Shown: piece after piece, positions 1-64,000 of the stretch
How positions within the stretch are numbered: position 1 is the stretch's first letter
Layout: each line of letters starts with the position of its first letter
Source of the DNA: a virus
Strand: one strand, 5' to 3'
Virus record (IMG/VR): IMGVR_UViG_3300043427_004450
Coordinates: 7,984 to 71,983 of that record
Length of the DNA: 64,000 bases
Position numbers and translations under genes: made by a program
The notes under the pieces: generated by a model
Told to the model about the DNA's origin: nothing
Database searches by the model: none
What the model saw: the letters and a program-made list of their open reading frames with translations, nothing else

Positions 1-166
1 AAAAAATCATGAAATAAAAAATGATATACTCTTGCTAATAGATTGGTGGGAGCACGCTTGGGCTTTAGATTACCAATCAGATAAAGAATCTTATTTTAAC
101 AATATTTGGAAAATTATTGATTGGGATAAGATAAATAAAAAAATTAACTCATAATTTGGAGAAATT

Positions 167-1048
167 ATGACTAGAAAAAATAAAATACTTGGATTATTTA
201 AAATAAGTCAGCAAATAAATATTGGTAAACTTGAAGAAATTGCAAATGTTATTTTAAAATTTTTTGATCCAAATGAAATAACCTTTAATGAAGATAGGCT
301 AAGAAAACAAATTTATGATTATTACACACTTGAATTAAGTGAAAATATATCTTCTTTTTATGAAAAAAAGACAAGAGAATTAGCTGGAATGTCAAGAGAG
401 GATAGGGCATCTGATCCTCTTTTTACTTGGTGGTCTAGCCTTAAAGGTGCAATGATGGAAACTGCCACAAGAAGAGGGTGGACAGAAAATGATAACAGTC
501 CTACTTGGCTTCAGTATGAACTAGTTGGTAGGAGAAGCTCACCAAGCAGTCAGAGCTATAAAAAATATATGACCTTTAGCAAGCTGGATGATAATGGAAA
601 TTTATCTTCCAAATTTTATCAAAATTATGGAAAGTTACCAGCATTGTTGGCAGAGATAGCTAAAGAAAATCTTTCTGGAGAATTAACTTTTAAAATTCCA
701 TCGCACCCACTAGTAGCTCTAAGGCATAAAGATAGTGTTGTAATTCATTTTAAAGATATGAATGATTTGCAAAAAATAGAGGATGCAATTGGCAGAGTAG
801 GATTTGATCTTGTCAATAGAGAAGAGGTAGGAAGAACTGACATTGGAGTTGATTCTAATTCCAGCCTTACTGGAAAAAAATCAAGTGATTCTGAACTTGT
901 TGCAGAAAAGGCTGTAGAAAATATAAAATTAAACAAAAGTTTGCTAGAAAGATTATTGAAAAACCCCTCCACAAAAATGGAGGGGCTGTCAGCAGTAAAT
1001 GCAATCTTAAATAAAGTTATGATGGAATCTTCACATAGGGCTATTTAA
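167..1048 (+). CDS. Leader-bearing hypothetical protein, possible HopA1-like domain
   Basis: 293-aa ORF. N-terminus RKNKILGLFKIS matches RKNKIAYLFKIA of 36427. The K-Y-x-T-F...FKI...RHKDSVVIHF pattern recalls HopA1-family proteins (weak). Confidence 0.4.
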   Translation: MTRKNKILGLFKISQQINIGKLEEIANVILKFFDPNEITFNEDRLRKQIYDYYTLELSENISSFYEKKTRELAGMSREDRASDPLFTWWSSLKGAMMETATRRGWTENDNSPTWLQYELVGRRSSPSSQSYKKYMTFSKLDDNGNLSSKFYQNYGKLPALLAEIAKENLSGELTFKIPSHPLVALRHKDSVVIHFKDMNDLQKIEDAIGRVGFDLVNREEVGRTDIGVDSNSSLTGKKSSDSELVAEKAVENIKLNKSLLERLLKNPSTKMEGLSAVNAILNKVMMESSHRAI

Positions 1049-2175
1049 TCCCACTCTGGTCGAACATGAAGACCGACAGGAAATCTTGGGCGTCCCTCGT
1101 CCGTAAGGCCTTGATATCTTACGGTCAATGGCTTGCCAATATAAGATTCTAGATTGGTCCACATTTCACTTCGTTCCTCAACAGAGCCGCGAGGCCTAAC
1201 GTCAAACTCCAATCCAGATTCCATCTTGCACTTAAAAATTACAAGACCTGTTTCTCTGCCCTGTCCTTCTTTGCCTCCAATAATCTCAAACTCCGCATCA
1301 TCAAAAGACTTGACTTTTAATAGTGATGTGCTACGGTACTTAAAGGAATATTCTCCATCAAGATTTCTTACCATCGCTCCTTCATAACCTGCTTCAATTG
1401 ATTCGGCTTGAGCTGATAGAACCTCATCTGCAGAAGAAACAAGCTTAGTTGGACAAAGAACAATTCTTTCTGTACCTTCCACAAAAGTTGGTGGAGAGGT
1501 TAGCTCTCTTTCTGCTCCATTCCAACGATCCAAGAATCTCTCCTTGAATGTTTTTGAAGTGGCTGGAGCATCGTAAACATAATAATGAAGTGATGGAGTA
1601 TCTACGCCACGCTTCTTTATTGCAGAGCCAATTCTCTGAAATGTCCAGCCATGATGATAAAGTTCACCATCAAGAGATTCTCCTTCCTTTAGTATCTTGG
1701 AAAGCTCTTCTTTAATCTCAAGAGGAACGTCAAGAGCCTTTCCCTTTCTTGTCCAAAGATAAACTACTCCATCTTCCTTCTTGGATAGACAGCGGAATCC
1801 ATCAAACTTTGGCTGAATGGCAGCAGGGTACTTAATCTTTCCGCTGTGATCAGACCACTTATGGGCCAGCATTGGAAGAAAGAATCCAGAGGACTCATCT
1901 TTAATGTCCTCTACCTTCTCTGCATAGCCTTCGTCCTTCTTTTTGTTGAAGTCAGAGCGAGCCTCAGATAGAGCCTGCTCATAAGGAGTGGTCTCATTTA
2001 TTTTTCCAATGTTCTTGCCAGACTGAATCACTCTATCATCGGTTTGCTTTTTTCCATCGTCATAACCGTGCTGAATACGAAGAGTTGCGGTTCCATCTGA
2101 ATTTTGAATAACTTCGGCTGACCACATCTTGATTTTGCCAAGAGTGGACTTTCCGTATAGGATCGGCAGTTGCAT
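1045..2175 (-). CDS. lig: ATP-dependent DNA ligase
   Basis: Motifs QPKFDGFR (I), LDGELY (III), YEGAMVR (IV), LLKVK (V) and PRFPV (VI). Confidence 0.95.
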   Translation of the reverse strand: MQLPILYGKSTLGKIKMWSAEVIQNSDGTATLRIQHGYDDGKKQTDDRVIQSGKNIGKINETTPYEQALSEARSDFNKKKDEGYAEKVEDIKDESSGFFLPMLAHKWSDHSGKIKYPAAIQPKFDGFRCLSKKEDGVVYLWTRKGKALDVPLEIKEELSKILKEGESLDGELYHHGWTFQRIGSAIKKRGVDTPSLHYYVYDAPATSKTFKERFLDRWNGAERELTSPPTFVEGTERIVLCPTKLVSSADEVLSAQAESIEAGYEGAMVRNLDGEYSFKYRSTSLLKVKSFDDAEFEIIGGKEGQGRETGLVIFKCKMESGLEFDVRPRGSVEERSEMWTNLESYIGKPLTVRYQGLTDEGRPRFPVGLHVRPEWD

Positions 2176-2190
2176 TTTATCTCCTAAATA

Positions 2191-3243
2191 TTAAATGTTT
2201 GGATCGAGCTTTGTGGTTGTGTAGCCTATCTTAACAGATGTTAAGTAAATATTGCATCTTGAACCACCTTGTTCTAATTTGAATCTAACCTTTATAGAAT
2301 AAGCAAAATTACTTTTATCAAGAGTCATTGTCTCATAAGCTGACGTAGTTGCGTTAAATAGATCATCAGAAAATAATGTTATGTGACCAGTAGAACTTGA
2401 TATTGATTGAGCATATATTTCTACATCATTTCCATTGCTAAATTCATAACTTCTTATGTAACATGATGTTGTTAAGAAATTTGTGTCACCATCTCTATCT
2501 AATGAAAAGCCAAGGTGGGTTATTACGGAACCATCTGGGATAGAGTCTGGGAGTGAAGCAAAAACATGGCCATATAAATATCCTGAACCTATAGTATCCA
2601 TTGACCAAATAATATTTCCATTTACAGTATGTTGAAATTCATCACCAACACCAAGTTGTGCATTATTGCTGCTATCGCCAGAACCAGAATATGACTCTAA
2701 AATTAAAAATGATGAGCCTGGCATTATGGTCGTATTTGCTCTTGGAGTTGAGTTTGTTATTGCTACGGTATCTCCTGTTATAACAATAGTATCTGCCGAT
2801 ACTTGCCATAATCCAGCAGTTTCCGTAATAGAGTTGCCAGATTGAGATAAAACTATTTTTGGACTGTGCCCTTCATTTGCAGATATTGAAAGTGTTCCAG
2901 AAGAAGTGTCAACTCCTGCCCAAATGTCAAATTCTGCACCATAGAGCTTTGATGTATCCGACATCTTTATGTCAGACCCAGAACCCATTATTATATTTAC
3001 ATCAGAGTCTACAATTAAATCCTGATAAAAATTAATACCTGACGCGTCAGTGTATGAAAATTTAACCCCATTAGAAATAAATTCTGCATAAGAATTTGAT
3101 ACAAAATAAGAATTTTCTGTTGTAATATACAAATCAGAGTTTGCGGAATGCTTTATTGTATTTGCTTGTAATTCAAATTCTTTTGTTCCTGCTATACCAC
3201 CAACTACAATCTTGTGATTATCAGAATATCTATCAGTTGCCAT
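2191..3243 (-). CDS. Probable virion structural / fibre-like beta-rich protein
   Basis: 350 aa rich in S/T/G/D/N with beta-strand periodicity; no enzyme motif seen. Confidence 0.4.
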   Translation of the reverse strand: MATDRYSDNHKIVVGGIAGTKEFELQANTIKHSANSDLYITTENSYFVSNSYAEFISNGVKFSYTDASGINFYQDLIVDSDVNIIMGSGSDIKMSDTSKLYGAEFDIWAGVDTSSGTLSISANEGHSPKIVLSQSGNSITETAGLWQVSADTIVITGDTVAITNSTPRANTTIMPGSSFLILESYSGSGDSSNNAQLGVGDEFQHTVNGNIIWSMDTIGSGYLYGHVFASLPDSIPDGSVITHLGFSLDRDGDTNFLTTSCYIRSYEFSNGNDVEIYAQSISSSTGHITLFSDDLFNATTSAYETMTLDKSNFAYSIKVRFKLEQGGSRCNIYLTSVKIGYTTTKLDPNI

Positions 3244-3257
3244 ATTTTTATCCTAAT

Positions 3258-5435
3258 TTATAATAATTTAATTAAATCTGAAGTATTTATACCAAAAGAT
3301 TTTAGCATAGAAAACAACTTTGATAGCTTGATAATCTTATCATCAAATGAGGTGGCAGATAAATATTTTGGTGGAGGTGGAGGAGGGGGCGGTGGTAATG
3401 GAGGTGGAGGAGGAGGTGGTAATGGAGGTGGAGGAGGAGGTGGTAATGGAGGTGGAGGAGGAGGTGGTAATGGAGGGAGTGATGTAGGTGGAGGTGGTGG
3501 TGGGGGCGGAATATTTGATGAAATAGGTGACGAAGTAGGAGGTGGAGGAGGAGGTCTTGATGAAATAGGTGGCGACGGTACTTTTATACAGAAATTATAA
3601 ATTTGAGTTCTTAATTCATCAAAAAGCTGATCTATATTTTTATTTGATGAATTATTTTTTGCTTTAGATATGTAATTTACAGCATAAGAACAGAATTCAC
3701 CAGAGCTATCCCCATCTAATTTTGAAGATATAAGATCTTTTATTTTTTGAACAGAATTGTCAGAAATATCTACTTTAATAAACTTCAAAAAATCTAGGTC
3801 CCACATGCCAGATATTCTTGGTATACTTGAGATTGCAGTATCAACAAGATCTGGATAAAGGCTTATTGGAGATCCAATTTCAGAAAAAGACTTTCTATTT
3901 GATGAAACATCAGATGATGCATTGGGCATTGTAATTTTGTTTTCCAAAAACAAAACTGGAAGTTTGGTTGCCAAATTTTCTGCATATTTTCTATATAGGT
4001 CTTTAATAAAATCTGGTGGAAATATATCAAGTAAATTGGCTAATAAACCAGCATTTCCTGCAAGAGAATTTACATTATCTTTATGCTGTATGGCTTCAAT
4101 TATTTTATTTTTTAATTCATCAGGATTATTGCTTAATACCATTTTATCAAGATCTATTAAGCGTTCAAATGAAAAGTATTTTGTATTAAATAAATTTTTA
4201 TTATCCTCTCTCCATTCTAAATATGTGTCAGTAAGCTTTTTATCAGTGTCTCTTTGCAATATAAAAGATGCATCATTTATATTTGCATTTGCTAGTTTTG
4301 CAAATATTGGTTTTAATTTTTCAATATTACCATCCGGCATACATCTTTCATCTATAAGGTAATTAACATAATCTCTGTGAACGCTAGAAATACCACCAAA
4401 ATTTATTTTATCAGAAATAAAATTTAATGCGTATTCTTTTTCAATTTGAAAAACCTTACTCTTTGCAAGATCAATTGGCATTCCATTTTCTACTGCTATT
4501 TCTATGCTTTTTCTTGCCCTGTCTCTTACAGATTTCTCTCCTGCCTCTTGAGAGTATCCTCCAGATTCAGAAATATATTCCCTATAAGGGGATGGTGACC
4601 ATTCGGTATTTTCTTTTGAGCTAATTTTTGATGAATCACTTATTTCTTTAGACTCACTATCAACCGTAGTGTAGCTTAAAACCTTTGAGTTATCATAGTC
4701 ATAAATTACCGCAACGCTTCCATCTTGCGATCCATTAAAAAGAAGACCTCTTACAGTTGGATATAGATCATTCCACATGCTAACCGCTAATTGCGCAGTA
4801 TTTTCTGGTTCATATTCTGGAATTGAGTCTTCAAATTTTTCTTTAAAATTATTTAATCCTAGTAAATTTGCTTCAGAAATAAGCAAATCTTTATAGGAAG
4901 GAAGAATAAAATACTTCTTTGAGGGGTCATATTTTCTAAGAATAATCTCTTCTTTTGTTTTTTTAATTCCTTCACTATATTCATTTGTTTTAGAACCAGG
5001 AACAGTCTTTCCATCTTCAAAAAAAACTTTTCTAGAAGAAAGTAAATATTTTGGACTACCTATTAGGGCTCCATTTTCATCGTCAATTCCCACATATTCT
5101 TCAAATTCTTCTTTTGATATTTCTATCATTTGAATATTTTTTACTAGAGAGGGATAAAGAACTTTTATTGTTTCTAAATTAAATGAAAAAAATCCAGTAG
5201 TATCAATTGCAAGTTTATAAATATACTTGCCATAATCACCATAAAATGTCTTATATTTTTCTTTATCATAAACTGCATATATTCCAGGGCCGTAAACATT
5301 GCTGGTTGCGAGACCTGTAACAAACTGTTTTGAGCTAAGTAATTTTTGAAATTCTTCTGGCTCTGTTTTTGTTCCAGTATATACTGTTGCTAATCTTCCG
5401 TATATTTCAGCAAATTTTGATATTGATCTATTCAT
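3258..5435 (-). CDS. Large protein with ADP-ribosyltransferase-like N-terminus and polyproline tract
   Basis: VYTGT...YGPGIYAV...YGKYIYKL resembles ART/PARP-fold motifs; (LPPPPPPP)n near the C-terminus. Confidence 0.5.
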   Translation of the reverse strand: MNRSISKFAEIYGRLATVYTGTKTEPEEFQKLLSSKQFVTGLATSNVYGPGIYAVYDKEKYKTFYGDYGKYIYKLAIDTTGFFSFNLETIKVLYPSLVKNIQMIEISKEEFEEYVGIDDENGALIGSPKYLLSSRKVFFEDGKTVPGSKTNEYSEGIKKTKEEIILRKYDPSKKYFILPSYKDLLISEANLLGLNNFKEKFEDSIPEYEPENTAQLAVSMWNDLYPTVRGLLFNGSQDGSVAVIYDYDNSKVLSYTTVDSESKEISDSSKISSKENTEWSPSPYREYISESGGYSQEAGEKSVRDRARKSIEIAVENGMPIDLAKSKVFQIEKEYALNFISDKINFGGISSVHRDYVNYLIDERCMPDGNIEKLKPIFAKLANANINDASFILQRDTDKKLTDTYLEWREDNKNLFNTKYFSFERLIDLDKMVLSNNPDELKNKIIEAIQHKDNVNSLAGNAGLLANLLDIFPPDFIKDLYRKYAENLATKLPVLFLENKITMPNASSDVSSNRKSFSEIGSPISLYPDLVDTAISSIPRISGMWDLDFLKFIKVDISDNSVQKIKDLISSKLDGDSSGEFCSYAVNYISKAKNNSSNKNIDQLFDELRTQIYNFCIKVPSPPISSRPPPPPPTSSPISSNIPPPPPPPPTSLPPLPPPPPPPLPPPPPPPLPPPPPPPLPPPPPPPPPKYLSATSFDDKIIKLSKLFSMLKSFGINTSDLIKLL
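3391..3474. repeat. 24-bp tandem repeat (ggtggtaatggaggtggaggagga x3.5) encoding poly-Pro
   Basis: Exact copies start at 3391, 3415 and 3439; a partial copy starts at 3463. Confidence 0.95.
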
Positions 5436-5450
5436 AATATTTTCTGTAAC

Positions 5451-5474
5451 TATTAGTATTTTTTAACTACTAAT
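5451..5474. promoter_or_regulatory. Back-to-back putative late-promoter motifs (TACTAAT on each strand)
   Basis: TACTAATA on - upstream of 5435 and CTACTAAT on + upstream of 5490. The motif recurs before most leader-bearing genes. Confidence 0.55.
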
Positions 5475-5489
5475 TTTATTTTAAATTAC

Positions 5490-6194
5490 ATGACTACAAT
5501 AAATAAAGATCAAAAAAAAGTAATTGATTCTGTACTATCAATATTTGAAACAGGAAGAGTTCCTACGCCAGCATCGTATTCGACCTGTGCCATACTTACA
5601 GACGGTGCAGGAATATCCTATGGAAAACACCAAGCAACAGACCGTGCTGGCTCATTAGACAAAATAGTTGACCTTTATATTCAGCAGGGCGGAAAGCATA
5701 GTGCGGAGCTAAAGCAGTTTCTTCCAAAGCTTGCAGCAAATGAGACAGCAAAAGTAGATCCAAGAAATCCACCATCATGGGCAAAATATCTTATGGGAGT
5801 TCTAAGAGAAGCTGGAAAAGATCCTGTAATGCAGGAAGCACAGGATGCAATCTTTGACTCTGGATATTGGATACCAGCAGTTGGCTTAGCATCAAATATA
5901 GGCCTAAAGACTGCATTGGGATACCTTGTAGTATATGATTCCTGTATTCACTCTGGACCAGGTGGAGTTGCAGTAATAAGAGCACGCTTTCCAGAAGCCT
6001 CACCAACAAACGGTGGCGATGAAAAGACCTGGGTAAAGGCCTATATTTCAGCCAGAAGAATTTGGTTGGCAGGAAATATGAATCCATTAGTGCAAAAAAC
6101 AGTATACAGAATGGATGCACTAATGGAAATTGTTAAATCTGACAATTGGGATCTTAAGACGCCATTAGTTGTCAGGGGTGTCAAGATCGCTTAA
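5490..6194 (+). CDS. GH46 chitosanase/lysozyme-fold hydrolase, candidate endolysin
   Basis: IFETG, DGAGISYG and VVYDSCIHSG match chitosanase-family motifs. Confidence 0.75.
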   Translation: MTTINKDQKKVIDSVLSIFETGRVPTPASYSTCAILTDGAGISYGKHQATDRAGSLDKIVDLYIQQGGKHSAELKQFLPKLAANETAKVDPRNPPSWAKYLMGVLREAGKDPVMQEAQDAIFDSGYWIPAVGLASNIGLKTALGYLVVYDSCIHSGPGGVAVIRARFPEASPTNGGDEKTWVKAYISARRIWLAGNMNPLVQKTVYRMDALMEIVKSDNWDLKTPLVVRGVKIA

Positions 6195-6380
6195 TTTTTT
6201 TCTAAGTATCTCTTCAAATAGATCATCTTCTAGATAATAGGGATCACTAGAAAAATTAGTTCCTACTGCTAAATTTGAAACTATTTGGCATAATCTCATA
6301 TCGGGATTCTGCTCCCAATAAGATTCAAGCATAGATATTAGCCTAGGAATTCTGGATGGGTCTCTCATTTTTACCGCCAT
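6165..6380 (-). CDS. Small conserved phage protein (RDPxRI...W..NPDMRLxQ type)
   Basis: Motif MRDPSRIPRLISMLESYWEQNPDMRLCQIV. Confidence 0.6.
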   Translation of the reverse strand: MAVKMRDPSRIPRLISMLESYWEQNPDMRLCQIVSNLAVGTNFSSDPYYLEDDLFEEILRKKLSDLDTPDN

Positions 6381-6475
6381 TCTCTTTTTTTGGTCTCAAT
6401 ATAATTTCTAATGCATAAAAAGCCGCAATTAAAAACGCCAGACTAACACTAAGTGCTTTGTCCTTTGCGGATCTT

Positions 6476-6706
6476 TTAGCCATTTTGATTTGGCGCAGGA
6501 TAACGATAAATAATTCTTCCCTTCGATAGATCGTATGGAGAAACCTCTACCTTAACACGATCACCAAGGACGATACGAATATTGTTCATCTTCTGACGGC
6601 CAGCAAGGTATCCAAGAACCTTGCCATTTGGAGTCTGAATTACAAAGCGTTCGCGCTGAACATCAACAACTTCACCATCAATTTCAATGAGATCTGATTT
6701 TGCCAT
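6476..6706 (-). CDS. infA: Translation initiation factor IF-1
   Basis: [13 protein letters not shown]...[26 protein letters not shown]. Confidence 0.95.
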
Positions 6707-6790
6707 TTTTCCTCTTACTAATATTATTTTATTATATACAGTTGCAGTTAAAATAAGTTAATTAAAAACTAAATAAAACACGGACTTATT

Positions 6791-7132
6791 TTGAAGCCAA
6801 CACCATTTACAATAGGTGGTAAAAAATATTACCTTCATGATGTGATAAGCATAACAAATAGTTATACTGATGTTAACTTTTTTGAATTTCAAATTTTAAA
6901 ACCAGGAGAATATGAACCAGATAAGATTTTGGTTTGGGTATCTGGCAAAACAAAACACGAAAGAAAGTGGTCTTGGTTTATATATTTGAAAAGAGAAGGC
7001 CCAATAAGGGGAATATCGTATCATTACTCTGACATAATATCTCCAGAGAAAGATACAGGGCTATTTTTGAGGTACGTCAGAAGAAAAACTCCAGATGCCA
7101 TTCCACATATCCTTTTTAATTATCTGATTTAG
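6791..7132 (+). CDS. Hypothetical protein, C-terminal PDxxxxILFN family
   Basis: Ends PDAIPHILFNYLI. Confidence 0.55.
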   Translation: MKPTPFTIGGKKYYLHDVISITNSYTDVNFFEFQILKPGEYEPDKILVWVSGKTKHERKWSWFIYLKREGPIRGISYHYSDIISPEKDTGLFLRYVRRKTPDAIPHILFNYLI

Positions 7133-7148
7133 CCGTTCAATCGGTGAC

Positions 7149-7187
7149 GCTGCTCGGCTTCCCTATGATAAAGAGGGAGAAGCAGCA
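7149..7187. terminator. Hairpin between convergent genes
   Basis: Imperfect inverted repeat gctgct..cttccct / agggagaagcagc. Confidence 0.45.
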
Positions 7188-8242
7188 GAAATCCCTCACC
7201 GGCTCCTAAAATTATACTTCAAGGATATTCAGTTGGTGGATTAAACTTTCCATCCCTCATAGATTTTTGAATCCATGGAGTAATTGGAGCAAAAAATGCA
7301 AGTAAATCACTGATTGCTGCAAAATATTCTGCGCCATTCTTATGGTATGGAGCAAGAAATTCTCCTTCGCAGCAGCTTAAAACTCTCATCTTTTGAATTG
7401 GAATCATAAGATGCTCTCCGTCCATTTTGTATGCAAAATGGGAATGAGAGTAGGAAACAGGGTTTGGAAGGCTACCACAATGAGGACAACAATACTTTGA
7501 TTTTATATTCTGCATTTTATTTCTGGCTCAAAATTTAGAAGAAGATCAAAATTCTTTCCGTAAACAAGATAAAATGATCTATCTTCATGTTGAATTAATA
7601 GCTGTTTATAGGTTAGGAGATTGGTTTTTTCTGGCGTGATAGACAAAAGAGTTGGCAGAGCCTCAGCAATCTTAAAGATATCCTGCCTTGCTTGGTTAAT
7701 ATCTCTTGCCGCATCAATTACGGATTCTATTAGTTCAGACTCTATAACAGACTCAATATCATGAACTACTGTAAGCCAACCCCTCCTAACATTATTACTC
7801 TTAATTGGAATTGTTGAGCTAATTGTAAAGCTTTTTCCTCCAAACTTATTCCAAATCTTTGTCGGGAGACTGCTTATTGTTGGCTCATGCTGAAAGAGAT
7901 TATAGTCATATGGCTCAATTGAAAAAATTTCCTTTCTCTTTTTTGAATAGTGATAGATTTTTTTATCTACGACTTCTTTTAGAGCAGTATCAACAAGAGA
8001 GAGATATTCATCTTCTTTTTTGTCTAAATCAATAAGTATAGAATAAACCTTATCGAAAATATAACTTTTGCTAAAGCCAATCGAAGAAAGGCCTGACTTC
8101 TTAACCTTTTCCTGCACCATTTCAAAGGTTGCAGGATCAGAAAGTGGTGATTCTATATCTGGAAGAAGAGATATTGGTATTGATTTTAGCTTTAGAAGTA
8201 TATTAAAATAATTTTGCGGGATAAGTAAGGATTCTAGATTGC

Positions 8243-8602
8243 TCATTCTGAAACTTCCTGCCTAATCTCATCAAAGACGGGCCAAGCATTGAGAAGATCA
8301 TCACGGATTCTCTTTGCTACAATCTTATTCTTTCCACCAATATTCCACTCAATAATTTTTTCTACCGGAGTTCCATTCTTTCCAAGGTAATTTTTTCCAT
8401 TCTTCCAATTGTATAGCGTTCCAACTTGACCATCATCCCATTCAATAATCCACTCGGCATCGACCTTATATCCATCGCTAGTTGTAGGCGGACCATATTT
8501 TGCTACGATAGCTTGATAGCTGACAGTCACATAGTCTTGAAGGCAGGTTCCTACAGCATCAGTTTTGTTGATCGACTTAATCTTTGGCATTTCAAGCTCC
8601 AA
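8243..8602 (-). CDS. Conserved phage hypothetical protein
   Basis: GTCLQ...YGPP...DGYKVDAEW...TLYNWK...EWNIGG pattern typical of phage hypotheticals. Confidence 0.55.
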   Translation of the reverse strand: MELEMPKIKSINKTDAVGTCLQDYVTVSYQAIVAKYGPPTTSDGYKVDAEWIIEWDDGQVGTLYNWKNGKNYLGKNGTPVEKIIEWNIGGKNKIVAKRIRDDLLNAWPVFDEIRQEVSE

Positions 8603-9050
8603 TGTTAAAAAGAATGTGCTTTACAAAAAATTCTCGTAGCTCTGGTCTAGCCTCTGCAAGAAACTGATCTGGACCAGATTGCTTTTTGGCAAATTCATCA
8701 TTAGGAATACGGTGTGGATGAACCAAAGTTGTACCATATTGAGGGTCGAGAGAGACACCCTTTATAAAATAAAGAGCACCAATACCAGTCCTATCTCTCC
8801 AATCGGTATAGCTCCTATCGGAAAGAATAAGGTTGACAGATTCAGAGAGTCGATTTTCTCCAGAAGAAACCCAAAAAGCCTCCATACCACAATCAAGAAT
8901 CTGATGAATTTTTGGTCCATCATATTTCTTTAATAGAGTATGGGTAAAGCTTAAAGCTTGACGCCAATGGCCGCTACGCTTTCCCCAACTATTTCCAAGC
9001 TCCATAAGAATTTCATTGTAGTTAGAAAGGACTAGGTGTGGCCTTGCCAT
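8592..9050 (-). CDS. Hypothetical protein, C-terminal ILFN family
   Basis: Ends PELREFFVKHILFNIGA. Confidence 0.55.
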   Translation of the reverse strand: MARPHLVLSNYNEILMELGNSWGKRSGHWRQALSFTHTLLKKYDGPKIHQILDCGMEAFWVSSGENRLSESVNLILSDRSYTDWRDRTGIGALYFIKGVSLDPQYGTTLVHPHRIPNDEFAKKQSGPDQFLAEARPELREFFVKHILFNIGA

Positions 9051-9906
9051 TTAGACTCCAAAAAGCTCTTGCCTTAGTTGCAGCAGACGGTCAGAATCAT
9101 AGTTAAATTTTTCTTCTGGAGTAATAAGACTCTCTCTATCTGGATCAGAATTTCTCAAAAATCGATCACGTTCTGAGATATTTTTTCTTACCTCCATAAG
9201 CTTTTTATTTAGTTCCTCGGCTTGACGGCATAGCTCATCTGAAGTATGAATAAGCTCTTGGTATTTAATATCAGAAACATAAAGAATGGGAACTCTATTC
9301 TTTTCGTATTGTGACTCTAGCTCAGTAACTCTTCTTTCAAAGTGAGCCTTTTTGTCTGCAAGATCAAGAGACTCATTATATTTTTCGAGAAGTGCTGGAA
9401 ATTTCTCTAGATAAAGTCTAATCTCGTAAGAAAAGTTTTCTCCTCCGCCTCCACTTCCAACGTCAAAACCGGTAAGGACTCTAAGAAGATCACTAAAAAA
9501 AGGATTTTTTGATTTTATCAATTCAGAAAGATAATGTTGGCATCCCTTTGGAATGTCGATTCCATCAAAATCTGATGGTCCTCCTCTAGTAAGTCTACCA
9601 GATGCATCAAATGAAATCATCAACTTATTGTAATAGTCTTTTCTTGGTAGTGAGACACTAATCTTAGTAAAAGTAAGGTCTAATCCAAGCATTTTTGCTA
9701 CGGCAATAAGGTGAGATTGAACCTCTGACTTCTTGAAGGAAGTCATATTTTCAACCATATAGTTTGACACCTTAGAAGAAAGGGCATGAAATTTGGCCTC
9801 CTTCTGCTCCTTAAGCTCTTGGGTACGATGCTTTTTAAGACACTTTAGGATATCTTCTTGTGACTTAGAGATACCGCCACATTTGTGGCACTCAAAGACT
9901 TCGACC

Positions 9907-10104
9907 TTAGTTATTTCCATTGGATGCACCATGAGTAGACGTTAGAGATTCAGCGCAAGCAACCTGTGGACCGCCTCTAACTCTCCAGCATTGAATATCT
10001 GGTCTAGGAGGCTTAATCTCAACCCAACCATTCTTTTCGGCATAAGATTGAGGTTCTATATCTTTTGAGGTACAAGCCAACATCAAAATAAAAATGACAA
10101 TCAC
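9907..10104 (-). CDS. Small putative lipoprotein
   Basis: Short signal/lipobox MIVIFILMLAC. Confidence 0.5.
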   Translation of the reverse strand: MIVIFILMLACTSKDIEPQSYAEKNGWVEIKPPRPDIQCWRVRGGPQVACAESLTSTHGASNGNN

Positions 10105-11166
10105 TTTTGATTCTCCTTATCTTCAATGGCTCGGTTCAAATAATCTCGCAGAAGCTTTCCTTGCTTAATGTCAATTGCGGTGCAGTCCCAATGACCATAG
10201 CGGCACTCATAACCAAAAAGATACTTAACTGCAACCATTAGACGCTGCCAAAACGAGCGATGCTGGTGGAGCTGAACCTGTGTCCAACAGATTTCATCAC
10301 CATCCATATCATCCATATGGCTAAACTGAAGAACGTGGTCTGGAGAATGGCACTCACAAATAACATGATGAGTCTCTTTCATTCTTCCTCCTCGTCAAAA
10401 TCAAAGCGAGTCTTAGTTGGTACCTCTTCTTCTGATTCCTCTTCGGCAACAATACCGGAGATAAGATCGGAATGTTCATCCATTTCAACAAAGAGGTTCA
10501 TTGAAGAGGTATAAATCTGAGCCAACTTAATTGTCTTTTTTGTAAAGAAACGCTTTGCTGTTGTTGGATCGGCAGAAATAGAATTTGCAATATCGACCCA
10601 AGCAATCTTAATATCGCTTTCAAGCGATTCAATAAACTTAGCAGACATAAGGTTGGCGGTCTGCTCAATAAGACTTTGCGGATCTGTTGTATCTGAATCA
10701 GACATCTTTTACTCCAGAGTTAGCGAGATAATGGCGGATAGCATCTTCAAAAAAGACCTGAAACCGCTCAGAAAATAATGGAGAGGTATGCTCAGTCTTA
10801 AGTACATCTTCAAGTTCCTTTAAAGTCTCATCGCTGAGATCAAAGATAATTGTTGTGTGACCATCGCCACCCTCAATGATTTCCATATTTGAAAAGTCTA
10901 CCATTTAAGCCTCCCTATGATTAAAGTAACCTTCTTCAAACCTTTCCCATTCCAGCAGCAAAGACTCTATTGCTTCCCGCTGGTTGTCAAATGGCCCCCA
11001 CGGTGGGCTATCAGAAACCTGAACATACCATCCTTCGCCACCAGAAGGAACGATATAATCTCCCTCCTCACTAAAGAACGGGGGAAAGGAGTCATAATAC
11101 GAGATAAGATAGTCATTCTTCATGGTATGCTCCAACGGATATAGGGCGACCCTGCCACACGGCTAT

Positions 11167-11194
11167 AATCTAGGCACCGCATGGGCAGGGTCAA
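11167..11194 (-). promoter_or_regulatory. Sigma70-type promoter TTGACC-N16-TAGATT inside an inverted repeat
   Basis: Direct reading; arms gaccctgcc (11148-11156) and ggcagggtc (11184-11192). Confidence 0.75.
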
Positions 11195-11860
11195 TGGGTA
11201 GGGCTTTATTTTTCAGAAGAAATCAGAGGGAGAACAAAGACTTCGAAGAAAGATCCTGCATAAGCTCCCTTCTTTTTCTAAGATCTGATTCCATCTTTTC
11301 AAGATCGGAAATCTGAACTGAAAGATCTAGAGGAAATTCAAATGCTCTTATTATAGAATAAACATCATCCATATTTGATTTTGATGATGCAATTCTTATT
11401 CTTGCATAGGAGAAATTAATATAGCTATTTTTATAAACAATGTGATCTATATCCCATCTTTCAGTAAAAGAAACAAAATCCCTATAATTTCTTATATCAG
11501 GAGAGGTGTTTCTTCTAATCATTTTCTTTGAAAGAAGACTGCGTTGTTTATGCTTTGCTATCTTTCCGCTAGGAGCGTATGCTGCCTTTGCTAAAATTGG
11601 AGTTGCAAAGTCTTTATCATTATCAATAAGCTCAAGAGTAATTTCTTTTACCGTAGGATCTTCTCTGGAGTAGTTGTCACTTGTAACAATTCTCCATTTG
11701 TGTTGACTAACTGCAGTTTTTAGCTTTGATAATAATATTTTTTCAACCCTAAGATTAATCTTGCTGTTTAAATGGCGCATTTGCTTTTCAAGAGAAGACC
11801 TTTGTTTTATAAGCTCTTCTACTTTCGGATCTCTTGATATTATATCCCTCATTATTTTTC

Positions 11861-12550
11861 CTAAACAATAATATCGGCAATGCCCATCTTTACTGCTTCT
11901 TCTGCTGATAGATAAACATTTACCTTACGGTTAATCATTCTCTTTAGTTGGGCCACGGAAAGATTTGATTCGTCAGAAAGTGCTCTCAAATAAGCCTCCT
12001 GCATATATCTCATTTCTTCCATTTCGTTCTCTAGATTGTGGAATGAGCCGGATGTTCCACCTATTACGGAGTGAATCATTACTCGACAGTTCTTTCCAAT
12101 CTTACGCTGACCCTTTGTTCCTGCCGCAAGAAGAAGGACTCCAGCAGACATTACCTTTCCAATTCCAAAGGTAACAATTGGGCACTTCTCCTTCACAACA
12201 CGCATAATATCATAAAGAGCAAACATATCATCTGCTGAGCCGCCTGGAGTTGAAAGAAGAAACTCAATAGGAAGAACCTCTGCTTCAGCCTCTTTCTTTT
12301 CCTCTTCTCCATCTTTGCCTTCAGCTACTTCTGTATCAGGCTCTACCTCTGCGGTTTCGGCCATATCTAGCATCATGCCGATAATCTGAGCAACCTTGTT
12401 CTCTTCAACCTCACCGAATAGGCCGATGATTCTTGAATCATCATCTTTTGGAATAAGAATCATTTTTGGGTCAGATGATCCTTCGCTCTCAACTCCTTCT
12501 TCGTCACCGTGATCGTGACCATCGTTTAGTTTTTTAGATTTAAATAACAT
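11861..12550 (-). CDS. clpP: ClpP-family protease (S14)
   Basis: LSTPGGS, GKVMSAG (catalytic Ser), VMIHS (His) and YLSAEEAVKMGIADII. Confidence 0.92.
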   Translation of the reverse strand: MLFKSKKLNDGHDHGDEEGVESEGSSDPKMILIPKDDDSRIIGLFGEVEENKVAQIIGMMLDMAETAEVEPDTEVAEGKDGEEEKKEAEAEVLPIEFLLSTPGGSADDMFALYDIMRVVKEKCPIVTFGIGKVMSAGVLLLAAGTKGQRKIGKNCRVMIHSVIGGTSGSFHNLENEMEEMRYMQEAYLRALSDESNLSVAQLKRMINRKVNVYLSAEEAVKMGIADIIV

Positions 12551-12558
12551 TTTTTCTC

Positions 12559-12975
12559 CTAGTATGAATCATCAAGTTCTATATCCCAATTAAACTCAAT
12601 TCTTGCTTGCGGTATATTGTTATGCAGCGTTACAAATTTTAATATTGTTTTTTTTCCATTAATGTTTGTTGAAAACTGCCCATTGTTACAAACTTCTATA
12701 TTTAGCTCTGGAAAATTTGAAGAGTATCTTAAAAATGCGTGATGACAGTCTCTTGCAACGCTAAAGTTAGTGACCCAAATTATTGTATTTTTTCCTTCAA
12801 AAAGATTTTGAATTCCAGACATCATAAAGTTGGTTGTTTTTCCTTGCCTTCTTCCATATCCAATTATATTTTTTACAACATGATGGTCTGAAAATAATGC
12901 ATCTGTTATTATTTCTTTTTTAAACTCATCAGGATCTCTTAGACCACATCGTCTATAAATCTGGCTCAATTCCAT
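12559..12975 (-). CDS. Small P-loop protein (terminase/helicase ATPase-like fragment)
   Basis: Walker A-like GRRQGKTT; only 138 aa. Confidence 0.4.
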   Translation of the reverse strand: MELSQIYRRCGLRDPDEFKKEIITDALFSDHHVVKNIIGYGRRQGKTTNFMMSGIQNLFEGKNTIIWVTNFSVARDCHHAFLRYSSNFPELNIEVCNNGQFSTNINGKKTILKFVTLHNNIPQARIEFNWDIELDDSY

Positions 12976-13529
12976 ACCTATATTTTACTAAAAAAAGAGG
13001 GAAGAGCTAATCTTTATCTGGCGTCCAAAGATGATAGCCAGAACAAAGCGGACAATGATAAAGCTTTTTTATCTCATCATAATCACGCTTTGCTCTGGCT
13101 ACTGCACGTTCTGCTTTCTCTCTGGTCCCATAGCGTTTCTTTGTAAGGCAGCTTCTATCAATCCATTTTCCGCCAGCCGCCTTCTTTCCTTTCACTTCAG
13201 CTTATCCAAATGAAAAGTCAACTCTTCTACTGCAACAGGCTGAAAAACTCTTATTTTCATCTTTAAGAGGGCCTCAATCCATTCGTCTTTTGATATTCTC
13301 TTTCCGTAAAGATCAAATACCATTCCAGCTCTATACTGACTCGGTGCAGTTTCCATAACCCCAATTGCTTTGCGAATAGCAGTGATGGCAGCAGACTTGC
13401 TTTGATAAATTTTGCCAACCCTAGAATTTATAATTGTGGACTGAAATCCAATTCTAATTCTGATTGGTTTATCAAACTGATCCAAGATTTGATAAAGCTC
13501 TTGAACCTTTTCTTTCTTTGCCTTAGCCA

Positions 13530-14834
13530 TTAGAAGCCTGTGCCATTTCTTGTTGACTTTATATCCTTTCCAAGATTTGATAGGAATTCGGAAAGAGACA
13601 ACTCAATATCTTCATCGGAAATAATCTGGGAAGAACGAGCAAAAGCCTTGTTTGCAGCAGCAAGATAGATTCCCTTAACGAATGCAAGAGAGTGTCCCTT
13701 TGCTGCATCTGCCACTCGATCAACCATAGAGTCTGAGACTGAGTCCTCTTCTGATAGCTTACGCATAAAAGATCTGATTCCATCACGACTTGGTGCTTCA
13801 AATGGAATTCTCAAATCAAATCTACCGGGACGGAATAGAACCTGAGAATCGATCTTCTCTGGATTGTTTGCAGTAGCAATAAGAATTGAATTCTTACGCT
13901 GAGCAACACCATCAAGTGCATTTAGAATGGCAGAGAATGAAACAGGAGTTTTAAAGCCTTCTTCTTTTGAGAAGAAACGATCAATATCTTCCAGCAGAAG
14001 AACTCTAATTCTTGGGTTTGAATCCTCTTCGTCATCAATATCTAGTGAGCGAGAAGTTCTTAATGCTCTTGGATGCTCGTCATACATATCATCTTCATGG
14101 TCTGCGCCACCTACCCAAGATAGAAATGCTGAGTCTGGATCCTCATAACGGCCTGTGAAAGAGAATTGGCTTGGTGATGAGTGGAAAAACTTTGATATTG
14201 CTCTGATTGCAGATGTTTTTCCATTTCCGGGTGGGCCATAAAGAAGATAGGAGCGAGAATAAGGAAGATCTCTCTTATCAAACCACTCTTTTGATTTTGA
14301 AAAGAAAAGAATATCTTTCTTTAGACTTTCTGTTTTTGAATCCCAAAAAACTTTGTCAAGAGACTTTTCGTTGTATAGGGATGGAGAAAGCTGAATCTTA
14401 GAGATTAGATTCTTAATTTTTGGCCAATCTCTCTTGCGGGCAACAAACCCAAAGTCTGTATTGAAAAATACAACATCTTCACCTGGAATCCTAAAGATTG
14501 ATCCTACTCTTTCTTTCCAGCGGTTTCCAGAAACAGAAAATGTTCTGATCATAAAAAGATCTTCTGCTTCTTCTAGCCTTGAAAGAAGTGGTGATAGCTC
14601 TTCAGATAGTGAAAATACTATAGCCTCATCCCAATTTATGCCAAGGATTCTTCTGATTTCATCCCTATCTGCAAAAAGAAACTTTGTAATAGATACTGGT
14701 GGTCTATAAACAAAGCTATCAACAGAGCCATGTCCACTTATTGATGGGCTAATCAAAGATTTTTCTTCATCAGCCTGTTGATCAATAATCTTTTTGATAG
14801 AAACAATTGCATCATTGTTTGAAAATTTACTCAT
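13530..14834 (-). CDS. AAA+ ATPase (BCS1-like)
   Basis: YLLYGPPGNGKT, LLEDID, LNALDG and RPGRFD. Start moved to MSKFS, which follows a GGAGG RBS. Confidence 0.9.
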   Translation of the reverse strand: MSKFSNNDAIVSIKKIIDQQADEEKSLISPSISGHGSVDSFVYRPPVSITKFLFADRDEIRRILGINWDEAIVFSLSEELSPLLSRLEEAEDLFMIRTFSVSGNRWKERVGSIFRIPGEDVVFFNTDFGFVARKRDWPKIKNLISKIQLSPSLYNEKSLDKVFWDSKTESLKKDILFFSKSKEWFDKRDLPYSRSYLLYGPPGNGKTSAIRAISKFFHSSPSQFSFTGRYEDPDSAFLSWVGGADHEDDMYDEHPRALRTSRSLDIDDEEDSNPRIRVLLLEDIDRFFSKEEGFKTPVSFSAILNALDGVAQRKNSILIATANNPEKIDSQVLFRPGRFDLRIPFEAPSRDGIRSFMRKLSEEDSVSDSMVDRVADAAKGHSLAFVKGIYLAAANKAFARSSQIISDEDIELSLSEFLSNLGKDIKSTRNGTGF

Positions 14835-15089
14835 GGTACCTCCAATTAGTGTTCTGTATACCAGTCCCAGAAGTGCTCTGTAAGAATTCTTTCCCACTCT
14901 TTTTCTGAGAGTCCAAGCTCTTTTGCCAGTCTATAGGCTTCTTCTTCCATGCTTTTATCAAGAAGCTTATATATTTTGTCATAAACATCTTTCATGAATC
15001 ATCCCACTCCTTTGTGATTAAGAGCAAAAAGGTTGCGGTCCAAATGATCCACCCTAAATATTTTAGCCAATCCATTAGCTCTAGACTTG

Positions 15090-15410
15090 TCATAGGTGGG
15101 CCACGTTAAATAGTACCCACTCCAAAACATCTGGAGAATTTTCTTTTACAAAGTCAACAAAATATTCTTTTGTTGAAGATAACCGCGAACAATGACTAAA
15201 TCTTACAGAATAAAAAGTTTCTTGACCAGAACCATTGTCTGTTACCACCCAAACTGCCGATGAAAATATTCCATCAAAATAGTAGTATTCTACTTTGTTT
15301 ACAATCCACCCACTGTCCTCTCCCTCTCTATATCTCGTTACATAGATACCGCGAGGAAAAATCTCTCCAGAATATAATTGATCGTAAGTTATTTCCTGTA
15401 TTTTTTGCAT
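15090..15410 (-). CDS. Hypothetical protein, C-terminal EWxLFN family
   Basis: Ends SPDVLEWVLFNVAHL. Confidence 0.6.
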   Translation of the reverse strand: MQKIQEITYDQLYSGEIFPRGIYVTRYREGEDSGWIVNKVEYYYFDGIFSSAVWVVTDNGSGQETFYSVRFSHCSRLSSTKEYFVDFVKENSPDVLEWVLFNVAHL

Positions 15411-15928
15411 CAGTCAAGCCTAATCTTAAGTCCCATGTCTTGCATCTTTAGTATTGCTTCGGCATTACCCCTTGCATCATCGAGAGCATTATGAGAGTGA
15501 CGGGTTTCTCTAAGTTGCTTCCACTTTGCAAATGTATCAAGCTTTGCGCCGCAGTAAAGGTCACCAATCCTGCGACTAGAAAATCCAAAAGGATTTCTTC
15601 CTAGAAAAGCATGAAAGTAATAGTTAATAAAGGCAAAATCAAAACCTGGATTGTCAGCAATAAAGATTGGACGACCCTTTGAATTTGCATTGACCCATTC
15701 TTCAAAACGAGTCATAACAGGAATTGGATCTTCAAAGCGGATTGTCTGCTCCCTAGTAAAGCCAGAAACAGCAAGAGCATCAGGAATCCATCGATCAGAG
15801 ATAGGCTTTAGTTCGGCATAGAAAGTTCTATTAAGATCTGGCTCTACCACTACCGCTCCAAAGGAAATCATAGAATAAAGACCGGGAGCAGGGCCGTCTG
15901 CTTCAATATCAACAGAAAAGTAGCTCAT
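15410..15928 (-). CDS. DEDDh 3'-5' exonuclease
   Basis: VDIEADG, FDFAF and HNALDDA. Confidence 0.9.
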   Translation of the reverse strand: MSYFSVDIEADGPAPGLYSMISFGAVVVEPDLNRTFYAELKPISDRWIPDALAVSGFTREQTIRFEDPIPVMTRFEEWVNANSKGRPIFIADNPGFDFAFINYYFHAFLGRNPFGFSSRRIGDLYCGAKLDTFAKWKQLRETRHSHNALDDARGNAEAILKMQDMGLKIRLD

Positions 15929-16212
15929 TAAAACTCCGTATCATCATCAAGCATTGAGTAGATAGGCTCTTGCTGCATAGATCTTGTCTTAAATGCGCTA
16001 GAAAAATAATGCCTATTTAGAGAGTCTACTCGCTCAATGGCTGACCTACAGGCCTCTGTCCAACCAGACTCATTAATTATATCTGTAGAATCTGGAACAA
16101 CATGAGAAATTAGCTTTCTTACAAAATAAAGATCTTCCTCAGTAAACGGAGGAAATCCATCAATCTTAACAGCGTTCTTATTGCCCACTTTTAGCCTCCA
16201 TCCTTCCAATAC

Positions 16213-16240
16213 AATATAACCACCAGCTTAAAAAAGTCAA
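16213..16240 (-). promoter_or_regulatory. Sigma70-type promoter TTGACT-N16-TATATT
   Basis: Direct reading; TG upstream of the -10 box. Confidence 0.7.
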
Positions 16241-16984
16241 GCCGGAAGTTACACTATATTAGTTTTGGCATCAGATTCTCGAGTTAAATCTAAGATCGCT
16301 GATGTATTTCATACAAAGCTCTACAGACTCTCCAAATCCTGACTCAGAATAAACTCCAAATGTTTCGTATCGAAATGGATAAGAGTTTTTTGGAGTACGC
16401 CAGATAAACCCAAGAACATCATCTTCTTCTGAGGTTATGATCCAGCCAACATTTCCATAAATCTTTGCTTCAATTTTTTTCATTTTTTTACCTTACTAAA
16501 GATAATTGTTTCGTCTGATTCTTTGCCACTCATAAAAGGAGGTGGATTTAACCATTCTTCTGCAATACTTTTTTCAGAATTATCATCTGACTCTGGCCAA
16601 CCTCCAGATTCCCAATCCTTTACCATAGACCTCCAAGCCTTAATTGGAATTTGAATCATAACGGATTTGTTATTTGCTTCAAATTCATGACCTGAAATTT
16701 GAACATAAACATTTGAAACATCAAATATTTCTTGATAAAGATGATGATCTTTTCCATATGAGATTGAAACTTTTGTGCTCATTTCTTCTCCGAATTATAT
16801 TCTTCAATTTCACCATCAATAACAATAATTAAATCTCCATTTTTATCAAATTCAAAAATAGACTTATTGTTTACAAAAAGACGATAATATCCATCTTCAT
16901 AAGAGGCTCTTTCTGCAAGCCAATTACCGATAGCATCTTTTACCTCTTTTTCTGTTAGGTGAATAGTCTTAGAAGATGTTACTT

Positions 16985-17620
16985 TCATGGCAGCTCCAAA
17001 ACAATTGGTGGGTTTACAGGCTGATAGCGTCTATTGCAGGACGAGGCATTGACATAGTTTGTACCTTCTATTTTTTGCTGGCCATAACCCTCATGAATAT
17101 GGCCAAAAACATGATATTTTGGCTTAATTCTATACATAATTTCATTAGCGAGAATTGGGCATCCAACGGCATCACCTTCGTCGGTTATATCTAGTACGCC
17201 ATGAGGAGGGCCGTGAGTAATTAAAAAATCTATTCCATCTGGAATCTTACTCCAAGTATCGTAAAGATCCTCTTCGTCGGCATTAAAAGCCCAATCAAAA
17301 AATCTTGGGGTGATTGGAGAGCCGTAAAACTTCAATCCCATGATTTCGGCAGAAGAGTTTTCAAGATAAACAATATCTTGATACTGAGAAACTAGATTTT
17401 TAGCGATAAAGGAATCTGACTCATAGATCCAATCATGATTTCCGCTAATTAAAACCTTATGCTTTGCAGGCTGCTGAGATAACCAATAGAGAAAAGAAGA
17501 AACTTCTTTTAAGGTTCCGCGACCTGTTGCATCACCAGCATGAATAAGAATATCGCACTCTGGAATTTTTATTTTAGAGTGCAAATTATGTGTGTCGGAT
17601 ATACAGACTATTTTTGGCAT
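16985..17620 (-). CDS. Calcineurin-like metallophosphoesterase
   Basis: ISDTH, HAGD, GNHD, THGPP and FGHIHE. Confidence 0.92.
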   Translation of the reverse strand: MPKIVCISDTHNLHSKIKIPECDILIHAGDATGRGTLKEVSSFLYWLSQQPAKHKVLISGNHDWIYESDSFIAKNLVSQYQDIVYLENSSAEIMGLKFYGSPITPRFFDWAFNADEEDLYDTWSKIPDGIDFLITHGPPHGVLDITDEGDAVGCPILANEIMYRIKPKYHVFGHIHEGYGQQKIEGTNYVNASSCNRRYQPVNPPIVLELP

Positions 17621-17647
17621 GTGGCCTCCAAGGAATTATACTCTATC

Positions 17648-18004
17648 CTACGAATTCCAAAGATCCTGATTAAAAAGAAGCCACTCGGTTGCCGGATGAT
17701 TTATATTTATTGTACGACTACAAAATTCATCAAGATTGGTGTAGAGAAGCTGACCTCTTTCATATGGAATATTTGAAGCAAGATAGGTTGCATTTAAGGC
17801 AACCATCTTTAAATTCTTATCTGAAAAAATAAAAATTCCAAAATATGGAATAGAATCATTTAACCAAAAATAAAGCTTATTAGACTCTAAAGAATCGTCA
17901 TACTGACAAAACTCAGCATAATAAAGCCCTGTTAGATTATGATTTTTTGCATAATAAATTGCTTCAAGTGAATCGCGAAACAATCCAAGATAAGCTGGCT
18001 CCAT
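17648..18004 (-). CDS. Hypothetical protein, C-terminal EWxLFN family
   Basis: Ends HPATEWLLFNQDLWNS. Confidence 0.6.
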   Translation of the reverse strand: MEPAYLGLFRDSLEAIYYAKNHNLTGLYYAEFCQYDDSLESNKLYFWLNDSIPYFGIFIFSDKNLKMVALNATYLASNIPYERGQLLYTNLDEFCSRTININHPATEWLLFNQDLWNS

Positions 18005-18005
18005 C

Positions 18006-19301
18006 TTATCCCATCATAGGAAAGAATGTTACCTCACGAAGAGACTTCTTATTGGCGAGAATACAAATCAAACGCTCTACTCCAAGTCCAAGGCCGCTAC
18101 ATGGAGGACAACCGTACTCCAGAGCCTCTAGGAAGCCTTCGTCAAGCATCATAGCCTCCTCGTCCCCTCTAGCCTTCTGTGTTGCTTGCTCCTCCAGCAG
18201 AGTGCGTTGGAGAACGGGATCGACAAGCTCAGTATAGCACTTGACGATTTCCCAGCCTCCAACAATAAGCTGCCATTGTTCTACAGTATTAGGATCGTCT
18301 GCCTTTCTTGCCGCCATAGGAGACATATGAGCCGGATAATCCTCGACATAGATTGGCTGAATTAGAGTGGGACGAATCTGCTTCTTAAAGATTTCATCTG
18401 CATCAGAAGCAGACATTGAATCTGGAGAGGGCAGTCCAGAGCGAGAGAAAAGCTCTCGATACTTTACGGTTGGAATTTCATTAAAGTTGAGGCTAACACC
18501 ATCCCAATCTACGCTTCTTGCGTCAAATCCAAGTCGCCAAAGAAGTCCAGCAATAAAGTGCCCAAAATATTCCTTATTATCCTGATAGTCGGCATAAGCC
18601 CGATACCATTCCATTGAATTAAATTCCTGCAAATGAGAGCGATCCAGACCCTCATTTCGGAAAGACTTATTCAGTTCAAAAATCTTATCAAATCCGCCAA
18701 CCATCATCATCTTAAGATGAGTCTCTGGTGCTATACGGAGATAAAGATCCTTATCAAGAGCGTTGTGGTGAGTAACAAATGGTCGAGCAATTGCTCCAGA
18801 TGCTTGGGCAGTAAGCATCGGAGTATCAACCTCCAAATAATCATCTTCCGTAAGAATCTGTCGAATGGTCGAGATTACCTTGGAGCGAAGTCGAAAAACA
18901 GCCGCAGCCTCAAGATCAATTGAGGTTTCAAGATAACGCTTACGAAGCCTTACATCATCATCTGCCACACCATAAAAGGTACTTGGGATTCCTCGCATTG
19001 GCCTGTTCAGAACCTTTGCGTTAAAAACAAGAATGGAGCGCTCTCCAGTCGAAGTGTCCCAAATCTTACCTTGGATTTGAATATGGCAACCAATAATAAT
19101 CTGAGACACAACAGACTTGTAGGCTTCTGCTCCTCCCATATCATCACGACGGAAACAGAGCTGAATCTTGCCAGTTGAGTCCTGGATGTGTGCAAAGCTT
19201 ACATTTCCCATACGACGAAAGGACACAACTCTACCTGCGGTAGATCCTTCTGTATTGAGAGGGCAGCTAGAAACATAAAGAATGGTCTGATTCTTAAGCA
19301 T
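18006..19301 (-). CDS. lysS: Lysyl-tRNA synthetase, class II (compact)
   Basis: OB-fold AGRV..RRMGNVSFAHIQD, LYLRIAPETHLK, motif 2 FRNEG and motif 3 GLGLGVERL. Confidence 0.95.
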   Translation of the reverse strand: MLKNQTILYVSSCPLNTEGSTAGRVVSFRRMGNVSFAHIQDSTGKIQLCFRRDDMGGAEAYKSVVSQIIIGCHIQIQGKIWDTSTGERSILVFNAKVLNRPMRGIPSTFYGVADDDVRLRKRYLETSIDLEAAAVFRLRSKVISTIRQILTEDDYLEVDTPMLTAQASGAIARPFVTHHNALDKDLYLRIAPETHLKMMMVGGFDKIFELNKSFRNEGLDRSHLQEFNSMEWYRAYADYQDNKEYFGHFIAGLLWRLGFDARSVDWDGVSLNFNEIPTVKYRELFSRSGLPSPDSMSASDADEIFKKQIRPTLIQPIYVEDYPAHMSPMAARKADDPNTVEQWQLIVGGWEIVKCYTELVDPVLQRTLLEEQATQKARGDEEAMMLDEGFLEALEYGCPPCSGLGLGVERLICILANKKSLREVTFFPMMG

Positions 19302-19584
19302 TTTCTTCCTCCGTGTCGCAATCTTCCCACTTTTCTTCTTCGTAATTCCAATGACGATTATCGTAAATATCTACCGCAAGAAAATAAGACATGATTTCAA
19401 ATGTAATACTGAGTCCAGCATGGTGAGTTTTTCGAGTCCATTTCGCGGAAATGTCAAAATAACTCCATCCTTCCTTAAATTTATCAAGCTGGACTTCAAG
19501 ATACTTATTTTTAAGTAGCGGGAAATACTTGCGATGAAATAGTGGAACACAAAAGTTCATTGTAAATCCTCCCGCTACGCCTAG

Positions 19585-19612
19585 AATATAAGCACAGAGT
19601 ACGGCTGGTCAA
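19585..19612 (-). promoter_or_regulatory. Sigma70-type promoter TTGACC-N16-TATATT
   Basis: Direct reading; GTGCTTATATT core shared with other copies. Confidence 0.75.
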
Positions 19613-20514
19613 CCAGCCCTCTAAAATATTTTACCGCTAATCAAAGAAAAGTGTAAAGATTACTTCTTCTTCCATTTCTGGAGAAAGCCCCATGATAGAA
19701 GGCTCTACCTCAATCACCTTTTGTGGAAGAACAACATCTACCTCGATGATTTCTGCCCTAATCGAATCAACATAAACTTCAAGTGGGTCAAGAAAATCAT
19801 TCTTCATCGGATACCTCTTCGGGCTTTGGGTTCGCTGTTTCAAACTCTGACTTTGCTACAAAAAGCTTTGCAAACTTGCCTTGATTCAGACTAAATTCAA
19901 TGTTGTCTATTTTAATGAGTTGATTGGATGGAACTCCATTTTCAGCATACTGCACAGTCAGATAGGACTGATAATTATATTTGTCCCTAAATCCCTTATA
20001 ATAAACTCTAACTGTCTTTGGACAATTCTTTATTTCTGTTACAAGGCTTAGAGATAGGATTGGGGTTCTATAATCTACTCTGGCAATTACAATCGTATCT
20101 CCGACAACTACTTCTTCGCCCTTTAGATCAACTAGCTTAAACTTTGCATCCTGCATTTAGGACTCCTTCACGGAAATTATCATAACATCATGCTTGCAGC
20201 CTTTTGTCTGACAAGCACCATAAGCCAAAAACTTGGCATTACCAGACCACTGATTAACAACCTCTATAATCTCGGATGGAAGCTTTCCTTTTGAAAGGGC
20301 CTTCTCTTGCTCTGGCGTAAAGTAAAATGAGCCTGACTTATTTAGCGAAACTGACTTTCCCTCTCCCCACTTTGGAAGCGGAATGGAAAGATCAATTACA
20401 ACAGAGAAAACTTCGCCGCAACCCAATGTTGTGATTGGATTACCATTCTTATCAGAACCCTGACAAACAAACCTAAACATAAAGCTCCTTGTAGCAGGAC
20501 TCCCCGCTACGGAT

Positions 20515-20542
20515 AATATAAGCACCGTGAGCGGGGAGTCAA
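20515..20542 (-). promoter_or_regulatory. Sigma70-type promoter TTGACT-N16-TATATT inside an 11-bp inverted repeat
   Basis: Arms gactccccgct (20498-20508) and agcggggagtc (20530-20540). Confidence 0.8.
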
Positions 20543-20853
20543 TAGCCTGTGTTTAAAAAATCAATCGCCAGTGTGATGGAAGCTTTCCGTTGAACAAGTA
20601 ACCTGCGGATAACTAGGCCAGCTTGGCTTTCCTGTTGTGCTATCGTCACAAATAACAGGTGTTGTGAATGGTGGCAAGTTTGGAAAGAGAGGAACCTGCA
20701 TTGGCAGACTTGGAGTAACCTTTGTCAAGACAGTATTAAGATGATTTTTAATCTCCTCAACCTGTTGCTCATTTAAGCCTTTTGGTCCATCCAAATGCTG
20801 AGAAAGCTCAATATATCCCTGAAGCCAAAAAACAAAATTTTCGCTAGTCATTA

Positions 20854-21186
20854 TCAACCTCCAATCTTTTCTAGCTCAGAATTTAGCCAAGTGTCTAGAG
20901 CACCCTTTGCTACGTTTCCTGTTTTTCGAGAAACCTCTGCTCCATTGTGAAATAGAACCATTGTTGGAACGCCTTGCACCCTTAGGGATTGAGCAGATGT
21001 TGGACTATCATCAATATCAACATCGTAAACTGAAAGTGAAGATCCTCTTTCTTCTGCTACTTTTTCTAGAGTTGGAGCAAGTGCTTTGCATGGTGGACAC
21101 CAGGTAGCTCCCAATTTTACTAAAACAGTTTTGCTTGAAGCAATTGAGTTGCTTAGCGTTTTATCAGTTGCGGTTTTTACAAACAT
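20854..21186 (-). CDS. trxA: Thioredoxin
   Basis: WCPPC active site and VQGVPT cis-Pro motif. Confidence 0.92.
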   Translation of the reverse strand: MFVKTATDKTLSNSIASSKTVLVKLGATWCPPCKALAPTLEKVAEERGSSLSVYDVDIDDSPTSAQSLRVQGVPTMVLFHNGAEVSRKTGNVAKGALDTWLNSELEKIGG

Positions 21187-22672
21187 ACTTTCTCCTTTTA
21201 AAAAATCCACTCTTCAAAATAGCCAATGACGGGCTTTGACTTATCAAATATTTTTGTTATATCCAGCAGTGCTTTTTCTTCTCTAGAGTCAATAGAGAGG
21301 CCTTCTTCGTTAATAACCTGCTTTCTAAGTCCTTTTTCATCAGACATATATAGCTCATAGTTATTAAAAGTCTTTACAGCCAAGATTGCTTTTTCTGCAT
21401 CTTCTTCTGATACTTCTATAACTAAAAATCTTCTTTTTTCAGGAAAAGGATCTAAAACATCTACAAGGTAATGCTTTTCGTTCCATTTTATTATACCAGA
21501 AATGGGGCCATCCCAACTTCCAAGAACACAGATCGGAGTTATTTCTTCGTTATCAATCTTTGGCAGCATTGAATAAGGATAAATCCAATCTTCATCTTGA
21601 GTTTTTTCTCCAAGATCAGAAAACTCTTTTGCCGTTAAGAAGTGAGCCATATTATTATTTCTTTGATTTCTCGGCACATGGAGAGCATAGGTTTTTAATC
21701 CAGCCATTTGTTTTTACTGTGGCTTTTTCTCCGCAGTTTTCGCAAGTTTTTGCCGACATGCTCTCAGCAAAAGAAACCATACCGCGAATGTAATCATCGC
21801 CACCATCATAATAAAAACGCAAGCTGCCAAACTTTTCCTTAACTTGAACGGCAGTTATTTGAGGACAGAATTTATTGTTATTATTATGCATTGCCTTAAC
21901 TGTCCAGTTAATATGCTCTTGTGCTCCATGACAAAGAGTGTTTATTAAATCATACCAACCATCACCACAATCAAAATAAAAGTGTTTCTGATTAAAAATA
22001 TGTGGATACTTTGACTTAAGCTCTTCTTCTTTCTCTGGAGACATTACTCCACCTTGCCGTCAATCTTATTATCCTCTAGAATTTGCTTCTTTAGCTCATA
22101 AGAATGTCTATAGTCTGTTTTGCCATTCTGGTGATAGAAGGCAACATAAGAAGAGAAATAGCTTTTTTCTACAGCGTGATTCTCAACAAAGAACCAGGTT
22201 CCTTCTGCTAGATTCTTCTGAATTTCATCAAAGAGAGAGATAGGATCTTCGTAAGAATAATCCTCATCCTCTTCTTCATCTAGCTCTTCGCCCTCTTCTT
22301 CGGAAGATTCTTCATTAAGTGCTGAGGCTCTGATTTCTGGACCAGAATCACAGAATCCATCGCCAACAAACTTGAAGGTTCTATCGCCATATTCATAGAG
22401 CTTGATATAAGCATCGCTAGAAAGATAGCCAGACTGAAGATTTCCTTCCTCGGCTAGAAGATCAACGATCTTATTAATATACTCTACTGCTGCATCATCT
22501 TTTAGAATGAACTTTGAGGTGGTATAGCGATCAACTGTAACGGACATTGTTATTTCTCCTGTGGTTTAAACTGAGCATAAGGCAGATGGGGCACAGATAT
22601 CAGCTCTCTGTGCCATTTTGGTATTATTATCGGCCATGCTAAATTATACGCCTAGCGGCAGATTGAAAGAGA

Positions 22673-23038
22673 CTAATCTTTTAGCTGCTTCTTTCTTTCT
22701 TCAAATCGCTTCTGCCAACGCTTAACATCGTCAAGAAGGTGAAGGTTCTCTGTTCTGTAATTACCAAGGTGACCAAAGAATAGGTGACAGTTTACGCCAT
22801 ACTTCTTTGTCTCGCATAGTGAGATCAGATTGGAAGGCTCCAGCTCAAGCTCTGGAGCAATATGAAATGGCTTTATGTGATGGACTTCAACATTAACATT
22901 ACAGCCGCAAACAGCACAGACAGGAAACTCTTTTAGATGGGCTTCTCTTACCTTTGGCCAATCTCTAGATCTTTTTTGATTCCAGTCTCTCTTTTTGTCA
23001 ATAAGGACTTCTTTTATTTCTTTTAGTTTTGATATCAC
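22673..23038 (-). CDS. HNH endonuclease
   Basis: CAVCG...EVHHIKP...NLISLC...CH. Confidence 0.85.
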   Translation of the reverse strand: MISKLKEIKEVLIDKKRDWNQKRSRDWPKVREAHLKEFPVCAVCGCNVNVEVHHIKPFHIAPELELEPSNLISLCETKKYGVNCHLFFGHLGNYRTENLHLLDDVKRWQKRFEERKKQLKD

Positions 23039-23062
23039 AACTATATATTATGATATTAGTAA

Positions 23063-24139
23063 CTACCTTGCTGACCTTGCTATTGTGGTTATTTTTGCAG
23101 TAATAGTATTAGTTCCAATGTTAAAGAACGTTGATTGCGGTGTACTTACTGCATTTCTCCTTGTTCCGTCAGAATATATTATTGAGACAGATACAGATGT
23201 TGGTATAAGTAAGCCATTTGGATTCTGTGGAAGAATTGCTTCAGCAAACTGATTAATGCTAACAGGGCTTGCCTTTGGGAATGTTGCATTTGAGTTTTTA
23301 TTTACAATCTGATTTCCTTTCATTACTATTCCAGCTACGCCATAAGGAACGAATGCAGAAGCTCCCTTTAAAAGATTTGGATCTATTGATGCCTTATCTA
23401 TTACAATAGCACACTTTATCCCGTCTTTAAGATTTGGTTGTAGCAGCCAACTTATAAGAGCTTTATCTGCGCCACTTCTCTCAATAATCTGTTCATTTAT
23501 TATTGTGCCTATTTCATAGCCAAGTAGTCCGGCTGATATTACCGCTCCTGTTGTTGCTAGTGCGGTTCCAGCGCCAATTGCTCCAGCCGTTCCTGCTGCC
23601 GCCTCTGTTGTTCCTACTGCGGCAGCTCTTCCAACTGTACCAGCCGCTCTTCCTGCTGTACCAACAGCCCTTGCTGCCGCTGATTCTGCCTTAGCAATCT
23701 CATATGCTTTTGAAGAGGTATCCATTAGTTTTTTGGTTTGTCCCTTGGACAGAACATCAGATACTTTTTTAGATGTGTCGGTTAATTTTTTTATCTGACT
23801 CTTTGAAAGAGGCTCTGATACTTTTGTTGCAGTATCAGTTAGCTTTTGTACCTGGCTCTTTGAAAGATATTCTGATGCTTTTGTTGCAGTATTTGCTAAC
23901 TGCTTTGCTGGACCTTTTGCAATATAATCAACAGATTTCTCAATTGCCTGTCCTGCTTTGTTTGCAACCATTTTTCCTGGTCCGTTTACAGCCTTTTCGA
24001 TAACCTCTCCGGCTTTATTTGCGATCATTTTTCCTGGACCGCTTGAAACACTTTGCGTAATTTTTTCTATATCGTCAGCTTCTTTGTGAAAGCCAGCTCT
24101 ATCAAGATTATCTGCAAGTTTTAATAGATCTTTTATCAT
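23063..24139 (-). CDS. Leader-bearing protein with 19-aa repeats and an Ala/Gly hydrophobic segment
   Basis: Leader MIKDLLKLADNLDRAGFHKEADDI; about six 19-aa repeats; GAIGAGTALATTGAVISAGLLG. Confidence 0.65.
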   Translation of the reverse strand: MIKDLLKLADNLDRAGFHKEADDIEKITQSVSSGPGKMIANKAGEVIEKAVNGPGKMVANKAGQAIEKSVDYIAKGPAKQLANTATKASEYLSKSQVQKLTDTATKVSEPLSKSQIKKLTDTSKKVSDVLSKGQTKKLMDTSSKAYEIAKAESAAARAVGTAGRAAGTVGRAAAVGTTEAAAGTAGAIGAGTALATTGAVISAGLLGYEIGTIINEQIIERSGADKALISWLLQPNLKDGIKCAIVIDKASIDPNLLKGASAFVPYGVAGIVMKGNQIVNKNSNATFPKASPVSINQFAEAILPQNPNGLLIPTSVSVSIIYSDGTRRNAVSTPQSTFFNIGTNTITAKITTIARSAR

Positions 24140-24177
24140 TTCAAACCTCTAACATATTGATTTTCAATATTAGCAGA

Positions 24178-24378
24178 TTATCTTGTTGTACCTACTCTTC
24201 CAATTTTACCATCAGATAGTATTTTCTTTATATCTTTTCCAAGATCTAAAACGCCCTGCTTGAACGGCTCAATAAAAACATATGCTGCCGCTACAATTGC
24301 AATAACAATTACTGAGATTAGAAGCATATATTCTACGGTTGATTGACCTTCTTCGTCTTTTAAAAGCTCTTTTAGCAT
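24178..24378 (-). CDS. flp: Flp-family (Tad) pilin
   Basis: DEEG|QSTVEY prepilin cleavage and Flp motif, followed by a hydrophobic helix. Confidence 0.85.
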   Translation of the reverse strand: MLKELLKDEEGQSTVEYMLLISVIVIAIVAAAYVFIEPFKQGVLDLGKDIKKILSDGKIGRVGTTR

Positions 24379-24635
24379 TACTTTACCTCATCAACAGACT
24401 GATCGATCTCTTGGTTCCACTCAGTTCTAAGTTTAACAAGAGGATTAAAGCTTGCTTTTTTTCTTTCTAATACAAGTGCAGATTGTGGCTTTTGAAGAAC
24501 TCCCTCTATCTCAAGCTCTTCAAAGTCAATCTCGGTCTTATTCTTATAAACTACTTTTGCTTCACCATCGTCGGCAGCATGAGCGGCGTGTGGTGGAAGA
24601 AGGATTAGGGATAATATTAAAGCTTTTCTTAGCAT
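24378..24635 (-). CDS. CglF/GltF-like gliding-motility protein with signal peptide
   Basis: Signal peptide ending AHA. VVYKNKTEIDFEELEIEGVLQKP...F.PLVKLR closely resembles myxobacterial CglF (from recall). Confidence 0.75.
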   Translation of the reverse strand: MLRKALILSLILLPPHAAHAADDGEAKVVYKNKTEIDFEELEIEGVLQKPQSALVLERKKASFNPLVKLRTEWNQEIDQSVDEVK

Positions 24636-25228
24636 TGAGCCTCCAGCAATATAAAAATATATTACCAGCTACTCCTTGCTAGACTCAAGCCAATCTTCAA
24701 TTTCTTCGTCTGTCATTGTCTGAAGCTGCTCGATGGTAAGAGCGCTAAGATCCTTCTTTCCATCCCAAGGAGCTTTTGCATAAGGCCCATCAATATCAAA
24801 GATGGGATACTTAATGCAATCTCTCATCATTCTTTCTAGATCCAGCTTCAAACCATCTTTAACCGCTTCTTCTGTATCTCCCTCCTCAGCATCGGCATAG
24901 GACTCAACAGGTTCTTCGGTGCAGGAATGTGGCATTAGAGGATCTTTATCATAGAAAAGCTCTCCAATACCATAGAATCTTTGCTCTGGTTTTAGTTTGT
25001 TTCTGTATTTTACAATTCCATAACGCCAATGCATGATTACTCCTAGCAGCTAACTCTTGGATCTGAAAGACTATCTTCTCTTGGTTTTATATCAACAGAT
25101 CTCAAAATAGATTCCCTTGAAAATGAAATTATAGATCCGTCTTCAAGAATACCCTTGACTGTCGGAGTATTCTCTGAGGTTTCATCAATTTCTACGGTAA
25201 GAATTACTTTTACTTTCTTTTTCATTTT

Positions 25229-26287
25229 TTATCCGTTGTATTTGCAAAATTCGTCATAAGCAATAGGTAGTGGGTCGATATTTAGCATGGCACTAGATAG
25301 AACATGACGAAGCTTTGGATGATTTATTGCAATATCTTTTCTTGATACTCCAGATTTAATCAATTCCTTTGCCTCTTCCCACTCAGATTCTACCGATGCC
25401 CTATATTTTACCCATCGTTCATCAATAGCATCAATCTTTTGATTGATCTCAGCAAAAAATTCATCTGGAATACCATCCATTGAAAACTTTCCCGCTTCCT
25501 TTCTTTGCATCCAAAGCTTAAAAATGCCAGAGTCAGATAGACCAGTAACTACCTTATGAAGTTGAACATAAGTCTCGGTCTTAATCTTGCAGCGTTCTCC
25601 CTTTATATTTTTAAGAACAACGCCTTCAAAGTTTGGATTAACCTCTCTCTTGATCAGATCGTAAGAAAACTCTTCTGCGGTCCAAAGCTTTGGCATTTTG
25701 AATCCAAAGCCTTCTGCATAAGATCTAATCTCTTCTGCGGTTGCTTCGACGGCAGATTGAGTATCTACAATTCCAAGAAGGATTAGCGAATCCTTCTCAT
25801 AATTTCTAACAACATTTATATTTGATGGGCCAACCAACTCAAAAAGATAAGTCTTTTTGTGATCCGCACCAGAAAGAAAGCGTTTGCTGAGAAGATTTGG
25901 AGCGGATAGAGCCTGGTCTGATACCCAGCTTCCACGAGTAATGGTATGCCAAGAGCCTTCCCACCAAAAAGCTACAATTAGTGACCCATCTTCCTTAGTC
26001 CAAATCTCTGAGATTTTATCTGGAGAGAATTCCGAAGAAGAAGCTCCAAGTTCTTCAAAGTTAAAAAACTTCTTGAATGGTCTGGCTGCAACCTCTCCTT
26101 CATTAGAGATTACTAAGCCGCGACAAATAGAATTAACTTCGTTAAAAGCCTTTGAGAACTGAGTTTGCTCAGTGTAGTTATAAATGGAAAGCGGGAGGTT
26201 TGAGTGGGGAATTCTGCGAACTCTACCCAGCTCAACCTCTACCGCTAAATTTGCTAAAAATTCTGCGCTTAACATTAGTCTATCCAC
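25229..26287 (-). CDS. RNA ligase, T4 Rnl1-like
   Basis: CRGLV, PFKKFFN, KEDGSL (motif I), FELV, EGVV and KIK. Confidence 0.9.
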   Translation of the reverse strand: MDRLMLSAEFLANLAVEVELGRVRRIPHSNLPLSIYNYTEQTQFSKAFNEVNSICRGLVISNEGEVAARPFKKFFNFEELGASSSEFSPDKISEIWTKEDGSLIVAFWWEGSWHTITRGSWVSDQALSAPNLLSKRFLSGADHKKTYLFELVGPSNINVVRNYEKDSLILLGIVDTQSAVEATAEEIRSYAEGFGFKMPKLWTAEEFSYDLIKREVNPNFEGVVLKNIKGERCKIKTETYVQLHKVVTGLSDSGIFKLWMQRKEAGKFSMDGIPDEFFAEINQKIDAIDERWVKYRASVESEWEEAKELIKSGVSRKDIAINHPKLRHVLSSAMLNIDPLPIAYDEFCKYNG

Positions 26288-27101
26288 TCCTTATTTAATA
26301 CATTTCATAGCTTTTCCAAATTAAATTGTGCAGAATAGACCGGTGTTTCTAGCACAGGAGAGACTCCTACTTCAACAACTTCAAGCCCCAACACAAACTC
26401 AATGCTACCCTCCACCTTCATTCTTCTTGCTTCTTTTGAAGCATTTGTTATAAAAGCTTTTGCTGGGCCAACATTACCAAAAAGCTTAGTCTTTCTTCCG
26501 AATGGAAAAAATTGATTTTTATAAGCTGGAGTATAAAAGCGTCCTGACTCAGAAAATGTATCAGTTGGACGATGATAAATTGCATAAAGTTTCATATAAA
26601 TATCTTACTTATAGTATTTTCTTTGAATTAAAGATGTAGGATCTTTGCCGTCTCTAATTATTATTCCTTCTTCTGAAACCAAAAGATAATATATCTCATG
26701 CCAAAATACTTCTTTTTTATTTATAATCATTGTTTTTGGCTTTAGATAAGCAATAACAGGCAGCTTAACTCCAGATTTTCTCTGGAGATTAAACTGATCT
26801 ATCAGCCCACTTCCTGCAAAGACTTGGCTGATATCTTTAGATGCAACTCCAGATCCATTTATAAATTCTTCAAGTGTCATTATTCTTTGTATTTAGCTCC
26901 CACCAAACTCGGAGCCACCAATAAAGATACTGAATCTGCTTCTCTAGCAGAACACGAAGTATAATTGAGCCACCAATGCCAAGAGCAAATGCAATTGGAA
27001 TGTTTAGTGGGCCATACACTACCCCCATAGCTCCGCCAAGGATGCCACAGAAGATTGCTGAGATAAGAATTCTAAAGATAAATAGAGAGGTTGGCTCTGA
27101 A

Positions 27102-27647
27102 TCACGCTGCTGCATTTGTGAGACTCCTATTGTGAAGAATAAACTGACGCTGATATTCGTTAAGAAAAACGGAACCTGTAACCATTGTATTTAGGCAGGC
27201 TCCGGGGCCATTCATTTGGATAAATACTGGCTCAGAGTTGTGAATTACCTCGGCAGGAACACCCGTATATTCGTTGCCCATAACGAGAACAGTTGGCCTG
27301 TCAAATGAGAACTGATAATCTGTTAGCTCTGTGGCTCCATCGCAAAGTTCGGCGGATACAATATTATACCCATTTTCGCGACAATGCTGTAGGAAATCAT
27401 GCGGCGTAGCAAACTGAATTATCTTAACATAATCAACAGTAGTTCCAGAACGAGGCCGAAGAAATGCATGGTCAGGTACGGAGCCAATAACCATTACTGA
27501 CTCTGCGCCATAACAAGCTGCCGTTCTGATTAGTAGGGCCAAATTTTCATCAATCCCAAAGTTTACTGCACAAAATGAAACAGGCATAAATTTTGCGGTA
27601 GCAGACTTCTTATCATAACGCTGGCGTCGAGTTTCTGTGCGGTGCAT
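27102..27647 (-). CDS. SpoU/TrmH-family RNA 2'-O-methyltransferase
   Basis: NLALLIRTAACYG, LVMGNEYTGV and IQMNG..CLN SPOUT motifs. Confidence 0.9.
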   Translation of the reverse strand: MHRTETRRQRYDKKSATAKFMPVSFCAVNFGIDENLALLIRTAACYGAESVMVIGSVPDHAFLRPRSGTTVDYVKIIQFATPHDFLQHCRENGYNIVSAELCDGATELTDYQFSFDRPTVLVMGNEYTGVPAEVIHNSEPVFIQMNGPGACLNTMVTGSVFLNEYQRQFILHNRSLTNAAA

Positions 27648-28212
27648 CCTTACTCCGTGTCTCGCTTATTATTTACCCACTCAACGATGGTACTAAATGG
27701 TACTTCCTTTCCAATTAGTGAATTTATCTCTTCTGTTGCTGCATAATTAATATCGCAATCATAGCAGGAGAGGTGATCTCCAAGAAGATATGCAATCTCT
27801 GGAGCATGAGTGGAAACTACCTCAATAAGCTTCCTGTATTCTTTGCTGTCAATATATACATTGTCAAACATATCTGTTCCAATTACTACTGCCTTAGATT
27901 TATCATAAGTATATGTATCAATAGAAGAAAGATTTATAGTTGGGGAACAGATGGAAATATTCTTTTCTCCGCACTTTGGACAAGGAGGAAGCTTAGATAG
28001 TGCCCAATCCTTTGCGTTATCCTTTGCAATCTGCCTCTCTGTGTAGTTCTTATAAGAATCACTGAAGCGGGCATAAGCAGCAAAGAATTCTGGCTCCATC
28101 CCAGAAATATCATCGTTACCAACGGTTGAGAGAAGGTTAATTGCACGCTTGATTTCGGCTTGATTAATAGGCATCAACACTCCTTGGAGGGCTACCTATT
28201 CCCTCCGCGCAT

Positions 28213-28240
28213 AATCTATTCACCGCTCCGTGCGGGTCAA
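28213..28240 (-). promoter_or_regulatory. Sigma70-type promoter TTGACC-N16-TAGATT
   Basis: Direct reading. Confidence 0.7.
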
Positions 28241-28515
28241 TCGGTTTGAAAATAAAAATTAAGGTTTTTCTGAGCCTTCCAAAACTGCCCAGTTTACTGC
28301 AATGAAATCTCCTAGTGCTTCTTCTTGATTTTGGTATGTATGCCCCATACTTTCAGCGGCTTTTACCTGCCTAATTATTGCCTCTTCAGCAGAGCAAGAG
28401 AGATAGGTGATATCACCACATTTGCCAGGTTCTACCCAGACAAGATGACGGTGTAATTTACAGGTGCAATTATGCCAATCTGAGTGCCAACCGCAACCAT
28501 CATCATGTTTTGGCT

Positions 28516-28920
28516 CTAAAGCTTGTTCCATACCAACCATTCCGCAAACAAAGTATACTCCATAAGCTTTTCTAATGACTTAGATTTTGATAAAAATGTA
28601 TTTGGTGATGCAAAGTCATCCAGAAATCTTGAGTCATTATAATAAAAATTAATTTCATAGTTTAAAGGATTTCTTTCGCAATAAAAAGAAAACTCTCCAA
28701 TAAAAACACTCTTATCATAAAAAGCTAAAATAATAAGATCTCTTGATTGAATGCCTGCAATTGGTGGAAAATACTCAAAAAGAACTTTTATTGATGAATC
28801 CGGTGAAAGATTGACCTCACCAAGAGAACCCCTTCCATAAAAAGATCCTGGTGGTCTTTTTAATATATTTCTTTCATCAAGAATATTTAATAATTTTTTA
28901 TCAGTAAAGCTTGGTTTCAT
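28516..28920 (-). CDS. Hypothetical protein, C-terminal EWLxWN family
   Basis: Ends FAEWLVWNKL. Confidence 0.55.
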   Translation of the reverse strand: MKPSFTDKKLLNILDERNILKRPPGSFYGRGSLGEVNLSPDSSIKVLFEYFPPIAGIQSRDLIILAFYDKSVFIGEFSFYCERNPLNYEINFYYNDSRFLDDFASPNTFLSKSKSLEKLMEYTLFAEWLVWNKL

Positions 28921-28949
28921 GTTTTTGTGGTAATTATTTTTATAATATT

Positions 28950-30095
28950 ATGATTAACATACTATATTTTATTTTAGCCTGCTCTGATTATGAGCTAAAG
29001 CAAAAAAATCCAGAACCAAATGATGAAGATCCCGCAATAGAAGTTACTCCAGATAGTATCTTATTTTCAGAAATTCCAAGCGGATCAACCGTTACAGAAA
29101 ATGTAACGATAAGATCTGTTGGTGGAATAACTCTAAATGTTTTAAATATAGAACTTAACTCCGGATTTAACTTTGAGCTTATAAATGTTGGTCCTGTTTC
29201 TTTGGCACCAGAGGAGGAATCTAATTTTATAGTAAAATGGACTTCAGAAGGCGTAGAAGATTCAGATTCAATAGTAATAACTTCAAACGATCCTGTTAAC
29301 TCTAGAGTCGTTGTTCCTATAAATGGTACTCCAGAGGAAGAGGAAATTACTGATACCGGAGAGACTGGAACTCCAATTTCTCAACCTGTCGCAGTTTGCT
29401 CCGTTGACCCAGTAGAAGTAGAGGCAATACATGGAACGGCAGATTGGATAGGCTCCTCTTCTTATGATCCAAGCGGTGGCACAATAACGACTTATGATTG
29501 GAGCCTTGTTTCTGTTCCATCAGGCTCCCCAGACTCTATGCCTACCGGTGGAGCAAATAGAAGAAATTTCTCACCAACAATTGTAGGAGAATATATTGGA
29601 CAGCTAATAGTAACAAGCTCTACAGGCCTAACATCAGAGCCTTGCTATGCAACACTTACCGCAATTCCGGGTGGAAATCTTTGGATTGAAATGTTCTGGC
29701 AAAATTCTGGTGATGATATGGATCTTCATTTGGTAAAGCCCGGCGGCTCTTTAGCTTCCTCTGGAGATTGTTATTATGCAAACTGCACAAGTGGAACACT
29801 TGACTGGGGTATTGCCGGAGACAGAAGAGATAATCCAATCTTAGATCTCGATGATATTCCAGGTACAGGACCAGAAAACATAAACATTGACTCTCCAGCA
29901 AATGGACTTTATACAGTTTATGTTCATGATTATCCCGGCTCAGTTTATAACGGAAGAAATGATGTTACCGTCAATGTTTACGTTGGTGGATTTTTAGAAT
30001 GGACTGATACTAGAAACATAAACTCAGAAGGATATTATGCTCCATTCTGTGAAATAGATTGGGTTTCTGGCTCAGGATCAGTCACATCATTATAA
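28950..30095 (+). CDS. Lipoprotein with Ig-like (ASH-type), PKD-like and YfaP-like domains
   Basis: Lipobox YFILAC; ITSNDP; GSSSYDP..YDWSL; DMDLHL...LDLDDIPGTGPENINI...YTVYVH. Confidence 0.7.
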   Translation: MINILYFILACSDYELKQKNPEPNDEDPAIEVTPDSILFSEIPSGSTVTENVTIRSVGGITLNVLNIELNSGFNFELINVGPVSLAPEEESNFIVKWTSEGVEDSDSIVITSNDPVNSRVVVPINGTPEEEEITDTGETGTPISQPVAVCSVDPVEVEAIHGTADWIGSSSYDPSGGTITTYDWSLVSVPSGSPDSMPTGGANRRNFSPTIVGEYIGQLIVTSSTGLTSEPCYATLTAIPGGNLWIEMFWQNSGDDMDLHLVKPGGSLASSGDCYYANCTSGTLDWGIAGDRRDNPILDLDDIPGTGPENINIDSPANGLYTVYVHDYPGSVYNGRNDVTVNVYVGGFLEWTDTRNINSEGYYAPFCEIDWVSGSGSVTSL

Positions 30096-30415
30096 ATTCC
30101 ATCAAATATTTCTGGATGCCAGATAAAAAATTCAAAATCATCTGGATATAATTGCATAATTTTTTGCAAAAAGATATCTTTTGGATAGTCAAAGAATCTT
30201 TTTTGCTCATCAAAAACAGAATATACGCACTTTATAGTCCAAATTGACCAAGATATATCTCCGCTTTCGTCATAGCATGTGATATCTAAGTCTGGCCTAT
30301 TTCCGCCAATTATTCTGGTTACACCCTCTAAAATTATAATCTTATTAAATACTCCGCCCCTATCAATAAGATTAAATGGAGAGTTGTTCTCAAAAAAAAT
30401 AACTTCTTTTTTCAT
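30035..30415 (-). CDS. Hypothetical protein, YPDDFEFFIWHPE C-terminal family
   Basis: Motif near the C-terminus. Confidence 0.55.
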   Translation of the reverse strand: MKKEVIFFENNSPFNLIDRGGVFNKIIILEGVTRIIGGNRPDLDITCYDESGDISWSIWTIKCVYSVFDEQKRFFDYPKDIFLQKIMQLYPDDFEFFIWHPEIFDGIYNDVTDPEPETQSISQNGA

Positions 30416-30423
30416 TATTATTT

Positions 30424-30822
30424 TTATATTTTACCAAAATACATTAGGGCTTGCCTATTGAATTCTCCATATGGTCCTGCAATTAATTCTTCGGCAGTTG
30501 CCCAAACTGCATCGCCTTCATCTGGATTTTTCTGAAGAGCTTTTGAAGATTCTTCATCTAAATCGGCAGAAAATATCCAGACAGTAAAGCCGTCCTTTTC
30601 GTTTTTTGCTATAAAAGGATTTAGCATATGAATAAAAATAGACCAGCCTGTTTCTTCAAGACACTCTCTGTATGCCGTCTGATGAGGTAGTTCACTATCA
30701 TCTGATTTTCCACATGGTAAAGAAACACCAGAGCCTTCACTTTTCTTTCTTTTAAAGGCAAGATATAATCTTGGATCATTTGGATGCTGAACCAGCACCC
30801 CTGCCGCAGTCTTCTCTTTCAT
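30424..30822 (-). CDS. NUDIX hydrolase
   Basis: Nudix box GKSDDSELPHQTAYRECLEETG. Confidence 0.9.
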   Translation of the reverse strand: MKEKTAAGVLVQHPNDPRLYLAFKRKKSEGSGVSLPCGKSDDSELPHQTAYRECLEETGWSIFIHMLNPFIAKNEKDGFTVWIFSADLDEESSKALQKNPDEGDAVWATAEELIAGPYGEFNRQALMYFGKI

Positions 30823-31019
30823 ATATGTTATTCCACAAAAGATTGGTAGTTATTATTTATCAGGAAAGATCTTTAAAGTAATTTTTGAAAAAAGAGTCAT
30901 CCAATTAAAATAAATGCGATAAAGATCTTCATCTTCCGCAATAATCTTCATTACCTTTGCAACTTTTGGATGCGGAATAATCTTCATTGTTTTTCCAAGT
31001 TTTACTTTAAATGGAAGTA

Positions 31020-32294
31020 TCACCAAGAACCTCTTAAGATACTTGGTATATCAAATCCTCCATCTTCATTTTGATAAAGCTCTATTATTGCTGCAACACA
31101 TCTTCCTACTGCAAGACCGGATGCATTAAGAGTATGAAGAAACTCATTCTTTCCAGATGCAGCCTTATATTTTAGGTTGGCACGACGAGCCTGAAAGTCC
31201 CAGAAAAGAGTGGCAGATGAAATCTCTCGATAAGCACCCTGTCCTGCCATCCAAACCTCAATATCGTAACCCTTGTATCCACCAAAGCCAAGGTCTGCGG
31301 TACAACGCTCAATTACTCTATATGGCAAACCCAACTCCTGCAATACTGATTCAGCATCAGCAGTAATCTTTTCAAGTTCTGCCTGCGATTCAGATGGATT
31401 ACAGAAAGATACAAGCTCTACTTTGTGAAACTGATGAAGTCTAATTAGACCTTTAATATCTCGACCGGCTGAACCCGCCTCTGCCCTAAAGCAAGGCGTA
31501 AATGCAACGTGTCTAATTGGAAGTGAATCTTCCGAAAGAATAACGTCGCGATAGAGGTTTGTCACAGGAACTTCTGCCGTTGGAATTAAAAATCCATCTT
31601 CACCGCCCAATTTGGCAGTTACTTTGAATAAATCTTCTTCAAATTTTGGAAGCTGACCTGTTCCTGTCATTGTTGTGCGAGTTACAATGTAGGGTACTGC
31701 AACCTCAGTATAACCTCTGCTGGTATGCCAATCAAGAAAAAAGTTTGTCAAGCGACGATCAAGCTTTGCTACATCGCCTTTCATTACCATAAATCTTGAA
31801 CCAGAAAGCTTTGCACCATCTTCTCCAGATAGAGTTCCGGTGTTTTCTCCAATTTGATCGTGAGTTAATGTCTTCTTTACTGCAAGATGATCTCCCCAAG
31901 AACGAACAACAGGATTGTCAGAGTCTCCTTCTCCATCTGGTGTTGAGTCAGATGAAATGTTTGGAATATGAAGAAGAAGCTCTTCTTCTTTCTCCTGAAG
32001 AGGAAGAAGAGAAGCCTCCAGATTTTGGATTTTCTGTTTAAGCTCAACCAAAGAAGATTGCTCGACCTCTCTTTCTTCTTTGGTAAGGCTCTTTGCCTTT
32101 TGTCCAAACTCTTTGCTTCTAATGTTCATTTCTCCTCTAAACTTATCGAGGAGAGATTGTGTTTCTTTTCTTGTTCTAATCAAAGATCCAATTTCACAAA
32201 GATAAGTGGATATTTCCTCATTTTTTCCAGACTTTCTCTTTATCTTTGCTACTGTTGAATCATAATCTTTTATGAATAAATTTTTATCTAACAT
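31020..32294 (-). CDS. serS: Seryl-tRNA synthetase
   Basis: N-terminal coiled coil, GTGQLPKFEEDLF, LIPTAEVP, FRAEAG, GLIRLHQFHKVE and HTLNASGLAVGR. Confidence 0.97.
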   Translation of the reverse strand: MLDKNLFIKDYDSTVAKIKRKSGKNEEISTYLCEIGSLIRTRKETQSLLDKFRGEMNIRSKEFGQKAKSLTKEEREVEQSSLVELKQKIQNLEASLLPLQEKEEELLLHIPNISSDSTPDGEGDSDNPVVRSWGDHLAVKKTLTHDQIGENTGTLSGEDGAKLSGSRFMVMKGDVAKLDRRLTNFFLDWHTSRGYTEVAVPYIVTRTTMTGTGQLPKFEEDLFKVTAKLGGEDGFLIPTAEVPVTNLYRDVILSEDSLPIRHVAFTPCFRAEAGSAGRDIKGLIRLHQFHKVELVSFCNPSESQAELEKITADAESVLQELGLPYRVIERCTADLGFGGYKGYDIEVWMAGQGAYREISSATLFWDFQARRANLKYKAASGKNEFLHTLNASGLAVGRCVAAIIELYQNEDGGFDIPSILRGSW

Positions 32295-32789
32295 TAGAAA
32301 CCTTTCTTAATGCTTTTATTAAGGCCGATATTTTTTTATTTTTAAAAAGAGAAAGCTGCTCAATTGGAGTAAATTCTGGCTCTATACTTCTTTTTGGTTT
32401 ATTAAAAGACTCTTTCCATCTTCTTAATTGATCTTCTCTTTCGCTTTTTGGAAGATCTAAAAATGGCTGTATTTCATCCATTCTTAGATCTGATGGAATT
32501 TCCTCTCCACCCCAAGTATTTGTTATTTTTACTTCTGGTTCTGGAATTTCTATTTTAGGTGCGGGAGATTCCTCTGCAACCTCCCTTATCCCTTTTTTTC
32601 TTTCTTTTCTCTCTTTAAATAGATTCCACTGTTTGACAAGCCTATCTCTTTCTATTGAGGATAGTGCGTTAAATTCTGCTCTAGCCTTACCCCAAATAGA
32701 TGGATGATGTCTTGATGGATCTATTTTTTTATATTCTTCCAAGTACCAGCGAATTAATCCCATAATATCCTCTATTTATTTAGAGGATA

Positions 32790-33098
32790 TTAGCAGCTCA
32801 TATCCCTAATAATTTCCTTCCAAGAAGATTCCACCCACTTATTGAGCGAGTCAACAATTCTCTTGCCAAAAGAAGATGATGGATCTAGATCTGAAAATCC
32901 AACATAATATGGGGATTTTAGCCTTCTGCCGTCTGCAACCTTTCGTCCAAATTTCTTAGAGAAAGAATCTTTGTTATGACAAAAGGAAACGCCAACTGCA
33001 ATAAGAAGCGACGAATCCGAAGGTTTAGTAAGAACCTCGTAAGATAGTGTCATTGGATGATTATGACGAGGGATTTTGACATACTGATAACGTGCCAT
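32790..33098 (-). CDS. Phage hypothetical protein (paralogue of 63640..63945)
   Basis: Shares M.R.QYV..PR and SFC...D.F....GRK.A.GR. Confidence 0.6.
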   Translation of the reverse strand: MARYQYVKIPRHNHPMTLSYEVLTKPSDSSLLIAVGVSFCHNKDSFSKKFGRKVADGRRLKSPYYVGFSDLDPSSSFGKRIVDSLNKWVESSWKEIIRDMSC

Positions 33099-33135
33099 TT
33101 TAACTCCTTTTTCTATTATTTTTTACCAAACAAAT

Positions 33136-33858
33136 ATGATTAAAAACAAAATATTTAGCCTACATGATGCACTTATTTCAAATGGATTTGAAGAAGAAGC
33201 CATAGAAATAATAAAACTTGCGTCACAAAATATTGCAGATGATCTTTTGTCAGAGGCAAGATTAAATATGGCTGCATCAGATTCTTCTGGCTGGAGAATA
33301 GTAGTAAGCAAAACAAAAAGACTTTCTATTGGAGAAATAAAATCAACTCTATTGTCTCTTGGTGCAGATTTTATAAAACCATCTGGTCAAAATACTGACC
33401 ATGACAAATACAGGGCTGAATCAATTATAAGTGTATCTGATGCTTTAAAAAATAAATCTAAGTTAGATATGATTCCGGCTGAAGCAGCAGAATACTTTAG
33501 GCATACCTTCTCACAATGTGGCGAAAGAACTTTCTTTGCCGTTCAGAGAGGAGCAAATTCATATGTTCCGGCAACTAGCTTTACTAGCGGCTTTTGGAAA
33601 TTTGCAAAATGTCTTGCCGCTGCAAAGATAATAAGCGAATTATACCTGAACTCAAGTATAGTTGACCGTAGATCTACCGAAGAAGAATCATCAGATTATA
33701 AAACTCGCTTATTTGAACTGCTTTTAGAGAGAAAAGAAAGAGTTGAAAGAGATATAGATAATGCATATCAAGAGTCTAATGACGAAAGATTAATGAGTCT
33801 TATTAGTGATAAGGACAGAATTGAATCTGAGATAAGTAAATTCTGGAGAACTACTTAG
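33136..33858 (+). CDS. Leader-bearing hypothetical protein
   Basis: KIFSLHDALISNGFEEEAIEIIKLAS; CTATTATT upstream. Confidence 0.6.
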   Translation: MIKNKIFSLHDALISNGFEEEAIEIIKLASQNIADDLLSEARLNMAASDSSGWRIVVSKTKRLSIGEIKSTLLSLGADFIKPSGQNTDHDKYRAESIISVSDALKNKSKLDMIPAEAAEYFRHTFSQCGERTFFAVQRGANSYVPATSFTSGFWKFAKCLAAAKIISELYLNSSIVDRRSTEEESSDYKTRLFELLLERKERVERDIDNAYQESNDERLMSLISDKDRIESEISKFWRTT

Positions 33859-34324
33859 TAATATAATCAGAAATTCTCATTACAAGCTTCTTCATTTCTC
33901 CCTTCTTATGGCCAAGCCATTCATAGTGAGGCATACCATCAAGGTATTCTGATACAGCAGGAATTTTCCCCATATCCTCAATGATATGATGCTCGGCCAC
34001 ATCACGAACATAAACCCTATCGCCGTCTGAATTGCGAAATGAAGTTTGATTATCAGAATGAGAAGAGGAAATTAGCTCTCTAATTGCAGAAATTTCCTCT
34101 TCACTCCATCCAAACTTTTCAGAAAGTGATGCCAGCTTATTTTCATCTACTCCAAAAATCTTCTCAGCAATATAAGGGCCAAGAGAATTATGAAGAATGG
34201 CTCTATGACGAATATCTGAGTAAGCCATTTTGGAAATATCCAAAAAGTTATGAATCGGAAGATAATCCTCCGGCTCACCACCCCACTTACGAGCAGAATT
34301 TACGGCATGAATATGTGGCTTCAT
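33851..34324 (-). CDS. DUF6915-like protein
   Basis: HAVNSARKWGG..EDY..IH...D...RHRAILH...VRDVAEHHIIED. Confidence 0.65.
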   Translation of the reverse strand: MKPHIHAVNSARKWGGEPEDYLPIHNFLDISKMAYSDIRHRAILHNSLGPYIAEKIFGVDENKLASLSEKFGWSEEEISAIRELISSSHSDNQTSFRNSDGDRVYVRDVAEHHIIEDMGKIPAVSEYLDGMPHYEWLGHKKGEMKKLVMRISDYITK

Positions 34325-34744
34325 TTTAGGCCAGCAGCTCCACTTGAATAACTTCAAAGAAATTTAGATGAAAGTAATTCATAATTTCAACAAGAATCTG
34401 ATCATCAATCTCATGAGGTGGCTTCTGATAATCAAGATCCGAATCTAGAAAGTGACTCTCTAGAAATGCCTTATGATCTTCATCTTCCTTGTCGTATTCC
34501 CAGCTAGAAACATAATCTCCAAGGCCGCTAACACCCATAGCACGCATTTCTGCCACATTCTTTTCATCGCAAATCCTCTTTGCAATCTCTGGAAAGGTAA
34601 AGGCAGAAACAGGATAGCCACCATCTGACTCTGGACGATAGTAGCGAGAATCATCATACTCCCAACCGTAGCGAGAGATAACCCAAACCTTTGCAGTACC
34701 GCTCATTTCAACTCCTGTGATGCGGCTATATCCACCGCACCCAT

Positions 34745-34772
34745 AATATAATCACGCTGGGCCACCTGTCAA
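34745..34772 (-). promoter_or_regulatory. Sigma70-type promoter TTGACA-N16-TATATT
   Basis: Direct reading. Confidence 0.75.
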
Positions 34773-35104
34773 GTCGCCAAGTTTAGCATGATAAACGAAG
34801 GTCTCAAAAATATCTTCTTCGGAAGTTTTTGAGCGATCAAATAGAAATGTTATTCCTATTAGGTCCGTAGTATCCATAGAATAACATGGCTTAATTTTAA
34901 AATTGAGCGAAGTACCGTCCTCTCTTTTCATCCAGATATTCTTAAAGGAAGTTTCATAACTTGGAGTTGTTTGATTTTTTGATAGAAAATTCCATATAGA
35001 AAAGAGTAAGTCTCTTTCTCCTGGAGAAAACCAAAACTTATCGTCTGCAGACCACTCCTGTCGATTAATAACTTCTTCTAGAAAGGCCACATATTTTTCC
35101 ACAG

Positions 35105-35605
35105 TTACTCCTTTTTAAAGTAATATTCGCCAATTAAATCAAACAACTCGCCATCAAAATGAAGCATTTCATCAAAATACTGAATCATAATATGATTTGG
35201 AAAAAATCTTTTATATCCAGATTCTCCGCCGATATTTAGCGACCCAACAAGTTTTGATGCTCCAATTGCGCCGTGGCGAGAGGTTAATGCTATTATACCT
35301 GCCGCAGAAGATCTTGAGATACCAAAATGACAGTGTGCTAAAAGAATTGAATCTTCTTCAAAGTCCTTTCCAAAGTTATAAATATCTTTTACTATCCTTG
35401 GATTTGGAACAATTGACTCATCCATCCTTGATATTTTCAATGGATCTGTAACATCAAAAAACTTTAAAGAAAGAACTTTTGACCCAGACCATCCAGAGTC
35501 AAACGGTGTTGTTACGCCAGGATCTGAAATAGATATTATATGCGTTGGTTTTACCTTTTTTGAGATTCCAACTGCATCCTTTTGTGGCGAAATAAATACC
35601 AGCAT
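35105..35605 (-). CDS. Cys-dependent tyrosine/dual-specificity phosphatase-like protein
   Basis: HCHFGISRS (CX5R) and FFDV loop. Confidence 0.85.
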   Translation of the reverse strand: MLVFISPQKDAVGISKKVKPTHIISISDPGVTTPFDSGWSGSKVLSLKFFDVTDPLKISRMDESIVPNPRIVKDIYNFGKDFEEDSILLAHCHFGISRSSAAGIIALTSRHGAIGASKLVGSLNIGGESGYKRFFPNHIMIQYFDEMLHFDGELFDLIGEYYFKKE

Positions 35606-35800
35606 TAGTTATCTCGCCAATAAGCGACCTCCTCCTCATAGGATGGTGCTTCTGTTGCCGACGCATAAGCCTTAATTGGAACATCTTGAACTGCAAGAGG
35701 CTCCTCTTCTTCTTCGCGACGATCTTCTTCAACTTCTTCATAATATTCGTTTGTCATAATTACTCCTTACTAATTTTTGTGATTATTATTTGAGGTAGAA

Positions 35801-36106
35801 ATGTCTATAGCAAAAACAATAGAAAAGACTCCAATGCAATCTAAAAAATTCTTGGCGTATCTTTTGAGCAATATAGTTAACAAGGCACTTATATTTTGGA
35901 TGGTTCAAAAAGAAGTTAGCGGAACAACAATAGCTTGGACAGTAACTGCGGCTGCCTTTATTGATATTGGTTATATCTTAGGACAAGCCGCATTAGATGG
36001 ATTTGTAAGAATGGCTCAAGTAAAGGGAGCCAGCATTATAAAATCAGTAAAAATTACTCAGACTGACTCCAGCGAGGAGGGCGACGACCAGCCAACTCTT
36101 CCCTAG
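35801..36106 (+). CDS. Small membrane protein, candidate holin
   Basis: SKKFLAYLL plus a second hydrophobic segment ending YILGQ; TACTAAT upstream; close to the GH73 gene. Confidence 0.45.
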   Translation: MSIAKTIEKTPMQSKKFLAYLLSNIVNKALIFWMVQKEVSGTTIAWTVTAAAFIDIGYILGQAALDGFVRMAQVKGASIIKSVKITQTDSSEEGDDQPTLP

Positions 36107-36383
36107 ACTCCCACTCTTCTATATCCTCTTCGCTTGGCTCTTCTTCTCCAAACTCTTCTGCTTGATATCTATTTAGATCTTCAATTTCTTCTTCTGATAA
36201 TGGCTCGTCTGCGCCTTCAAGTAGTGCTTCAATATCTTCTTCTGTTGCATATCCTGCATCAGAATCGGTATCATCATCAAGTTGTGATGCAACTCTCTTG
36301 ATAATTAGGTCTACAATATCTGATTCCTTCTTGAATCCGGCTTTATCAAGCTCTTGTGCAATTTTTACTAAATTTTTTAACAT
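36054..36383 (-). CDS. Leader-bearing acidic protein
   Basis: MLKNLVKIAQELDKAGFKKESDIVDLIIKRVA followed by a D/E-rich body. Confidence 0.65.
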   Translation of the reverse strand: MLKNLVKIAQELDKAGFKKESDIVDLIIKRVASQLDDDTDSDAGYATEEDIEALLEGADEPLSEEEIEDLNRYQAEEFGEEEPSEEDIEEWESREELAGRRPPRWSQSE

Positions 36384-36426
36384 TTAAACCTCGCTTTACT
36401 AATATGAATGTGATTAATAGAGTTTT

Positions 36427-37497
36427 ATGAATAGAAATATAAGAAAAAATAAAATCGCTTATCTTTTTAAAATCGCCAGCAACGATCTTATGTCGATTTG
36501 GTCGGTGTCAAGACCTCAGAGATTTTCTGAGGATGAAGCTGGATTAAATTCATGGATTGATGATGTAAAATCAAAGACCGGCATAGAAGATGACTCAATT
36601 CTTGCTGGAATACTAAGGGACGAGATTAATCCAATTGTACTATCATCAATAGGAGATTGGCAAGATTTTTCTATTATATTTCCAAAGGGAGAGCTTTTAA
36701 GGAAGGCTTGGAAGAAAAATGGAGATAAAACATTTACTTCTTTTTTGGAATGGACAAATAAAAGTGGAATTTCAAACTCACAGGGTCTACTAGATAAAAT
36801 AAACTCTATGCCACCAAAAGTTTCAAAGCCAGAAGTTATTGAGTCAAGTCCTGTTCAGCCTACGCCAAGCAAAAGTATTCAGACGCCAGAAAAAATACAG
36901 CAGAAAAATACAAGCAGCATCGGAAGCTCTAGTGGTGACACTTGGCTAATGGAGATTTCTGATGCTGTCGGATCTGTTTCAAGAGCAAATGGTATTCCAG
37001 AGGGAATTATTTTTGCTCAGGGATCTTTAGAGTCTGGTTTTGGAAAGCACCACCTTGGCGGATTTAATTATTTTGGAATGAAAGGAGAGGGAACTGCTGG
37101 CTCTATGTCTGCAAAGACAAAAGAGGAGTTTAAGCCTGGCCAAATGTCAACAATAAAAGACAGATTTAAAATGTTTAACAATATTGAAGAGGGATTTCAG
37201 GCTTATGCAAATTTGCTAAAAACAAGCAGCAGATTTTCTTATGCAACACAGGCTTTTTCAGATGATCCTGCAAAATTTGCAATATGGATTTGGGGTAGGG
37301 GCTATGCCACAGATTCCAAATATCCAGACAAATTATCATCTATATCAAAGACTGTTGCTCAAAAATTAGGCAGACCAGACCTTGCTTGGGATTATGATGC
37401 AGAAGAAAGAAGAATTATAGATACCCTATCTTCATTAAGACCAGAAGATAGAGTATCTAAAACTGTCCAACTTATGAAGGGCGGATCTGTAGCCTGA
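36427..37497 (+). CDS. GH73 (FlgJ-like) glucosaminidase, probably virion-associated
   Basis: AQGSLESGFG, NYFGMK and GYATD. Confidence 0.85.
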   Translation: MNRNIRKNKIAYLFKIASNDLMSIWSVSRPQRFSEDEAGLNSWIDDVKSKTGIEDDSILAGILRDEINPIVLSSIGDWQDFSIIFPKGELLRKAWKKNGDKTFTSFLEWTNKSGISNSQGLLDKINSMPPKVSKPEVIESSPVQPTPSKSIQTPEKIQQKNTSSIGSSSGDTWLMEISDAVGSVSRANGIPEGIIFAQGSLESGFGKHHLGGFNYFGMKGEGTAGSMSAKTKEEFKPGQMSTIKDRFKMFNNIEEGFQAYANLLKTSSRFSYATQAFSDDPAKFAIWIWGRGYATDSKYPDKLSSISKTVAQKLGRPDLAWDYDAEERRIIDTLSSLRPEDRVSKTVQLMKGGSVA

Positions 37498-38343
37498 TTA
37501 TTCTTCAGAGGGCTTCTTTTCTGCCTCAGCCTTCTTTTCTAGAATCTTTACTCGACCAGAGCACTTGTCGGCAAGAGCGGCAATCTCTAGCGGAGGAAGC
37601 CCGTCAATAAAGAATGAGAAGAAACGACGCTTATGCTCCTCATAAAGAGCGGCACGAGCCTTCTCTAGAGTCTCTTCAAGATCATTAATCTTGATCGTAT
37701 CTCGCAATAGACCCTGACAGGCCTTCATCATTTCAATATCATTTGAGCTTTCAATGATGCTGCGAACTTCCTCAAAGCGATTAAATGGCTTCTTTTCCTT
37801 AGACATTTTTTACTCCTAGATTGGAATTAGAGAACAAAAAATTGGCTTATAATATTCAATATTTTATAGTAAACACTAATCTTCTAAAAGCTCTAGCTCT
37901 TCTGGCATAATAAGATCAAATCTGGACTCTTCCCACTCTTCATAGCGATACTCTACCCGACACATATCTTCAATAAGATATGGCAGAACCTTACGAAGAA
38001 AAAGCTCAATCTCTCCTTCGTAATTCTTTAGTGAGCAGCAAACATGCCACTCAGCACCTCTCAGTCCAGCGGCACTTGATTCTTCATCCCAATCATCTGG
38101 AAGATAAGCTATTGATCCAAATGGGATAAAGTTTTTGCGACTTGTATTTAGCCAATCGCTTGAAATTGGAATAATTCCAGATACTGCTCCCCAAAAATCT
38201 TGACAGTCCTCATCATTATAAAACTTTGATAAAGTGTCAGCGACAAATGGCTTAAGCTTTGCCTTAAATCTAAGGCCCGTATACATTCCCATCTTATTTC
38301 CTTTGTTTTGAGCCATGTTTTTCGGGTCTTGCCCCGCACCTAG

Positions 38344-38371
38344 AATATAACCACAGTTTTGCGGAAGTCAA
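38344..38371 (-). promoter_or_regulatory. Sigma70-type promoter TTGACT-N16-TATATT
   Basis: Direct reading. Confidence 0.75.
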
Positions 38372-38706
38372 CCTTCGGACTTAGGTTCCTCAGATGTTTC
38401 TACTTGAACCTTTGGAGGGCGACTCAGCTTCCATCTGATATGTCCAGCATCCTCAATTGAAAAACCGCACTCTTTAAGAAACTCTTGATAGTGAGGAAAT
38501 ACTTGACCAATCAAAAAGGTAAAGTCTCTACCTTCTCGATCCATAAGATCATCATAATATTTCTTTGTTTCCTTAATTTCTCTTAGCCTTATATAATATT
38601 CGGCTTTTTCCTTATCTTTTTGTTTTTGCTCTGGAGTTTTTTCTATAACATCTTTTTCTTTAGCCATTTAGAGCCTCCAATTAAGCGGACTCCTCCCGCA
38701 ACCCCT

Positions 38707-38734
38707 AATATAAGCACGATGCGGGAGGAGTCAA
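38707..38734 (-). promoter_or_regulatory. Sigma70-type promoter TTGACT-N16-TATATT inside a perfect 13-bp inverted repeat
   Basis: Arms gactcctcccgca (38688-38700) and tgcgggaggagtc (38720-38732). Confidence 0.8.
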
Positions 38735-38957
38735 TTTCCTATCTAATTTTTATTTTACCTTGATAAATCACAATAGCAGATCTCCTCATATTTAACAGAG
38801 CCTGCTGGACATACCTTATTGCAGGTTGGATCATTCTTTTTAGAGAGAGATTCTCCACTCCAAAATCCAAGACCAAAAGATATTATTCCTGCTATGACAA
38901 ATAATGAGATTAATATACCTGTAGCTTCTGATGGTAATCTTTCATGCTGTATCATTT

Positions 38958-39935
38958 TTATCTCTTTGATGTAGAGCCTAGCCAAGTTGAGATTGACTCA
39001 GCCTGAGCATCAGTCAGCTCTTTTCCTAGCTGATGATGACCCATCATTTTGACTGCCTCTGGAAGAGTTTTTGCAGATCCATCATGGAAATATGGTGCAG
39101 TTAGGGCGGAGTTACGGAGTGATGAAACCTTAAATACCATCTTATCAGACTCCTGTCCTGTGATGCCATACTTTCCAAGGTCTGTTTGATTTGGCCAAGG
39201 CACTACAACACCAAGTTTCATAAAGGTTTGTCCACCAAGAAGCTGACCATTATGACATGCTACACAGCCAGCAGAAGAAAATTCCTTAAATCCCTTCTTT
39301 TCTTCTTCTGTTAGCGCTGACTGATCTCCAGCTAAAAATGAATCCCATCTAGATGGTGTAACTAGAGTTCTTTCATAAGCTCCAATTGCAACACCTACAT
39401 TATTAAAGGTAAGAGGATCTTTCTCACCCGGAAATGCTGCCTTAAATCCTTCAACATATTTAGGATCTTCTTTTAAAACCCTAACTACAGTATCTTCGTT
39501 TGGCATACCCATTTCTCCTGCGGCGAGAATTGGGCCAAGAGCTTGTCTTTCAACGTCTGGTGCTCTACCATCCCAAAACTGAGCAGTATGTCCTGCTGCA
39601 TTAAATACAGTTGGAGAGTTACGACCAGTTTTTGCTCCACGGTGACCATCTGAAAACTGCTTTCGGTCTACACCGCCTGTTTCCAGAGTATGACAAGAAG
39701 CACATGAAATATCAGCATCAGCTGAGAGTAACCTTTCATTGAAAAGCTTTTCTCCAAGAGAAATTAACTCTGGTGATGCTTGCTTTCCTTCTGGAAAAAA
39801 GTTAGCTGGTAGTGCCGAAAATGCCGCCAACTCCTGTGGGGTAACTTGAGTTACCGCATCAGTAATCTGAGGATTTACTGGCTCAGAAACCTTTTCGCCG
39901 CTGGAACATGCTAGTAATGCTAATAGCGCAATCAT
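38958..39935 (-). CDS. ccp: Di-heme cytochrome c peroxidase (lipoprotein)
   Basis: Heme motifs CASCH and CVACH; RNSPTVFN, QFWDGRA and APYFHDG; lipobox LLAC. Confidence 0.95.
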   Translation of the reverse strand: MIALLALLACSSGEKVSEPVNPQITDAVTQVTPQELAAFSALPANFFPEGKQASPELISLGEKLFNERLLSADADISCASCHTLETGGVDRKQFSDGHRGAKTGRNSPTVFNAAGHTAQFWDGRAPDVERQALGPILAAGEMGMPNEDTVVRVLKEDPKYVEGFKAAFPGEKDPLTFNNVGVAIGAYERTLVTPSRWDSFLAGDQSALTEEEKKGFKEFSSAGCVACHNGQLLGGQTFMKLGVVVPWPNQTDLGKYGITGQESDKMVFKVSSLRNSALTAPYFHDGSAKTLPEAVKMMGHHQLGKELTDAQAESISTWLGSTSKR

Positions 39936-39944
39936 TTTTTCTCC

Positions 39945-41837
39945 TTATTTTCTATTTAAAACTCGACCGGAACTAAAATCTGAGCAAAATTCTCTTTCTT
40001 TTGCTGGAAGTGGATCATGCGTTTCTTTTGGAAACTCTTCTGCCCCAAACATAATTGCATTTGCTGCTGCTACGGCTTCTTTATCTGCATTATTTGTTAC
40101 TGCATCAAATAAGCTATCAACAACAATCTTACGTTGTGCGAGCAAATAATCAACAACTTCTTTGTTGATTAGATCTCCAGAATTACGTTCTCTCTGGTGG
40201 CGAGAGACTACGAGAGACATTACTGCTAATTCTGCTCCAATGTCAACCAATCTTCCAAGAATTCCCTGTCGCATTTCAAGTTTTGGACCCTTCAGCAACA
40301 TCTGATGAAATAGAGTTCTTGCTAGACGGCGTGTTTTACCATCAATCCAGCTTAGATGATCTCTTAGATCATAGTCAAAGTCAGAAAATGCTCTAAATGC
40401 TCCGCCAACAAGTGTCTTTATATACCAAGCCGGATAAATAAGAGCACACTTTCCAACAACCTTTAGCTTATCCCAAAGGCTTCCCTTTCGGAAAAGACCT
40501 CCAGCATTTCTAAGGTGACCATCGAGAGCTTCTCTTGCCAAGAAAAGATGCATAATGTCGGTGGTTCCCTCAACAATTCTGTTGATTCTGGTATCTCTTA
40601 GTGCTCGCTCCATTGGGAACCCAACCTCTCCTCTTGCATTAAGAGAAGCCTCTGTTTCAAATCCTCTTCCTGCACGAAGCTGAAGAGCGGTATCTGTTAA
40701 CTCCCAAGATCTTTCAGAATTCCACATTTTTGCTGCTGCTGCCTCCATTCTAATGTCAACATCGTGACGATCTGACATGGCTGCACCATAAAGAGCAAAT
40801 GTTTCCATAGCATAAGAAAGTGCTCCAATGTCTGCTAGCTTCTGAGCACCAGCTTCATGGCGACCAATTTCTTTGCCCCACTGAGATCTGGTCTTTGCCC
40901 AAGAAGCGGAGAATTTAAGAATGTCCTTTGATGTAAAGGCAGCAACAGCAGGAATTCCAAGGCGACCATCATTTAGTGTGGTAAGAGCCAACTTAAGACC
41001 CTTGCCCTCACCAAGAATGACGTTTTCAGCTGGAATCTTAACGCCATTAAATCGAATCAATCCATTCTCAATGGCTCTAATTCCAAGGAATCTGCAACGG
41101 TGGACTACCTCCACTCCTTCCCACTTTCCTTCTACAACAAAGGCGGTAATTCCCTTCTTTCCTTCGGCAGATACTGTTCTTGCCATAACGACATAAAGAT
41201 CAGCAAGAGTACCATTAGTACACCAAAGCTTCTCTCCTGTCAATATCCAACTTCCATCCTCCTGCTTGACGGCAGTAGTGCTCATATTTGCTGGGTCAGA
41301 ACCTGCTCCCGGCTCAGTTAGAGCAAAAGCAGTCAGCTCTCCAGCAGCAATACGAGGAAGATATTTCTTTTTCTGCTCTTCTGCTCCAAAGAGCTTTAGT
41401 GGCTGAGGAACACCAATTGACTGATGAGCAGAAAGAGTGGCGGCAGTAGATCCGCAGTATCCCGCTACAGTCCCGATAATTCTCATATAATTTGTCTGAG
41501 ACATACCAAGACCACCATACTCCTTTGGAATCTTAATTCCAAATAGTCCAAGCTCAGCCAGACCCTTCCAAACATGAGCTGGTATCTCTTGGGCTTTGTC
41601 AATAGCATCACCATCGAGATTCTTATCTGCCCAAGCCTTTACCTTTTCGATTACTTCATCGCCAGCCTTTTCATCATCTTTTGGCTGAAGAGGAAAAGGG
41701 TAAGCCAAAGAAAGATCTAAATCTCCCATAAACATTGAGGCCATAAATGACTTGGACTTCCAATCCATTTCGCGGCTTTCTTCTGCTACTTGAATTGATT
41801 TTGCCTCATCTTGAGTGCGATTTTTATTCTCTATCAT
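39945..41837 (-). CDS. Acyl-CoA dehydrogenase (long, ACAD9/VLCAD-like)
   Basis: AFALTEPGAGSD, GEKLWCTNG, R.QWG..I and RINRIVEGT. Start at MIENK after AGGAG. Confidence 0.95.
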   Translation of the reverse strand: MIENKNRTQDEAKSIQVAEESREMDWKSKSFMASMFMGDLDLSLAYPFPLQPKDDEKAGDEVIEKVKAWADKNLDGDAIDKAQEIPAHVWKGLAELGLFGIKIPKEYGGLGMSQTNYMRIIGTVAGYCGSTAATLSAHQSIGVPQPLKLFGAEEQKKKYLPRIAAGELTAFALTEPGAGSDPANMSTTAVKQEDGSWILTGEKLWCTNGTLADLYVVMARTVSAEGKKGITAFVVEGKWEGVEVVHRCRFLGIRAIENGLIRFNGVKIPAENVILGEGKGLKLALTTLNDGRLGIPAVAAFTSKDILKFSASWAKTRSQWGKEIGRHEAGAQKLADIGALSYAMETFALYGAAMSDRHDVDIRMEAAAAKMWNSERSWELTDTALQLRAGRGFETEASLNARGEVGFPMERALRDTRINRIVEGTTDIMHLFLAREALDGHLRNAGGLFRKGSLWDKLKVVGKCALIYPAWYIKTLVGGAFRAFSDFDYDLRDHLSWIDGKTRRLARTLFHQMLLKGPKLEMRQGILGRLVDIGAELAVMSLVVSRHQRERNSGDLINKEVVDYLLAQRKIVVDSLFDAVTNNADKEAVAAANAIMFGAEEFPKETHDPLPAKEREFCSDFSSGRVLNRK

Positions 41838-41885
41838 TTTTCTCCTTTTCTTTCTATTAATAAGAGCAATATTGTTTGAGCTTAC

Positions 41886-42596
41886 ATGAACAAATATCAA
41901 AAATTAAATAATCTTAGCGCTTTATTATACCAAAGAAATCTTGTTGCCGAAGCAGCACTTGTTGGAAATCTTGGCTATGAATTATATAAAGAGGCCGGAA
42001 TTATGGATGCCGCAGGAACGGCGTTTAAAGCAATTATTGATAGTCCAGAAACAATTGATAACATTTCTTTGGCAATTAAACTTGCGGCAGTAATATCAGC
42101 ACTTGTTGGTGTTTCAACTGGTGCTGGAGCCGCAGCCGGTGCGTCATTAGCAACGGGATTAATGAGAGCATCTTCTGCACTTGATGTTGCTGCGGCAGCG
42201 GGATACTATTCAAAAGGTCAGATAAGAAGCTGTATTATGAGCACAATATCTGCCGTACTATCTTTTCCAAGTGGAATGCTACAAAAAACACTTGCCTATT
42301 TCTTATCAGAAGATTTTGTAAATTTAATACTAAAATATAAGCAGCTAAAAAGAAATAGTGATACTGCTTGGCTATTGGGATCACAGATTTCGGGATTTAT
42401 AGAGAAAATGGCACCAGCACTATTTGATGGTTTAGTTTCAATTATAAATGGAATAATATCCAGAATTACCCCTATAGCAAGTGCTATTGCAACTAGAGTT
42501 GGAAAATCAGCAGATCAGGTTGCAAAAGACATTGGTGCAGAATTACAAAGGTTATCTTCTGATTTATCAGCAGTTGCCACTAGAGCTACAATTTAG
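41886..42596 (+). CDS. Leader-bearing protein with hydrophobic Gly/Ala hairpin
   Basis: KLNNLSALLYQRNLVAEAALV...YKEAG; CTATTAAT upstream. Confidence 0.6.
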   Translation: MNKYQKLNNLSALLYQRNLVAEAALVGNLGYELYKEAGIMDAAGTAFKAIIDSPETIDNISLAIKLAAVISALVGVSTGAGAAAGASLATGLMRASSALDVAAAAGYYSKGQIRSCIMSTISAVLSFPSGMLQKTLAYFLSEDFVNLILKYKQLKRNSDTAWLLGSQISGFIEKMAPALFDGLVSIINGIISRITPIASAIATRVGKSADQVAKDIGAELQRLSSDLSAVATRATI

Positions 42597-42601
42597 TTAG
42601 A

Positions 42602-43447
42602 CTAAGAAAGCCTCTCCATAACCTCGACATACCGACTAAAATAGTTTTCTGCTAGCATTGACTTAAATCCAAACTTTTCAAATTCCATTTCAAGCTCTTC
42701 TGCCGAAAACATGCCATTATAAATATGAAACTGAGACTCTACGGGCTTCATATCGGCAAATTTTACCAAATTATAGCTATGATTATACTGCTCTAGGCTG
42801 TCTTGTGAAGACATTTTCTTGATCCAGAGAGACTCATCCTTCAGCATCTTTACTGCACCGACCTTTCCAACTCCTTTTACACCAGGAATATTGTCGGTTT
42901 TATCTCCAGTAAGTGCTTTAAACTTTACATAGTCTACTTCAAGCTTCTCTCTAAACTGCTGAGAAACCGGATTCCAAAGCCTTACCTTGTCAGAAATGTC
43001 TAGAGCTTGAATAAAGTCTGTATCAGATGATACAATTACATTATCTCCCTCTAGCGTGGTTGCAAGATGGGCCAAAATATCATCGCACTCATAGTCTGGA
43101 TGATAAACTGTGGTGAATGGAAGGATCTCTTTTGCTAGGCGAATGATCTCTCTCTTCTGCTTGTGAAAAGAGGCCCAATAAGCCTCTTCTTCTTCGGAAA
43201 GTCCCTCTTGCTTTCGGTTTGCTTTATACTCAGAATCCATTTGGAGCCTTGCTTTTGGTGCTCCATCGAGAATAAAGTATACCTTTTTTGGAGAGAATTT
43301 CTCTAAAATTGGTCGAATTGACTTCATAAAATTATAAATGATTGTGGTTTCGCCTATTGCTAGACCTCCACCCCAATCAAATCTGGAGCGATGAATAAGG
43401 TTGTAGCTATCAAGAAAAAGATTGTCACAAGAAAAGGTTTCGGCCAT
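42602..43447 (-). CDS. 5'-3' exonuclease / flap endonuclease (T4 RNase H-like)
   Basis: DSYN, YKANR, ECDD, SSDTDF and GDKTDNIPGVKGVG. Confidence 0.93.
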   Translation of the reverse strand: MAETFSCDNLFLDSYNLIHRSRFDWGGGLAIGETTIIYNFMKSIRPILEKFSPKKVYFILDGAPKARLQMDSEYKANRKQEGLSEEEEAYWASFHKQKREIIRLAKEILPFTTVYHPDYECDDILAHLATTLEGDNVIVSSDTDFIQALDISDKVRLWNPVSQQFREKLEVDYVKFKALTGDKTDNIPGVKGVGKVGAVKMLKDESLWIKKMSSQDSLEQYNHSYNLVKFADMKPVESQFHIYNGMFSAEELEMEFEKFGFKSMLAENYFSRYVEVMERLS

Positions 43448-43599
43448 TATATTACCTCATTGGATCGAATGTTGAATAGGCTTAGTTACCATCGTGGGAC
43501 GCGCTAGGAAGCCTCTAGGGCGCGTCGGGAGGCTATACCCTATGCGGAGCGGGGGCGCAAGGGGAGCGCGACTAGAGGGCTTCCTGTTACTCCTCAAAT

Positions 43600-43636
43600 A
43601 AAAATAAAAAGTCTGGCTTAGCGGCTTACCAGACTT
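43600..43636 (-). terminator. Intrinsic terminator
   Basis: AGTCTGG/CCAGACT stem followed by TTTTTATTTT on the minus strand. Confidence 0.7.
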
Positions 43637-45521
43637 GCCCCTTTTCATCGCAACAGAGGTGGGAGCAACCACTGTGGGGATTTGACTGCGATGTTCGGAA
43701 AGCAGTCATACTTTTTAACTTTAATTATACTCAGTTAAATTTCCGGCCCACTTGACGGTAGTTACTTCTTCTGGCTTAATTCCAAATCTTTCTTGGAGGG
43801 ATGCTTTTGCTTCATCCATTTTGCCATAGGTTTTACCATCCGTGAAGGATTCATCCTTATAGTACCCCTTTTCGTCACGCTCGGCCCACCAAATCTTCCA
43901 AGTCCAACTGACGCCCTCTTTTTGTTTTGGGTCAATGAAATAAGAAGCAACATAACCCACAAAGTCTCTTTGGGCAATATAGGTAACTGACTTATTTGGG
44001 GTGCCCACAATCCAGCCGACTAGACTGCCCATTGGCCCTTCTAGATCAAATCTTTCAAAGGCATACCGCTGATGCCAAGCATATTTTGTCATTTTGAACT
44101 CCTGTGACTATGATGACTTGTCAATACCAGCCCGATGAAATCAGTTTTTCTATGGCAGAATTAATAGTATTTGAGTAGCCAGCAGGGCCATACTGCGAAA
44201 GAGTTTGATACTGCCACTTAGAATCACCATCAGACAGCCTCCAGACATATCCTACAAACTTTTTGTCTTTTAGAATAATCCAGCCCTTATGAGAATAAAT
44301 TACACAAGAAATCTTCTTAACCCCTGTGACCATGATGACCTCTAATTATCTCTTGAAACTCTTTGTCATCTTCGGTTTGGAGCGAAAGAAGGGCATCGAG
44401 AAATGGCTTAAACCTTTCCTTGACAAAACCATCAGATTCAATAGCATAAAACTCTGTATCTCCATCCTTCTCAATCTCTACATAAAATTCAATGCCCATG
44501 ACAACATAAGATACCGAACGCTTCTTGCTCATTTATTCTCCAAGATAAAGTGGAAGGTCAAGAAATTCCTTGTTAATACCTACGCAGCGATATGGCCCAT
44601 AATAACCTTTTGAGCTAAAATTCGTTATAAATTCGGCGGTTGTTATAATTTTTGGAATGTGGTCATAATTACAAAATAAATAAAGATTGAGTGCAAATGC
44701 CCTATCAATATCTTCTTTGATAAGCTGGCGAAGGGTTGTAGTTTTCATTTTATTCTCCTATGTCCAATAATCAAAGCCGTCTGGAGCTTCAATGACCTGT
44801 GCCATATCCAGAGTCATGTTGTCGAAATCCCGCTCCTTAATTATACCCTCCGCTAATTCCTTGGCTTTCTCCTGAATCTCATCGAATGAATAAATTCCTT
44901 CTTCGTCTTTTTCCAGGGATTTGACTGGAACTGAGACTTGGACTTCGACAGTCTTTTCGCAGATCATAGAAACCTTGACTGTAACAAATTCTGTCTTGCT
45001 CATTTATTCTCCCATCCTGAGTTACATTCTTTGCAATTTTCATTGTACCATTGAATTCTAAGTGGACCAAGAGAGAAGCCACAGTGAGGTCCATCATACC
45101 AAAAGTGATGAAATCCCCAATCCCATTTACCGTGATACCACAAACCATTTACGAGAGTATGGCTATCATCCCATTCACCATCTGATTGTGCTTGATGAAT
45201 GAAGCCAATAAAATCTTTTTGAACTTGGAATGTCCAGCGGAAAGCGGTACATGGAAATCCCTGTCTTGTTTCAGGGGTTTCTTCAAATGGAATAATCATT
45301 CTGATGCCTCGCAAAAGCACACTTTGTTATTTTCAACGTAATACTGAATAGAGTGCTTTCCACCGCAAGTATTGGTGCAGTCAAAAGTGTCATGTTGATA
45401 TTCTGCCTTGGCTGCACTATATCCAAATGCAGCAAAAATACCAAGAATAAAAACAACAAAAAATATACCTAAAGTATTGTCACCATACATTAAATACCTC
45501 TCTTTTTACCTTGATAGATTA

Positions 45522-45902
45522 TTAAGCCCTAGCTCCCTCTGCCCAAGATAGCCATTCAATCTCGCAGTTAGCGTGATCTGCCGGATTCATTACTGCTCTA
45601 AAGCCCGAATCCTTTAAGGTACTTAGCATTTCCTCTCTTGCGCCAATCAAGCTAGTAGTAGAGGTAATAATGATCGGAACGCTATCATCAATATTTGGAT
45701 AAACATAGCTGGCAATATGTACCGCCCACTGCCTACCATTCTTCTTTGGCATATCGTGATCAAGTAGAATGGCATCTGGAGCAGGAAGAGACTTTACAAT
45801 CTCTTCGTCAAAAGTAATGATCCACCGATAATTCTTCTTATCAAGAAGTCTGGTGAATTCATCATAACGCGAAGGACAGTCATCAATAATTAGGAACAGC
45901 AT
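45522..45902 (-). CDS. Stand-alone receiver-like domain (cyclic-phosphate-processing type)
   Basis: LIIDD and ILLDHDM. Confidence 0.6.
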   Translation of the reverse strand: MLFLIIDDCPSRYDEFTRLLDKKNYRWIITFDEEIVKSLPAPDAILLDHDMPKKNGRQWAVHIASYVYPNIDDSVPIIITSTTSLIGAREEMLSTLKDSGFRAVMNPADHANCEIEWLSWAEGARA

Positions 45903-46814
45903 TTCTACCTCAAGTTAAAATAAATTATTCTGAAACTATTTTATTGCCCCACTCCAAAATTCCACTATCACTAAGTATTTTCTCAGCATGAATTTTGGCA
46001 GTACGCATAGCATCTTCTTTAATTTCTTTTTCCCAACTCTTCCATTCTTTATCAGTAAAAGACTGCCAGCAAGTTACCTCTGTCATTTTTACTGCTCGAT
46101 CAACAAAATTATTCCAATCCCACTCTGGACCTCTATTTTTTGGATTTGTCATTGACACAAATAGATCGTAGGGAACGGCATAACCAACTTGTTGGGCGCG
46201 AGGAAGAATCTTATTTAAATAAGTAGTAACATTTTTATCTGACATTTTATGCTCACTTTGAGTGAAAGTTAATTTGTCGAATTAAATCCTCTACTTCTTC
46301 GGGATTCGTTCTTATTTTACACCAAATCTGCCTTGATAAATCTTCTATATTTTCTAGCTTTTTTATAAGACGCTTTCTTTCCTCTTCCAAGAAAAAAATG
46401 CGAGCCTCTTGATCTACCACATTGAGATTAATGGCTAACTTATTTTCTATTGCATACTTAATATCATGCCCAGCTTGAAGCAGATACTGATCGTATTCTT
46501 CTTTGTTCATTTAAATGTAACCTCCGCATCAACCAATTCAACCTCTTCATTTTCAGGGAAAAAACAAAGAAGCCCCATGATCAAATGAACTGAGTTAAAC
46601 ATTGTACCTAAAACATCAGAATAATCGCCATTTGCTGGCTCAACCTTCATATATAGTGTATCATTCTTAAGAAATGCTGAGCCAACTCTAATGTCAGAAA
46701 ATCTGCGAAAGTCTGGAGCCTTTCTACTTATAACCTTCATTTTATCTCCAATTTTTGGCCCATCTTTTCTAGCCATTTTTGGTTCATTTTATAGGGCTGG
46801 AAACCCACGCTTTG

Positions 46815-46842
46815 AATATAAGCACGGCGCAATAGAAGTCAA
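46815..46842 (-). promoter_or_regulatory. Sigma70-type promoter TTGACT-N16-TATATT
   Basis: Direct reading. Confidence 0.75.
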
Positions 46843-47000
46843 CCGCATAAGTCATTGATTTTACTAGAAAAAATGATACCGTATTTGTTTTTGGCAGTAC
46901 CAAAAATAGCCTCCGTAATCTGCGCAACTTTGGTGGCAAAATCATGCTTGCAAACAGCAGCGGTTTTCTGCTACTTTTTAATCAGAAAAAGAGGTGATAA

Positions 47001-47546
47001 ATGGAAAAGTCAAAGCTCAAACATCTTTATATTTCTAAGAGGTTAACGCAAAGTCAGATTGCAGAAAGAATGGGCTGCTCAGAGAGCAAGGTTAAATATT
47101 ATCTTCAAAAATATGACTTAGTAAAAAAAGAGATCCTAACTTCAACAGATGAAACTCCAAAGATCTGCTCCAGCTGTAATGTGGAAAAACCTGGAACAGA
47201 ATTTTATATGAAGTCATGGAAGGGAAAGAAGGTTGTAGGATCAGTCTGCAAGATTTGCGCTAAGGGCAAAACAATGAGCAGGAAAAGATCTAATAAAGCA
47301 ACCTACGTTAAAATGAAGGGAGGCTGCTGTCAAGCCTGTGGTTTTGATAAGTATGATGGTGCTTTAGAATTTCACCATGTTGACCCAACCACAAAGGAAG
47401 ATAGAATTGGAAGAATGGCAAAAGGGCCTTCTTCCCCAGAGTTATTGGCAGAATTAGCAAAGTGTGTTTTGGTTTGCTCAAACTGCCATAAGATGATTCA
47501 TGCTGGAATTATAGAATGTCCACCACTAAATCAGGATAAAGTTTAA
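47001..47546 (+). CDS. HTH + HNH homing-type endonuclease
   Basis: HTH TQSQIAERMGCS; CQACG; LEFHHVDP; KCVLVCSNCHKMIH. Confidence 0.88.
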   Translation: MEKSKLKHLYISKRLTQSQIAERMGCSESKVKYYLQKYDLVKKEILTSTDETPKICSSCNVEKPGTEFYMKSWKGKKVVGSVCKICAKGKTMSRKRSNKATYVKMKGGCCQACGFDKYDGALEFHHVDPTTKEDRIGRMAKGPSSPELLAELAKCVLVCSNCHKMIHAGIIECPPLNQDKV

Positions 47547-47903
47547 TTAGCCAAGATTCCAAAGGCACCATTCAAAAAATACCTTATGATTCTCCATCTT
47601 CTGGAGAAACTTTTCTTTTGAAAGAATAATTGAGTCATCAGCATACTTTGTTACTAGAGTATTGTCACTTAAATTTAAAAAAGCATGAAAGCTTCCACGC
47701 TGTTTATGGCCATCAATAACAAAATAGAATCCAAATGTTGGTGAAGAATATACAGTATGATACCATTTTATGCCATGCTTTTCGTCAAGGGCTTTATATT
47801 TATTCTTATAACCCCTTCTAATTTTTAAACTACCATCTTTATTTAGAAAGTCTTTATCTACGACGGCTACGCCAAAATCTTGTGGTGTAAATTTTTTCTT
47901 CAT
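47547..47903 (-). CDS. Hypothetical protein, C-terminal FEWxLWN family
   Basis: Ends FFEWCLWNLG. Start moved to MKKKF, downstream of the terminator. Confidence 0.6.
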   Translation of the reverse strand: MKKKFTPQDFGVAVVDKDFLNKDGSLKIRRGYKNKYKALDEKHGIKWYHTVYSSPTFGFYFVIDGHKQRGSFHAFLNLSDNTLVTKYADDSIILSKEKFLQKMENHKVFFEWCLWNLG

Positions 47904-47913
47904 AGTTAAATCC

Positions 47914-47952
47914 AAAAAGAAAGCCGCCAGACTATTTACTAGTGCTGGCGGC
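47914..47952 (-). terminator. Intrinsic terminator after tRNA-Gly
   Basis: GCCGCCAG/CTGGCGGC stem followed by TTTCTTTTT. Confidence 0.8.
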
Positions 47953-47965
47953 AAGATTAAGAATT

Positions 47966-48036
47966 AGCAGGCAACCAGATTCGAACTGGTGATAAAAGGA
48001 TGGAAACCTTTTGTGTTACCGCTACACCATGCCTGC
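47966..48036 (-). tRNA. tRNA-Gly(TCC)
   Basis: Cloverleaf; AAAGG-TT TCC AT-CCTTT; GTTCGAATC; no encoded CCA. Confidence 0.92.
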
Positions 48037-48044
48037 GATGTTAA

Positions 48045-48341
48045 GCAGAGAGAGGTTGGCAAGGGTACTAAACCTTGCTCCTTACATAATCTTTGGATTA
48101 TTCGGTCAAGAGTCTCCGACGAACCGCGAATTCATCATCAATGACTCTGCTGGATTAACCAGCATAAGGTGTTCTTTCTAGTCCGTATAAGCACCTTAAT
48201 TATTTGGATAACGGAACGACACAGCCCTTCGTTATCCTCCTATACCTTATCCTCTAATTATCTCAGACGTATCCTGTGTCTGGCGACACTGCATGACTCC
48301 CCAAAAGATAAGGGATTTAACATGCTTCAACCTCTCCCTGC
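48045..48341 (-). ncRNA. Unassigned ~297-nt structured RNA
   Basis: A 14-bp stem joins the ends and encloses at least 7 hairpins; TATAAT just upstream; no credible ORF. Confidence 0.7.
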
Positions 48342-48688
48342 AATATTATAGTACCCATGATGATTAGATAAAAGCTAAAAAATTATTCTTCAATATTAAT
48401 CCACCTAGTACATTCTGGAGTCACGACAGATTCTGAACCATCATACTCATCAATCTTATAGAGTGGAGAATCAATGGTGGCAATACAAATATTAGAATAA
48501 TCACCAGATGCTTCCTCTACAAGTTCTTCTATCACTTGAATTAGAAGAGGATGGTGACGCGGCATATCCTCATATTCATAATGACGATCATACTTAACGC
48601 CAAGTTCCTTTAGTCGTTCAACTGCCTTATTTGAAAGGCTGAAGCCACCATAGCATCCGTTAAAAGCAACCTTGTAAGTTTTAGACAT

Positions 48689-49048
48689 TTAATCTCCCGT
48701 TGTATAGTCGTCTGCTGGAGTCCAGCCTGATTCACCAAGATCTAGCTCGTAAAAATTTGACTTGCAAACAATATCAGATACTCCTGCCTTAAATCTCTTG
48801 GAACCATTAAGTCCAATATTTTGATCTAGCGACTCTGTATCTGCAACATTTATGCAGGTTGTTTCTTTTGTCCTTTCATCAAACTTACAAAAAGTAATTC
48901 TTGAAGTTAGAAAATTACTTCCGCACATTACGTCTGATGCAATATAAAACTCACCCGATCCACCGCCCGTAGAAATTGAGTTTATACGAGAGGTTGGCCC
49001 ATGATATACCGACTTAACGGTACAGGCAAGGAGCATTATAAAAATCAT
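48689..49048 (-). CDS. Small putative lipoprotein
   Basis: MIFIMLLAC. Confidence 0.5.
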   Translation of the reverse strand: MIFIMLLACTVKSVYHGPTSRINSISTGGGSGEFYIASDVMCGSNFLTSRITFCKFDERTKETTCINVADTESLDQNIGLNGSKRFKAGVSDIVCKSNFYELDLGESGWTPADDYTTGD

Positions 49049-49066
49049 TTAATCTCCAAGTTAAAG

Positions 49067-49143
49067 TGGCGATCCCAGCTGGACTCTAACCAGCGACCTA
49101 TTTTTTAGGAAAAAATTGCTCTATACAGCTGAGCTATGGGATC
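49067..49143 (-). tRNA. tRNA-Arg(CCT)
   Basis: Cloverleaf with CCA; all-A/U anticodon stem; T-loop TTAGAGT. Confidence 0.85.
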
Positions 49144-50811
49144 TTATATCAATTCATTTTACCAATTCTATCACATTTTCTCAGCAGAAAAGACCTGCTG
49201 ATGAACTACCTCTGCTACTGAAATTGAAGGAATAACCCTCACAATCTCTAGTCCAAGGCAAAATTCAAGATCCGGCTTAAAATGTTTCTTGCAGTAATTG
49301 GTAAAGTTTGTTAAAGATCTCTTGCAACCCATTCTACTCCAATAAAGGTGAGGAAAAGCATCATCACCTAATGGCTTAAAACCAAACCTAGAAGGAACAT
49401 CCCAAGTAGACCAAGTATCTGTTGGGCGATGATAGATTGCAAAATATTCGTTCATACCTTACCTCTAGGCTACCTTTCTCTGAAGATCCGCAAGATTCTT
49501 ACATGATGTAATCTTAGCGATCCAGCTTGCAACCTCATTTGCCGTGACATAACCTTGGACGGTATCTCCACCAAAGTCTAGCCAAGTGCCAGCTTCATCC
49601 CAAATCCCAATCTCGGCATCCTCTGAGGAATGAATACCGTCTGTTTCTAGATTTGCCATAGCAATAGTGGGTCGCTCCATCTTATGCTCGCAGTAACTTC
49701 CTCCGCGAAACATAACGGAAATTGTTAGACCGTTATCAAATGTCATCTGAAAGCCACCAGAAACAATTGCAAACTTGCTAGTACCGTTTTCCATTTTATA
49801 CTCCTTAGATTAGTTTACTTCACATTCGTTGATTGTGTAATATTCGCCCCAATTATTTGTAAAGTAGCGAATAACGCTGGCTCCGACTTCTTCTTCCCAT
49901 TTGTGCTCTATATTTTCACCATCCTCATCTTCTTCTATCTCTGGAGGAAGATTCAGAATGTAATTTGCGGCATCCTCTTCTTTGGAGAAAACCTTGACGA
50001 CAATAGAGCCTTCTTGATAGTAACCATGAGAAACAACGTAGACTTTCATCGTTCTTTAACCAACAATTCTGCATCAACAATTTTAACACGACAATCTGGC
50101 ATAAATGCTACAAGCTCCCCTGTTGCAAGACTAACTGCGTTAAAGTAATTTTCATTGGCATCATAGATTTCCTCTACTTTCATAAAGTAATTGTGAAAAT
50201 AATTGTGTCCATCGCAAAAGGTAACACCAATACCAACATTATTCCAATCGGTTTTGTTTTTATCATTTTCAACAATAGTGACTTTCATTTAGTCTCCAAA
50301 AATTTCTTTAAGGTTGCCAATTGAGCAGTTCTTACCGTGACTCTGGTTTGCATTACCTCTACAACACGAATAGCGAGCATAGAATCTTCCATACCCTCCA
50401 TCCTTATTGCGTTCAACAAAGTCCGGCATGTCACTGACGAGATTCTTGATCTTCTTAAGTAGGACTAGAGCTTCTTCGTGACTAAGCTTTGAAATATCAA
50501 TCATTTTTCAGTCCATTCGCGAAGGTCAACGATATCCCACCAGTCATAGTTTCTTCCATCAATCTGATGAGATTTTCCAGTAATTTCCTCTTGACCTTTG
50601 CGTTTGCCGTGAGTAATTATTCTTTTATGCTCCACAAAAGTTACTTTTGTGGCTGCCTCTTCATAAGTTGAGAAGCAACCAATCCAATTTCCTGTGTATG
50701 CTTCGGGATAATAATTGTCACCAGCAATAAGTAAAAATCGTTTCATTCTGACACCTTCTTATTTGCCATATTATCCTTGGCTGAATTCGCGGTGTTCCTT
50801 CCCGCCTCTAG

Positions 50812-50839
50812 AATATAAGCACCCTACGGGTGGGGTCAA
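50812..50839 (-). promoter_or_regulatory. Sigma70-type promoter TTGACC-N16-TATATT
   Basis: Direct reading. Confidence 0.75.
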
Positions 50840-50951
50840 GGGTCAGAGAGAAAAATAAAAGAGGCAAAATAAAAGACCCTATCCACCCAATCAAAACCCT
50901 TTCTAAGATAAATGATTCTATTATTTTTTATCTCAATATCAGGAAGGCTTT

Positions 50952-51455
50952 ATGAACAAAAAGTTAGTTAAAGTTGCAAAACATCTAAATAATCTTGGCT
51001 TAACAGCTTACGCAAATGAAATAACCTCTCTTATAAAAAACGCCGGATATTCAGATCTTTCTTTTGCAATTCAGAATGATATTTCTGAAGAAGAAAGAAG
51101 GGTAAAGCTTGCAATACCAGGTATTATAGAGAAGCACATTAATTTATTTAAAGAAAAATTTGAACAAAAATTTTCAAGATGGAAAATGGAAATTAGCTTT
51201 AAATATGAAGAACCAGAGCGTTATGGCATTGGACGTGGAGTAACATATGATAATGGCTCTGTTTCTATTAGTGTTATTATAAATACCGAAATAACTGATG
51301 ATATTTATGCAACATTCCATGATGATCTTGAGTCTATGGAAGAATGGTGTAGATCTGAAGCTGGTATAAGGCTTGATTTTGGAATGAGCAGTTCAGTATA
51401 CTCTCTTGATACAGACAATCTTCCAATTGAAGGAGGAGCTGCTTTTACCCTTTAA
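50952..51455 (+). CDS. Leader-bearing hypothetical protein
   Basis: MNKKLVKVAKHLNNLGLTAYANEITSLIKNAG; CTATTATT upstream. Confidence 0.6.
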   Translation: MNKKLVKVAKHLNNLGLTAYANEITSLIKNAGYSDLSFAIQNDISEEERRVKLAIPGIIEKHINLFKEKFEQKFSRWKMEISFKYEEPERYGIGRGVTYDNGSVSISVIINTEITDDIYATFHDDLESMEEWCRSEAGIRLDFGMSSSVYSLDTDNLPIEGGAAFTL

Positions 51456-51457
51456 GG

Positions 51458-51479
51458 TGGATGGGGCGGAAGGACTCGA
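51458..51479 (-). pseudogene. Orphan tRNA 3' fragment (displaced tRNA-Gln end)
   Basis: TCGAGTCCTTCCGCCCCATCCA reads as T-loop, T-stem, acceptor strand and CCA, complementary to the 5' end of tRNA-Gln at 52283. Confidence 0.7.
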
Positions 51480-51485
51480 TAGAAT

Positions 51486-52196
51486 TTATTTTGTTTTTTT
51501 TGAATATTGCTTTGCCCAATATCCACGCGGTGGCTTTTCTATTTCATATGATTTTGTCCACTTTTCAACAGCCTTATCTGATACGCCATACTTTCTTGCA
51601 ATTTGCACAGTCGGAATCTCCCAAACTAGTATCTTTAGATCTTCTTTGCTTGGCCTCTGAACTATTCTTTTATCTGGGCGTTCTTTAGATTTTTTATTCT
51701 CAAAATTATTTTTATTTACTTTTTTCTTCATATTCTTGCCAGAATGTGTTGGCAAGGCAGCATTACACATTGGACAAACAATTCTTAAATTTTCCAACCT
51801 ATTATCGTTCCAAACTCCATTAATATGATCTAATATCAGGGATATTTTTTGACCAAGCCAATTTTCATCCTGTCCACAACCAGCCATTTCGCATATAGGC
51901 TTTTTTAAGCCTTCTTTGTAGAGCCTTCTTTTTAGATTTGTTCTGCTTGCTTTTGAGTTTTCTACCAAAAGAGCTTCTATTGGGGTTTTTTTAAATTTTG
52001 AGCTTTCCCAATTTCTCATGCCAATTTCTGATTGTGTTAAAAAATGAGAGGTACTTATATTCCACTCTTTGCAATTTAGCTTAAAGTTTTTATAAGCATC
52101 TGTAGTTCCCCTAATTCCTAGGGCAGTAAGAGCTTCTTTTATTGTTTTTGATGATGCAATAGCATCAGACAATTGATTTTTTGAATATTTAGACAT
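51486..52196 (-). CDS. HNH endonuclease with C-terminal HTH
   Basis: LDHING..NDNRLENLRIVCPMC; C-terminal RPSKEDL...IARKYGVSD...KPPRGYW. Confidence 0.9.
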   Translation of the reverse strand: MSKYSKNQLSDAIASSKTIKEALTALGIRGTTDAYKNFKLNCKEWNISTSHFLTQSEIGMRNWESSKFKKTPIEALLVENSKASRTNLKRRLYKEGLKKPICEMAGCGQDENWLGQKISLILDHINGVWNDNRLENLRIVCPMCNAALPTHSGKNMKKKVNKNNFENKKSKERPDKRIVQRPSKEDLKILVWEIPTVQIARKYGVSDKAVEKWTKSYEIEKPPRGYWAKQYSKKTK

Positions 52197-52209
52197 TTAT
52201 ATTATAAAG

Positions 52210-52283
52210 TGGAAGGGGTGAAAGGATTCAAACCTTTGATGGTAGGGCCAGAACCTACTGCCTTATCGCTTGGCTACACCCCA
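52210..52283 (-). tRNA. tRNA-Gln(CTG)
   Basis: GTAGG-TT CTG GC-CCTAC; CCA; U1:U72 mismatch; T-loop TTTGAAT. Confidence 0.85.
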
Positions 52284-52480
52284 ATAAAATTGTTGTATTT
52301 AATATTACCAATTTTATTAATTTTAAACAAATAATGATGGTAGAAAGTTTCAGGCCTGCATTGAGAATGGTATCGAGCTTTGCATAATTGATACATCAAA
52401 GCAGAGCTATTTTAAAGAAAGTACTTCACAAAAATACTTAGATATAATCTGCAATATTATTGATAGTAAGATTTCTGGAT

Positions 52481-52525
52481 AATAAAGAAACAACCCCAAG
52501 CTCAATAAGAGACTTGGGGTTGTTT
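52481..52525 (-). terminator. Intrinsic terminator after tRNA-Ser
   Basis: 13-bp inverted repeat aaacaaccccaag/cttggggttgttt with a T-rich tail. Confidence 0.8.
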
Positions 52526-52531
52526 GAGACA

Positions 52532-52617
52532 CAGCTAGGGTGAGATTCGAACTCACGGTGCTTTTTAGACACGACAGTTTTCAAGACTGCTTCCTTAAAC
52601 CGCTCGGACACCTAGCT
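52532..52617 (-). tRNA. tRNA-Ser(TGA)
   Basis: GCAGT-CT TGA AA-ACTGT; long variable arm; G discriminator. Confidence 0.9.
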
Positions 52618-52681
52618 ATTATGAACTATGCTTTAATATTACCAGAAAGTTATTTTGTAAATAGTTTTTTATAAAAATACT

Positions 52682-53338
52682 TTATTTACTCTCTGAATAT
52701 TTCTTTGCCCAATATCCACGAGGAGGCTTATCTATTCCATAGGATTTTGCCCATTTTGATATTGCAACATCAGAAACGCCATAAGTCTCTGCAAGCTTTT
52801 GTGTTGGTATCTCCCATAAGAGTTTTTTTAAATCTTCTTTTGAAGGTCTTTCTGCTTTTCTAGTTTTTAATCTAGATTCAATAACGCTCTGCGTTACTGT
52901 TGGAGTTACAGTTTTCCCAAAGTCTTTATATGTTTTTTTGTTTGCAACATCAGTAAATTCTGTAAAATCTTCCCACCAATAAAATGGTGTTGCAGAATTT
53001 CTTATCTCTGTTGCAATTGTTACTCCCTTAAATTTAATGGAGGGATAAACGACCTTATCAATATCTGGAAGATATATTCCATAGTAATCAAAATCACTAT
53101 CATTATAGCTTTTTCTATGGTTACCCCTTCTATCAGAATAGATAGTTGATTTTCTTGCTGTGCCATCTGTAGAATATTTGCATTGAATTCTTTTAAATTC
53201 ACCATCTTTAAATGCAACAATATCAAATGGAAGCGACTCGCATACAACCGGTGTTAATATAACATAACCTTTTTTAGATAGGTCTGCTATAACCTGGGTT
53301 GTTCCCATATCTCCTTTTAGTGTTTTTTCAGTTCTCAA
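52682..53338 (-). CDS. PD-(D/E)XK homing-type endonuclease (I-Ssp6803I-like) with C-terminal HTH
   Basis: KGDMG...PFDIV...RIQCK...FDYYGIY; C-terminal domain very similar to that of 51486..52196. Confidence 0.8.
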   Translation of the reverse strand: MRTEKTLKGDMGTTQVIADLSKKGYVILTPVVCESLPFDIVAFKDGEFKRIQCKYSTDGTARKSTIYSDRRGNHRKSYNDSDFDYYGIYLPDIDKVVYPSIKFKGVTIATEIRNSATPFYWWEDFTEFTDVANKKTYKDFGKTVTPTVTQSVIESRLKTRKAERPSKEDLKKLLWEIPTQKLAETYGVSDVAISKWAKSYGIDKPPRGYWAKKYSESK

Positions 53339-53425
53339 GTTTGACTCCTTATTATTTATACTATTTTATTAGTATTTTTACTTAAAAATAATATTTTTGA
53401 ATCAAACTTTTTTAAGATTAAAGTA

Positions 53426-53463
53426 AAATAGATTCTAATTAACGCAAAAGTTAGAATCTATTT
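53426..53463. terminator. Hairpin, probable terminator
   Basis: aaatagattctaa / ttagaatctattt. Confidence 0.6.
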
Positions 53464-54060
53464 CACTTCTTTTTTATACCTCAACCTTCATCGTTCCACT
53501 CTCAACTTCTACTTCAATTTCCCAGCCTCTCAAATAAGGCTGGGCTTTCTTCAACTCCCCATATGAAACTTCAAGAGTTGCAGTTAGTGTACAATATCCT
53601 CTCTTGTGATCATAACGCTTAACGCTGCTTTCGATATACTCTTGATCAAAAAAATTATTAGAGATACCATCGTGAATGTCGCCCCAACTAATATTAAGAG
53701 TTGGCTCTACGCCTTCTTCTTCAGACTCTTCTCTAAAATCATCAAGAGTAATAACATAAGAATCATCGAGTTCATCGAGGGCAGGGATAACGCCCTCGCT
53801 AACCTTCTGTAGAGCCTCTAGAAGCTCTGAGAATCGCTGGACGGTATCTGTACCCTCTACCGCGTCACCCACGCCTCCATCGTCTTTATAGTGCAATACC
53901 TCGCATCCATCGGAGTAAGTTAAGGTGAGAGTGGTATCGTCGGATAGATTTAGGGATTCTAGTTTGGTGAGGTATTCTTGCATTTCGGATTCTCCTGCCA
54001 AAATTGTACCTTGCTGTTTACTTTGACACTAAGTAATTTGTAATTTTGATTATTATGGCG

Positions 54061-54081
54061 GATAACAAAAAAGCCTCCAAG
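54061..54081. repeat. 21-bp direct repeat (second copy at 55475..55495)
   Basis: GATAACAAAAAAGCCTCCAAG is exact at both sites. Confidence 0.9.
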
Positions 54082-54173
54082 GGCTACTTTTCCTGTCCTT
54101 AGGATATAGGTGTGGTAGTAGAGGATCAAGAGGCTGAGAAAGAAACTTTGGATGATATCAACAAACCTGTCTT

Positions 54174-54224
54174 TCTATTATTAAAGCATCTATTACTAAA
54201 GAATCTATTATTAAAGCATCTATT
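54174..54224 (+). repeat. 15-bp tandem repeat x3.4 containing the late-type motif
   Basis: tctattattaaagca / tctattactaaagaa / tctattattaaagca / tctatt. Confidence 0.85.
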
Positions 54225-54236
54225 TGGAGTTTTATT

Positions 54237-54935
54237 ATGAATAAATTAAATAAATTAGCAAAATTATTGTTAGAATATCCAGAAGAGCACAGCATGTTAA
54301 AGGATCTTTCTAGAAAATATGCTGGAGTAATACCATATAGTGATGAGTCTGGTGCTAAAGGTCTTAGTACAACTCAGCAGTTGGGGTATGCGTTTCAACG
54401 TGGCATCATTGATAATACACAGTCTGGAGCAAAGGCAGTTGCAACCGGACAGGCTAATGTAACCCCCACTGCAAAACAAGTATTTACTAATGCCTTTAAT
54501 TCAAAAATATTTGATTGGACTCTTACTTCATTAGCGGCAATGGCAGATGCTATTCCTGTGGTTGGTATTCCAATATCAATCGGAATTGCACAAGGACAAG
54601 TAGTAAAGTCTGCCGCAAAAGCAGATTGGCTTAGCGTTGCCTTCTCTATACTTTCCATGTATCCCTACATAGGAGACGCTCTCTCAGTCATAGGTAGAGC
54701 AATAAAAAATGGTGTGCCTGTTTCTACTGAAGTAGCAAAAAATCTTGTAAAAGCTTTTGCTAAAATCACAAATAGCGAGTCTAGAAAGGCGATAGCTAGA
54801 TTTGTTGGAGACCTATTTGGTAATAAGGGTCCAGCATACGTAACTCAAGTGGTGGACAACTCAATGACTGCCCTAAATAATTTCACCGCACAACTTAATC
54901 AGTATGCTTTAGGTCAGGCTTCGCGACCAGCATAA
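54237..54935 (+). CDS. Leader-bearing protein with pre-toxin-TG-like hydrophobic hairpin
   Basis: MNKLNKLAKLL...RKYAG; DAIPVVG...LSMYPYIGD. Confidence 0.55.
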   Translation: MNKLNKLAKLLLEYPEEHSMLKDLSRKYAGVIPYSDESGAKGLSTTQQLGYAFQRGIIDNTQSGAKAVATGQANVTPTAKQVFTNAFNSKIFDWTLTSLAAMADAIPVVGIPISIGIAQGQVVKSAAKADWLSVAFSILSMYPYIGDALSVIGRAIKNGVPVSTEVAKNLVKAFAKITNSESRKAIARFVGDLFGNKGPAYVTQVVDNSMTALNNFTAQLNQYALGQASRPA

Positions 54936-54951
54936 GCAATGATTAAGATTT

Positions 54952-55452
54952 TTAAAGTGATATGTCTCTAGGACGAACCCAAATTTCATTTTGAATTCTG
55001 TTTCTCTTACCACTATCACTAAAGTTAAACCCTCTATAGAGCTTACGTAATTTTTCTGGAGCATCTGACTCAATATTAAAGGCAGGATCTATTGCCAAAC
55101 TAGAGGTATAACCATTAGAGTCAATAATTTTAATAACCTCTTTAAGTAACTTCTTTCCAAATCCACTACCTTGACTATCTGGCTGAACACCAAGAGAGCG
55201 AATGTGTAAGTTGTCGTCTTCAATTTGATAAAGAACATAGCCTATTAGGCTGTCTCCATCCAACAGAACGAATCCTTCTGATCCATCAAAAATGCTGGAA
55301 TCTCTATCGCCAAAAACCTCTTCATCTAAATCCAAAATTTGATCATTATATTTTGGATGATAGTTAACTAACGATGGTCCTTCTGCTTTGTCTAAATCAA
55401 TATTTAGAGAAGCTAGGGCCGCTTTAAGGGTGTTTAGTTTTCTTTTAATCAT
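54952..55452 (-). CDS. GNAT acetyltransferase with leader-like N-terminus
   Basis: Acetyl-CoA motif LGVQPDSQGSGFGKKLL; LY..FNF. Start at MIKRKLNTL. Confidence 0.85.
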   Translation of the reverse strand: MIKRKLNTLKAALASLNIDLDKAEGPSLVNYHPKYNDQILDLDEEVFGDRDSSIFDGSEGFVLLDGDSLIGYVLYQIEDDNLHIRSLGVQPDSQGSGFGKKLLKEVIKIIDSNGYTSSLAIDPAFNIESDAPEKLRKLYRGFNFSDSGKRNRIQNEIWVRPRDISL

Positions 55453-55480
55453 AAAAGAATCAGAATAAATAATAGATAAC

Positions 55481-55514
55481 AAAAAAGCCTCCAAGATTTT
55501 ACTCTTGGAGGCTT
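55481..55514 (-). terminator. Intrinsic terminator ending the tRNA cluster
   Basis: AAGCCTCCAAG/CTTGGAGGCTT stem with a T run. Confidence 0.85.
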
Positions 55515-55517
55515 AAA

Positions 55518-55605
55518 TGGTGGGAATGGGTTGAATCGAACAACCGACGACCTAAGGTAACGGATTTACAGTCCGGTGCAATCTACCAACAATTGCAACA
55601 TTCCC
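55518..55605 (-). tRNA. tRNA-Tyr(GTA)
   Basis: CCGGA-CT GTA AA-TCCGT; variable arm; ACCA. Confidence 0.85.
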
Positions 55606-55611
55606 TAAAAG

Positions 55612-55709
55612 ATGGATAGGTTCCGAATTGAACGGACACCACAGGTATGCATCCCTATTGTGGCAGTAGCATTATACTCTCATGAAGCATAGTCTCTACT
55701 CCTATCCAT
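55612..55709 (-). ncRNA. tRNA-like RNA of non-canonical fold
   Basis: 9-bp terminal stem ATGGATAGG/CCTATCCAT; T-arm TCCG-TTCAATT-CGGA; two long hairpins in place of the D and anticodon arms. Confidence 0.6.
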
Positions 55710-55712
55710 AAG

Positions 55713-55789
55713 TGGTGCCCCACCGCGAATTCGAATCGCGACTGTACCCATTTTGAGCGGGTTTCCTCTACCGGTTGGGATAGTGGGGC
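55713..55789 (-). tRNA. tRNA-Leu(CAA), short variable loop
   Basis: ACCCG-CT CAA AA-TGGGT; ACCA; 77 nt. Confidence 0.88.
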
Positions 55790-55802
55790 TTATACCTCTA
55801 TC

Positions 55803-56519
55803 TTAAGTGCTATCTTTTAGATTTTCAAGATGCTTTTTTATTACTTCTTGAACTACATCTAAATAGATAACTGAACTCTTTTCAGTAAATCTTGATTGCT
55901 TTGAAGTATCTATACTACATAAAGATATACCTTTTTCTAGACAAGCTTGAAATTTTCTCTGATCATTATTTTGAGTTTTCTTTAATCTTTCTTCACCATA
56001 AATTGGCTCATAATGATATATTCCATTTAGCTCAAATGCTAACTTTATCTCTGGAATATAAATATCAAGCTCTGCATTTATAGCATCTGTTTTATTAAAG
56101 TCAAATTTAAAGTTTGGATAAATTTCTTCTAATTTTTTTGAAAGCCAAACTTCAAGCTTTGAAACTCTTGTTCCATGTTTCTTGTGAGAGTTTGTGTATT
56201 TTGCAGAACATGATCTACTACAGAAATTAAACCCTGTCTTACTCTTGTTTGCCTCTCTTTTATCTTTTGAGATTGGTATACCGCAAAATCCACATGAGCT
56301 TTTTATTTCAGTTGTCATTCCAAGAAATTGACATTTCTTGCTGCAATACTTATTAGCATTTGAATGTTTCTTTTTGGTATCTTTTTTGTTACTAGCTATA
56401 GTAGCCTGAATTTGGCTCTTTACTTTAAAGAAATCTTTATTACAAGTCTCACAAGACAAACGCAATAAGTCTCTTGACTTAGCTTTTTTAAATTCTTCTT
56501 CTGTATAAAGTGGTGTCAT
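55803..56519 (-). CDS. Zn-finger + Vsr/DUF559-like endonuclease between tRNA genes
   Basis: CxxC, YCSKKC and FCSRSC fingers; SKLE...ELDIYIP..KLAFELNGIYHY. Confidence 0.8.
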   Translation of the reverse strand: MTPLYTEEEFKKAKSRDLLRLSCETCNKDFFKVKSQIQATIASNKKDTKKKHSNANKYCSKKCQFLGMTTEIKSSCGFCGIPISKDKREANKSKTGFNFCSRSCSAKYTNSHKKHGTRVSKLEVWLSKKLEEIYPNFKFDFNKTDAINAELDIYIPEIKLAFELNGIYHYEPIYGEERLKKTQNNDQRKFQACLEKGISLCSIDTSKQSRFTEKSSVIYLDVVQEVIKKHLENLKDST

Positions 56520-56592
56520 TAAAGAGTCTTCTACCTATATTAAATAAGTAGTAGAAACCGTTAATGACACCACAATATATTTATTTAAAACG

Positions 56593-56676
56593 TAGCTTCT
56601 GAGGGGGATGATCCCTCAATCCCTTACGGGCGACAGATTTTAAGTCTGTTGCGTATGCCAATTCCGCCAAGAAGCC
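56593..56676 (-). tRNA. tRNA-Leu(TAA)
   Basis: ACAGA-CT TAA AA-TCTGT; long variable arm; atypical T-loop ATCATCC. Confidence 0.85.
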
Positions 56677-56805
56677 AAGATCTCTGTCTTTCCAGAGTGC
56701 CAAATCGCTTTTGCTCTTACGATTATTGAGTATCGTCGGGGCTTCCGACTATGCCTCACGTTTTAATTATACCAAGTTGATTATTTTCTATCTAATTATT
56801 TTTAG

Positions 56806-56888
56806 TGGCTGGACGGGTCGGATTTGAACCGACGTTGCACAAGGCACAGATTAACAGTCTGCTGACTAAGCCACTAGTCTACCGTCCA
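56806..56888 (-). tRNA. tRNA-Asn(GTT), long variable region
   Basis: GCAGA-CT GTT AA-TCTGT; GCCA; 83 nt. Confidence 0.85.
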
Positions 56889-56894
56889 ATAAAA

Positions 56895-56970
56895 TGGTGG
56901 GGCGGGTGGAGTACGATTCCACAACCTAAAGATTAAAAGTCTTTTGCACTGCCGATTGTGCTACCGCCCC
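56895..56970 (-). tRNA. tRNA-Lys(TTT)
   Basis: AAAGA-CT TTT AA-TCTTT; T-loop ATCGTAC; ACCA. Confidence 0.88.
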
Positions 56971-57280
56971 ATTTCTTATCTTACGCTGCCAATTCCCAAG
57001 TGAAGGGATTTGACTTACAATACTCAAGCAAATGAGCATTGAGAAAATCTAGCATATCGTTTTCTGCCCAATTCATATTTTCATACTTAGACTTGAAAGA
57101 AGTTGCCATATTAAAAATATAGTTGTTTACTATTTGGAAATCGGGATAGAAAAGCTCATCACTCTTCCAAGGATAGTGGTAATCAAGCAAACGAGAAAGA
57201 GCGAGAATAATCTCTGCATCATTGTAATTCATATTATTCATCTGAATTTTCCTTGTTTGTTTTGATTGCAGATTACAAAG

Positions 57281-57355
57281 TGGTAGTCGCACGGAGAGTT
57301 GAACTCCGGTTGCAAGAATGAAAATCTTGAGTCTTAACCCCTAGACGATGCGACC
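57281..57355 (-). tRNA. tRNA-Glu(TTC)
   Basis: CAAGA-TT TTC AT-TCTTG; ACCA. Confidence 0.9.
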
Positions 57356-57423
57356 ATATATTTCTCTGTCTTTCCAGAGTGTCAACCCTTCGGGTTGTTT
57401 CCTTCTATCTTACTCGCCCCTAT

Positions 57424-57451
57424 ATTATACGCACCGTGGCGAAAAAATCAA
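57424..57451 (-). promoter_or_regulatory. Sigma70-type promoter TTGATT-N16-TATAAT upstream of tRNA-Glu
   Basis: Direct reading; followed by AGGGGCG. Confidence 0.75.
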
Positions 57452-57737
57452 GAGGCGGAGTAATTTTTTTTACTGCTCTACTCTTCTAAAGCAGGAATGT
57501 AATTAATCTTGTCCTTATTGTCCTCTGCAACCTTATTCAGATCTCGGACAAAGGCTTCAATCTCTTCATCGGAAACTGAGTCATCACTAGCATCCAGCTT
57601 TTGATCATCTAGGAAAAGCTTGTTACTCATTTTATCCTCCAAAAGTTTCCAAGTGGGTTTTGTTGATCCTGGCTTTGTCCCACATTCAACGGCACCAATT
57701 ACCGTCACATCTTTTGCTTTTTGCTCTCTTATTAAAA

Positions 57738-57814
57738 TGGCGTACCCAAAAGGACTTGAACCTTTAACCTACAGGGTAGAAACCTGTTGCTCTATCCGGT
57801 TGAGCTATGGGTAC
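57738..57814 (-). tRNA. tRNA-Arg(TCT) copy 1
   Basis: ACAGG-TT TCT AC-CCTGT; GCCA. Confidence 0.9.
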
Positions 57815-58151
57815 ATATTCTCTGTCTTTCCAGAGTGTCTTTTTAGAATTGGATTGCAGTAACCACGTTCCAATCACCATACTCTTCAAGATAATAATAC
57901 CAACCAAAGCCACCATCATTATCAGATGGTTCGTGATAAGGAGTGCAATCACCAACCCAAAAAGAGTGGGTTCTTCCGTTATTATTTTTAATTGTGATTT
58001 TCATGCCGGGATTAATCTTATCTTCGCGAATAAAATCGGAGAACTTCATTTTTGCCTCTTGAAAGTGCTCTGTCTTTCCAGAGTGTCAAATCGGAATTGA
58101 ATTAGGGGATGCCGCCACTCTAATCAAAACAATCCTTACGATTATTGGAAT

Positions 58152-58227
58152 TGGTACACCCTCCCCGATTTGAACGGGGGACCGATTGGATATAAGCCAA
58201 TTGCTCTAACCACTGAGCTAAGGGTGC
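58152..58227 (-). tRNA. tRNA-Ile(TAT) copy 1
   Basis: ATTGG-CT TAT AT-CCAAT; ACCA. Confidence 0.9.
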
Positions 58228-58295
58228 ATAATCACCAGCGGTTTCTTTATCGAGCTTTTAATGGCATCAATCAGTCTAGCTATATCGTTTTAAAA

Positions 58296-58371
58296 TGGTA
58301 GGCGGGGTGAGAATTGAACTCACGACCGGTCGGATATAAGCCGACTGCTCTGACCCCTGAGCTACCCGCCT
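58296..58371 (-). tRNA. tRNA-Ile(TAT) copy 2
   Basis: GTCGG-CT TAT AT-CCGAC; ACCA. Confidence 0.9.
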
Positions 58372-58431
58372 ATAAGGGTTAGTGGTCATATCTGAGCAGA
58401 TTTAATGGCGTCCAAACTGGCCTAGCTAAAG

Positions 58432-58508
<77 letters not shown>

Positions 58509-58576
58509 TTAGTCGCTGTCTCTCCAGCGTGTCTCTTTCGTCGCTCTAACCTGCTGGCCTTTCGGCCCGCCCCTCT

Positions 58577-58919
58577 ATTCTACTCACCTTCCGGCGAATC
58601 GTCAAGGGTTTTTTAGAGCGTCCGCTAATCTTTTTTAGCGGCTCTTTTTACCATTCGTATTCGGTTTTTAAAGATCGTCGGGAGATTTCCCTCTCGCCCC
58701 TTCAACCTAACCGCTGCGCGGAGGGTTGTCAAGGTGGGAAGGCTTATTTTTTTCGCCTTCCCCTTTTTCGTCGGGGCTTTCCACCCCGCCCCTATATTCT
58801 ATCCACCTTCCGGCGGTTCGTCAAGGGGAGCGCGTTTTTTATTTTCGCGCCGTTTTTCATTCGCCACGGGGATTTCCCCGTCGCCCCTATACCTTATCCG
58901 GTGTGGCGCGGAGCGGCAA
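58577..58919 (-). promoter_or_regulatory. Array of four tandem sigma70-type promoters upstream of the tRNA cluster
   Basis: TTGACG-N17-TAGAAT (58577-58605), TTGACA-N17-TAGGTT (58704-58732), TTGACG-N17-TAGAAT (58796-58824) and TTGCCG-N17-TAAGGT (58891-58919). Each has upstream A-tracts and downstream AGGGGCG. Confidence 0.75.
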
Positions 58920-58986
58920 GGGATTTTTTAGACCGGATGATTCAATTTTTTCTTCCTGTCTATTGACCGAAGGCATTAAAATAACT

Positions 58987-59120
58987 CGTTAATTGAGGAG
59001 GCCCATCTGAGCTATCGGCGTAGCTGCGGCATCGGAGTACCGGATGAGTATTAGACATATCGTTTTAATGACGTTGACAGATTCACTGTCATAGCCGATT
59101 GAGTAACTCTACCTTTAACG
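58987..59120 (-). ncRNA. Candidate ~134-nt structured RNA
   Basis: Ends CGTTAA/TTAACG; hairpins TGACAG/CTGTCA, AGCTA/TAGCT and CTCATC/GATGGG; promoter-like TATATT at 59185. Confidence 0.45.
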
Positions 59121-59249
59121 AATTATTTTGATACCTTCGCTCTTTGCGGGGGTTTGGGGGTTGGCCCTCTCGCCTCGCCCCTATAATATACGCACCGGAT
59201 CAGATTTAGGAAGTTCTTTTTTAGATGGCTGGTAAAATTTATTGATGGG

Positions 59250-59594
59250 CTAATTATTTAACCACTCTGGATGAAAAAGTAACCAAGTTAAATCTTCTGG
59301 ATATCTTTCGGAAAGCTTTGAGATAAAAGTCTCTTTGCTTACAAACTTTCCGTCAAACTTTAGGTCGTAATCAGATTGTTCGTACCTTTCAATTATCCAT
59401 TCTGTTACCGTCTGATCCATTTTTTGAAAGCCATCTTCAATCTCTGGTATACTGACTCTTGCAGCATAAAATAAGGTGGACTCATTATGCTTAGAGTAAA
59501 TAAGGTAATCTCCGTAATTTTGATCCCTAAAGGTATCCCAGCCAATATCTGAAACGTCTATTCCTTTTATCATGGCAAATTCCATAGCATCCAT
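59250..59594 (-). CDS. Hypothetical protein, C-terminal PEDLxWLLFH family
   Basis: Ends YPEDLTWLLFHPEWLNN. Confidence 0.6.
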   Translation of the reverse strand: MDAMEFAMIKGIDVSDIGWDTFRDQNYGDYLIYSKHNESTLFYAARVSIPEIEDGFQKMDQTVTEWIIERYEQSDYDLKFDGKFVSKETFISKLSERYPEDLTWLLFHPEWLNN

Positions 59595-59917
59595 TCAAAA
59601 AAATCTGGATGAAATTCTTTTGCGCGGTCAATCATAATCTCTTTTCCAGAAGACATTTCTTCATCCCAAAATGTATAATAATTTATAAACTCAGGATAAA
59701 TTATTATTTTATAATAAATTTTACCATTAATATCAGAATAATAATCAAACTTAAGTACGCTACCGGCTGCGACTTCTCTTATAGATATTACAATCTGTCC
59801 ATCTCTAAGATATATTGTGTTATTATTTTTTTGATATGTTTCAAAAATTTCTTTTATATTTAAATAAGATTTTTTATTCATAATATATCTTCTACTATTA
59901 AAATAGTTTAATTTCAA
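59570..59917 (-). CDS. Hypothetical protein, C-terminal PDFFEWMLWN family
   Basis: Ends HPDFFEWMLWNLP; real start may be the internal MNKK. Confidence 0.6.
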   Translation of the reverse strand: MKLNYFNSRRYIMNKKSYLNIKEIFETYQKNNNTIYLRDGQIVISIREVAAGSVLKFDYYSDINGKIYYKIIIYPEFINYYTFWDEEMSSGKEIMIDRAKEFHPDFFEWMLWNLP

Positions 59918-60898
59918 ATGAAAGCTGAAAGATTAAAAAACTTATCTGTAGTATTAGGAAGCATTGGTCTTAATTACCATTCTTTGATGGTAAAAGAACT
60001 TTTAAAATTCTCTGCAGATCAGATTGCAACAAACAGGGCAATCAGCAAAGATATACCAGAAGAACATTTCACCAATCAGGATGTTGATCCTGAAAGGTAT
60101 AAGGAAAAAATTAAAAATTTATTCAAAAGAGACATTCAGGCCGTCCATTTTGACAGATATAAAAAATTATATATGAAAGAAGGACTGCCAGAACAAGAGG
60201 CAATTGAAAAAGCTAATAATAAGATTGATGAGCTTTCTGCTCGTAGCGCAGAAAAGTCAGTATCAACCCATTCTAGCGCAACAGCACTTTTGGAAGAATC
60301 TGGATCTCAGCCAGGAGATTTAATAGTATCTCCCGGCTCTGGAGTTGGGCATGAACAGGTTATTGCTCCAGGATACAAGTGGAGAGGTCTTGAATATCAA
60401 AAAAATCTAGTAGACATGGCAAATCAAAGAAATATGCAGATGGGACTACTAGATAGTAACTCAAGAGAGTGGTCACTATTCAAAGGAGATCCGGATCAGG
60501 AGCTTGGCAGCGAATGGAATGAAAAGCTGAACTCAATAATTAATGAAGAAGGAATTCCAAAGGTTGTATATGCAAAACATGCCTGTGGAGGACTTACTGA
60601 CGGCGTTATGTTTGAAGCGGCAAATAAAGGAATCAAAAAGATGTTGTTTGCAACCTGTTGTGCTAACCGCTACACAGAGTTATCATGGAGAGTTCTTGAG
60701 CCAAAAGATCAAGCTGGAAAACCATTGACGTTTGAAGAATATAAAAAGATTGCCAACTCTTCAAAAAAAGATGGCGAAGAAGGAAAGATGGCTGTTAGCC
60801 TAATAGACGGCTGGAGAGAAGACTTCCTTAAGAGTAGAGGATATGAAGTAGAAAGGGGCAATAAGAGCTTTGGCCCTTACATACTAGCAAAGAAATAA
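59918..60898 (+). CDS. Leader-bearing SAM-dependent methyltransferase (Trm13/Methyltransf_32-like)
   Basis: Motif I SPGSGVG; GLEY; AKHACGGLTD; FATCC. Confidence 0.7.
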   Translation: MKAERLKNLSVVLGSIGLNYHSLMVKELLKFSADQIATNRAISKDIPEEHFTNQDVDPERYKEKIKNLFKRDIQAVHFDRYKKLYMKEGLPEQEAIEKANNKIDELSARSAEKSVSTHSSATALLEESGSQPGDLIVSPGSGVGHEQVIAPGYKWRGLEYQKNLVDMANQRNMQMGLLDSNSREWSLFKGDPDQELGSEWNEKLNSIINEEGIPKVVYAKHACGGLTDGVMFEAANKGIKKMLFATCCANRYTELSWRVLEPKDQAGKPLTFEEYKKIANSSKKDGEEGKMAVSLIDGWREDFLKSRGYEVERGNKSFGPYILAKK

Positions 60899-61276
60899 AA
60901 GAGAAGATCCCTTTCTTGCATTACAAGGCCAGCACATTGTTTGGTAGTTATCTATCGTATCCTTTCCGCCTTTTGATTTTGGGATAATATGATCTTTTGT
61001 AAAAAAAGCTCCATCATCAGAATAAAGGTTTATTGTATAGCCGCTAAAAGATTTTGATGTTATTTTTTCAATTGCAAAAATTGAGCCAACCTTTCCACAG
61101 GATTTGCAATCAAAACCAGATTTTATAAAACAATTATAACGATCTTCTGGATTTCTAAGGCGGTATTCTTCAAATAACCTTTCTTTTCTTGTTGCAAAAG
61201 AAATAAAATCATCTTTTTTTATTTCTTTTTCCCTATTAATTATTACTACTGATCCAAATCTTTTTATTTTTTCCAT
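60884..61276 (-). CDS. HNH endonuclease
   Basis: CKSCG; TKDHIIPKSKGG...NYQTMCWPCNARKG. Confidence 0.88.
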   Translation of the reverse strand: MEKIKRFGSVVIINREKEIKKDDFISFATRKERLFEEYRLRNPEDRYNCFIKSGFDCKSCGKVGSIFAIEKITSKSFSGYTINLYSDDGAFFTKDHIIPKSKGGKDTIDNYQTMCWPCNARKGSSLLFLC

Positions 61277-61776
61277 AGAGAAGTTCCATCGCGATGAATT
61301 GTGTCCGGTCCCGAGATATGAACAGATGCTCTTTTAAAAGAGACCCATCTCTCTCCTGACCAAATATCAATAAATATATAATGTTTTTCTTTTATTTCTG
61401 CCAAAAGCCATTCTGACTTTGGAAGGTGATAAAATGTCATTATGTCGCCAAGCCTATATTCCATATTAAGTTAACCCTTTTATAGTAATTTATCTAATAA
61501 TATAGGATTTACAGTATTACTTTTTACCACCATTTATTTCTTCTGCAATAATTGAAATAAGTGTTGTTATAAATATATCAAATGTATATGCTGACCAAAT
61601 AATTGGAACGGAAAGAATGACAATTTTTGTAGTTGATAGTCCAACCAATCCCCACCAAATAAGCCACGAAAATGATGCAATTGTAATGGCCGTAGAGGCT
61701 GCAATAAAAAATCCCTTCATTTTGGATTTATCTCCAGATAAGATGTGGTTACAACGCAAAAATACCGTACCTACAT

Positions 61777-61804
61777 AATATAGGCACGGTTTGCAGGAAG
61801 TCAA
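61777..61804 (-). promoter_or_regulatory. Sigma70-type promoter TTGACT-N16-TATATT with overlapping hairpin
   Basis: accgtaccta / taggcacggt flank the -10 box. Confidence 0.75.
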
Positions 61805-61838
61805 TTTGGAATGTTTAAAAAATTACTATTCAAAATTT

Positions 61839-62606
61839 TTATTTTTCTCTTCCAAATGTTTGTACCCCAGAGAATGTATATGGCTCAGTAGTAATTCCTG
61901 GTCTAAATTTCCATGTTACCATTTTTTGCAATAAGCAAGCATCAAATTCTTTGTTTGCTGGTATTGAAGTTGCTTTGTGGTTACTTGTTGCGCCATCTTT
62001 GTCTACTGTAAATGTTAGTGTTGTCTTTACAGAAAAAGATGGGTTAGAGTTTACTGCAGTTGATACACAGCTAGCAAGCTGTCTTTTATATGAATTATAT
62101 CCTTCGGTTATTGCATCCCTTGTTGGATCTGGTTTTTGAGAAACTTCCGCAGCCTTTGCTGCTGCCTGAGAAGACAATGCACTCTTGAGTCCTGGTAGAT
62201 TCTTTGTAAGATTATGAATTAATACATCCTGTCTTTCTGCATTTATTTTTCCTGATTCATCAGATGTAAAGATGCTTATAAAATAGGTGCATTTTGCTCT
62301 TTCTGGAAAACTTGCAAGATTATTGCTTATTTGTTTTACAAAATCTTGTAACTTAAACTCTCCAATTCTATATGTATCTTCTGGGCATTTTACACCAAGT
62401 CTATATACTCCACTTTTTTGAAGCTCAATCATTTCTGCTGGCTTTGGCTTTGGAGTTTCTGCCACTGGTGTTCCCATTGACTGCGGTGTGGCTGATTGAG
62501 TTGTTTCCTGAGCGTATCTTCTCAATAAAAAATCAACTTTATTTGCTTCAGATATATTTCCAAATTTATCTAATTCTGTTGCTAATTTTATTAACTCTTT
62601 AATCAT
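61839..62606 (-). CDS. Leader-bearing protein with AgmX/PglI (TonB-C-like) C-terminal domain
   Basis: Leader MIKELIKLATELDKFGNISEANKVDFLLRRYAQ; LASCV.....NPSF.V..TLTFTVDKDG...FDACLLQKMVTWKF. Confidence 0.7.
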   Translation of the reverse strand: MIKELIKLATELDKFGNISEANKVDFLLRRYAQETTQSATPQSMGTPVAETPKPKPAEMIELQKSGVYRLGVKCPEDTYRIGEFKLQDFVKQISNNLASFPERAKCTYFISIFTSDESGKINAERQDVLIHNLTKNLPGLKSALSSQAAAKAAEVSQKPDPTRDAITEGYNSYKRQLASCVSTAVNSNPSFSVKTTLTFTVDKDGATSNHKATSIPANKEFDACLLQKMVTWKFRPGITTEPYTFSGVQTFGREK

Positions 62607-62704
62607 AAATTCTCCAAACTTACTTATCAACAATTCTTTTTTTGATTAGTAGTTTGTGCTGCGGGGCTGCTTTGCCGGAATAAACTGAGGACAAAAAAGA
62701 AATA

Positions 62705-62736
62705 AAAAAAGGCCACCACAGTCTCCCGTGGTGGCC
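62705..62736 (-). terminator. Intrinsic terminator
   Basis: GGCCACCAC/GTGGTGGCC followed by a T run. Confidence 0.85.
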
Positions 62737-63155
62737 TCCTAACTACTGCTTAATCTGCTCGACCGCTCGCTTGCCCTTATCGGCAATAGTATGAGCGGCA
62801 TTATCGACCTGCTTAGTCACCTTTCGGGCATCACGCGGATTGTCTCCAGCCCAATCAAGAAGAAAGTAAGAACCAGCAACAATAGAGGTGATCAAAAGAA
62901 AAGCCTTCATTTTAACTCCTTTATTACTTATCCCAAAGAGGATTGTTGGATGAATTATTATCAATAATTGATTCTAGATTTCCTTCTTGCCAATCACACC
63001 AAGCCAAAGTATCCTTTGGATATGGATTATTTCTAACTCCATAGCATCCAGCAAGATAGCCTTTTAGCCAACCAAGTGTAGGAACCTTTCCATTACGCAT
63101 AGACCATCCTTCTATGCGAGACACCCTATAAATATGATCGAATGTAGTGAACACA

Positions 63156-63584
63156 CTAGCTCCACTTAACATTAACCTTCATATGTCCAGCACGAATCTT
63201 CTTTGGAAGATTTGTAGAGAGAGAAGCCTGAAGAGCCTCAACCTCAGACTTAACAAAGTCAACATCCTTCTTAGTTGCATCACCAACCTTTTCATCTGCA
63301 TTGAGAGCATCAGAAGCAGCGTCGGTAATCATAGCCATGATATTCTCTCGCTGAAACCCTGCCTTATGCAGAGCAATAACGAGAACATCAAGAAGCGGAA
63401 GATGAACAGTAGGAGTATACTCTACACCCTCACCAATAGAGACTGTTCCACCGTCACAAGTAATATTAAATGGTGCAACAGCTAGTGCGGTTCCTACTCC
63501 AACAGACCTTCGGGCTTCATCAATTTTCTTATCAGTAAGAACGCGAGAAAGAGCGAGAATTTGTGCAGGGTCAAGATTTTTCAT
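63156..63584 (-). CDS. Hypothetical protein
   Basis: Start at MKNLDP after GGAG; upstream codons overlap a terminator. Confidence 0.6.
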   Translation of the reverse strand: MKNLDPAQILALSRVLTDKKIDEARRSVGVGTALAVAPFNITCDGGTVSIGEGVEYTPTVHLPLLDVLVIALHKAGFQRENIMAMITDAASDALNADEKVGDATKKDVDFVKSEVEALQASLSTNLPKKIRAGHMKVNVKWS

Positions 63585-63600
63585 AGGATCTCCACATAGA

Positions 63601-63632
63601 AGAAAAGGCACCGTGAGATTTCCCACGGTGCC
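63601..63632 (-). terminator. Intrinsic terminator
   Basis: GGCACCGTG/CACGGTGCC followed by TTTTCT. Confidence 0.8.
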
Positions 63633-63639
63633 AATTTAA

Positions 63640-63945
63640 TTACTGCTGACAGAATCGGGACATAACATCGCTAACGCGACGAGAAACAAACTCGTCAATC
63701 TCGCGAACAACGGCTTGATTAAAGGACTCTCCCTCACCAATCATACCAGTAAAAGTGATCGGATCGCCATTGAGAAGGCGACCCTCCGCAATCTTTCGGC
63801 CAAGACGGCGATTAAATCGATCACGACTAGCGCAGAAAGAAGCACCAATAGTAATGTCAATTACTCCATTAGCCTCAGTAGCAGTATAGGCAACAGTTAC
63901 GGGAGTGCGACGACGAGGAACAGAAACATACTGAAAGCGAGTCAT
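63640..63945 (-). CDS. Phage hypothetical protein (paralogue of 32790..33098)
   Basis: SFCASRDRFNRRLGRKIAEGR. Confidence 0.6.
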   Translation of the reverse strand: MTRFQYVSVPRRRTPVTVAYTATEANGVIDITIGASFCASRDRFNRRLGRKIAEGRLLNGDPITFTGMIGEGESFNQAVVREIDEFVSRRVSDVMSRFCQQ

Positions 63946-64000
63946 TTTATTCTCCTTTAATTACTGATCATTCTGAGTACGAGAGGGACGCTTAGACCAA

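Follow-up and report, generated by a model that had tools for sequence, protein, structure and literature searches.

The question raised by this locus is why a virus should carry, as two overlapping genes, apparent counterparts of a small protein of the bacterial gliding motor and of the pilin of a Tad pilus. The pair lies in what we refer to as the window, that is, the whole 64,000-nucleotide stretch of DNA that was analysed, and the window in turn belongs to a 71,983-bp IMG/VR virus record with an estimated completeness of 37%. Two overlapping genes with a TAATG junction had been described here in the initial annotation, and both open reading frames were found at the expected coordinates, on the minus strand. 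The features of this region are:

24378..24635, minus strand: gltF/cglF-like gene, an open reading frame whose product is an 85-aa secreted protein
24178..24378, minus strand: flp-like gene, an open reading frame whose product is a 66-aa Flp (Tad-type) prepilin
24376..24391, minus strand: coupling junction between gltF and flp, read from the sequence
24636..24682, minus strand: upstream leader of the gltF-flp pair, pattern matches only

Reading of the sequence shows that base 24378 is common to the TAA stop codon of gltF and the ATG of flp, giving TAATG on the coding strand. A GGAGG is situated 5 nt 5' of the gltF ATG, and a GAGG is contained within the final gltF codons, 7 nt 5' of the flp ATG; this layout of a TAATG with an internal GAGG is typical of genes whose translation is coupled. 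The 1-nt overlap of gltF and flp recurs in the related record L002, and 4-nt ATGA overlaps are found in L005, L006 and L007. Pattern matches in the leader (24636..24682) comprise the GGAGG, an AT-rich stretch and a weak terminator-like hairpin closing the preceding gene, and a promoter scan upstream of the pair gave no signal exceeding shuffled expectation. In the phage the pair is flanked by RNA ligase on one side and by HNH on the other.

A 358-aa repeat-rich ORF (23063-24139, minus strand) directly 3' of flp constitutes an indel (window 23067-24181); it is missing from an independent contig of 127.5 kb, which skips from 23066 to 24182, and also from L002. In a metagenome variant (run X6), a stretch of 758 different letters takes the place of positions 24199-24382, which include most of flp, and there is a 927-letter insertion at 25043/25044. 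The window has two HNH endonuclease genes (22673-23038 and 60884-61276, both on the minus strand), and in L002 one HNH gene adjoins the gltF-flp unit downstream, where it may mark a mobile or recombination-prone spot.

The region had been taken to be phage DNA and not a chimera with host sequence, and this view is in keeping with the virus genes, the base composition and the recurrence of the same arrangement in an independent contig. The window encodes a head maturation protease (11861-12550), an endolysin, an exonuclease, a DNA ligase, an RnlA-like RNA ligase and HNH nucleases, in addition to 14 tRNA genes (all within 47966-58508) and a seryl-tRNA synthetase (31020-32294, minus strand) that has 45% identity to the serS of large phages. 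Possession of serS together with many tRNA genes is a feature of very large phages. The GC content of the gltF-flp pair is 0.367 compared to 0.379 for the window, and GC3 is 0.29 and 0.21 for the two genes; homologue-bearing bacterial loci range from 0.49 to 0.74, or from 0.56 to 0.70 for the gltF loci alone. Because the composition of both genes is phage-like, we consider a chimera to be excluded for the gltF-flp stretch, as judged from its sequence. The pair is also covered by contigs of other studies, one of which (127,544 bp) spans 22000-27000 and differs mainly in the indel of the neighbouring 358-aa ORF, and in L002 the neighbours of the pair are identical to those in the window. Taking identity and ownership together, we hold with high confidence that the two genes are of GltF and Flp type and that the pair belongs to the phage.

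A reading in which bacterial DNA was misjoined to, or misclassed as, virus sequence could appeal to a related contig (L012) that was placed in a MAG labelled Bdellovibrionota and to a viral record (G312) that is classed as a provirus. We rejected it as having a negligible chance of being correct: both genes have phage base composition, the same context is repeated in independent assemblies and in L002, there are 21 viral records in all, and the clusters closest to the GltF-like protein in the ESM Atlas are unnamed and 100% viral. L012 (JBBAUR010000108.1; 8.9 kb, 51% GC) itself carries, besides GltF, several other genes common to viral loci, and is probably a phage contig that was mis-binned into the Bdellovibrionota-labelled MAG; the rest of that genome gave no match to phage Flp. 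Terminase_6C was not found on five viral fragments that are 24-40% complete, an incompleteness that makes this null uninformative.

With regard to the 85-aa protein, its proposed likeness to CglF/GltF held up in two ways, through a full-length profile match and through the position of its orthologues in bacteria. The N-terminus has the appearance of a Sec-type leader of about 20 aa (MLRKALILSLILLPPHAAHA followed by ADD, as judged by eye); there is no transmembrane segment and no other domain, and no Pfam family was matched. Against the NCBIfam model NF033764 (gliding_CglF) the protein scores 57 bits (E 1.5e-15), and the alignment is colinear and full-length, with residues 5-83 matching model positions 3-87 of 88. 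The curated equivalog cut-off of this model is 90 bits, and at a score below it the protein is no equivalog by NCBI's rule. The HMM comparison with CglF and Flp families suggested in the initial annotation thus came out mixed: the NF033764 match is significant but does not reach the cut-off, and the Pfam Flp scores discussed below are sub-threshold. Our interpretation is that the 90-bit cut-off marks close kin of Myxococcus, since only 3 of 301 genomes (a sample from the phylum of one homologue-bearing MAG) pass it and since positional orthologues in bacteria score 54.6-57.4 bits on NF033764, level with the phage protein. A profile made from phage-type GltF sequences matches 123 genomes of the same sample.

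Homologues of both proteins are numerous in a large protein collection (366 for the 85-aa protein and 576 for the 66-aa protein), and the sequence likeness of each to its homologues is far beyond chance. An alignment-based genome scan recovered 65 bacterial loci with GltF homologues at 38-73% identity, unlike a single-sequence pattern scan of genome contigs, which gave no match for GltF. A GltG-type C-terminal motif is present no more than 4 kb downstream and on the same strand in 56 of the 65 loci; the nine loci that lack it consist of one phage contig and eight loci with less than 3 kb of downstream sequence. By their NCBIfam matches, the bacterial homologues sit between GltE-like and GltG-like genes with GltC upstream, and the matches around a bacterial homologue are to GltC, a GltD-like TPR protein, GltE, GltG and CglE/GltH. 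The phage gltF itself lies away from any gltE/gltG cluster. Our reasoning for placing the 85-aa gene within the GltF lineage proper is that its bacterial relatives are located in gltC-D-E-F-G-H clusters and score equally on NF033764; by sequence, the phage gene belongs to this lineage, on a branch remote from Myxococcus. The MAG loci L031, L040, L046, L050 and L058 have, 200-500 bp upstream of gltF, another GltF-like ORF that has diverged further (29-41% identity to the phage protein), and from this it would appear that some members of the host lineage have gltF in tandem duplicate.

The best-characterized relative is GltF of M. xanthus, which in the sections of Luciano et al. 2011 (PMC3169522) used here is described as an 89-aa protein with a signal peptide that is essential for gliding and is recruited to focal adhesion clusters, and as being restricted to Myxococcales and Bdellovibrionales. 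Portions of a second paper (PMC11761067) describe GltF as largely disordered and present an AlphaFold model in which its C-terminal helix occupies a crevice in GltC and a strand pairs with the TonB-like C-terminal domain of GltG. The AF2 model of the phage protein (pLDDT 64) is mostly disordered with a C-terminal helix at 65-84. The phage protein resembles M. xanthus GltF (MXAN_4868), as far as the latter is covered in those sections, in being small and disordered, in having a signal peptide and a C-terminal helix and in lacking a Pfam domain, and its closest bacterial relatives are likewise encoded between gltE and gltG. It differs in being encoded by a phage, away from other glt genes and coupled to a pilin gene, and in scoring 57 bits on a model with a 90-bit cut-off, as a sequence from a lineage that appears distant from Myxococcus.

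The second gene had been described as encoding an intact Flp prepilin, and weak matches to Flp-type Pfam models, an invariant cleavage motif and an all-helical model speak for this. The 66-aa protein has an 11-residue leader and a cleavage motif after G11 (G11-QSTV-E16-Y17, that is, QSTVEY17 following the cleaved bond), a hydrophobic alpha1 helix, a second helix and a conserved DGKIGRVGTTR tail. GQSTVEYM is invariant in all 19 aligned phage and bacterial rows. The AF2 model is all-helical (helices 2-34 and 36-55; pLDDT 81 overall and 94-97 across residues 21-50), so that in size and fold the protein falls within what is expected of an Flp pilin (50-80 aa, alpha-helical, with a hydrophobic N-terminal helix). 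The matches to Pfam are weak: Flp1_like, Class_IIIsignal, DUF4244 and Flp_Fap were hit with E values of 0.003-0.04 and with scores that fall short of the gathering thresholds (14.1 bits against 32.2 for Flp_Fap, PF04964, and 17.3 against 33.5 for Flp1_like). Several of the 576 homologues carry the JGI name 'Flp pilus assembly pilin Flp'. A Foldseek search of the PDB with the Flp model returned no matches, and neither did the Flp HMM profile against PDB sequences at E up to 1; as short helical hairpins match poorly, we draw no inference from these nulls.

There is a possible parallel for the phage Flp in the Kil pilus of M. xanthus. According to the parts of PMC12075869 consulted, its major pilin KilP (mxan_5121, 97 aa) is encoded apart from the kil clusters, one of which contains the minor Flp KilK, and in the corresponding parts of that paper and of PMC8460266 formation of the Kil pilus coincides with a pause of gliding on prey. 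The phage protein has in common with Flp/KilP pilins its short length, a fully helical structure, a G/XXXXE(Y) cleavage motif and the hydrophobic nature of the alpha1N helix. A further point of analogy to KilP is that the phage-like Flp appears as a stand-alone gene in host-lineage genomes. It differs from KilP in length (66 aa versus 97 aa), in being phage-encoded and in scoring below threshold on the Pfam Flp models. The Flp profile found no match in five genomes with a Myxococcus-type GltF. Given that we found no sequence link to KilP in this comparison, the Kil connection is one of analogy only.

We also considered how the pair is distributed. Counting the window, gltF is present in 13 viral records and flp in 18, and 10 records have both. 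The two genes are adjacent or overlapping in 6 of these 10 (once in reversed order) and are separated by 0.5, 2.3, 2.3 and 4.7 kb in the other four. On the fragments of three gltF-bearing and eight flp-bearing viral records the partner gene is absent (fragments 4-39% complete). As the viral records are fragments, with completeness values between 4 and 40%, a missing partner means little; these same values imply genomes of jumbo size. In bacteria, gltF and flp were found together at none of 139 loci within the fetched flanks, and at least 16 MAGs hold the two genes on separate contigs. From the lack of linkage at all 139 bacterial loci we infer that the linkage of gltF to flp is an invention of the phages. 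In our reading the pair is a host-derived envelope module in a clade of large (jumbo-size) freshwater phages, and we give even odds to this account taken together with the role proposed for the products below.

Trees were built from two short alignments, and many of their forks are unresolved. In one, L012 groups with the 13 viral GltF sequences in a single clade (SH-aLRT 97) that lies within freshwater MAG sequences; in the other, the 18 viral Flp sequences share a clade with a single high-GC bacterial row, L091 (SH-aLRT 95). The sister group of the viral Flp clade comes from the same freshwater MAGs as the GltF relatives. Both genes are under strong purifying selection, the median dN/dS being 0.075 for gltF (25 of 66 pairs computable, the others being saturated) and 0.052 for flp (56 of 91 pairs computable). 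The flp products of L151 and the window are identical across 62 residues, and GC3 is 0.77 in the former and 0.19 in the latter. On the aligned sequences, each phage gene is a faithful copy of a bacterial-lineage version, GltF/CglF, a small periplasmic linker in the Agl-Glt-type envelope motor, in the one case and an orphan Flp in the other.

The flp genes of L151-L156 and L160, which are phage loci of 39-45% GC, have GC3 values of 0.65-0.81, well above their flanks, and flp is fully AT-adapted in the window, L002 and L163. That flp is GC-richer than its flanks in seven low-GC phage loci suggests recent or repeated import from high-GC donors, and such a donor signal suggests in turn that those bacteria are the hosts. 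The earlier proposal of a Myxococcota-type affinity fits with the location of the nearest bacterial copies, which lie in freshwater, high-GC MAGs labelled Myxococcota or Deltaproteobacteria, these labels being titles of NCBI records of which several are plainly wrong ('Klebsiella pneumoniae', 'Rickettsiales'). Many MAGs of 60-73% GC that have a glt cluster are titled Klebsiella pneumoniae, Enterobacterales, Rickettsiales or Alphaproteobacteria, evidently in error. A Myxococcota-like host is likely, by an assignment that is indirect, and there is a mismatch in GC between the phage (38%) and the candidate host loci (56-73%). As for the machinery such a host would offer, each of four host-lineage genomes (4/4) contains two to three RcpC/CpaB loci; the phage-like Flp stands alone in host-lineage genomes, and weaker Flp paralogues adjoin RcpC/CpaB. 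Neither a prepilin peptidase (Peptidase_A24) nor TadE was found on five phage fragments.

A candidate third part is encoded 37 kb from the pair:

61839..62633, minus strand: open reading frame with a putative AgmX/PglI domain, matched by NF033768 and hhalign

The likely start of this 264-aa ORF is Met10 and no signal peptide is visible. Its C-terminal portion of about 80 residues appears to be an AgmX/PglI-type, TonB-like domain such as is found at the C-terminus of GltG/GltJ; the match to NF033768 (cut-off 40) was 41 bits in a six-frame search and 38.8 bits on the ORF. In an hhalign comparison, the nine-member family of the ORF aligned with host GltG C-terminal domains over 76 columns (probability 95.7%, E 1.1e-8). 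We tentatively regard this putative protein as a third part of the set, and it may be a decoy or a partner for GltF. An N-terminal motif of about 30 aa (MIK[DE]L[IL]KLA..LD..G) is common to this ORF (61839-62633) and to the ORFs at 23063-24139 and 36054-36383, all on the minus strand; blastp E values among the window ORFs are 1e-7 to 1e-3, and the motif occurs twice in the related record G317. It could be a targeting or propeptide segment, and the window has a head protease gene at 11861-12550.

What, then, might the products of the pair do in an infected cell? We propose that GltF would be exported by Sec, that the Flp prepilin would be cleaved by the prepilin peptidase of the host, and that both products would then join the host's own machines, a Glt-like motor and a Tad pilus. 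In the arrangement that has been modelled for M. xanthus, GltF would sit between GltC and the TonB-like C-terminal domain of GltG; a complex prediction for phage GltF residues 21-85 with the C-terminal domain of host GltG, run without controls, scored 0.26 against a mark of 0.32, a value from which we draw no inference on binding. Flp would join the Tad pilus made by the host loci that contain RcpC/CpaB. It is probable, in our judgement, that the products do enter host machines. With respect to purpose, we favor the possibility, at a probability of roughly 0.4, that the host machines are sustained and not disrupted: small, consumable subunits would be resupplied through a long infection, and surface movement and attachment (possibly including contact with prey) would thereby continue. 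There is precedent for resupply of this kind in cyanophages, which copy the labile host subunit psbA/D1 and replenish D1. The present genes are like psbA in encoding host-derived subunits, in having a phage-adapted composition and in being under purifying selection; they differ in that the subunits belong to envelope motility and pilus systems and not to metabolism.

The opposite effect, which we think unlikely, is that excess or subtly altered copies would jam or remodel the Glt-like motor and the Tad pilus, such that movement is halted or the receptors of competing phages are removed or masked (superinfection exclusion). Consistent with this idea, phage-clade GltF proteins have substitutions relative to bacterial GltF (GEL to G[IV]L, LDR to LER and DFN to DWN), and by virtue of its GltG-type C-terminal domain the leaderless phage protein could be a decoy for GltF-binding sites. 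Blocking of pili against rivals is also known in phages, examples being Tip and Aqs1, proteins of Pseudomonas phages that exclude superinfection by shutting down the pili of the host. These two resemble the phage Flp in being phage products aimed at a type IV filament system, but they are novel inhibitors of the assembly ATPase, whereas here the phage encodes a copy of the pilin itself. Poisons are often truncated or have fast-evolving surfaces, and both proteins of the pair are full-length, near-identical to the host versions at every conserved position and under strong purifying selection along their whole length. We prefer resupply of subunits to jamming or receptor masking, while acknowledging that no observation separates 'sustain' from 'disrupt' and that an overproduced faithful copy could also poison assembly.

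Two further readings concern where the products act. The target could be a Glt-like paralogue of the Nfs type, which would serve in the envelope transport of spore coat, polysaccharide or other cargo, and the link to motility would then be merely nominal. The glt cluster of the host MAGs is contiguous and on one strand (gltC-D-E-F-G-H), and since it resembles the Nfs paralogue of M. xanthus in this respect the host machine may not be a gliding motor; in the sections of PMC3169522 used here, nfsA-H is the contiguous closest paralogue of glt and functions in sporulation, and other Glt-like clusters are dispensable for motility. We nevertheless consider this rather improbable given that (i) all six host genes match gliding equivalogs best in NCBIfam, a collection that may hold no Nfs models; (ii) the downstream CglE/GltH match in the bacterial cluster passes its cut-off (93 bits versus 70) and (iii) the same sections contain the proposal that gliding may occur in any bacterium possessing AglRQS and GltA-G. 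Alternatively, phage GltF could be passed to uninfected kin by outer-membrane exchange and alter the behavior of these neighbours. The leader of GltF is Sec-type, and CglF is said to have been found by Pathak and Wall in 2012 to be among the contact-stimulatable Cgl factors of M. xanthus. This action on neighbours strikes us as very improbable, as GltF is modelled as a periplasmic protein and not as an outer-membrane lipoprotein in the portions of PMC11761067 referred to above, and no sequence feature points to transfer.

A more speculative reading, to which we would assign only a small chance, is that GltF, the leaderless protein with the GltG-type domain that GltF binds in the model, and the orphan-type Flp major pilin form a toolkit of jumbo freshwater phages aimed at the Glt force-transmission chain and the Tad pilus of Myxococcota. 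In M. xanthus the gliding motor and the pilus work jointly when a moving cell halts on its prey and kills it. If this were true, the hunting of an infected predator would be steered (stopped, or the cell kept moving or feeding), or alternatively the envelope-spanning motor would be used as a route in or out, and this would be the first virus to encode parts of a bacterial gliding machine.

The suggestion in the initial annotation that gliding-machinery genes are undescribed in phages stood up to our searches of the literature and of GenBank phages. In 50,697 GenBank phage records there was no tblastn match to the gltF or flp product at E up to 1e-3, a megablast of the 10 kb around the pair against GenBank phages gave no match, and no PHROGs family was matched by either protein. 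We found no report in the literature of a phage-encoded GltF/CglF or Flp pilin, nor one of genes for gliding or for pilins among myxophages and jumbo phages; in the accessible portion of a 2026 preprint on 790 myxophages, gliding is mentioned only in passing.

The auxiliary genes for which phages are known are for the most part metabolic. What this locus presents is a virus that carries structural subunits of two envelope machines, the gliding (focal adhesion) motor and the Tad pilus. Myxococcota-type bacteria are known for social movement and predation, and if the products work as we propose, phages would tune the movement, attachment or killing of a surface-moving, possibly predatory bacterium, which would matter for lake food webs and for our understanding of the Glt machine. 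A GltF that has naturally diverged and yet is strongly constrained marks the residues that matter in this protein, and the fact that phages link gltF to an orphan Flp points to a possible functional connection between the two machines. The pair may also help, as a marker, in linking uncultured jumbo phages to hosts of a Myxococcota-like kind.

What the first reader, a model, noticed from the sequence alone, without database searches (positions are those of the whole stretch)
48045..48341. Unassigned ~297-nt highly structured RNA immediately upstream of tRNA-Gly
Seen (minus strand): 5'-GCAGGGAGAGGUUG pairs with CAACCUCUCUCUGC-3' over 14 bp. The one non-Watson-Crick pair is G-U on this strand only, which fixes the orientation. 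Enclosed hairpins: GCAUG..UCCCUUA/UUGGGGA..CAUGC, CAGAC/GUCUG, GGAUAACG/CGUUAUCC, UAAGGUG/CACCUUA, UGCUGG/CCAGCA and AUAAUC/GAUUAU. A final GCAAGG-UUUAGUAC-CCUUGC abuts the closing stem like a T-arm. TATAAT lies 3 nt upstream and tRNA-Gly starts 8 nt downstream. It lacks the hallmarks of tmRNA, RNase P and SRP RNA and is shorter than GOLLD or ROOL, which also occur in phage tRNA regions. Inference: a new large phage ncRNA class.
Basis: partly seen in the sequence, partly recalled or inferred. Interest (0 to 1): 0.85.

Follow-up and report, generated by a model that had tools for sequence, protein, structure and literature searches.

The report
Possibly circular folded phage RNA
An uncultured freshwater phage carries, next to a glycine tRNA gene, a gene for a tightly folded RNA of about 285 bases that fits no known RNA family and that environmental RNA data show joined end to end, as a closed ring would be.

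Summary
Window 48341-48045 (minus strand) folds far better than shuffles (z -6.6). A 14-bp stem closes it, a TATAAT box precedes it, and tRNA-Gly plus a terminator hairpin follow.

It matches no Rfam family and is not a tmRNA.

I found only three other copies, 97.6-99.3% identical, in metagenome contigs. Their flanking genes are only 78-97% identical.

Contigs of four of four river and lake RNA libraries carry it:
- One variant contig has two fully compensatory pair changes in one hairpin.
- Two of the four libraries join base 289 head to tail to base 5 or 6, giving circles of 285 and 284 nt.

The phage encodes a T4 Rnl1-type RNA ligase and a NUDIX hydrolase.

Best reading: a real non-coding RNA gene of an undescribed family, probably ligated into a circle. 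Its function is unknown.

Weak points: one narrow lineage, little covariation, and a circle seen only in assembled contigs.

Earlier notes of this scan report similar, possibly circular, stem-closed phage RNAs on other DNA (e1-5411767, e1-5706161, e1-5830164, e1-5818726). I did not check them.

The parts
48345..48350 (-). TATAAT -10-like box, 3 nt before base 1. It would put transcription start at about bases 4-6 of the element.
   Evidence: Sequence. No good -35, so the consensus scan did not list it. Identical in L019, L020 and L021. The start site is inferred, not mapped.
48045..48341 (-).
   Evidence: MFE -112.7 kcal/mol, z -6.63. No Rfam match. Single copy in the 71,983-base virus record.
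48053..48337 (-). RNA as found in RNA libraries: bases 5-289, 285 nt. Its ends are joined head to tail in contigs of 2 of the 4 runs laid.
   Evidence: The X15 contig of 315 nt has the joint 48337->48053 with identical 30-nt ends, which makes a 285-nt cycle. The X17 contig runs 16-289 and then 11 letters equal to bases 6-16.
48328..48341 (-). 5' strand of the 14-bp closing stem (bases 1-14). Bases 1-4 occur in none of the 5 RNA contigs.
48045..48058 (-). 3' strand of the closing stem (bases 284-297). The joint lies after base 289. Only the X16 contig runs on, to base 292.
48206..48237 (-). Hairpin 105-112/129-136 with an inner extension. It is the only helix with compensatory changes.
   Evidence: X17 contig 4 changes A110-U131 to G-C, C111-G130 to U-A and A109-U132 to G-U. 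C136U keeps G105-U136 in L020, L021 and X16.
48109..48148 (-). Long hairpin 194-207/220-233.
   Evidence: The variants C221U and G222A both keep their pairs, as G-U and U-A.
48059..48078 (-). Hairpin 264-269/278-283 with an 8-base loop, abutting the closing stem. Together with pairs 9-14/284-289 it could form a 12-bp stack.
   Evidence: U280C in L020 breaks one pair. The stacking is inferred.
48037..48044 (-). 8-nt spacer between the element and tRNA-Gly.
   Evidence: Identical in all 4 DNA copies.
47966..48036 (-). tRNA-Gly(UCC) with no encoded CCA, presumably co-transcribed.
   Evidence: ARAGORN. Rfam tRNA model 64.8 bits. 100% identical in L019-L021.
47914..47952 (-). Terminator-like GC-rich hairpin followed by a U run, closing the two-gene unit.
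   Evidence: Fold -22.2 kcal/mol, z -5.6.
25229..26287 (-). T4 Rnl1-type RNA ligase gene, the candidate sealing enzyme.
   Evidence: PF09511, 62 bits against a cut-off of 28.3. It matches T4 RNA ligase 1 chain 2c5u_A at E 1e-11, and the lysine-bearing motif aligns. Its link to the RNA is inferred.
30424..30822 (-). NUDIX hydrolase gene. It could turn a 5'-triphosphate end into a 5'-monophosphate.
   Evidence: PF00293, 47.3 bits. This role is pure inference.

Best explanation
This is a real phage gene for a structured non-coding RNA of an undescribed family.

Shown:
- The element has its own -10-like box and shares a terminator-like hairpin with the tRNA-Gly(UCC) gene 8 nt downstream.
- It folds into a rosette of about nine hairpins closed by a 14-bp stem.
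- RNA libraries from rivers and a lake contain it as a species spanning bases 5-289.
- In two of the four libraries examined, base 289 is joined to base 5 or 6.

Inferred, with my odds:
- The mature RNA is a covalently closed circle of 284-285 nt (about 0.5).
- Its 5' end is the transcription start, 8-9 nt after the -10 box, trimmed to a monophosphate, perhaps by the phage NUDIX enzyme (about 0.3).
- Its 3' end comes from a cut inside the closing stem, 12 bp from the loop of the last hairpin. A tRNA 3'-processing enzyme that measures such a minihelix could make that cut (about 0.2).
- The phage's own Rnl1-type ligase seals the break, which then sits in a 4-base loop on a 6-bp stem (about 0.3).
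- A closed ring would resist exonucleases and accumulate. I guess that it acts as an RNA-only scaffold or decoy aimed at the translation or tRNA machinery, as is suspected for other large phage RNAs found beside tRNA genes (about 0.2).
For: Structure:
- z -6.63, with 0 of 200 shuffles as stable.
- The minus strand is 23 kcal/mol better than the plus strand.

Gene layout:
- TATAAT lies 3 nt upstream, tRNA-Gly 8 nt downstream, then a hairpin plus U run with z -5.6.

No known family:
- All 13 gathering-level Rfam hits in the window are tRNAs.
- At E <= 10 over 47800-48500 the only hits are tRNA-Gly and three matches at E 2.9-7.2.
- ARAGORN finds 14 tRNAs and no tmRNA.

Conservation:
- 3 of 177 fetched foreign loci hold it.
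- The RNA is 99.3, 97.6 and 98.0% identical in L019, L020 and L021.
- The upstream ORF is 96.4, 90.8 and 97.5% identical, and the downstream ORF 82.9, 78.4 and 80.4%.

Variation, over 20 variable columns in 9 sequences or contigs:
- 7 columns are unpaired in the MFE.
- 9 keep their pairs. These include two pairs changed on both sides, A110-U131 to G-C and C111-G130 to U-A, both in one contig.
- G-U-compatible changes occur at 109, 136, 221, 222 and 297. On the plus strand these would be A-C mismatches.

RNA libraries:
- 4 of 4 runs laid give contigs on the element: 3 at >=99%, 1 at 95-99% and 1 at 90-95% likeness.
- X15 gives a 315-nt contig whose first and last 30 nt coincide, with the joint 48337->48053.
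- X17 gives a 285-nt contig that crosses the same site, one G shorter.
- All four assembled DNA copies are collinear, not permuted.

Ligase:
- PF09511 at 62 bits.
- Matches T4 RNA ligase 1 at E 1e-11.
- NUDIX at 47 bits.
Against: - Covariation is thin. The four DNA copies alone show 0 pairs changed on both sides. The two compensatory pairs come from a single contig of word depth 6.4.
- Four variants break predicted pairs: G55A (L019 and X17 contig 4), U280C (L020), G10A with a 2-nt deletion opposite (L020), and U131C alone (X16, depth 3.8).
- No relative more distant than 97.6% was found in 199 fetched loci or 44 whole viral records. The syntenic stretch of a related phage, G002, lacks the RNA and the tRNA.
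- The circle rests on assembled contigs of 2 of 4 runs, and their joints differ by one G. The X16 contig runs 3 nt past the joint in genomic register. The X19 contig is a single fragment between adapters.
- Contigs give no strand, no read counts and no true ends (tool text).
- The six RNA studies are of one year and habitat and may be one campaign.
- I did not test whether the joined form also stands in DNA runs.
- I laid no linear control RNA in the same runs.
- No polynucleotide kinase, RtcB or Rnl2 was found in the 72-kb record, which is 37% complete.
- Function is a guess.
Confidence: 0.6

Rival explanations
1. It is a real, abundant but linear stable RNA ending near bases 5 and 289. On this reading the head-to-tail joints are artefacts of library making or assembly, for example reverse transcriptase jumping from the 5' end of one molecule to the 3' end of another.
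For: - The two joints differ by one G, as untemplated additions or ragged ends would give.
- X16 runs past base 289 in genomic register.
- Only contigs were available, with no read counts.
- Earlier notes of this scan report circles for several unrelated freshwater phage RNAs in similar libraries. That could also point to a systematic artefact.
Against: - The X15 contig is a clean cycle with identical 30-nt ends and no loose end, so every word across the joint was kept by the assembler.
- No strand-changing joints were listed. Blunt joining of cDNAs should give them.
- The adapters seen in X19 are of the kind ligated to double-stranded cDNA, not to RNA. That is my reading of the adapter ends, from memory.
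Confidence: 0.28
2. It is only a structured leader of the tRNA-Gly transcript. It would be a processing or stability element with no function of its own, and what the libraries hold is debris.
For: It lies 8 nt before the tRNA, inside one promoter-terminator unit.
Against: - 297 nt with about nine hairpins is far more than a leader needs.
- It is conserved almost like the tRNA, at 97.6-99.3%, while the neighbouring genes drift.
- It assembles in 4 of 4 RNA runs laid, and as a closed cycle in one of them.
Confidence: 0.07
3. It is a very divergent member of a known RNA family, such as tmRNA, RNase P RNA, SRP RNA, 6S, Y RNA, ROOL, GOLLD, an intron or a self-cleaving ribozyme cassette.
For: - It lies among tRNA genes, as tmRNA-like RNAs, Y-like RNAs, ROOL and GOLLD often do (ROOL and GOLLD: PMC12286853, passages read).
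- Paired 5' and 3' ends are common to several of these families.
Against: - No Rfam model reaches even E 10 on the element.
- ARAGORN finds no tmRNA.
- The record holds no Ro60/TROVE gene, no reverse transcriptase and no splicing endonuclease.
Confidence: 0.04
4. It is a DNA-level element, or it codes for protein. Candidates are a miniature transposon with 14-bp terminal inverted repeats, a small ORF (21 codons from base 19), or one of the antisense ORFs of 51-60 codons.
For: - 14-bp inverted ends.
- The plus strand also folds well, z -5.16.
- ORFs are listed on the plus strand.
- The module is absent from the syntenic site of G002.
Against: - One copy in the record and none in 44 related or unrelated viral records.
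- The changes at 109, 136, 221, 222 and 297 keep G-U pairs only on the minus-strand RNA.
- Of the 4 variants inside the 21-codon ORF, 3 change the residue, by my own reading.
- The joined form in RNA libraries fits neither idea.
Confidence: 0.03

Closest known systems
ROOL and GOLLD, large ornate RNAs of phages and prophages
   Same: - Phage-encoded, elaborately folded and of unknown function.
- Often found near tRNA islands (PMC12286853, passages read).
   Different: - No match to any Rfam model, at gathering scores or at E <= 10.
- Much smaller, at 285-297 nt. GOLLD members often exceed 800 nt (same paper).
- A simple rosette closed by one stem.
- A head-to-tail joined form, which the passages I read do not mention for ROOL or GOLLD ('circular' occurs 0 times in that text).
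Phage T4 stable RNAs C and D (species 1 and 2) of the T4 tRNA cluster. Recalled from memory; no paper was found.
   Same: Small stable RNAs of unknown function encoded within a phage tRNA transcription unit.
   Different: As I recall they are shorter and linear. I had no sequence to compare, so membership was not tested.
Archaeal circular non-coding RNAs, made either by bulge-helix-bulge cutting (EndA) and ligation or by the Rnl3-type ligase Pab1020
   Same: - Structured non-coding RNAs whose ends are joined by a cellular RNA ligase (PMC12558985, passages read).
- The two ends here are offset by 4 bp across a helix, as in a bulge-helix-bulge motif. The geometry of that motif is recalled.
   Different: - The stem here has no bulges.
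- No splicing-endonuclease domain in the record.
- The virus has bacterial-type features: a -10 box, an intrinsic terminator and an endolysin.
- Its ligase is Rnl1-type, not Rnl3 or RtcB.
T4 RNA ligase 1, which repairs broken tRNA loops
   Same: The phage ligase matches T4 Rnl1. After joining, the break here would sit in a hairpin loop. As I recall, that is the kind of substrate Rnl1 seals in tRNA anticodon loops.
   Different: - No polynucleotide kinase partner was found in the partial record.
- The proposed substrate is a phage RNA made to be closed, not a damaged tRNA.
- Nothing here shows that the enzyme acts on it.
Bacterial circular RNAs in general
   Same: It would be a circular non-coding RNA made in a bacterial cell.
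   Different: PMC12558985 says that few circular RNAs are known in bacteria. For bacteria it names self-splicing introns and DucS (passages). This RNA shows no intron or ribozyme model hit and is phage-encoded.

Membership tests
tmRNA | tRNA-like acceptor and T-arm domain plus a tag reading frame, as detected by ARAGORN or the Rfam tmRNA models | tested here: not met
   ARAGORN finds 14 tRNAs and no tmRNA. No Rfam hit at E <= 10.
RNase P RNA, SRP RNA, 6S RNA | Match to the family covariance model | tested here: not met
   None among the gathering-level hits or the E <= 10 hits on 47800-48500.
ROOL / GOLLD | Match to the Rfam models, and a size of several hundred to more than 800 nt | tested here: not met
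   No hit. The element is 297 nt.
Y RNA / YrlA | Terminal stem plus a tRNA-like module, next to a Ro60 (TROVE) gene | tested here: not met
   No Rfam hit. No TROVE domain in the 72-kb record, but the record is only 37% complete.
Retron / DRT-type template RNA | Adjacent reverse transcriptase gene | tested here: not met
   No RVT_1 match in the record.
Self-cleaving ribozyme cassette that frees a circle (hammerhead, twister, hatchet, HDV-like) | Ribozyme model match at or beside the cut sites | tested here: inconclusive
   No ribozyme model hit at E <= 10 in 47800-48500. A motif that spans the joint would be seen only in a permuted sequence, which the tool cannot take.
Group I or group II intron circle | Intron core model match | tested here: not met
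   No intron family among the hits.
Archaeal bulge-helix-bulge circular RNA | Two 3-nt bulges around a 4-bp helix, and an EndA endonuclease | tested here: not met
   The stem is a continuous 14 bp. No tRNA_int_endo domain. Only the 4-bp offset of the ends resembles the motif.
Covalently closed circular RNA (topology, not a family) | Head-to-tail junction in RNA but not in DNA, and exonuclease resistance | tested here: inconclusive
   The junction is in contigs of 2 of 4 RNA runs. Four assembled DNA copies are collinear.
Structured RNA under selection (general) | Compensatory base-pair changes among homologues | tested here: inconclusive
   0 double changes among the 4 DNA copies. 2 double changes and several G-U-compatible changes once the RNA-run contigs are added. 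4 pair-breaking variants.

The most novel reading that the evidence does not exclude
A DNA phage deliberately makes a covalently closed circular non-coding RNA. The gene is flanked by a stem that brings the ends together. The 5' end is the transcription start, the 3' end is cut in the stem, and the phage's own Rnl1-type ligase closes the ring. The known 'repair' ligase of phages would then also have a biosynthetic job. The ring would be one example of an unrecognised class of phage circular RNAs encoded in tRNA operons, and some 'viroid-like' circles in lake RNA surveys would be phage gene products.
Probability: 0.35. Interest if true: 0.88.

Novelty: new variant of a known kind. Interest (0 to 1): 0.74.

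Why it matters
Large folded RNAs beside phage tRNA genes, such as ROOL and GOLLD, are among the least understood products of phage genomes. This one is small enough to study easily. It turns up in RNA libraries from rivers and a lake, and in DNA runs of seven studies apart from the two marked as possible sources of this DNA.

It also comes with a testable biogenesis: a defined junction, and a candidate ligase in the same genome.

If the ring is real, three things follow:
- It would be a natural ligase-made circular RNA in a bacterial system, where few circular RNAs are known (PMC12558985).
- It would give phage Rnl1-type ligases a second role besides tRNA repair.
- It would offer a natural design for producing stable circular RNA in bacteria.

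Tried and rejected
Searches for homologues that found nothing useful:
- blastn against 50,697 phage records hit only the tRNA-Gly part.
- An earlier-findings look-up by sequence and one by place (relatives) were both empty.
- Exact or N-gapped patterns in viral contigs gave 0, 1 and 1 stretches. The two hits were chance, since model R1 did not match them.
- The downstream 118-aa protein has no relative in viral contigs.
- The upstream 101-aa protein belongs to a large family: 28 proteins, 413 relatives in metagenome contigs and 376 in viral contigs, of which the best 80 each were kept, and 22 in genome contigs.
- Only L019, L020 and L021 carry the RNA, by blastn and nhmmer on 177 foreign loci and by model R1.
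- R1 over 44 whole viral records gave nothing better than E 0.2 and 8.8 bits.

Relatives of the phage:
- G001 (seryl-tRNA synthetase 90% identical, ligase 95%) looked at first as if it lacked the RNA. Its contig is collinear with the window and ends before this region, so it says nothing.

Promoter and motifs:
- The extended -10 context is not a repeated motif. It gave 8 matches against 4.8 expected, and 15 of 100 shuffles did as well.
- The sigma-70 scan does not list this promoter or this terminator.
- Shine-Dalgarno-like tetramers are mildly enriched, 13 against 6.7 +/- 2.8, with 54 of 2000 shuffles as high. The test was post hoc, so I treat it only as a lead.

Cover in the RNA runs:
- In one search the flanks (47400-48049 and 48338-49200) had no cover in any of the 4 RNA runs.
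- The shares of 0.48-0.56 of the sampled words in the RNA runs are likewise only compatible with partial cover.

Literature:
- Four searches for a phage DNA-encoded circular non-coding RNA listed none that I recognised from titles and abstracts.
- One search for the T4 stable RNAs found no paper.
- PMC9911046 is not held.
- Supplementary files were not consulted.

Full report
WHAT IS THERE. I number the RNA from its first base, so RNA position p = window 48342 - p, on the minus strand.
A 14-bp closing stem (1-14 with 284-297) has G5-U293 as its only wobble pair. The named hairpins are present. A last hairpin (264-283) abuts the stem.
- TATAAT lies 3 nt upstream. tRNA-Gly(UCC) starts 8 nt downstream.
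- After the tRNA comes a GC-rich hairpin and a U run (fold -22.2 kcal/mol, z -5.6). The element and the tRNA therefore look like one small transcription unit.
- The 297 nt fold to -112.7 kcal/mol against -77.2 +/- 5.4 for shuffles (z -6.63, 0 of 200 as good). The opposite strand reaches only -89.3.
- The fold is a rosette of about nine hairpins in one multiloop. Two places have alternative pairings: 53-57/62-66 against 60-64/74-78, and 92-98 against 144-150, both pairing with 171-178.

IS IT A KNOWN RNA?
- Rfam at gathering scores finds 13 tRNAs in the window and nothing else.
- With permissive filters and E up to 10 on 47800-48500, the only real hit is tRNA-Gly.
- ARAGORN finds 14 tRNAs and no tmRNA.
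- The 72-kb virus record has no Ro60/TROVE gene, no reverse transcriptase, no splicing endonuclease and no RtcB. The record is 37% complete by CheckV.

WHERE ELSE IS IT?
- The record holds one copy.
- Through the upstream 101-aa gene (phrog_16527) I fetched 160 loci from metagenome and viral contigs and 22 from genomes.
- Only three metagenome contigs, L019, L020 and L021, carry the RNA.
- A covariance model of the four copies (R1) found nothing in 44 whole viral records.
- In the three copies the RNA is 99.3, 97.6 and 98.0% identical and the tRNA 100%. The upstream gene is 96.4, 90.8 and 97.5% identical, and the downstream gene 82.9, 78.4 and 80.4%. The RNA is thus held nearly as tightly as the tRNA.
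- A more distant relative of the phage, G002, has different content and no tRNA at the syntenic site. The module is therefore accessory.
- Twenty sequencing runs hold the stretch: 14 DNA runs from freshwater or rivers and 6 RNA runs. Leaving out the two studies marked as possible sources, the DNA runs come from seven studies. The six RNA studies are of one year and similar habitat and may be one campaign.

RNA LIBRARIES. I laid four RNA runs on window 47400-49200. All four gave contigs on the element.
- X15 covers bases 5-289.
- X16 covers bases 14-292.
- X17 gave two contigs, covering 16-289 and 25-227.
- X19 covers bases 20-279, between sequencing adapters.
- The X15 contig is 315 nt long and its first and last 30 nt are the same window stretch. 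The listed joint is 48337->48053 ('goes back 285'). That is a closed cycle of 285 words, in which U289 is followed by G5.
- The main X17 contig runs from base 16 to 289 and then carries 11 letters that equal bases 6-16. That is the same junction, one G shorter.
- No contig contains bases 1-4. Only X16 goes past 289, by three letters.
- All four assembled DNA copies are collinear.
- The tool warns that contigs show neither strand, level nor true ends, and that uncovered parts are not evidence. I therefore use only what the contigs cover and join.

VARIATION AND STRUCTURE.
- The four DNA copies alone give no pair changed on both sides.
- Adding the RNA-run contigs gives 20 variable columns.
- The second X17 contig, with 10 substitutions in 203 nt, changes five bases of hairpin 105-112/129-136. 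A110-U131 becomes G-C, C111-G130 becomes U-A, and A109-U132 becomes G-U.
- C136U, C221U, G222A and C297U also keep their pairs, as G-U or U-A on the minus-strand RNA only.
- Against the fold, G55A (two sequences), U280C, G10A with a 2-nt deletion opposite, and U131C alone break predicted pairs.
- This is real but thin support for the structure. It is strongest for one helix.

HOW THE ENDS MIGHT ARISE (inference).
- The -10 box ends 7 nt before G5, so G5 or G6 is a normal distance for a transcription start. That would also explain the one-base raggedness of the joint.
- The 3' end, U289, is the twelfth base from the loop of the last hairpin along a continuous 3' strand. Six pairs of that hairpin plus pairs 9-14/284-289 make a 12-bp stack. 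As I recall, that is the length of a tRNA acceptor and T-arm minihelix, which tRNA end-processing enzymes measure.
- After joining, the break would sit in a 4-base loop (bases 5-8) on the 6-bp stem 9-14/284-289.
- The window encodes an Rnl1-type RNA ligase at 25229-26287 (PF09511, 62 bits). It matches T4 RNA ligase 1 at E 1e-11 with the lysine motif aligned.
- Near it lie a SpoU-type RNA methylase, a NUDIX hydrolase and a seryl-tRNA synthetase.
- As I recall, T4 Rnl1 is the classic enzyme for sealing breaks in tRNA loops and for closing RNA rings in vitro. A NUDIX enzyme could supply the needed 5'-monophosphate.
- None of these steps is shown.

RIVALS.
- The main rival is a linear stable RNA whose joints are artefacts. 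I give it about 0.28. The joints differ by one base, and the libraries may be a single campaign. Against it, the X15 cycle is clean and no strand-changing joints appear.
- A mere tRNA leader, a divergent known family, a transposon-like DNA element or a small ORF all fit the data worse (see the Rival explanations section).

COMPARISON WITH WHAT IS KNOWN.
- In lifestyle the element resembles ROOL and GOLLD: phage RNAs near tRNA islands with unknown function (PMC12286853, passages read). It also resembles the T4 stable RNAs of the tRNA cluster, which I cite from memory only.
- It is not a member of any tested family.
- Ligase-made circular non-coding RNAs are documented in archaea. The review-like text of PMC12558985 says that few circular RNAs are known in bacteria (passages).
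- My four literature searches listed no phage DNA-encoded, stem-flanked circular non-coding RNA. This judgement rests on titles and abstracts only.

EARLIER NOTES OF THIS SCAN.
- Notes on other genomes describe similar cases. One is a 274-nt element closed by a 13-bp stem, with its own promoter, co-transcribed with tRNA-Leu, and joined head to tail in 2 of 4 lake RNA data sets (e1-5411767). Others are roughly 185-197-nt phage RNAs seen as circles (e1-5706161, e1-5830164, e1-5818726).
- They share no sequence words with this element.
- I did not test them, and they are not independent evidence.
- They cut both ways: either phage RNA rings are common in freshwater, or these libraries produce such joints systematically.

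VERDICT.
- The element is very likely (about 0.85) a genuine structured RNA gene of an undescribed family, carried in RNA libraries.
- It is about even odds that its mature form is a closed ring.
- Its function is unknown.

Noticed in passing
window 25229-32294: A cluster of RNA and translation genes on the minus strand: Rnl1-type RNA ligase (25229-26287), SpoU-family RNA methylase (27102-27647), NUDIX hydrolase (30424-30822) and seryl-tRNA synthetase (31020-32294; 45% identical to a gene annotated serS in an Acinetobacter phage record)..
   Followed up: partly
window 48165-48250 (RNA bases 92-98, 144-150 and 171-178): Two upstream segments can each pair perfectly with the same downstream segment, 171-178. 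The MFE uses 92-98 and the centroid uses 144-150. This could be a structural switch. No variant falls in these segments.
   Followed up: no
window 48045-48341: Shine-Dalgarno-like purine tetramers (GGAG, GAGG, AGGA) occur 13 times against 6.7 +/- 2.8 in dinucleotide shuffles, and 54 of 2000 shuffles reach that count. Several lie in predicted junctions. The count was post hoc, and ribosome binding is only a thought.
   Followed up: partly
L020:1623-1917: This natural variant has G10A together with a 2-nt deletion in the opposite strand of the closing stem. That turns two pairs into a 2-base bulge right at the site where the RNA's 3' end is formed.
   Followed up: no
window 47001-47546 (+): An HNH endonuclease gene on the opposite strand, one gene away from the tRNA-Gly unit. 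The stretch from 47521 to 49376 is replaced by other genes in the related record G002.
   Followed up: partly
window 55713-55789: ARAGORN calls a tRNA-Leu(CAA) here, but the Rfam tRNA model does not list it at gathering score (13 tRNAs against ARAGORN's 14).
   Followed up: no
run X19, window 48063-48322: The RNA-run contig is a single 260-nt fragment flanked on both sides by sequencing-adapter ends. One fragment with fixed ends seems to dominate that library.
   Followed up: no
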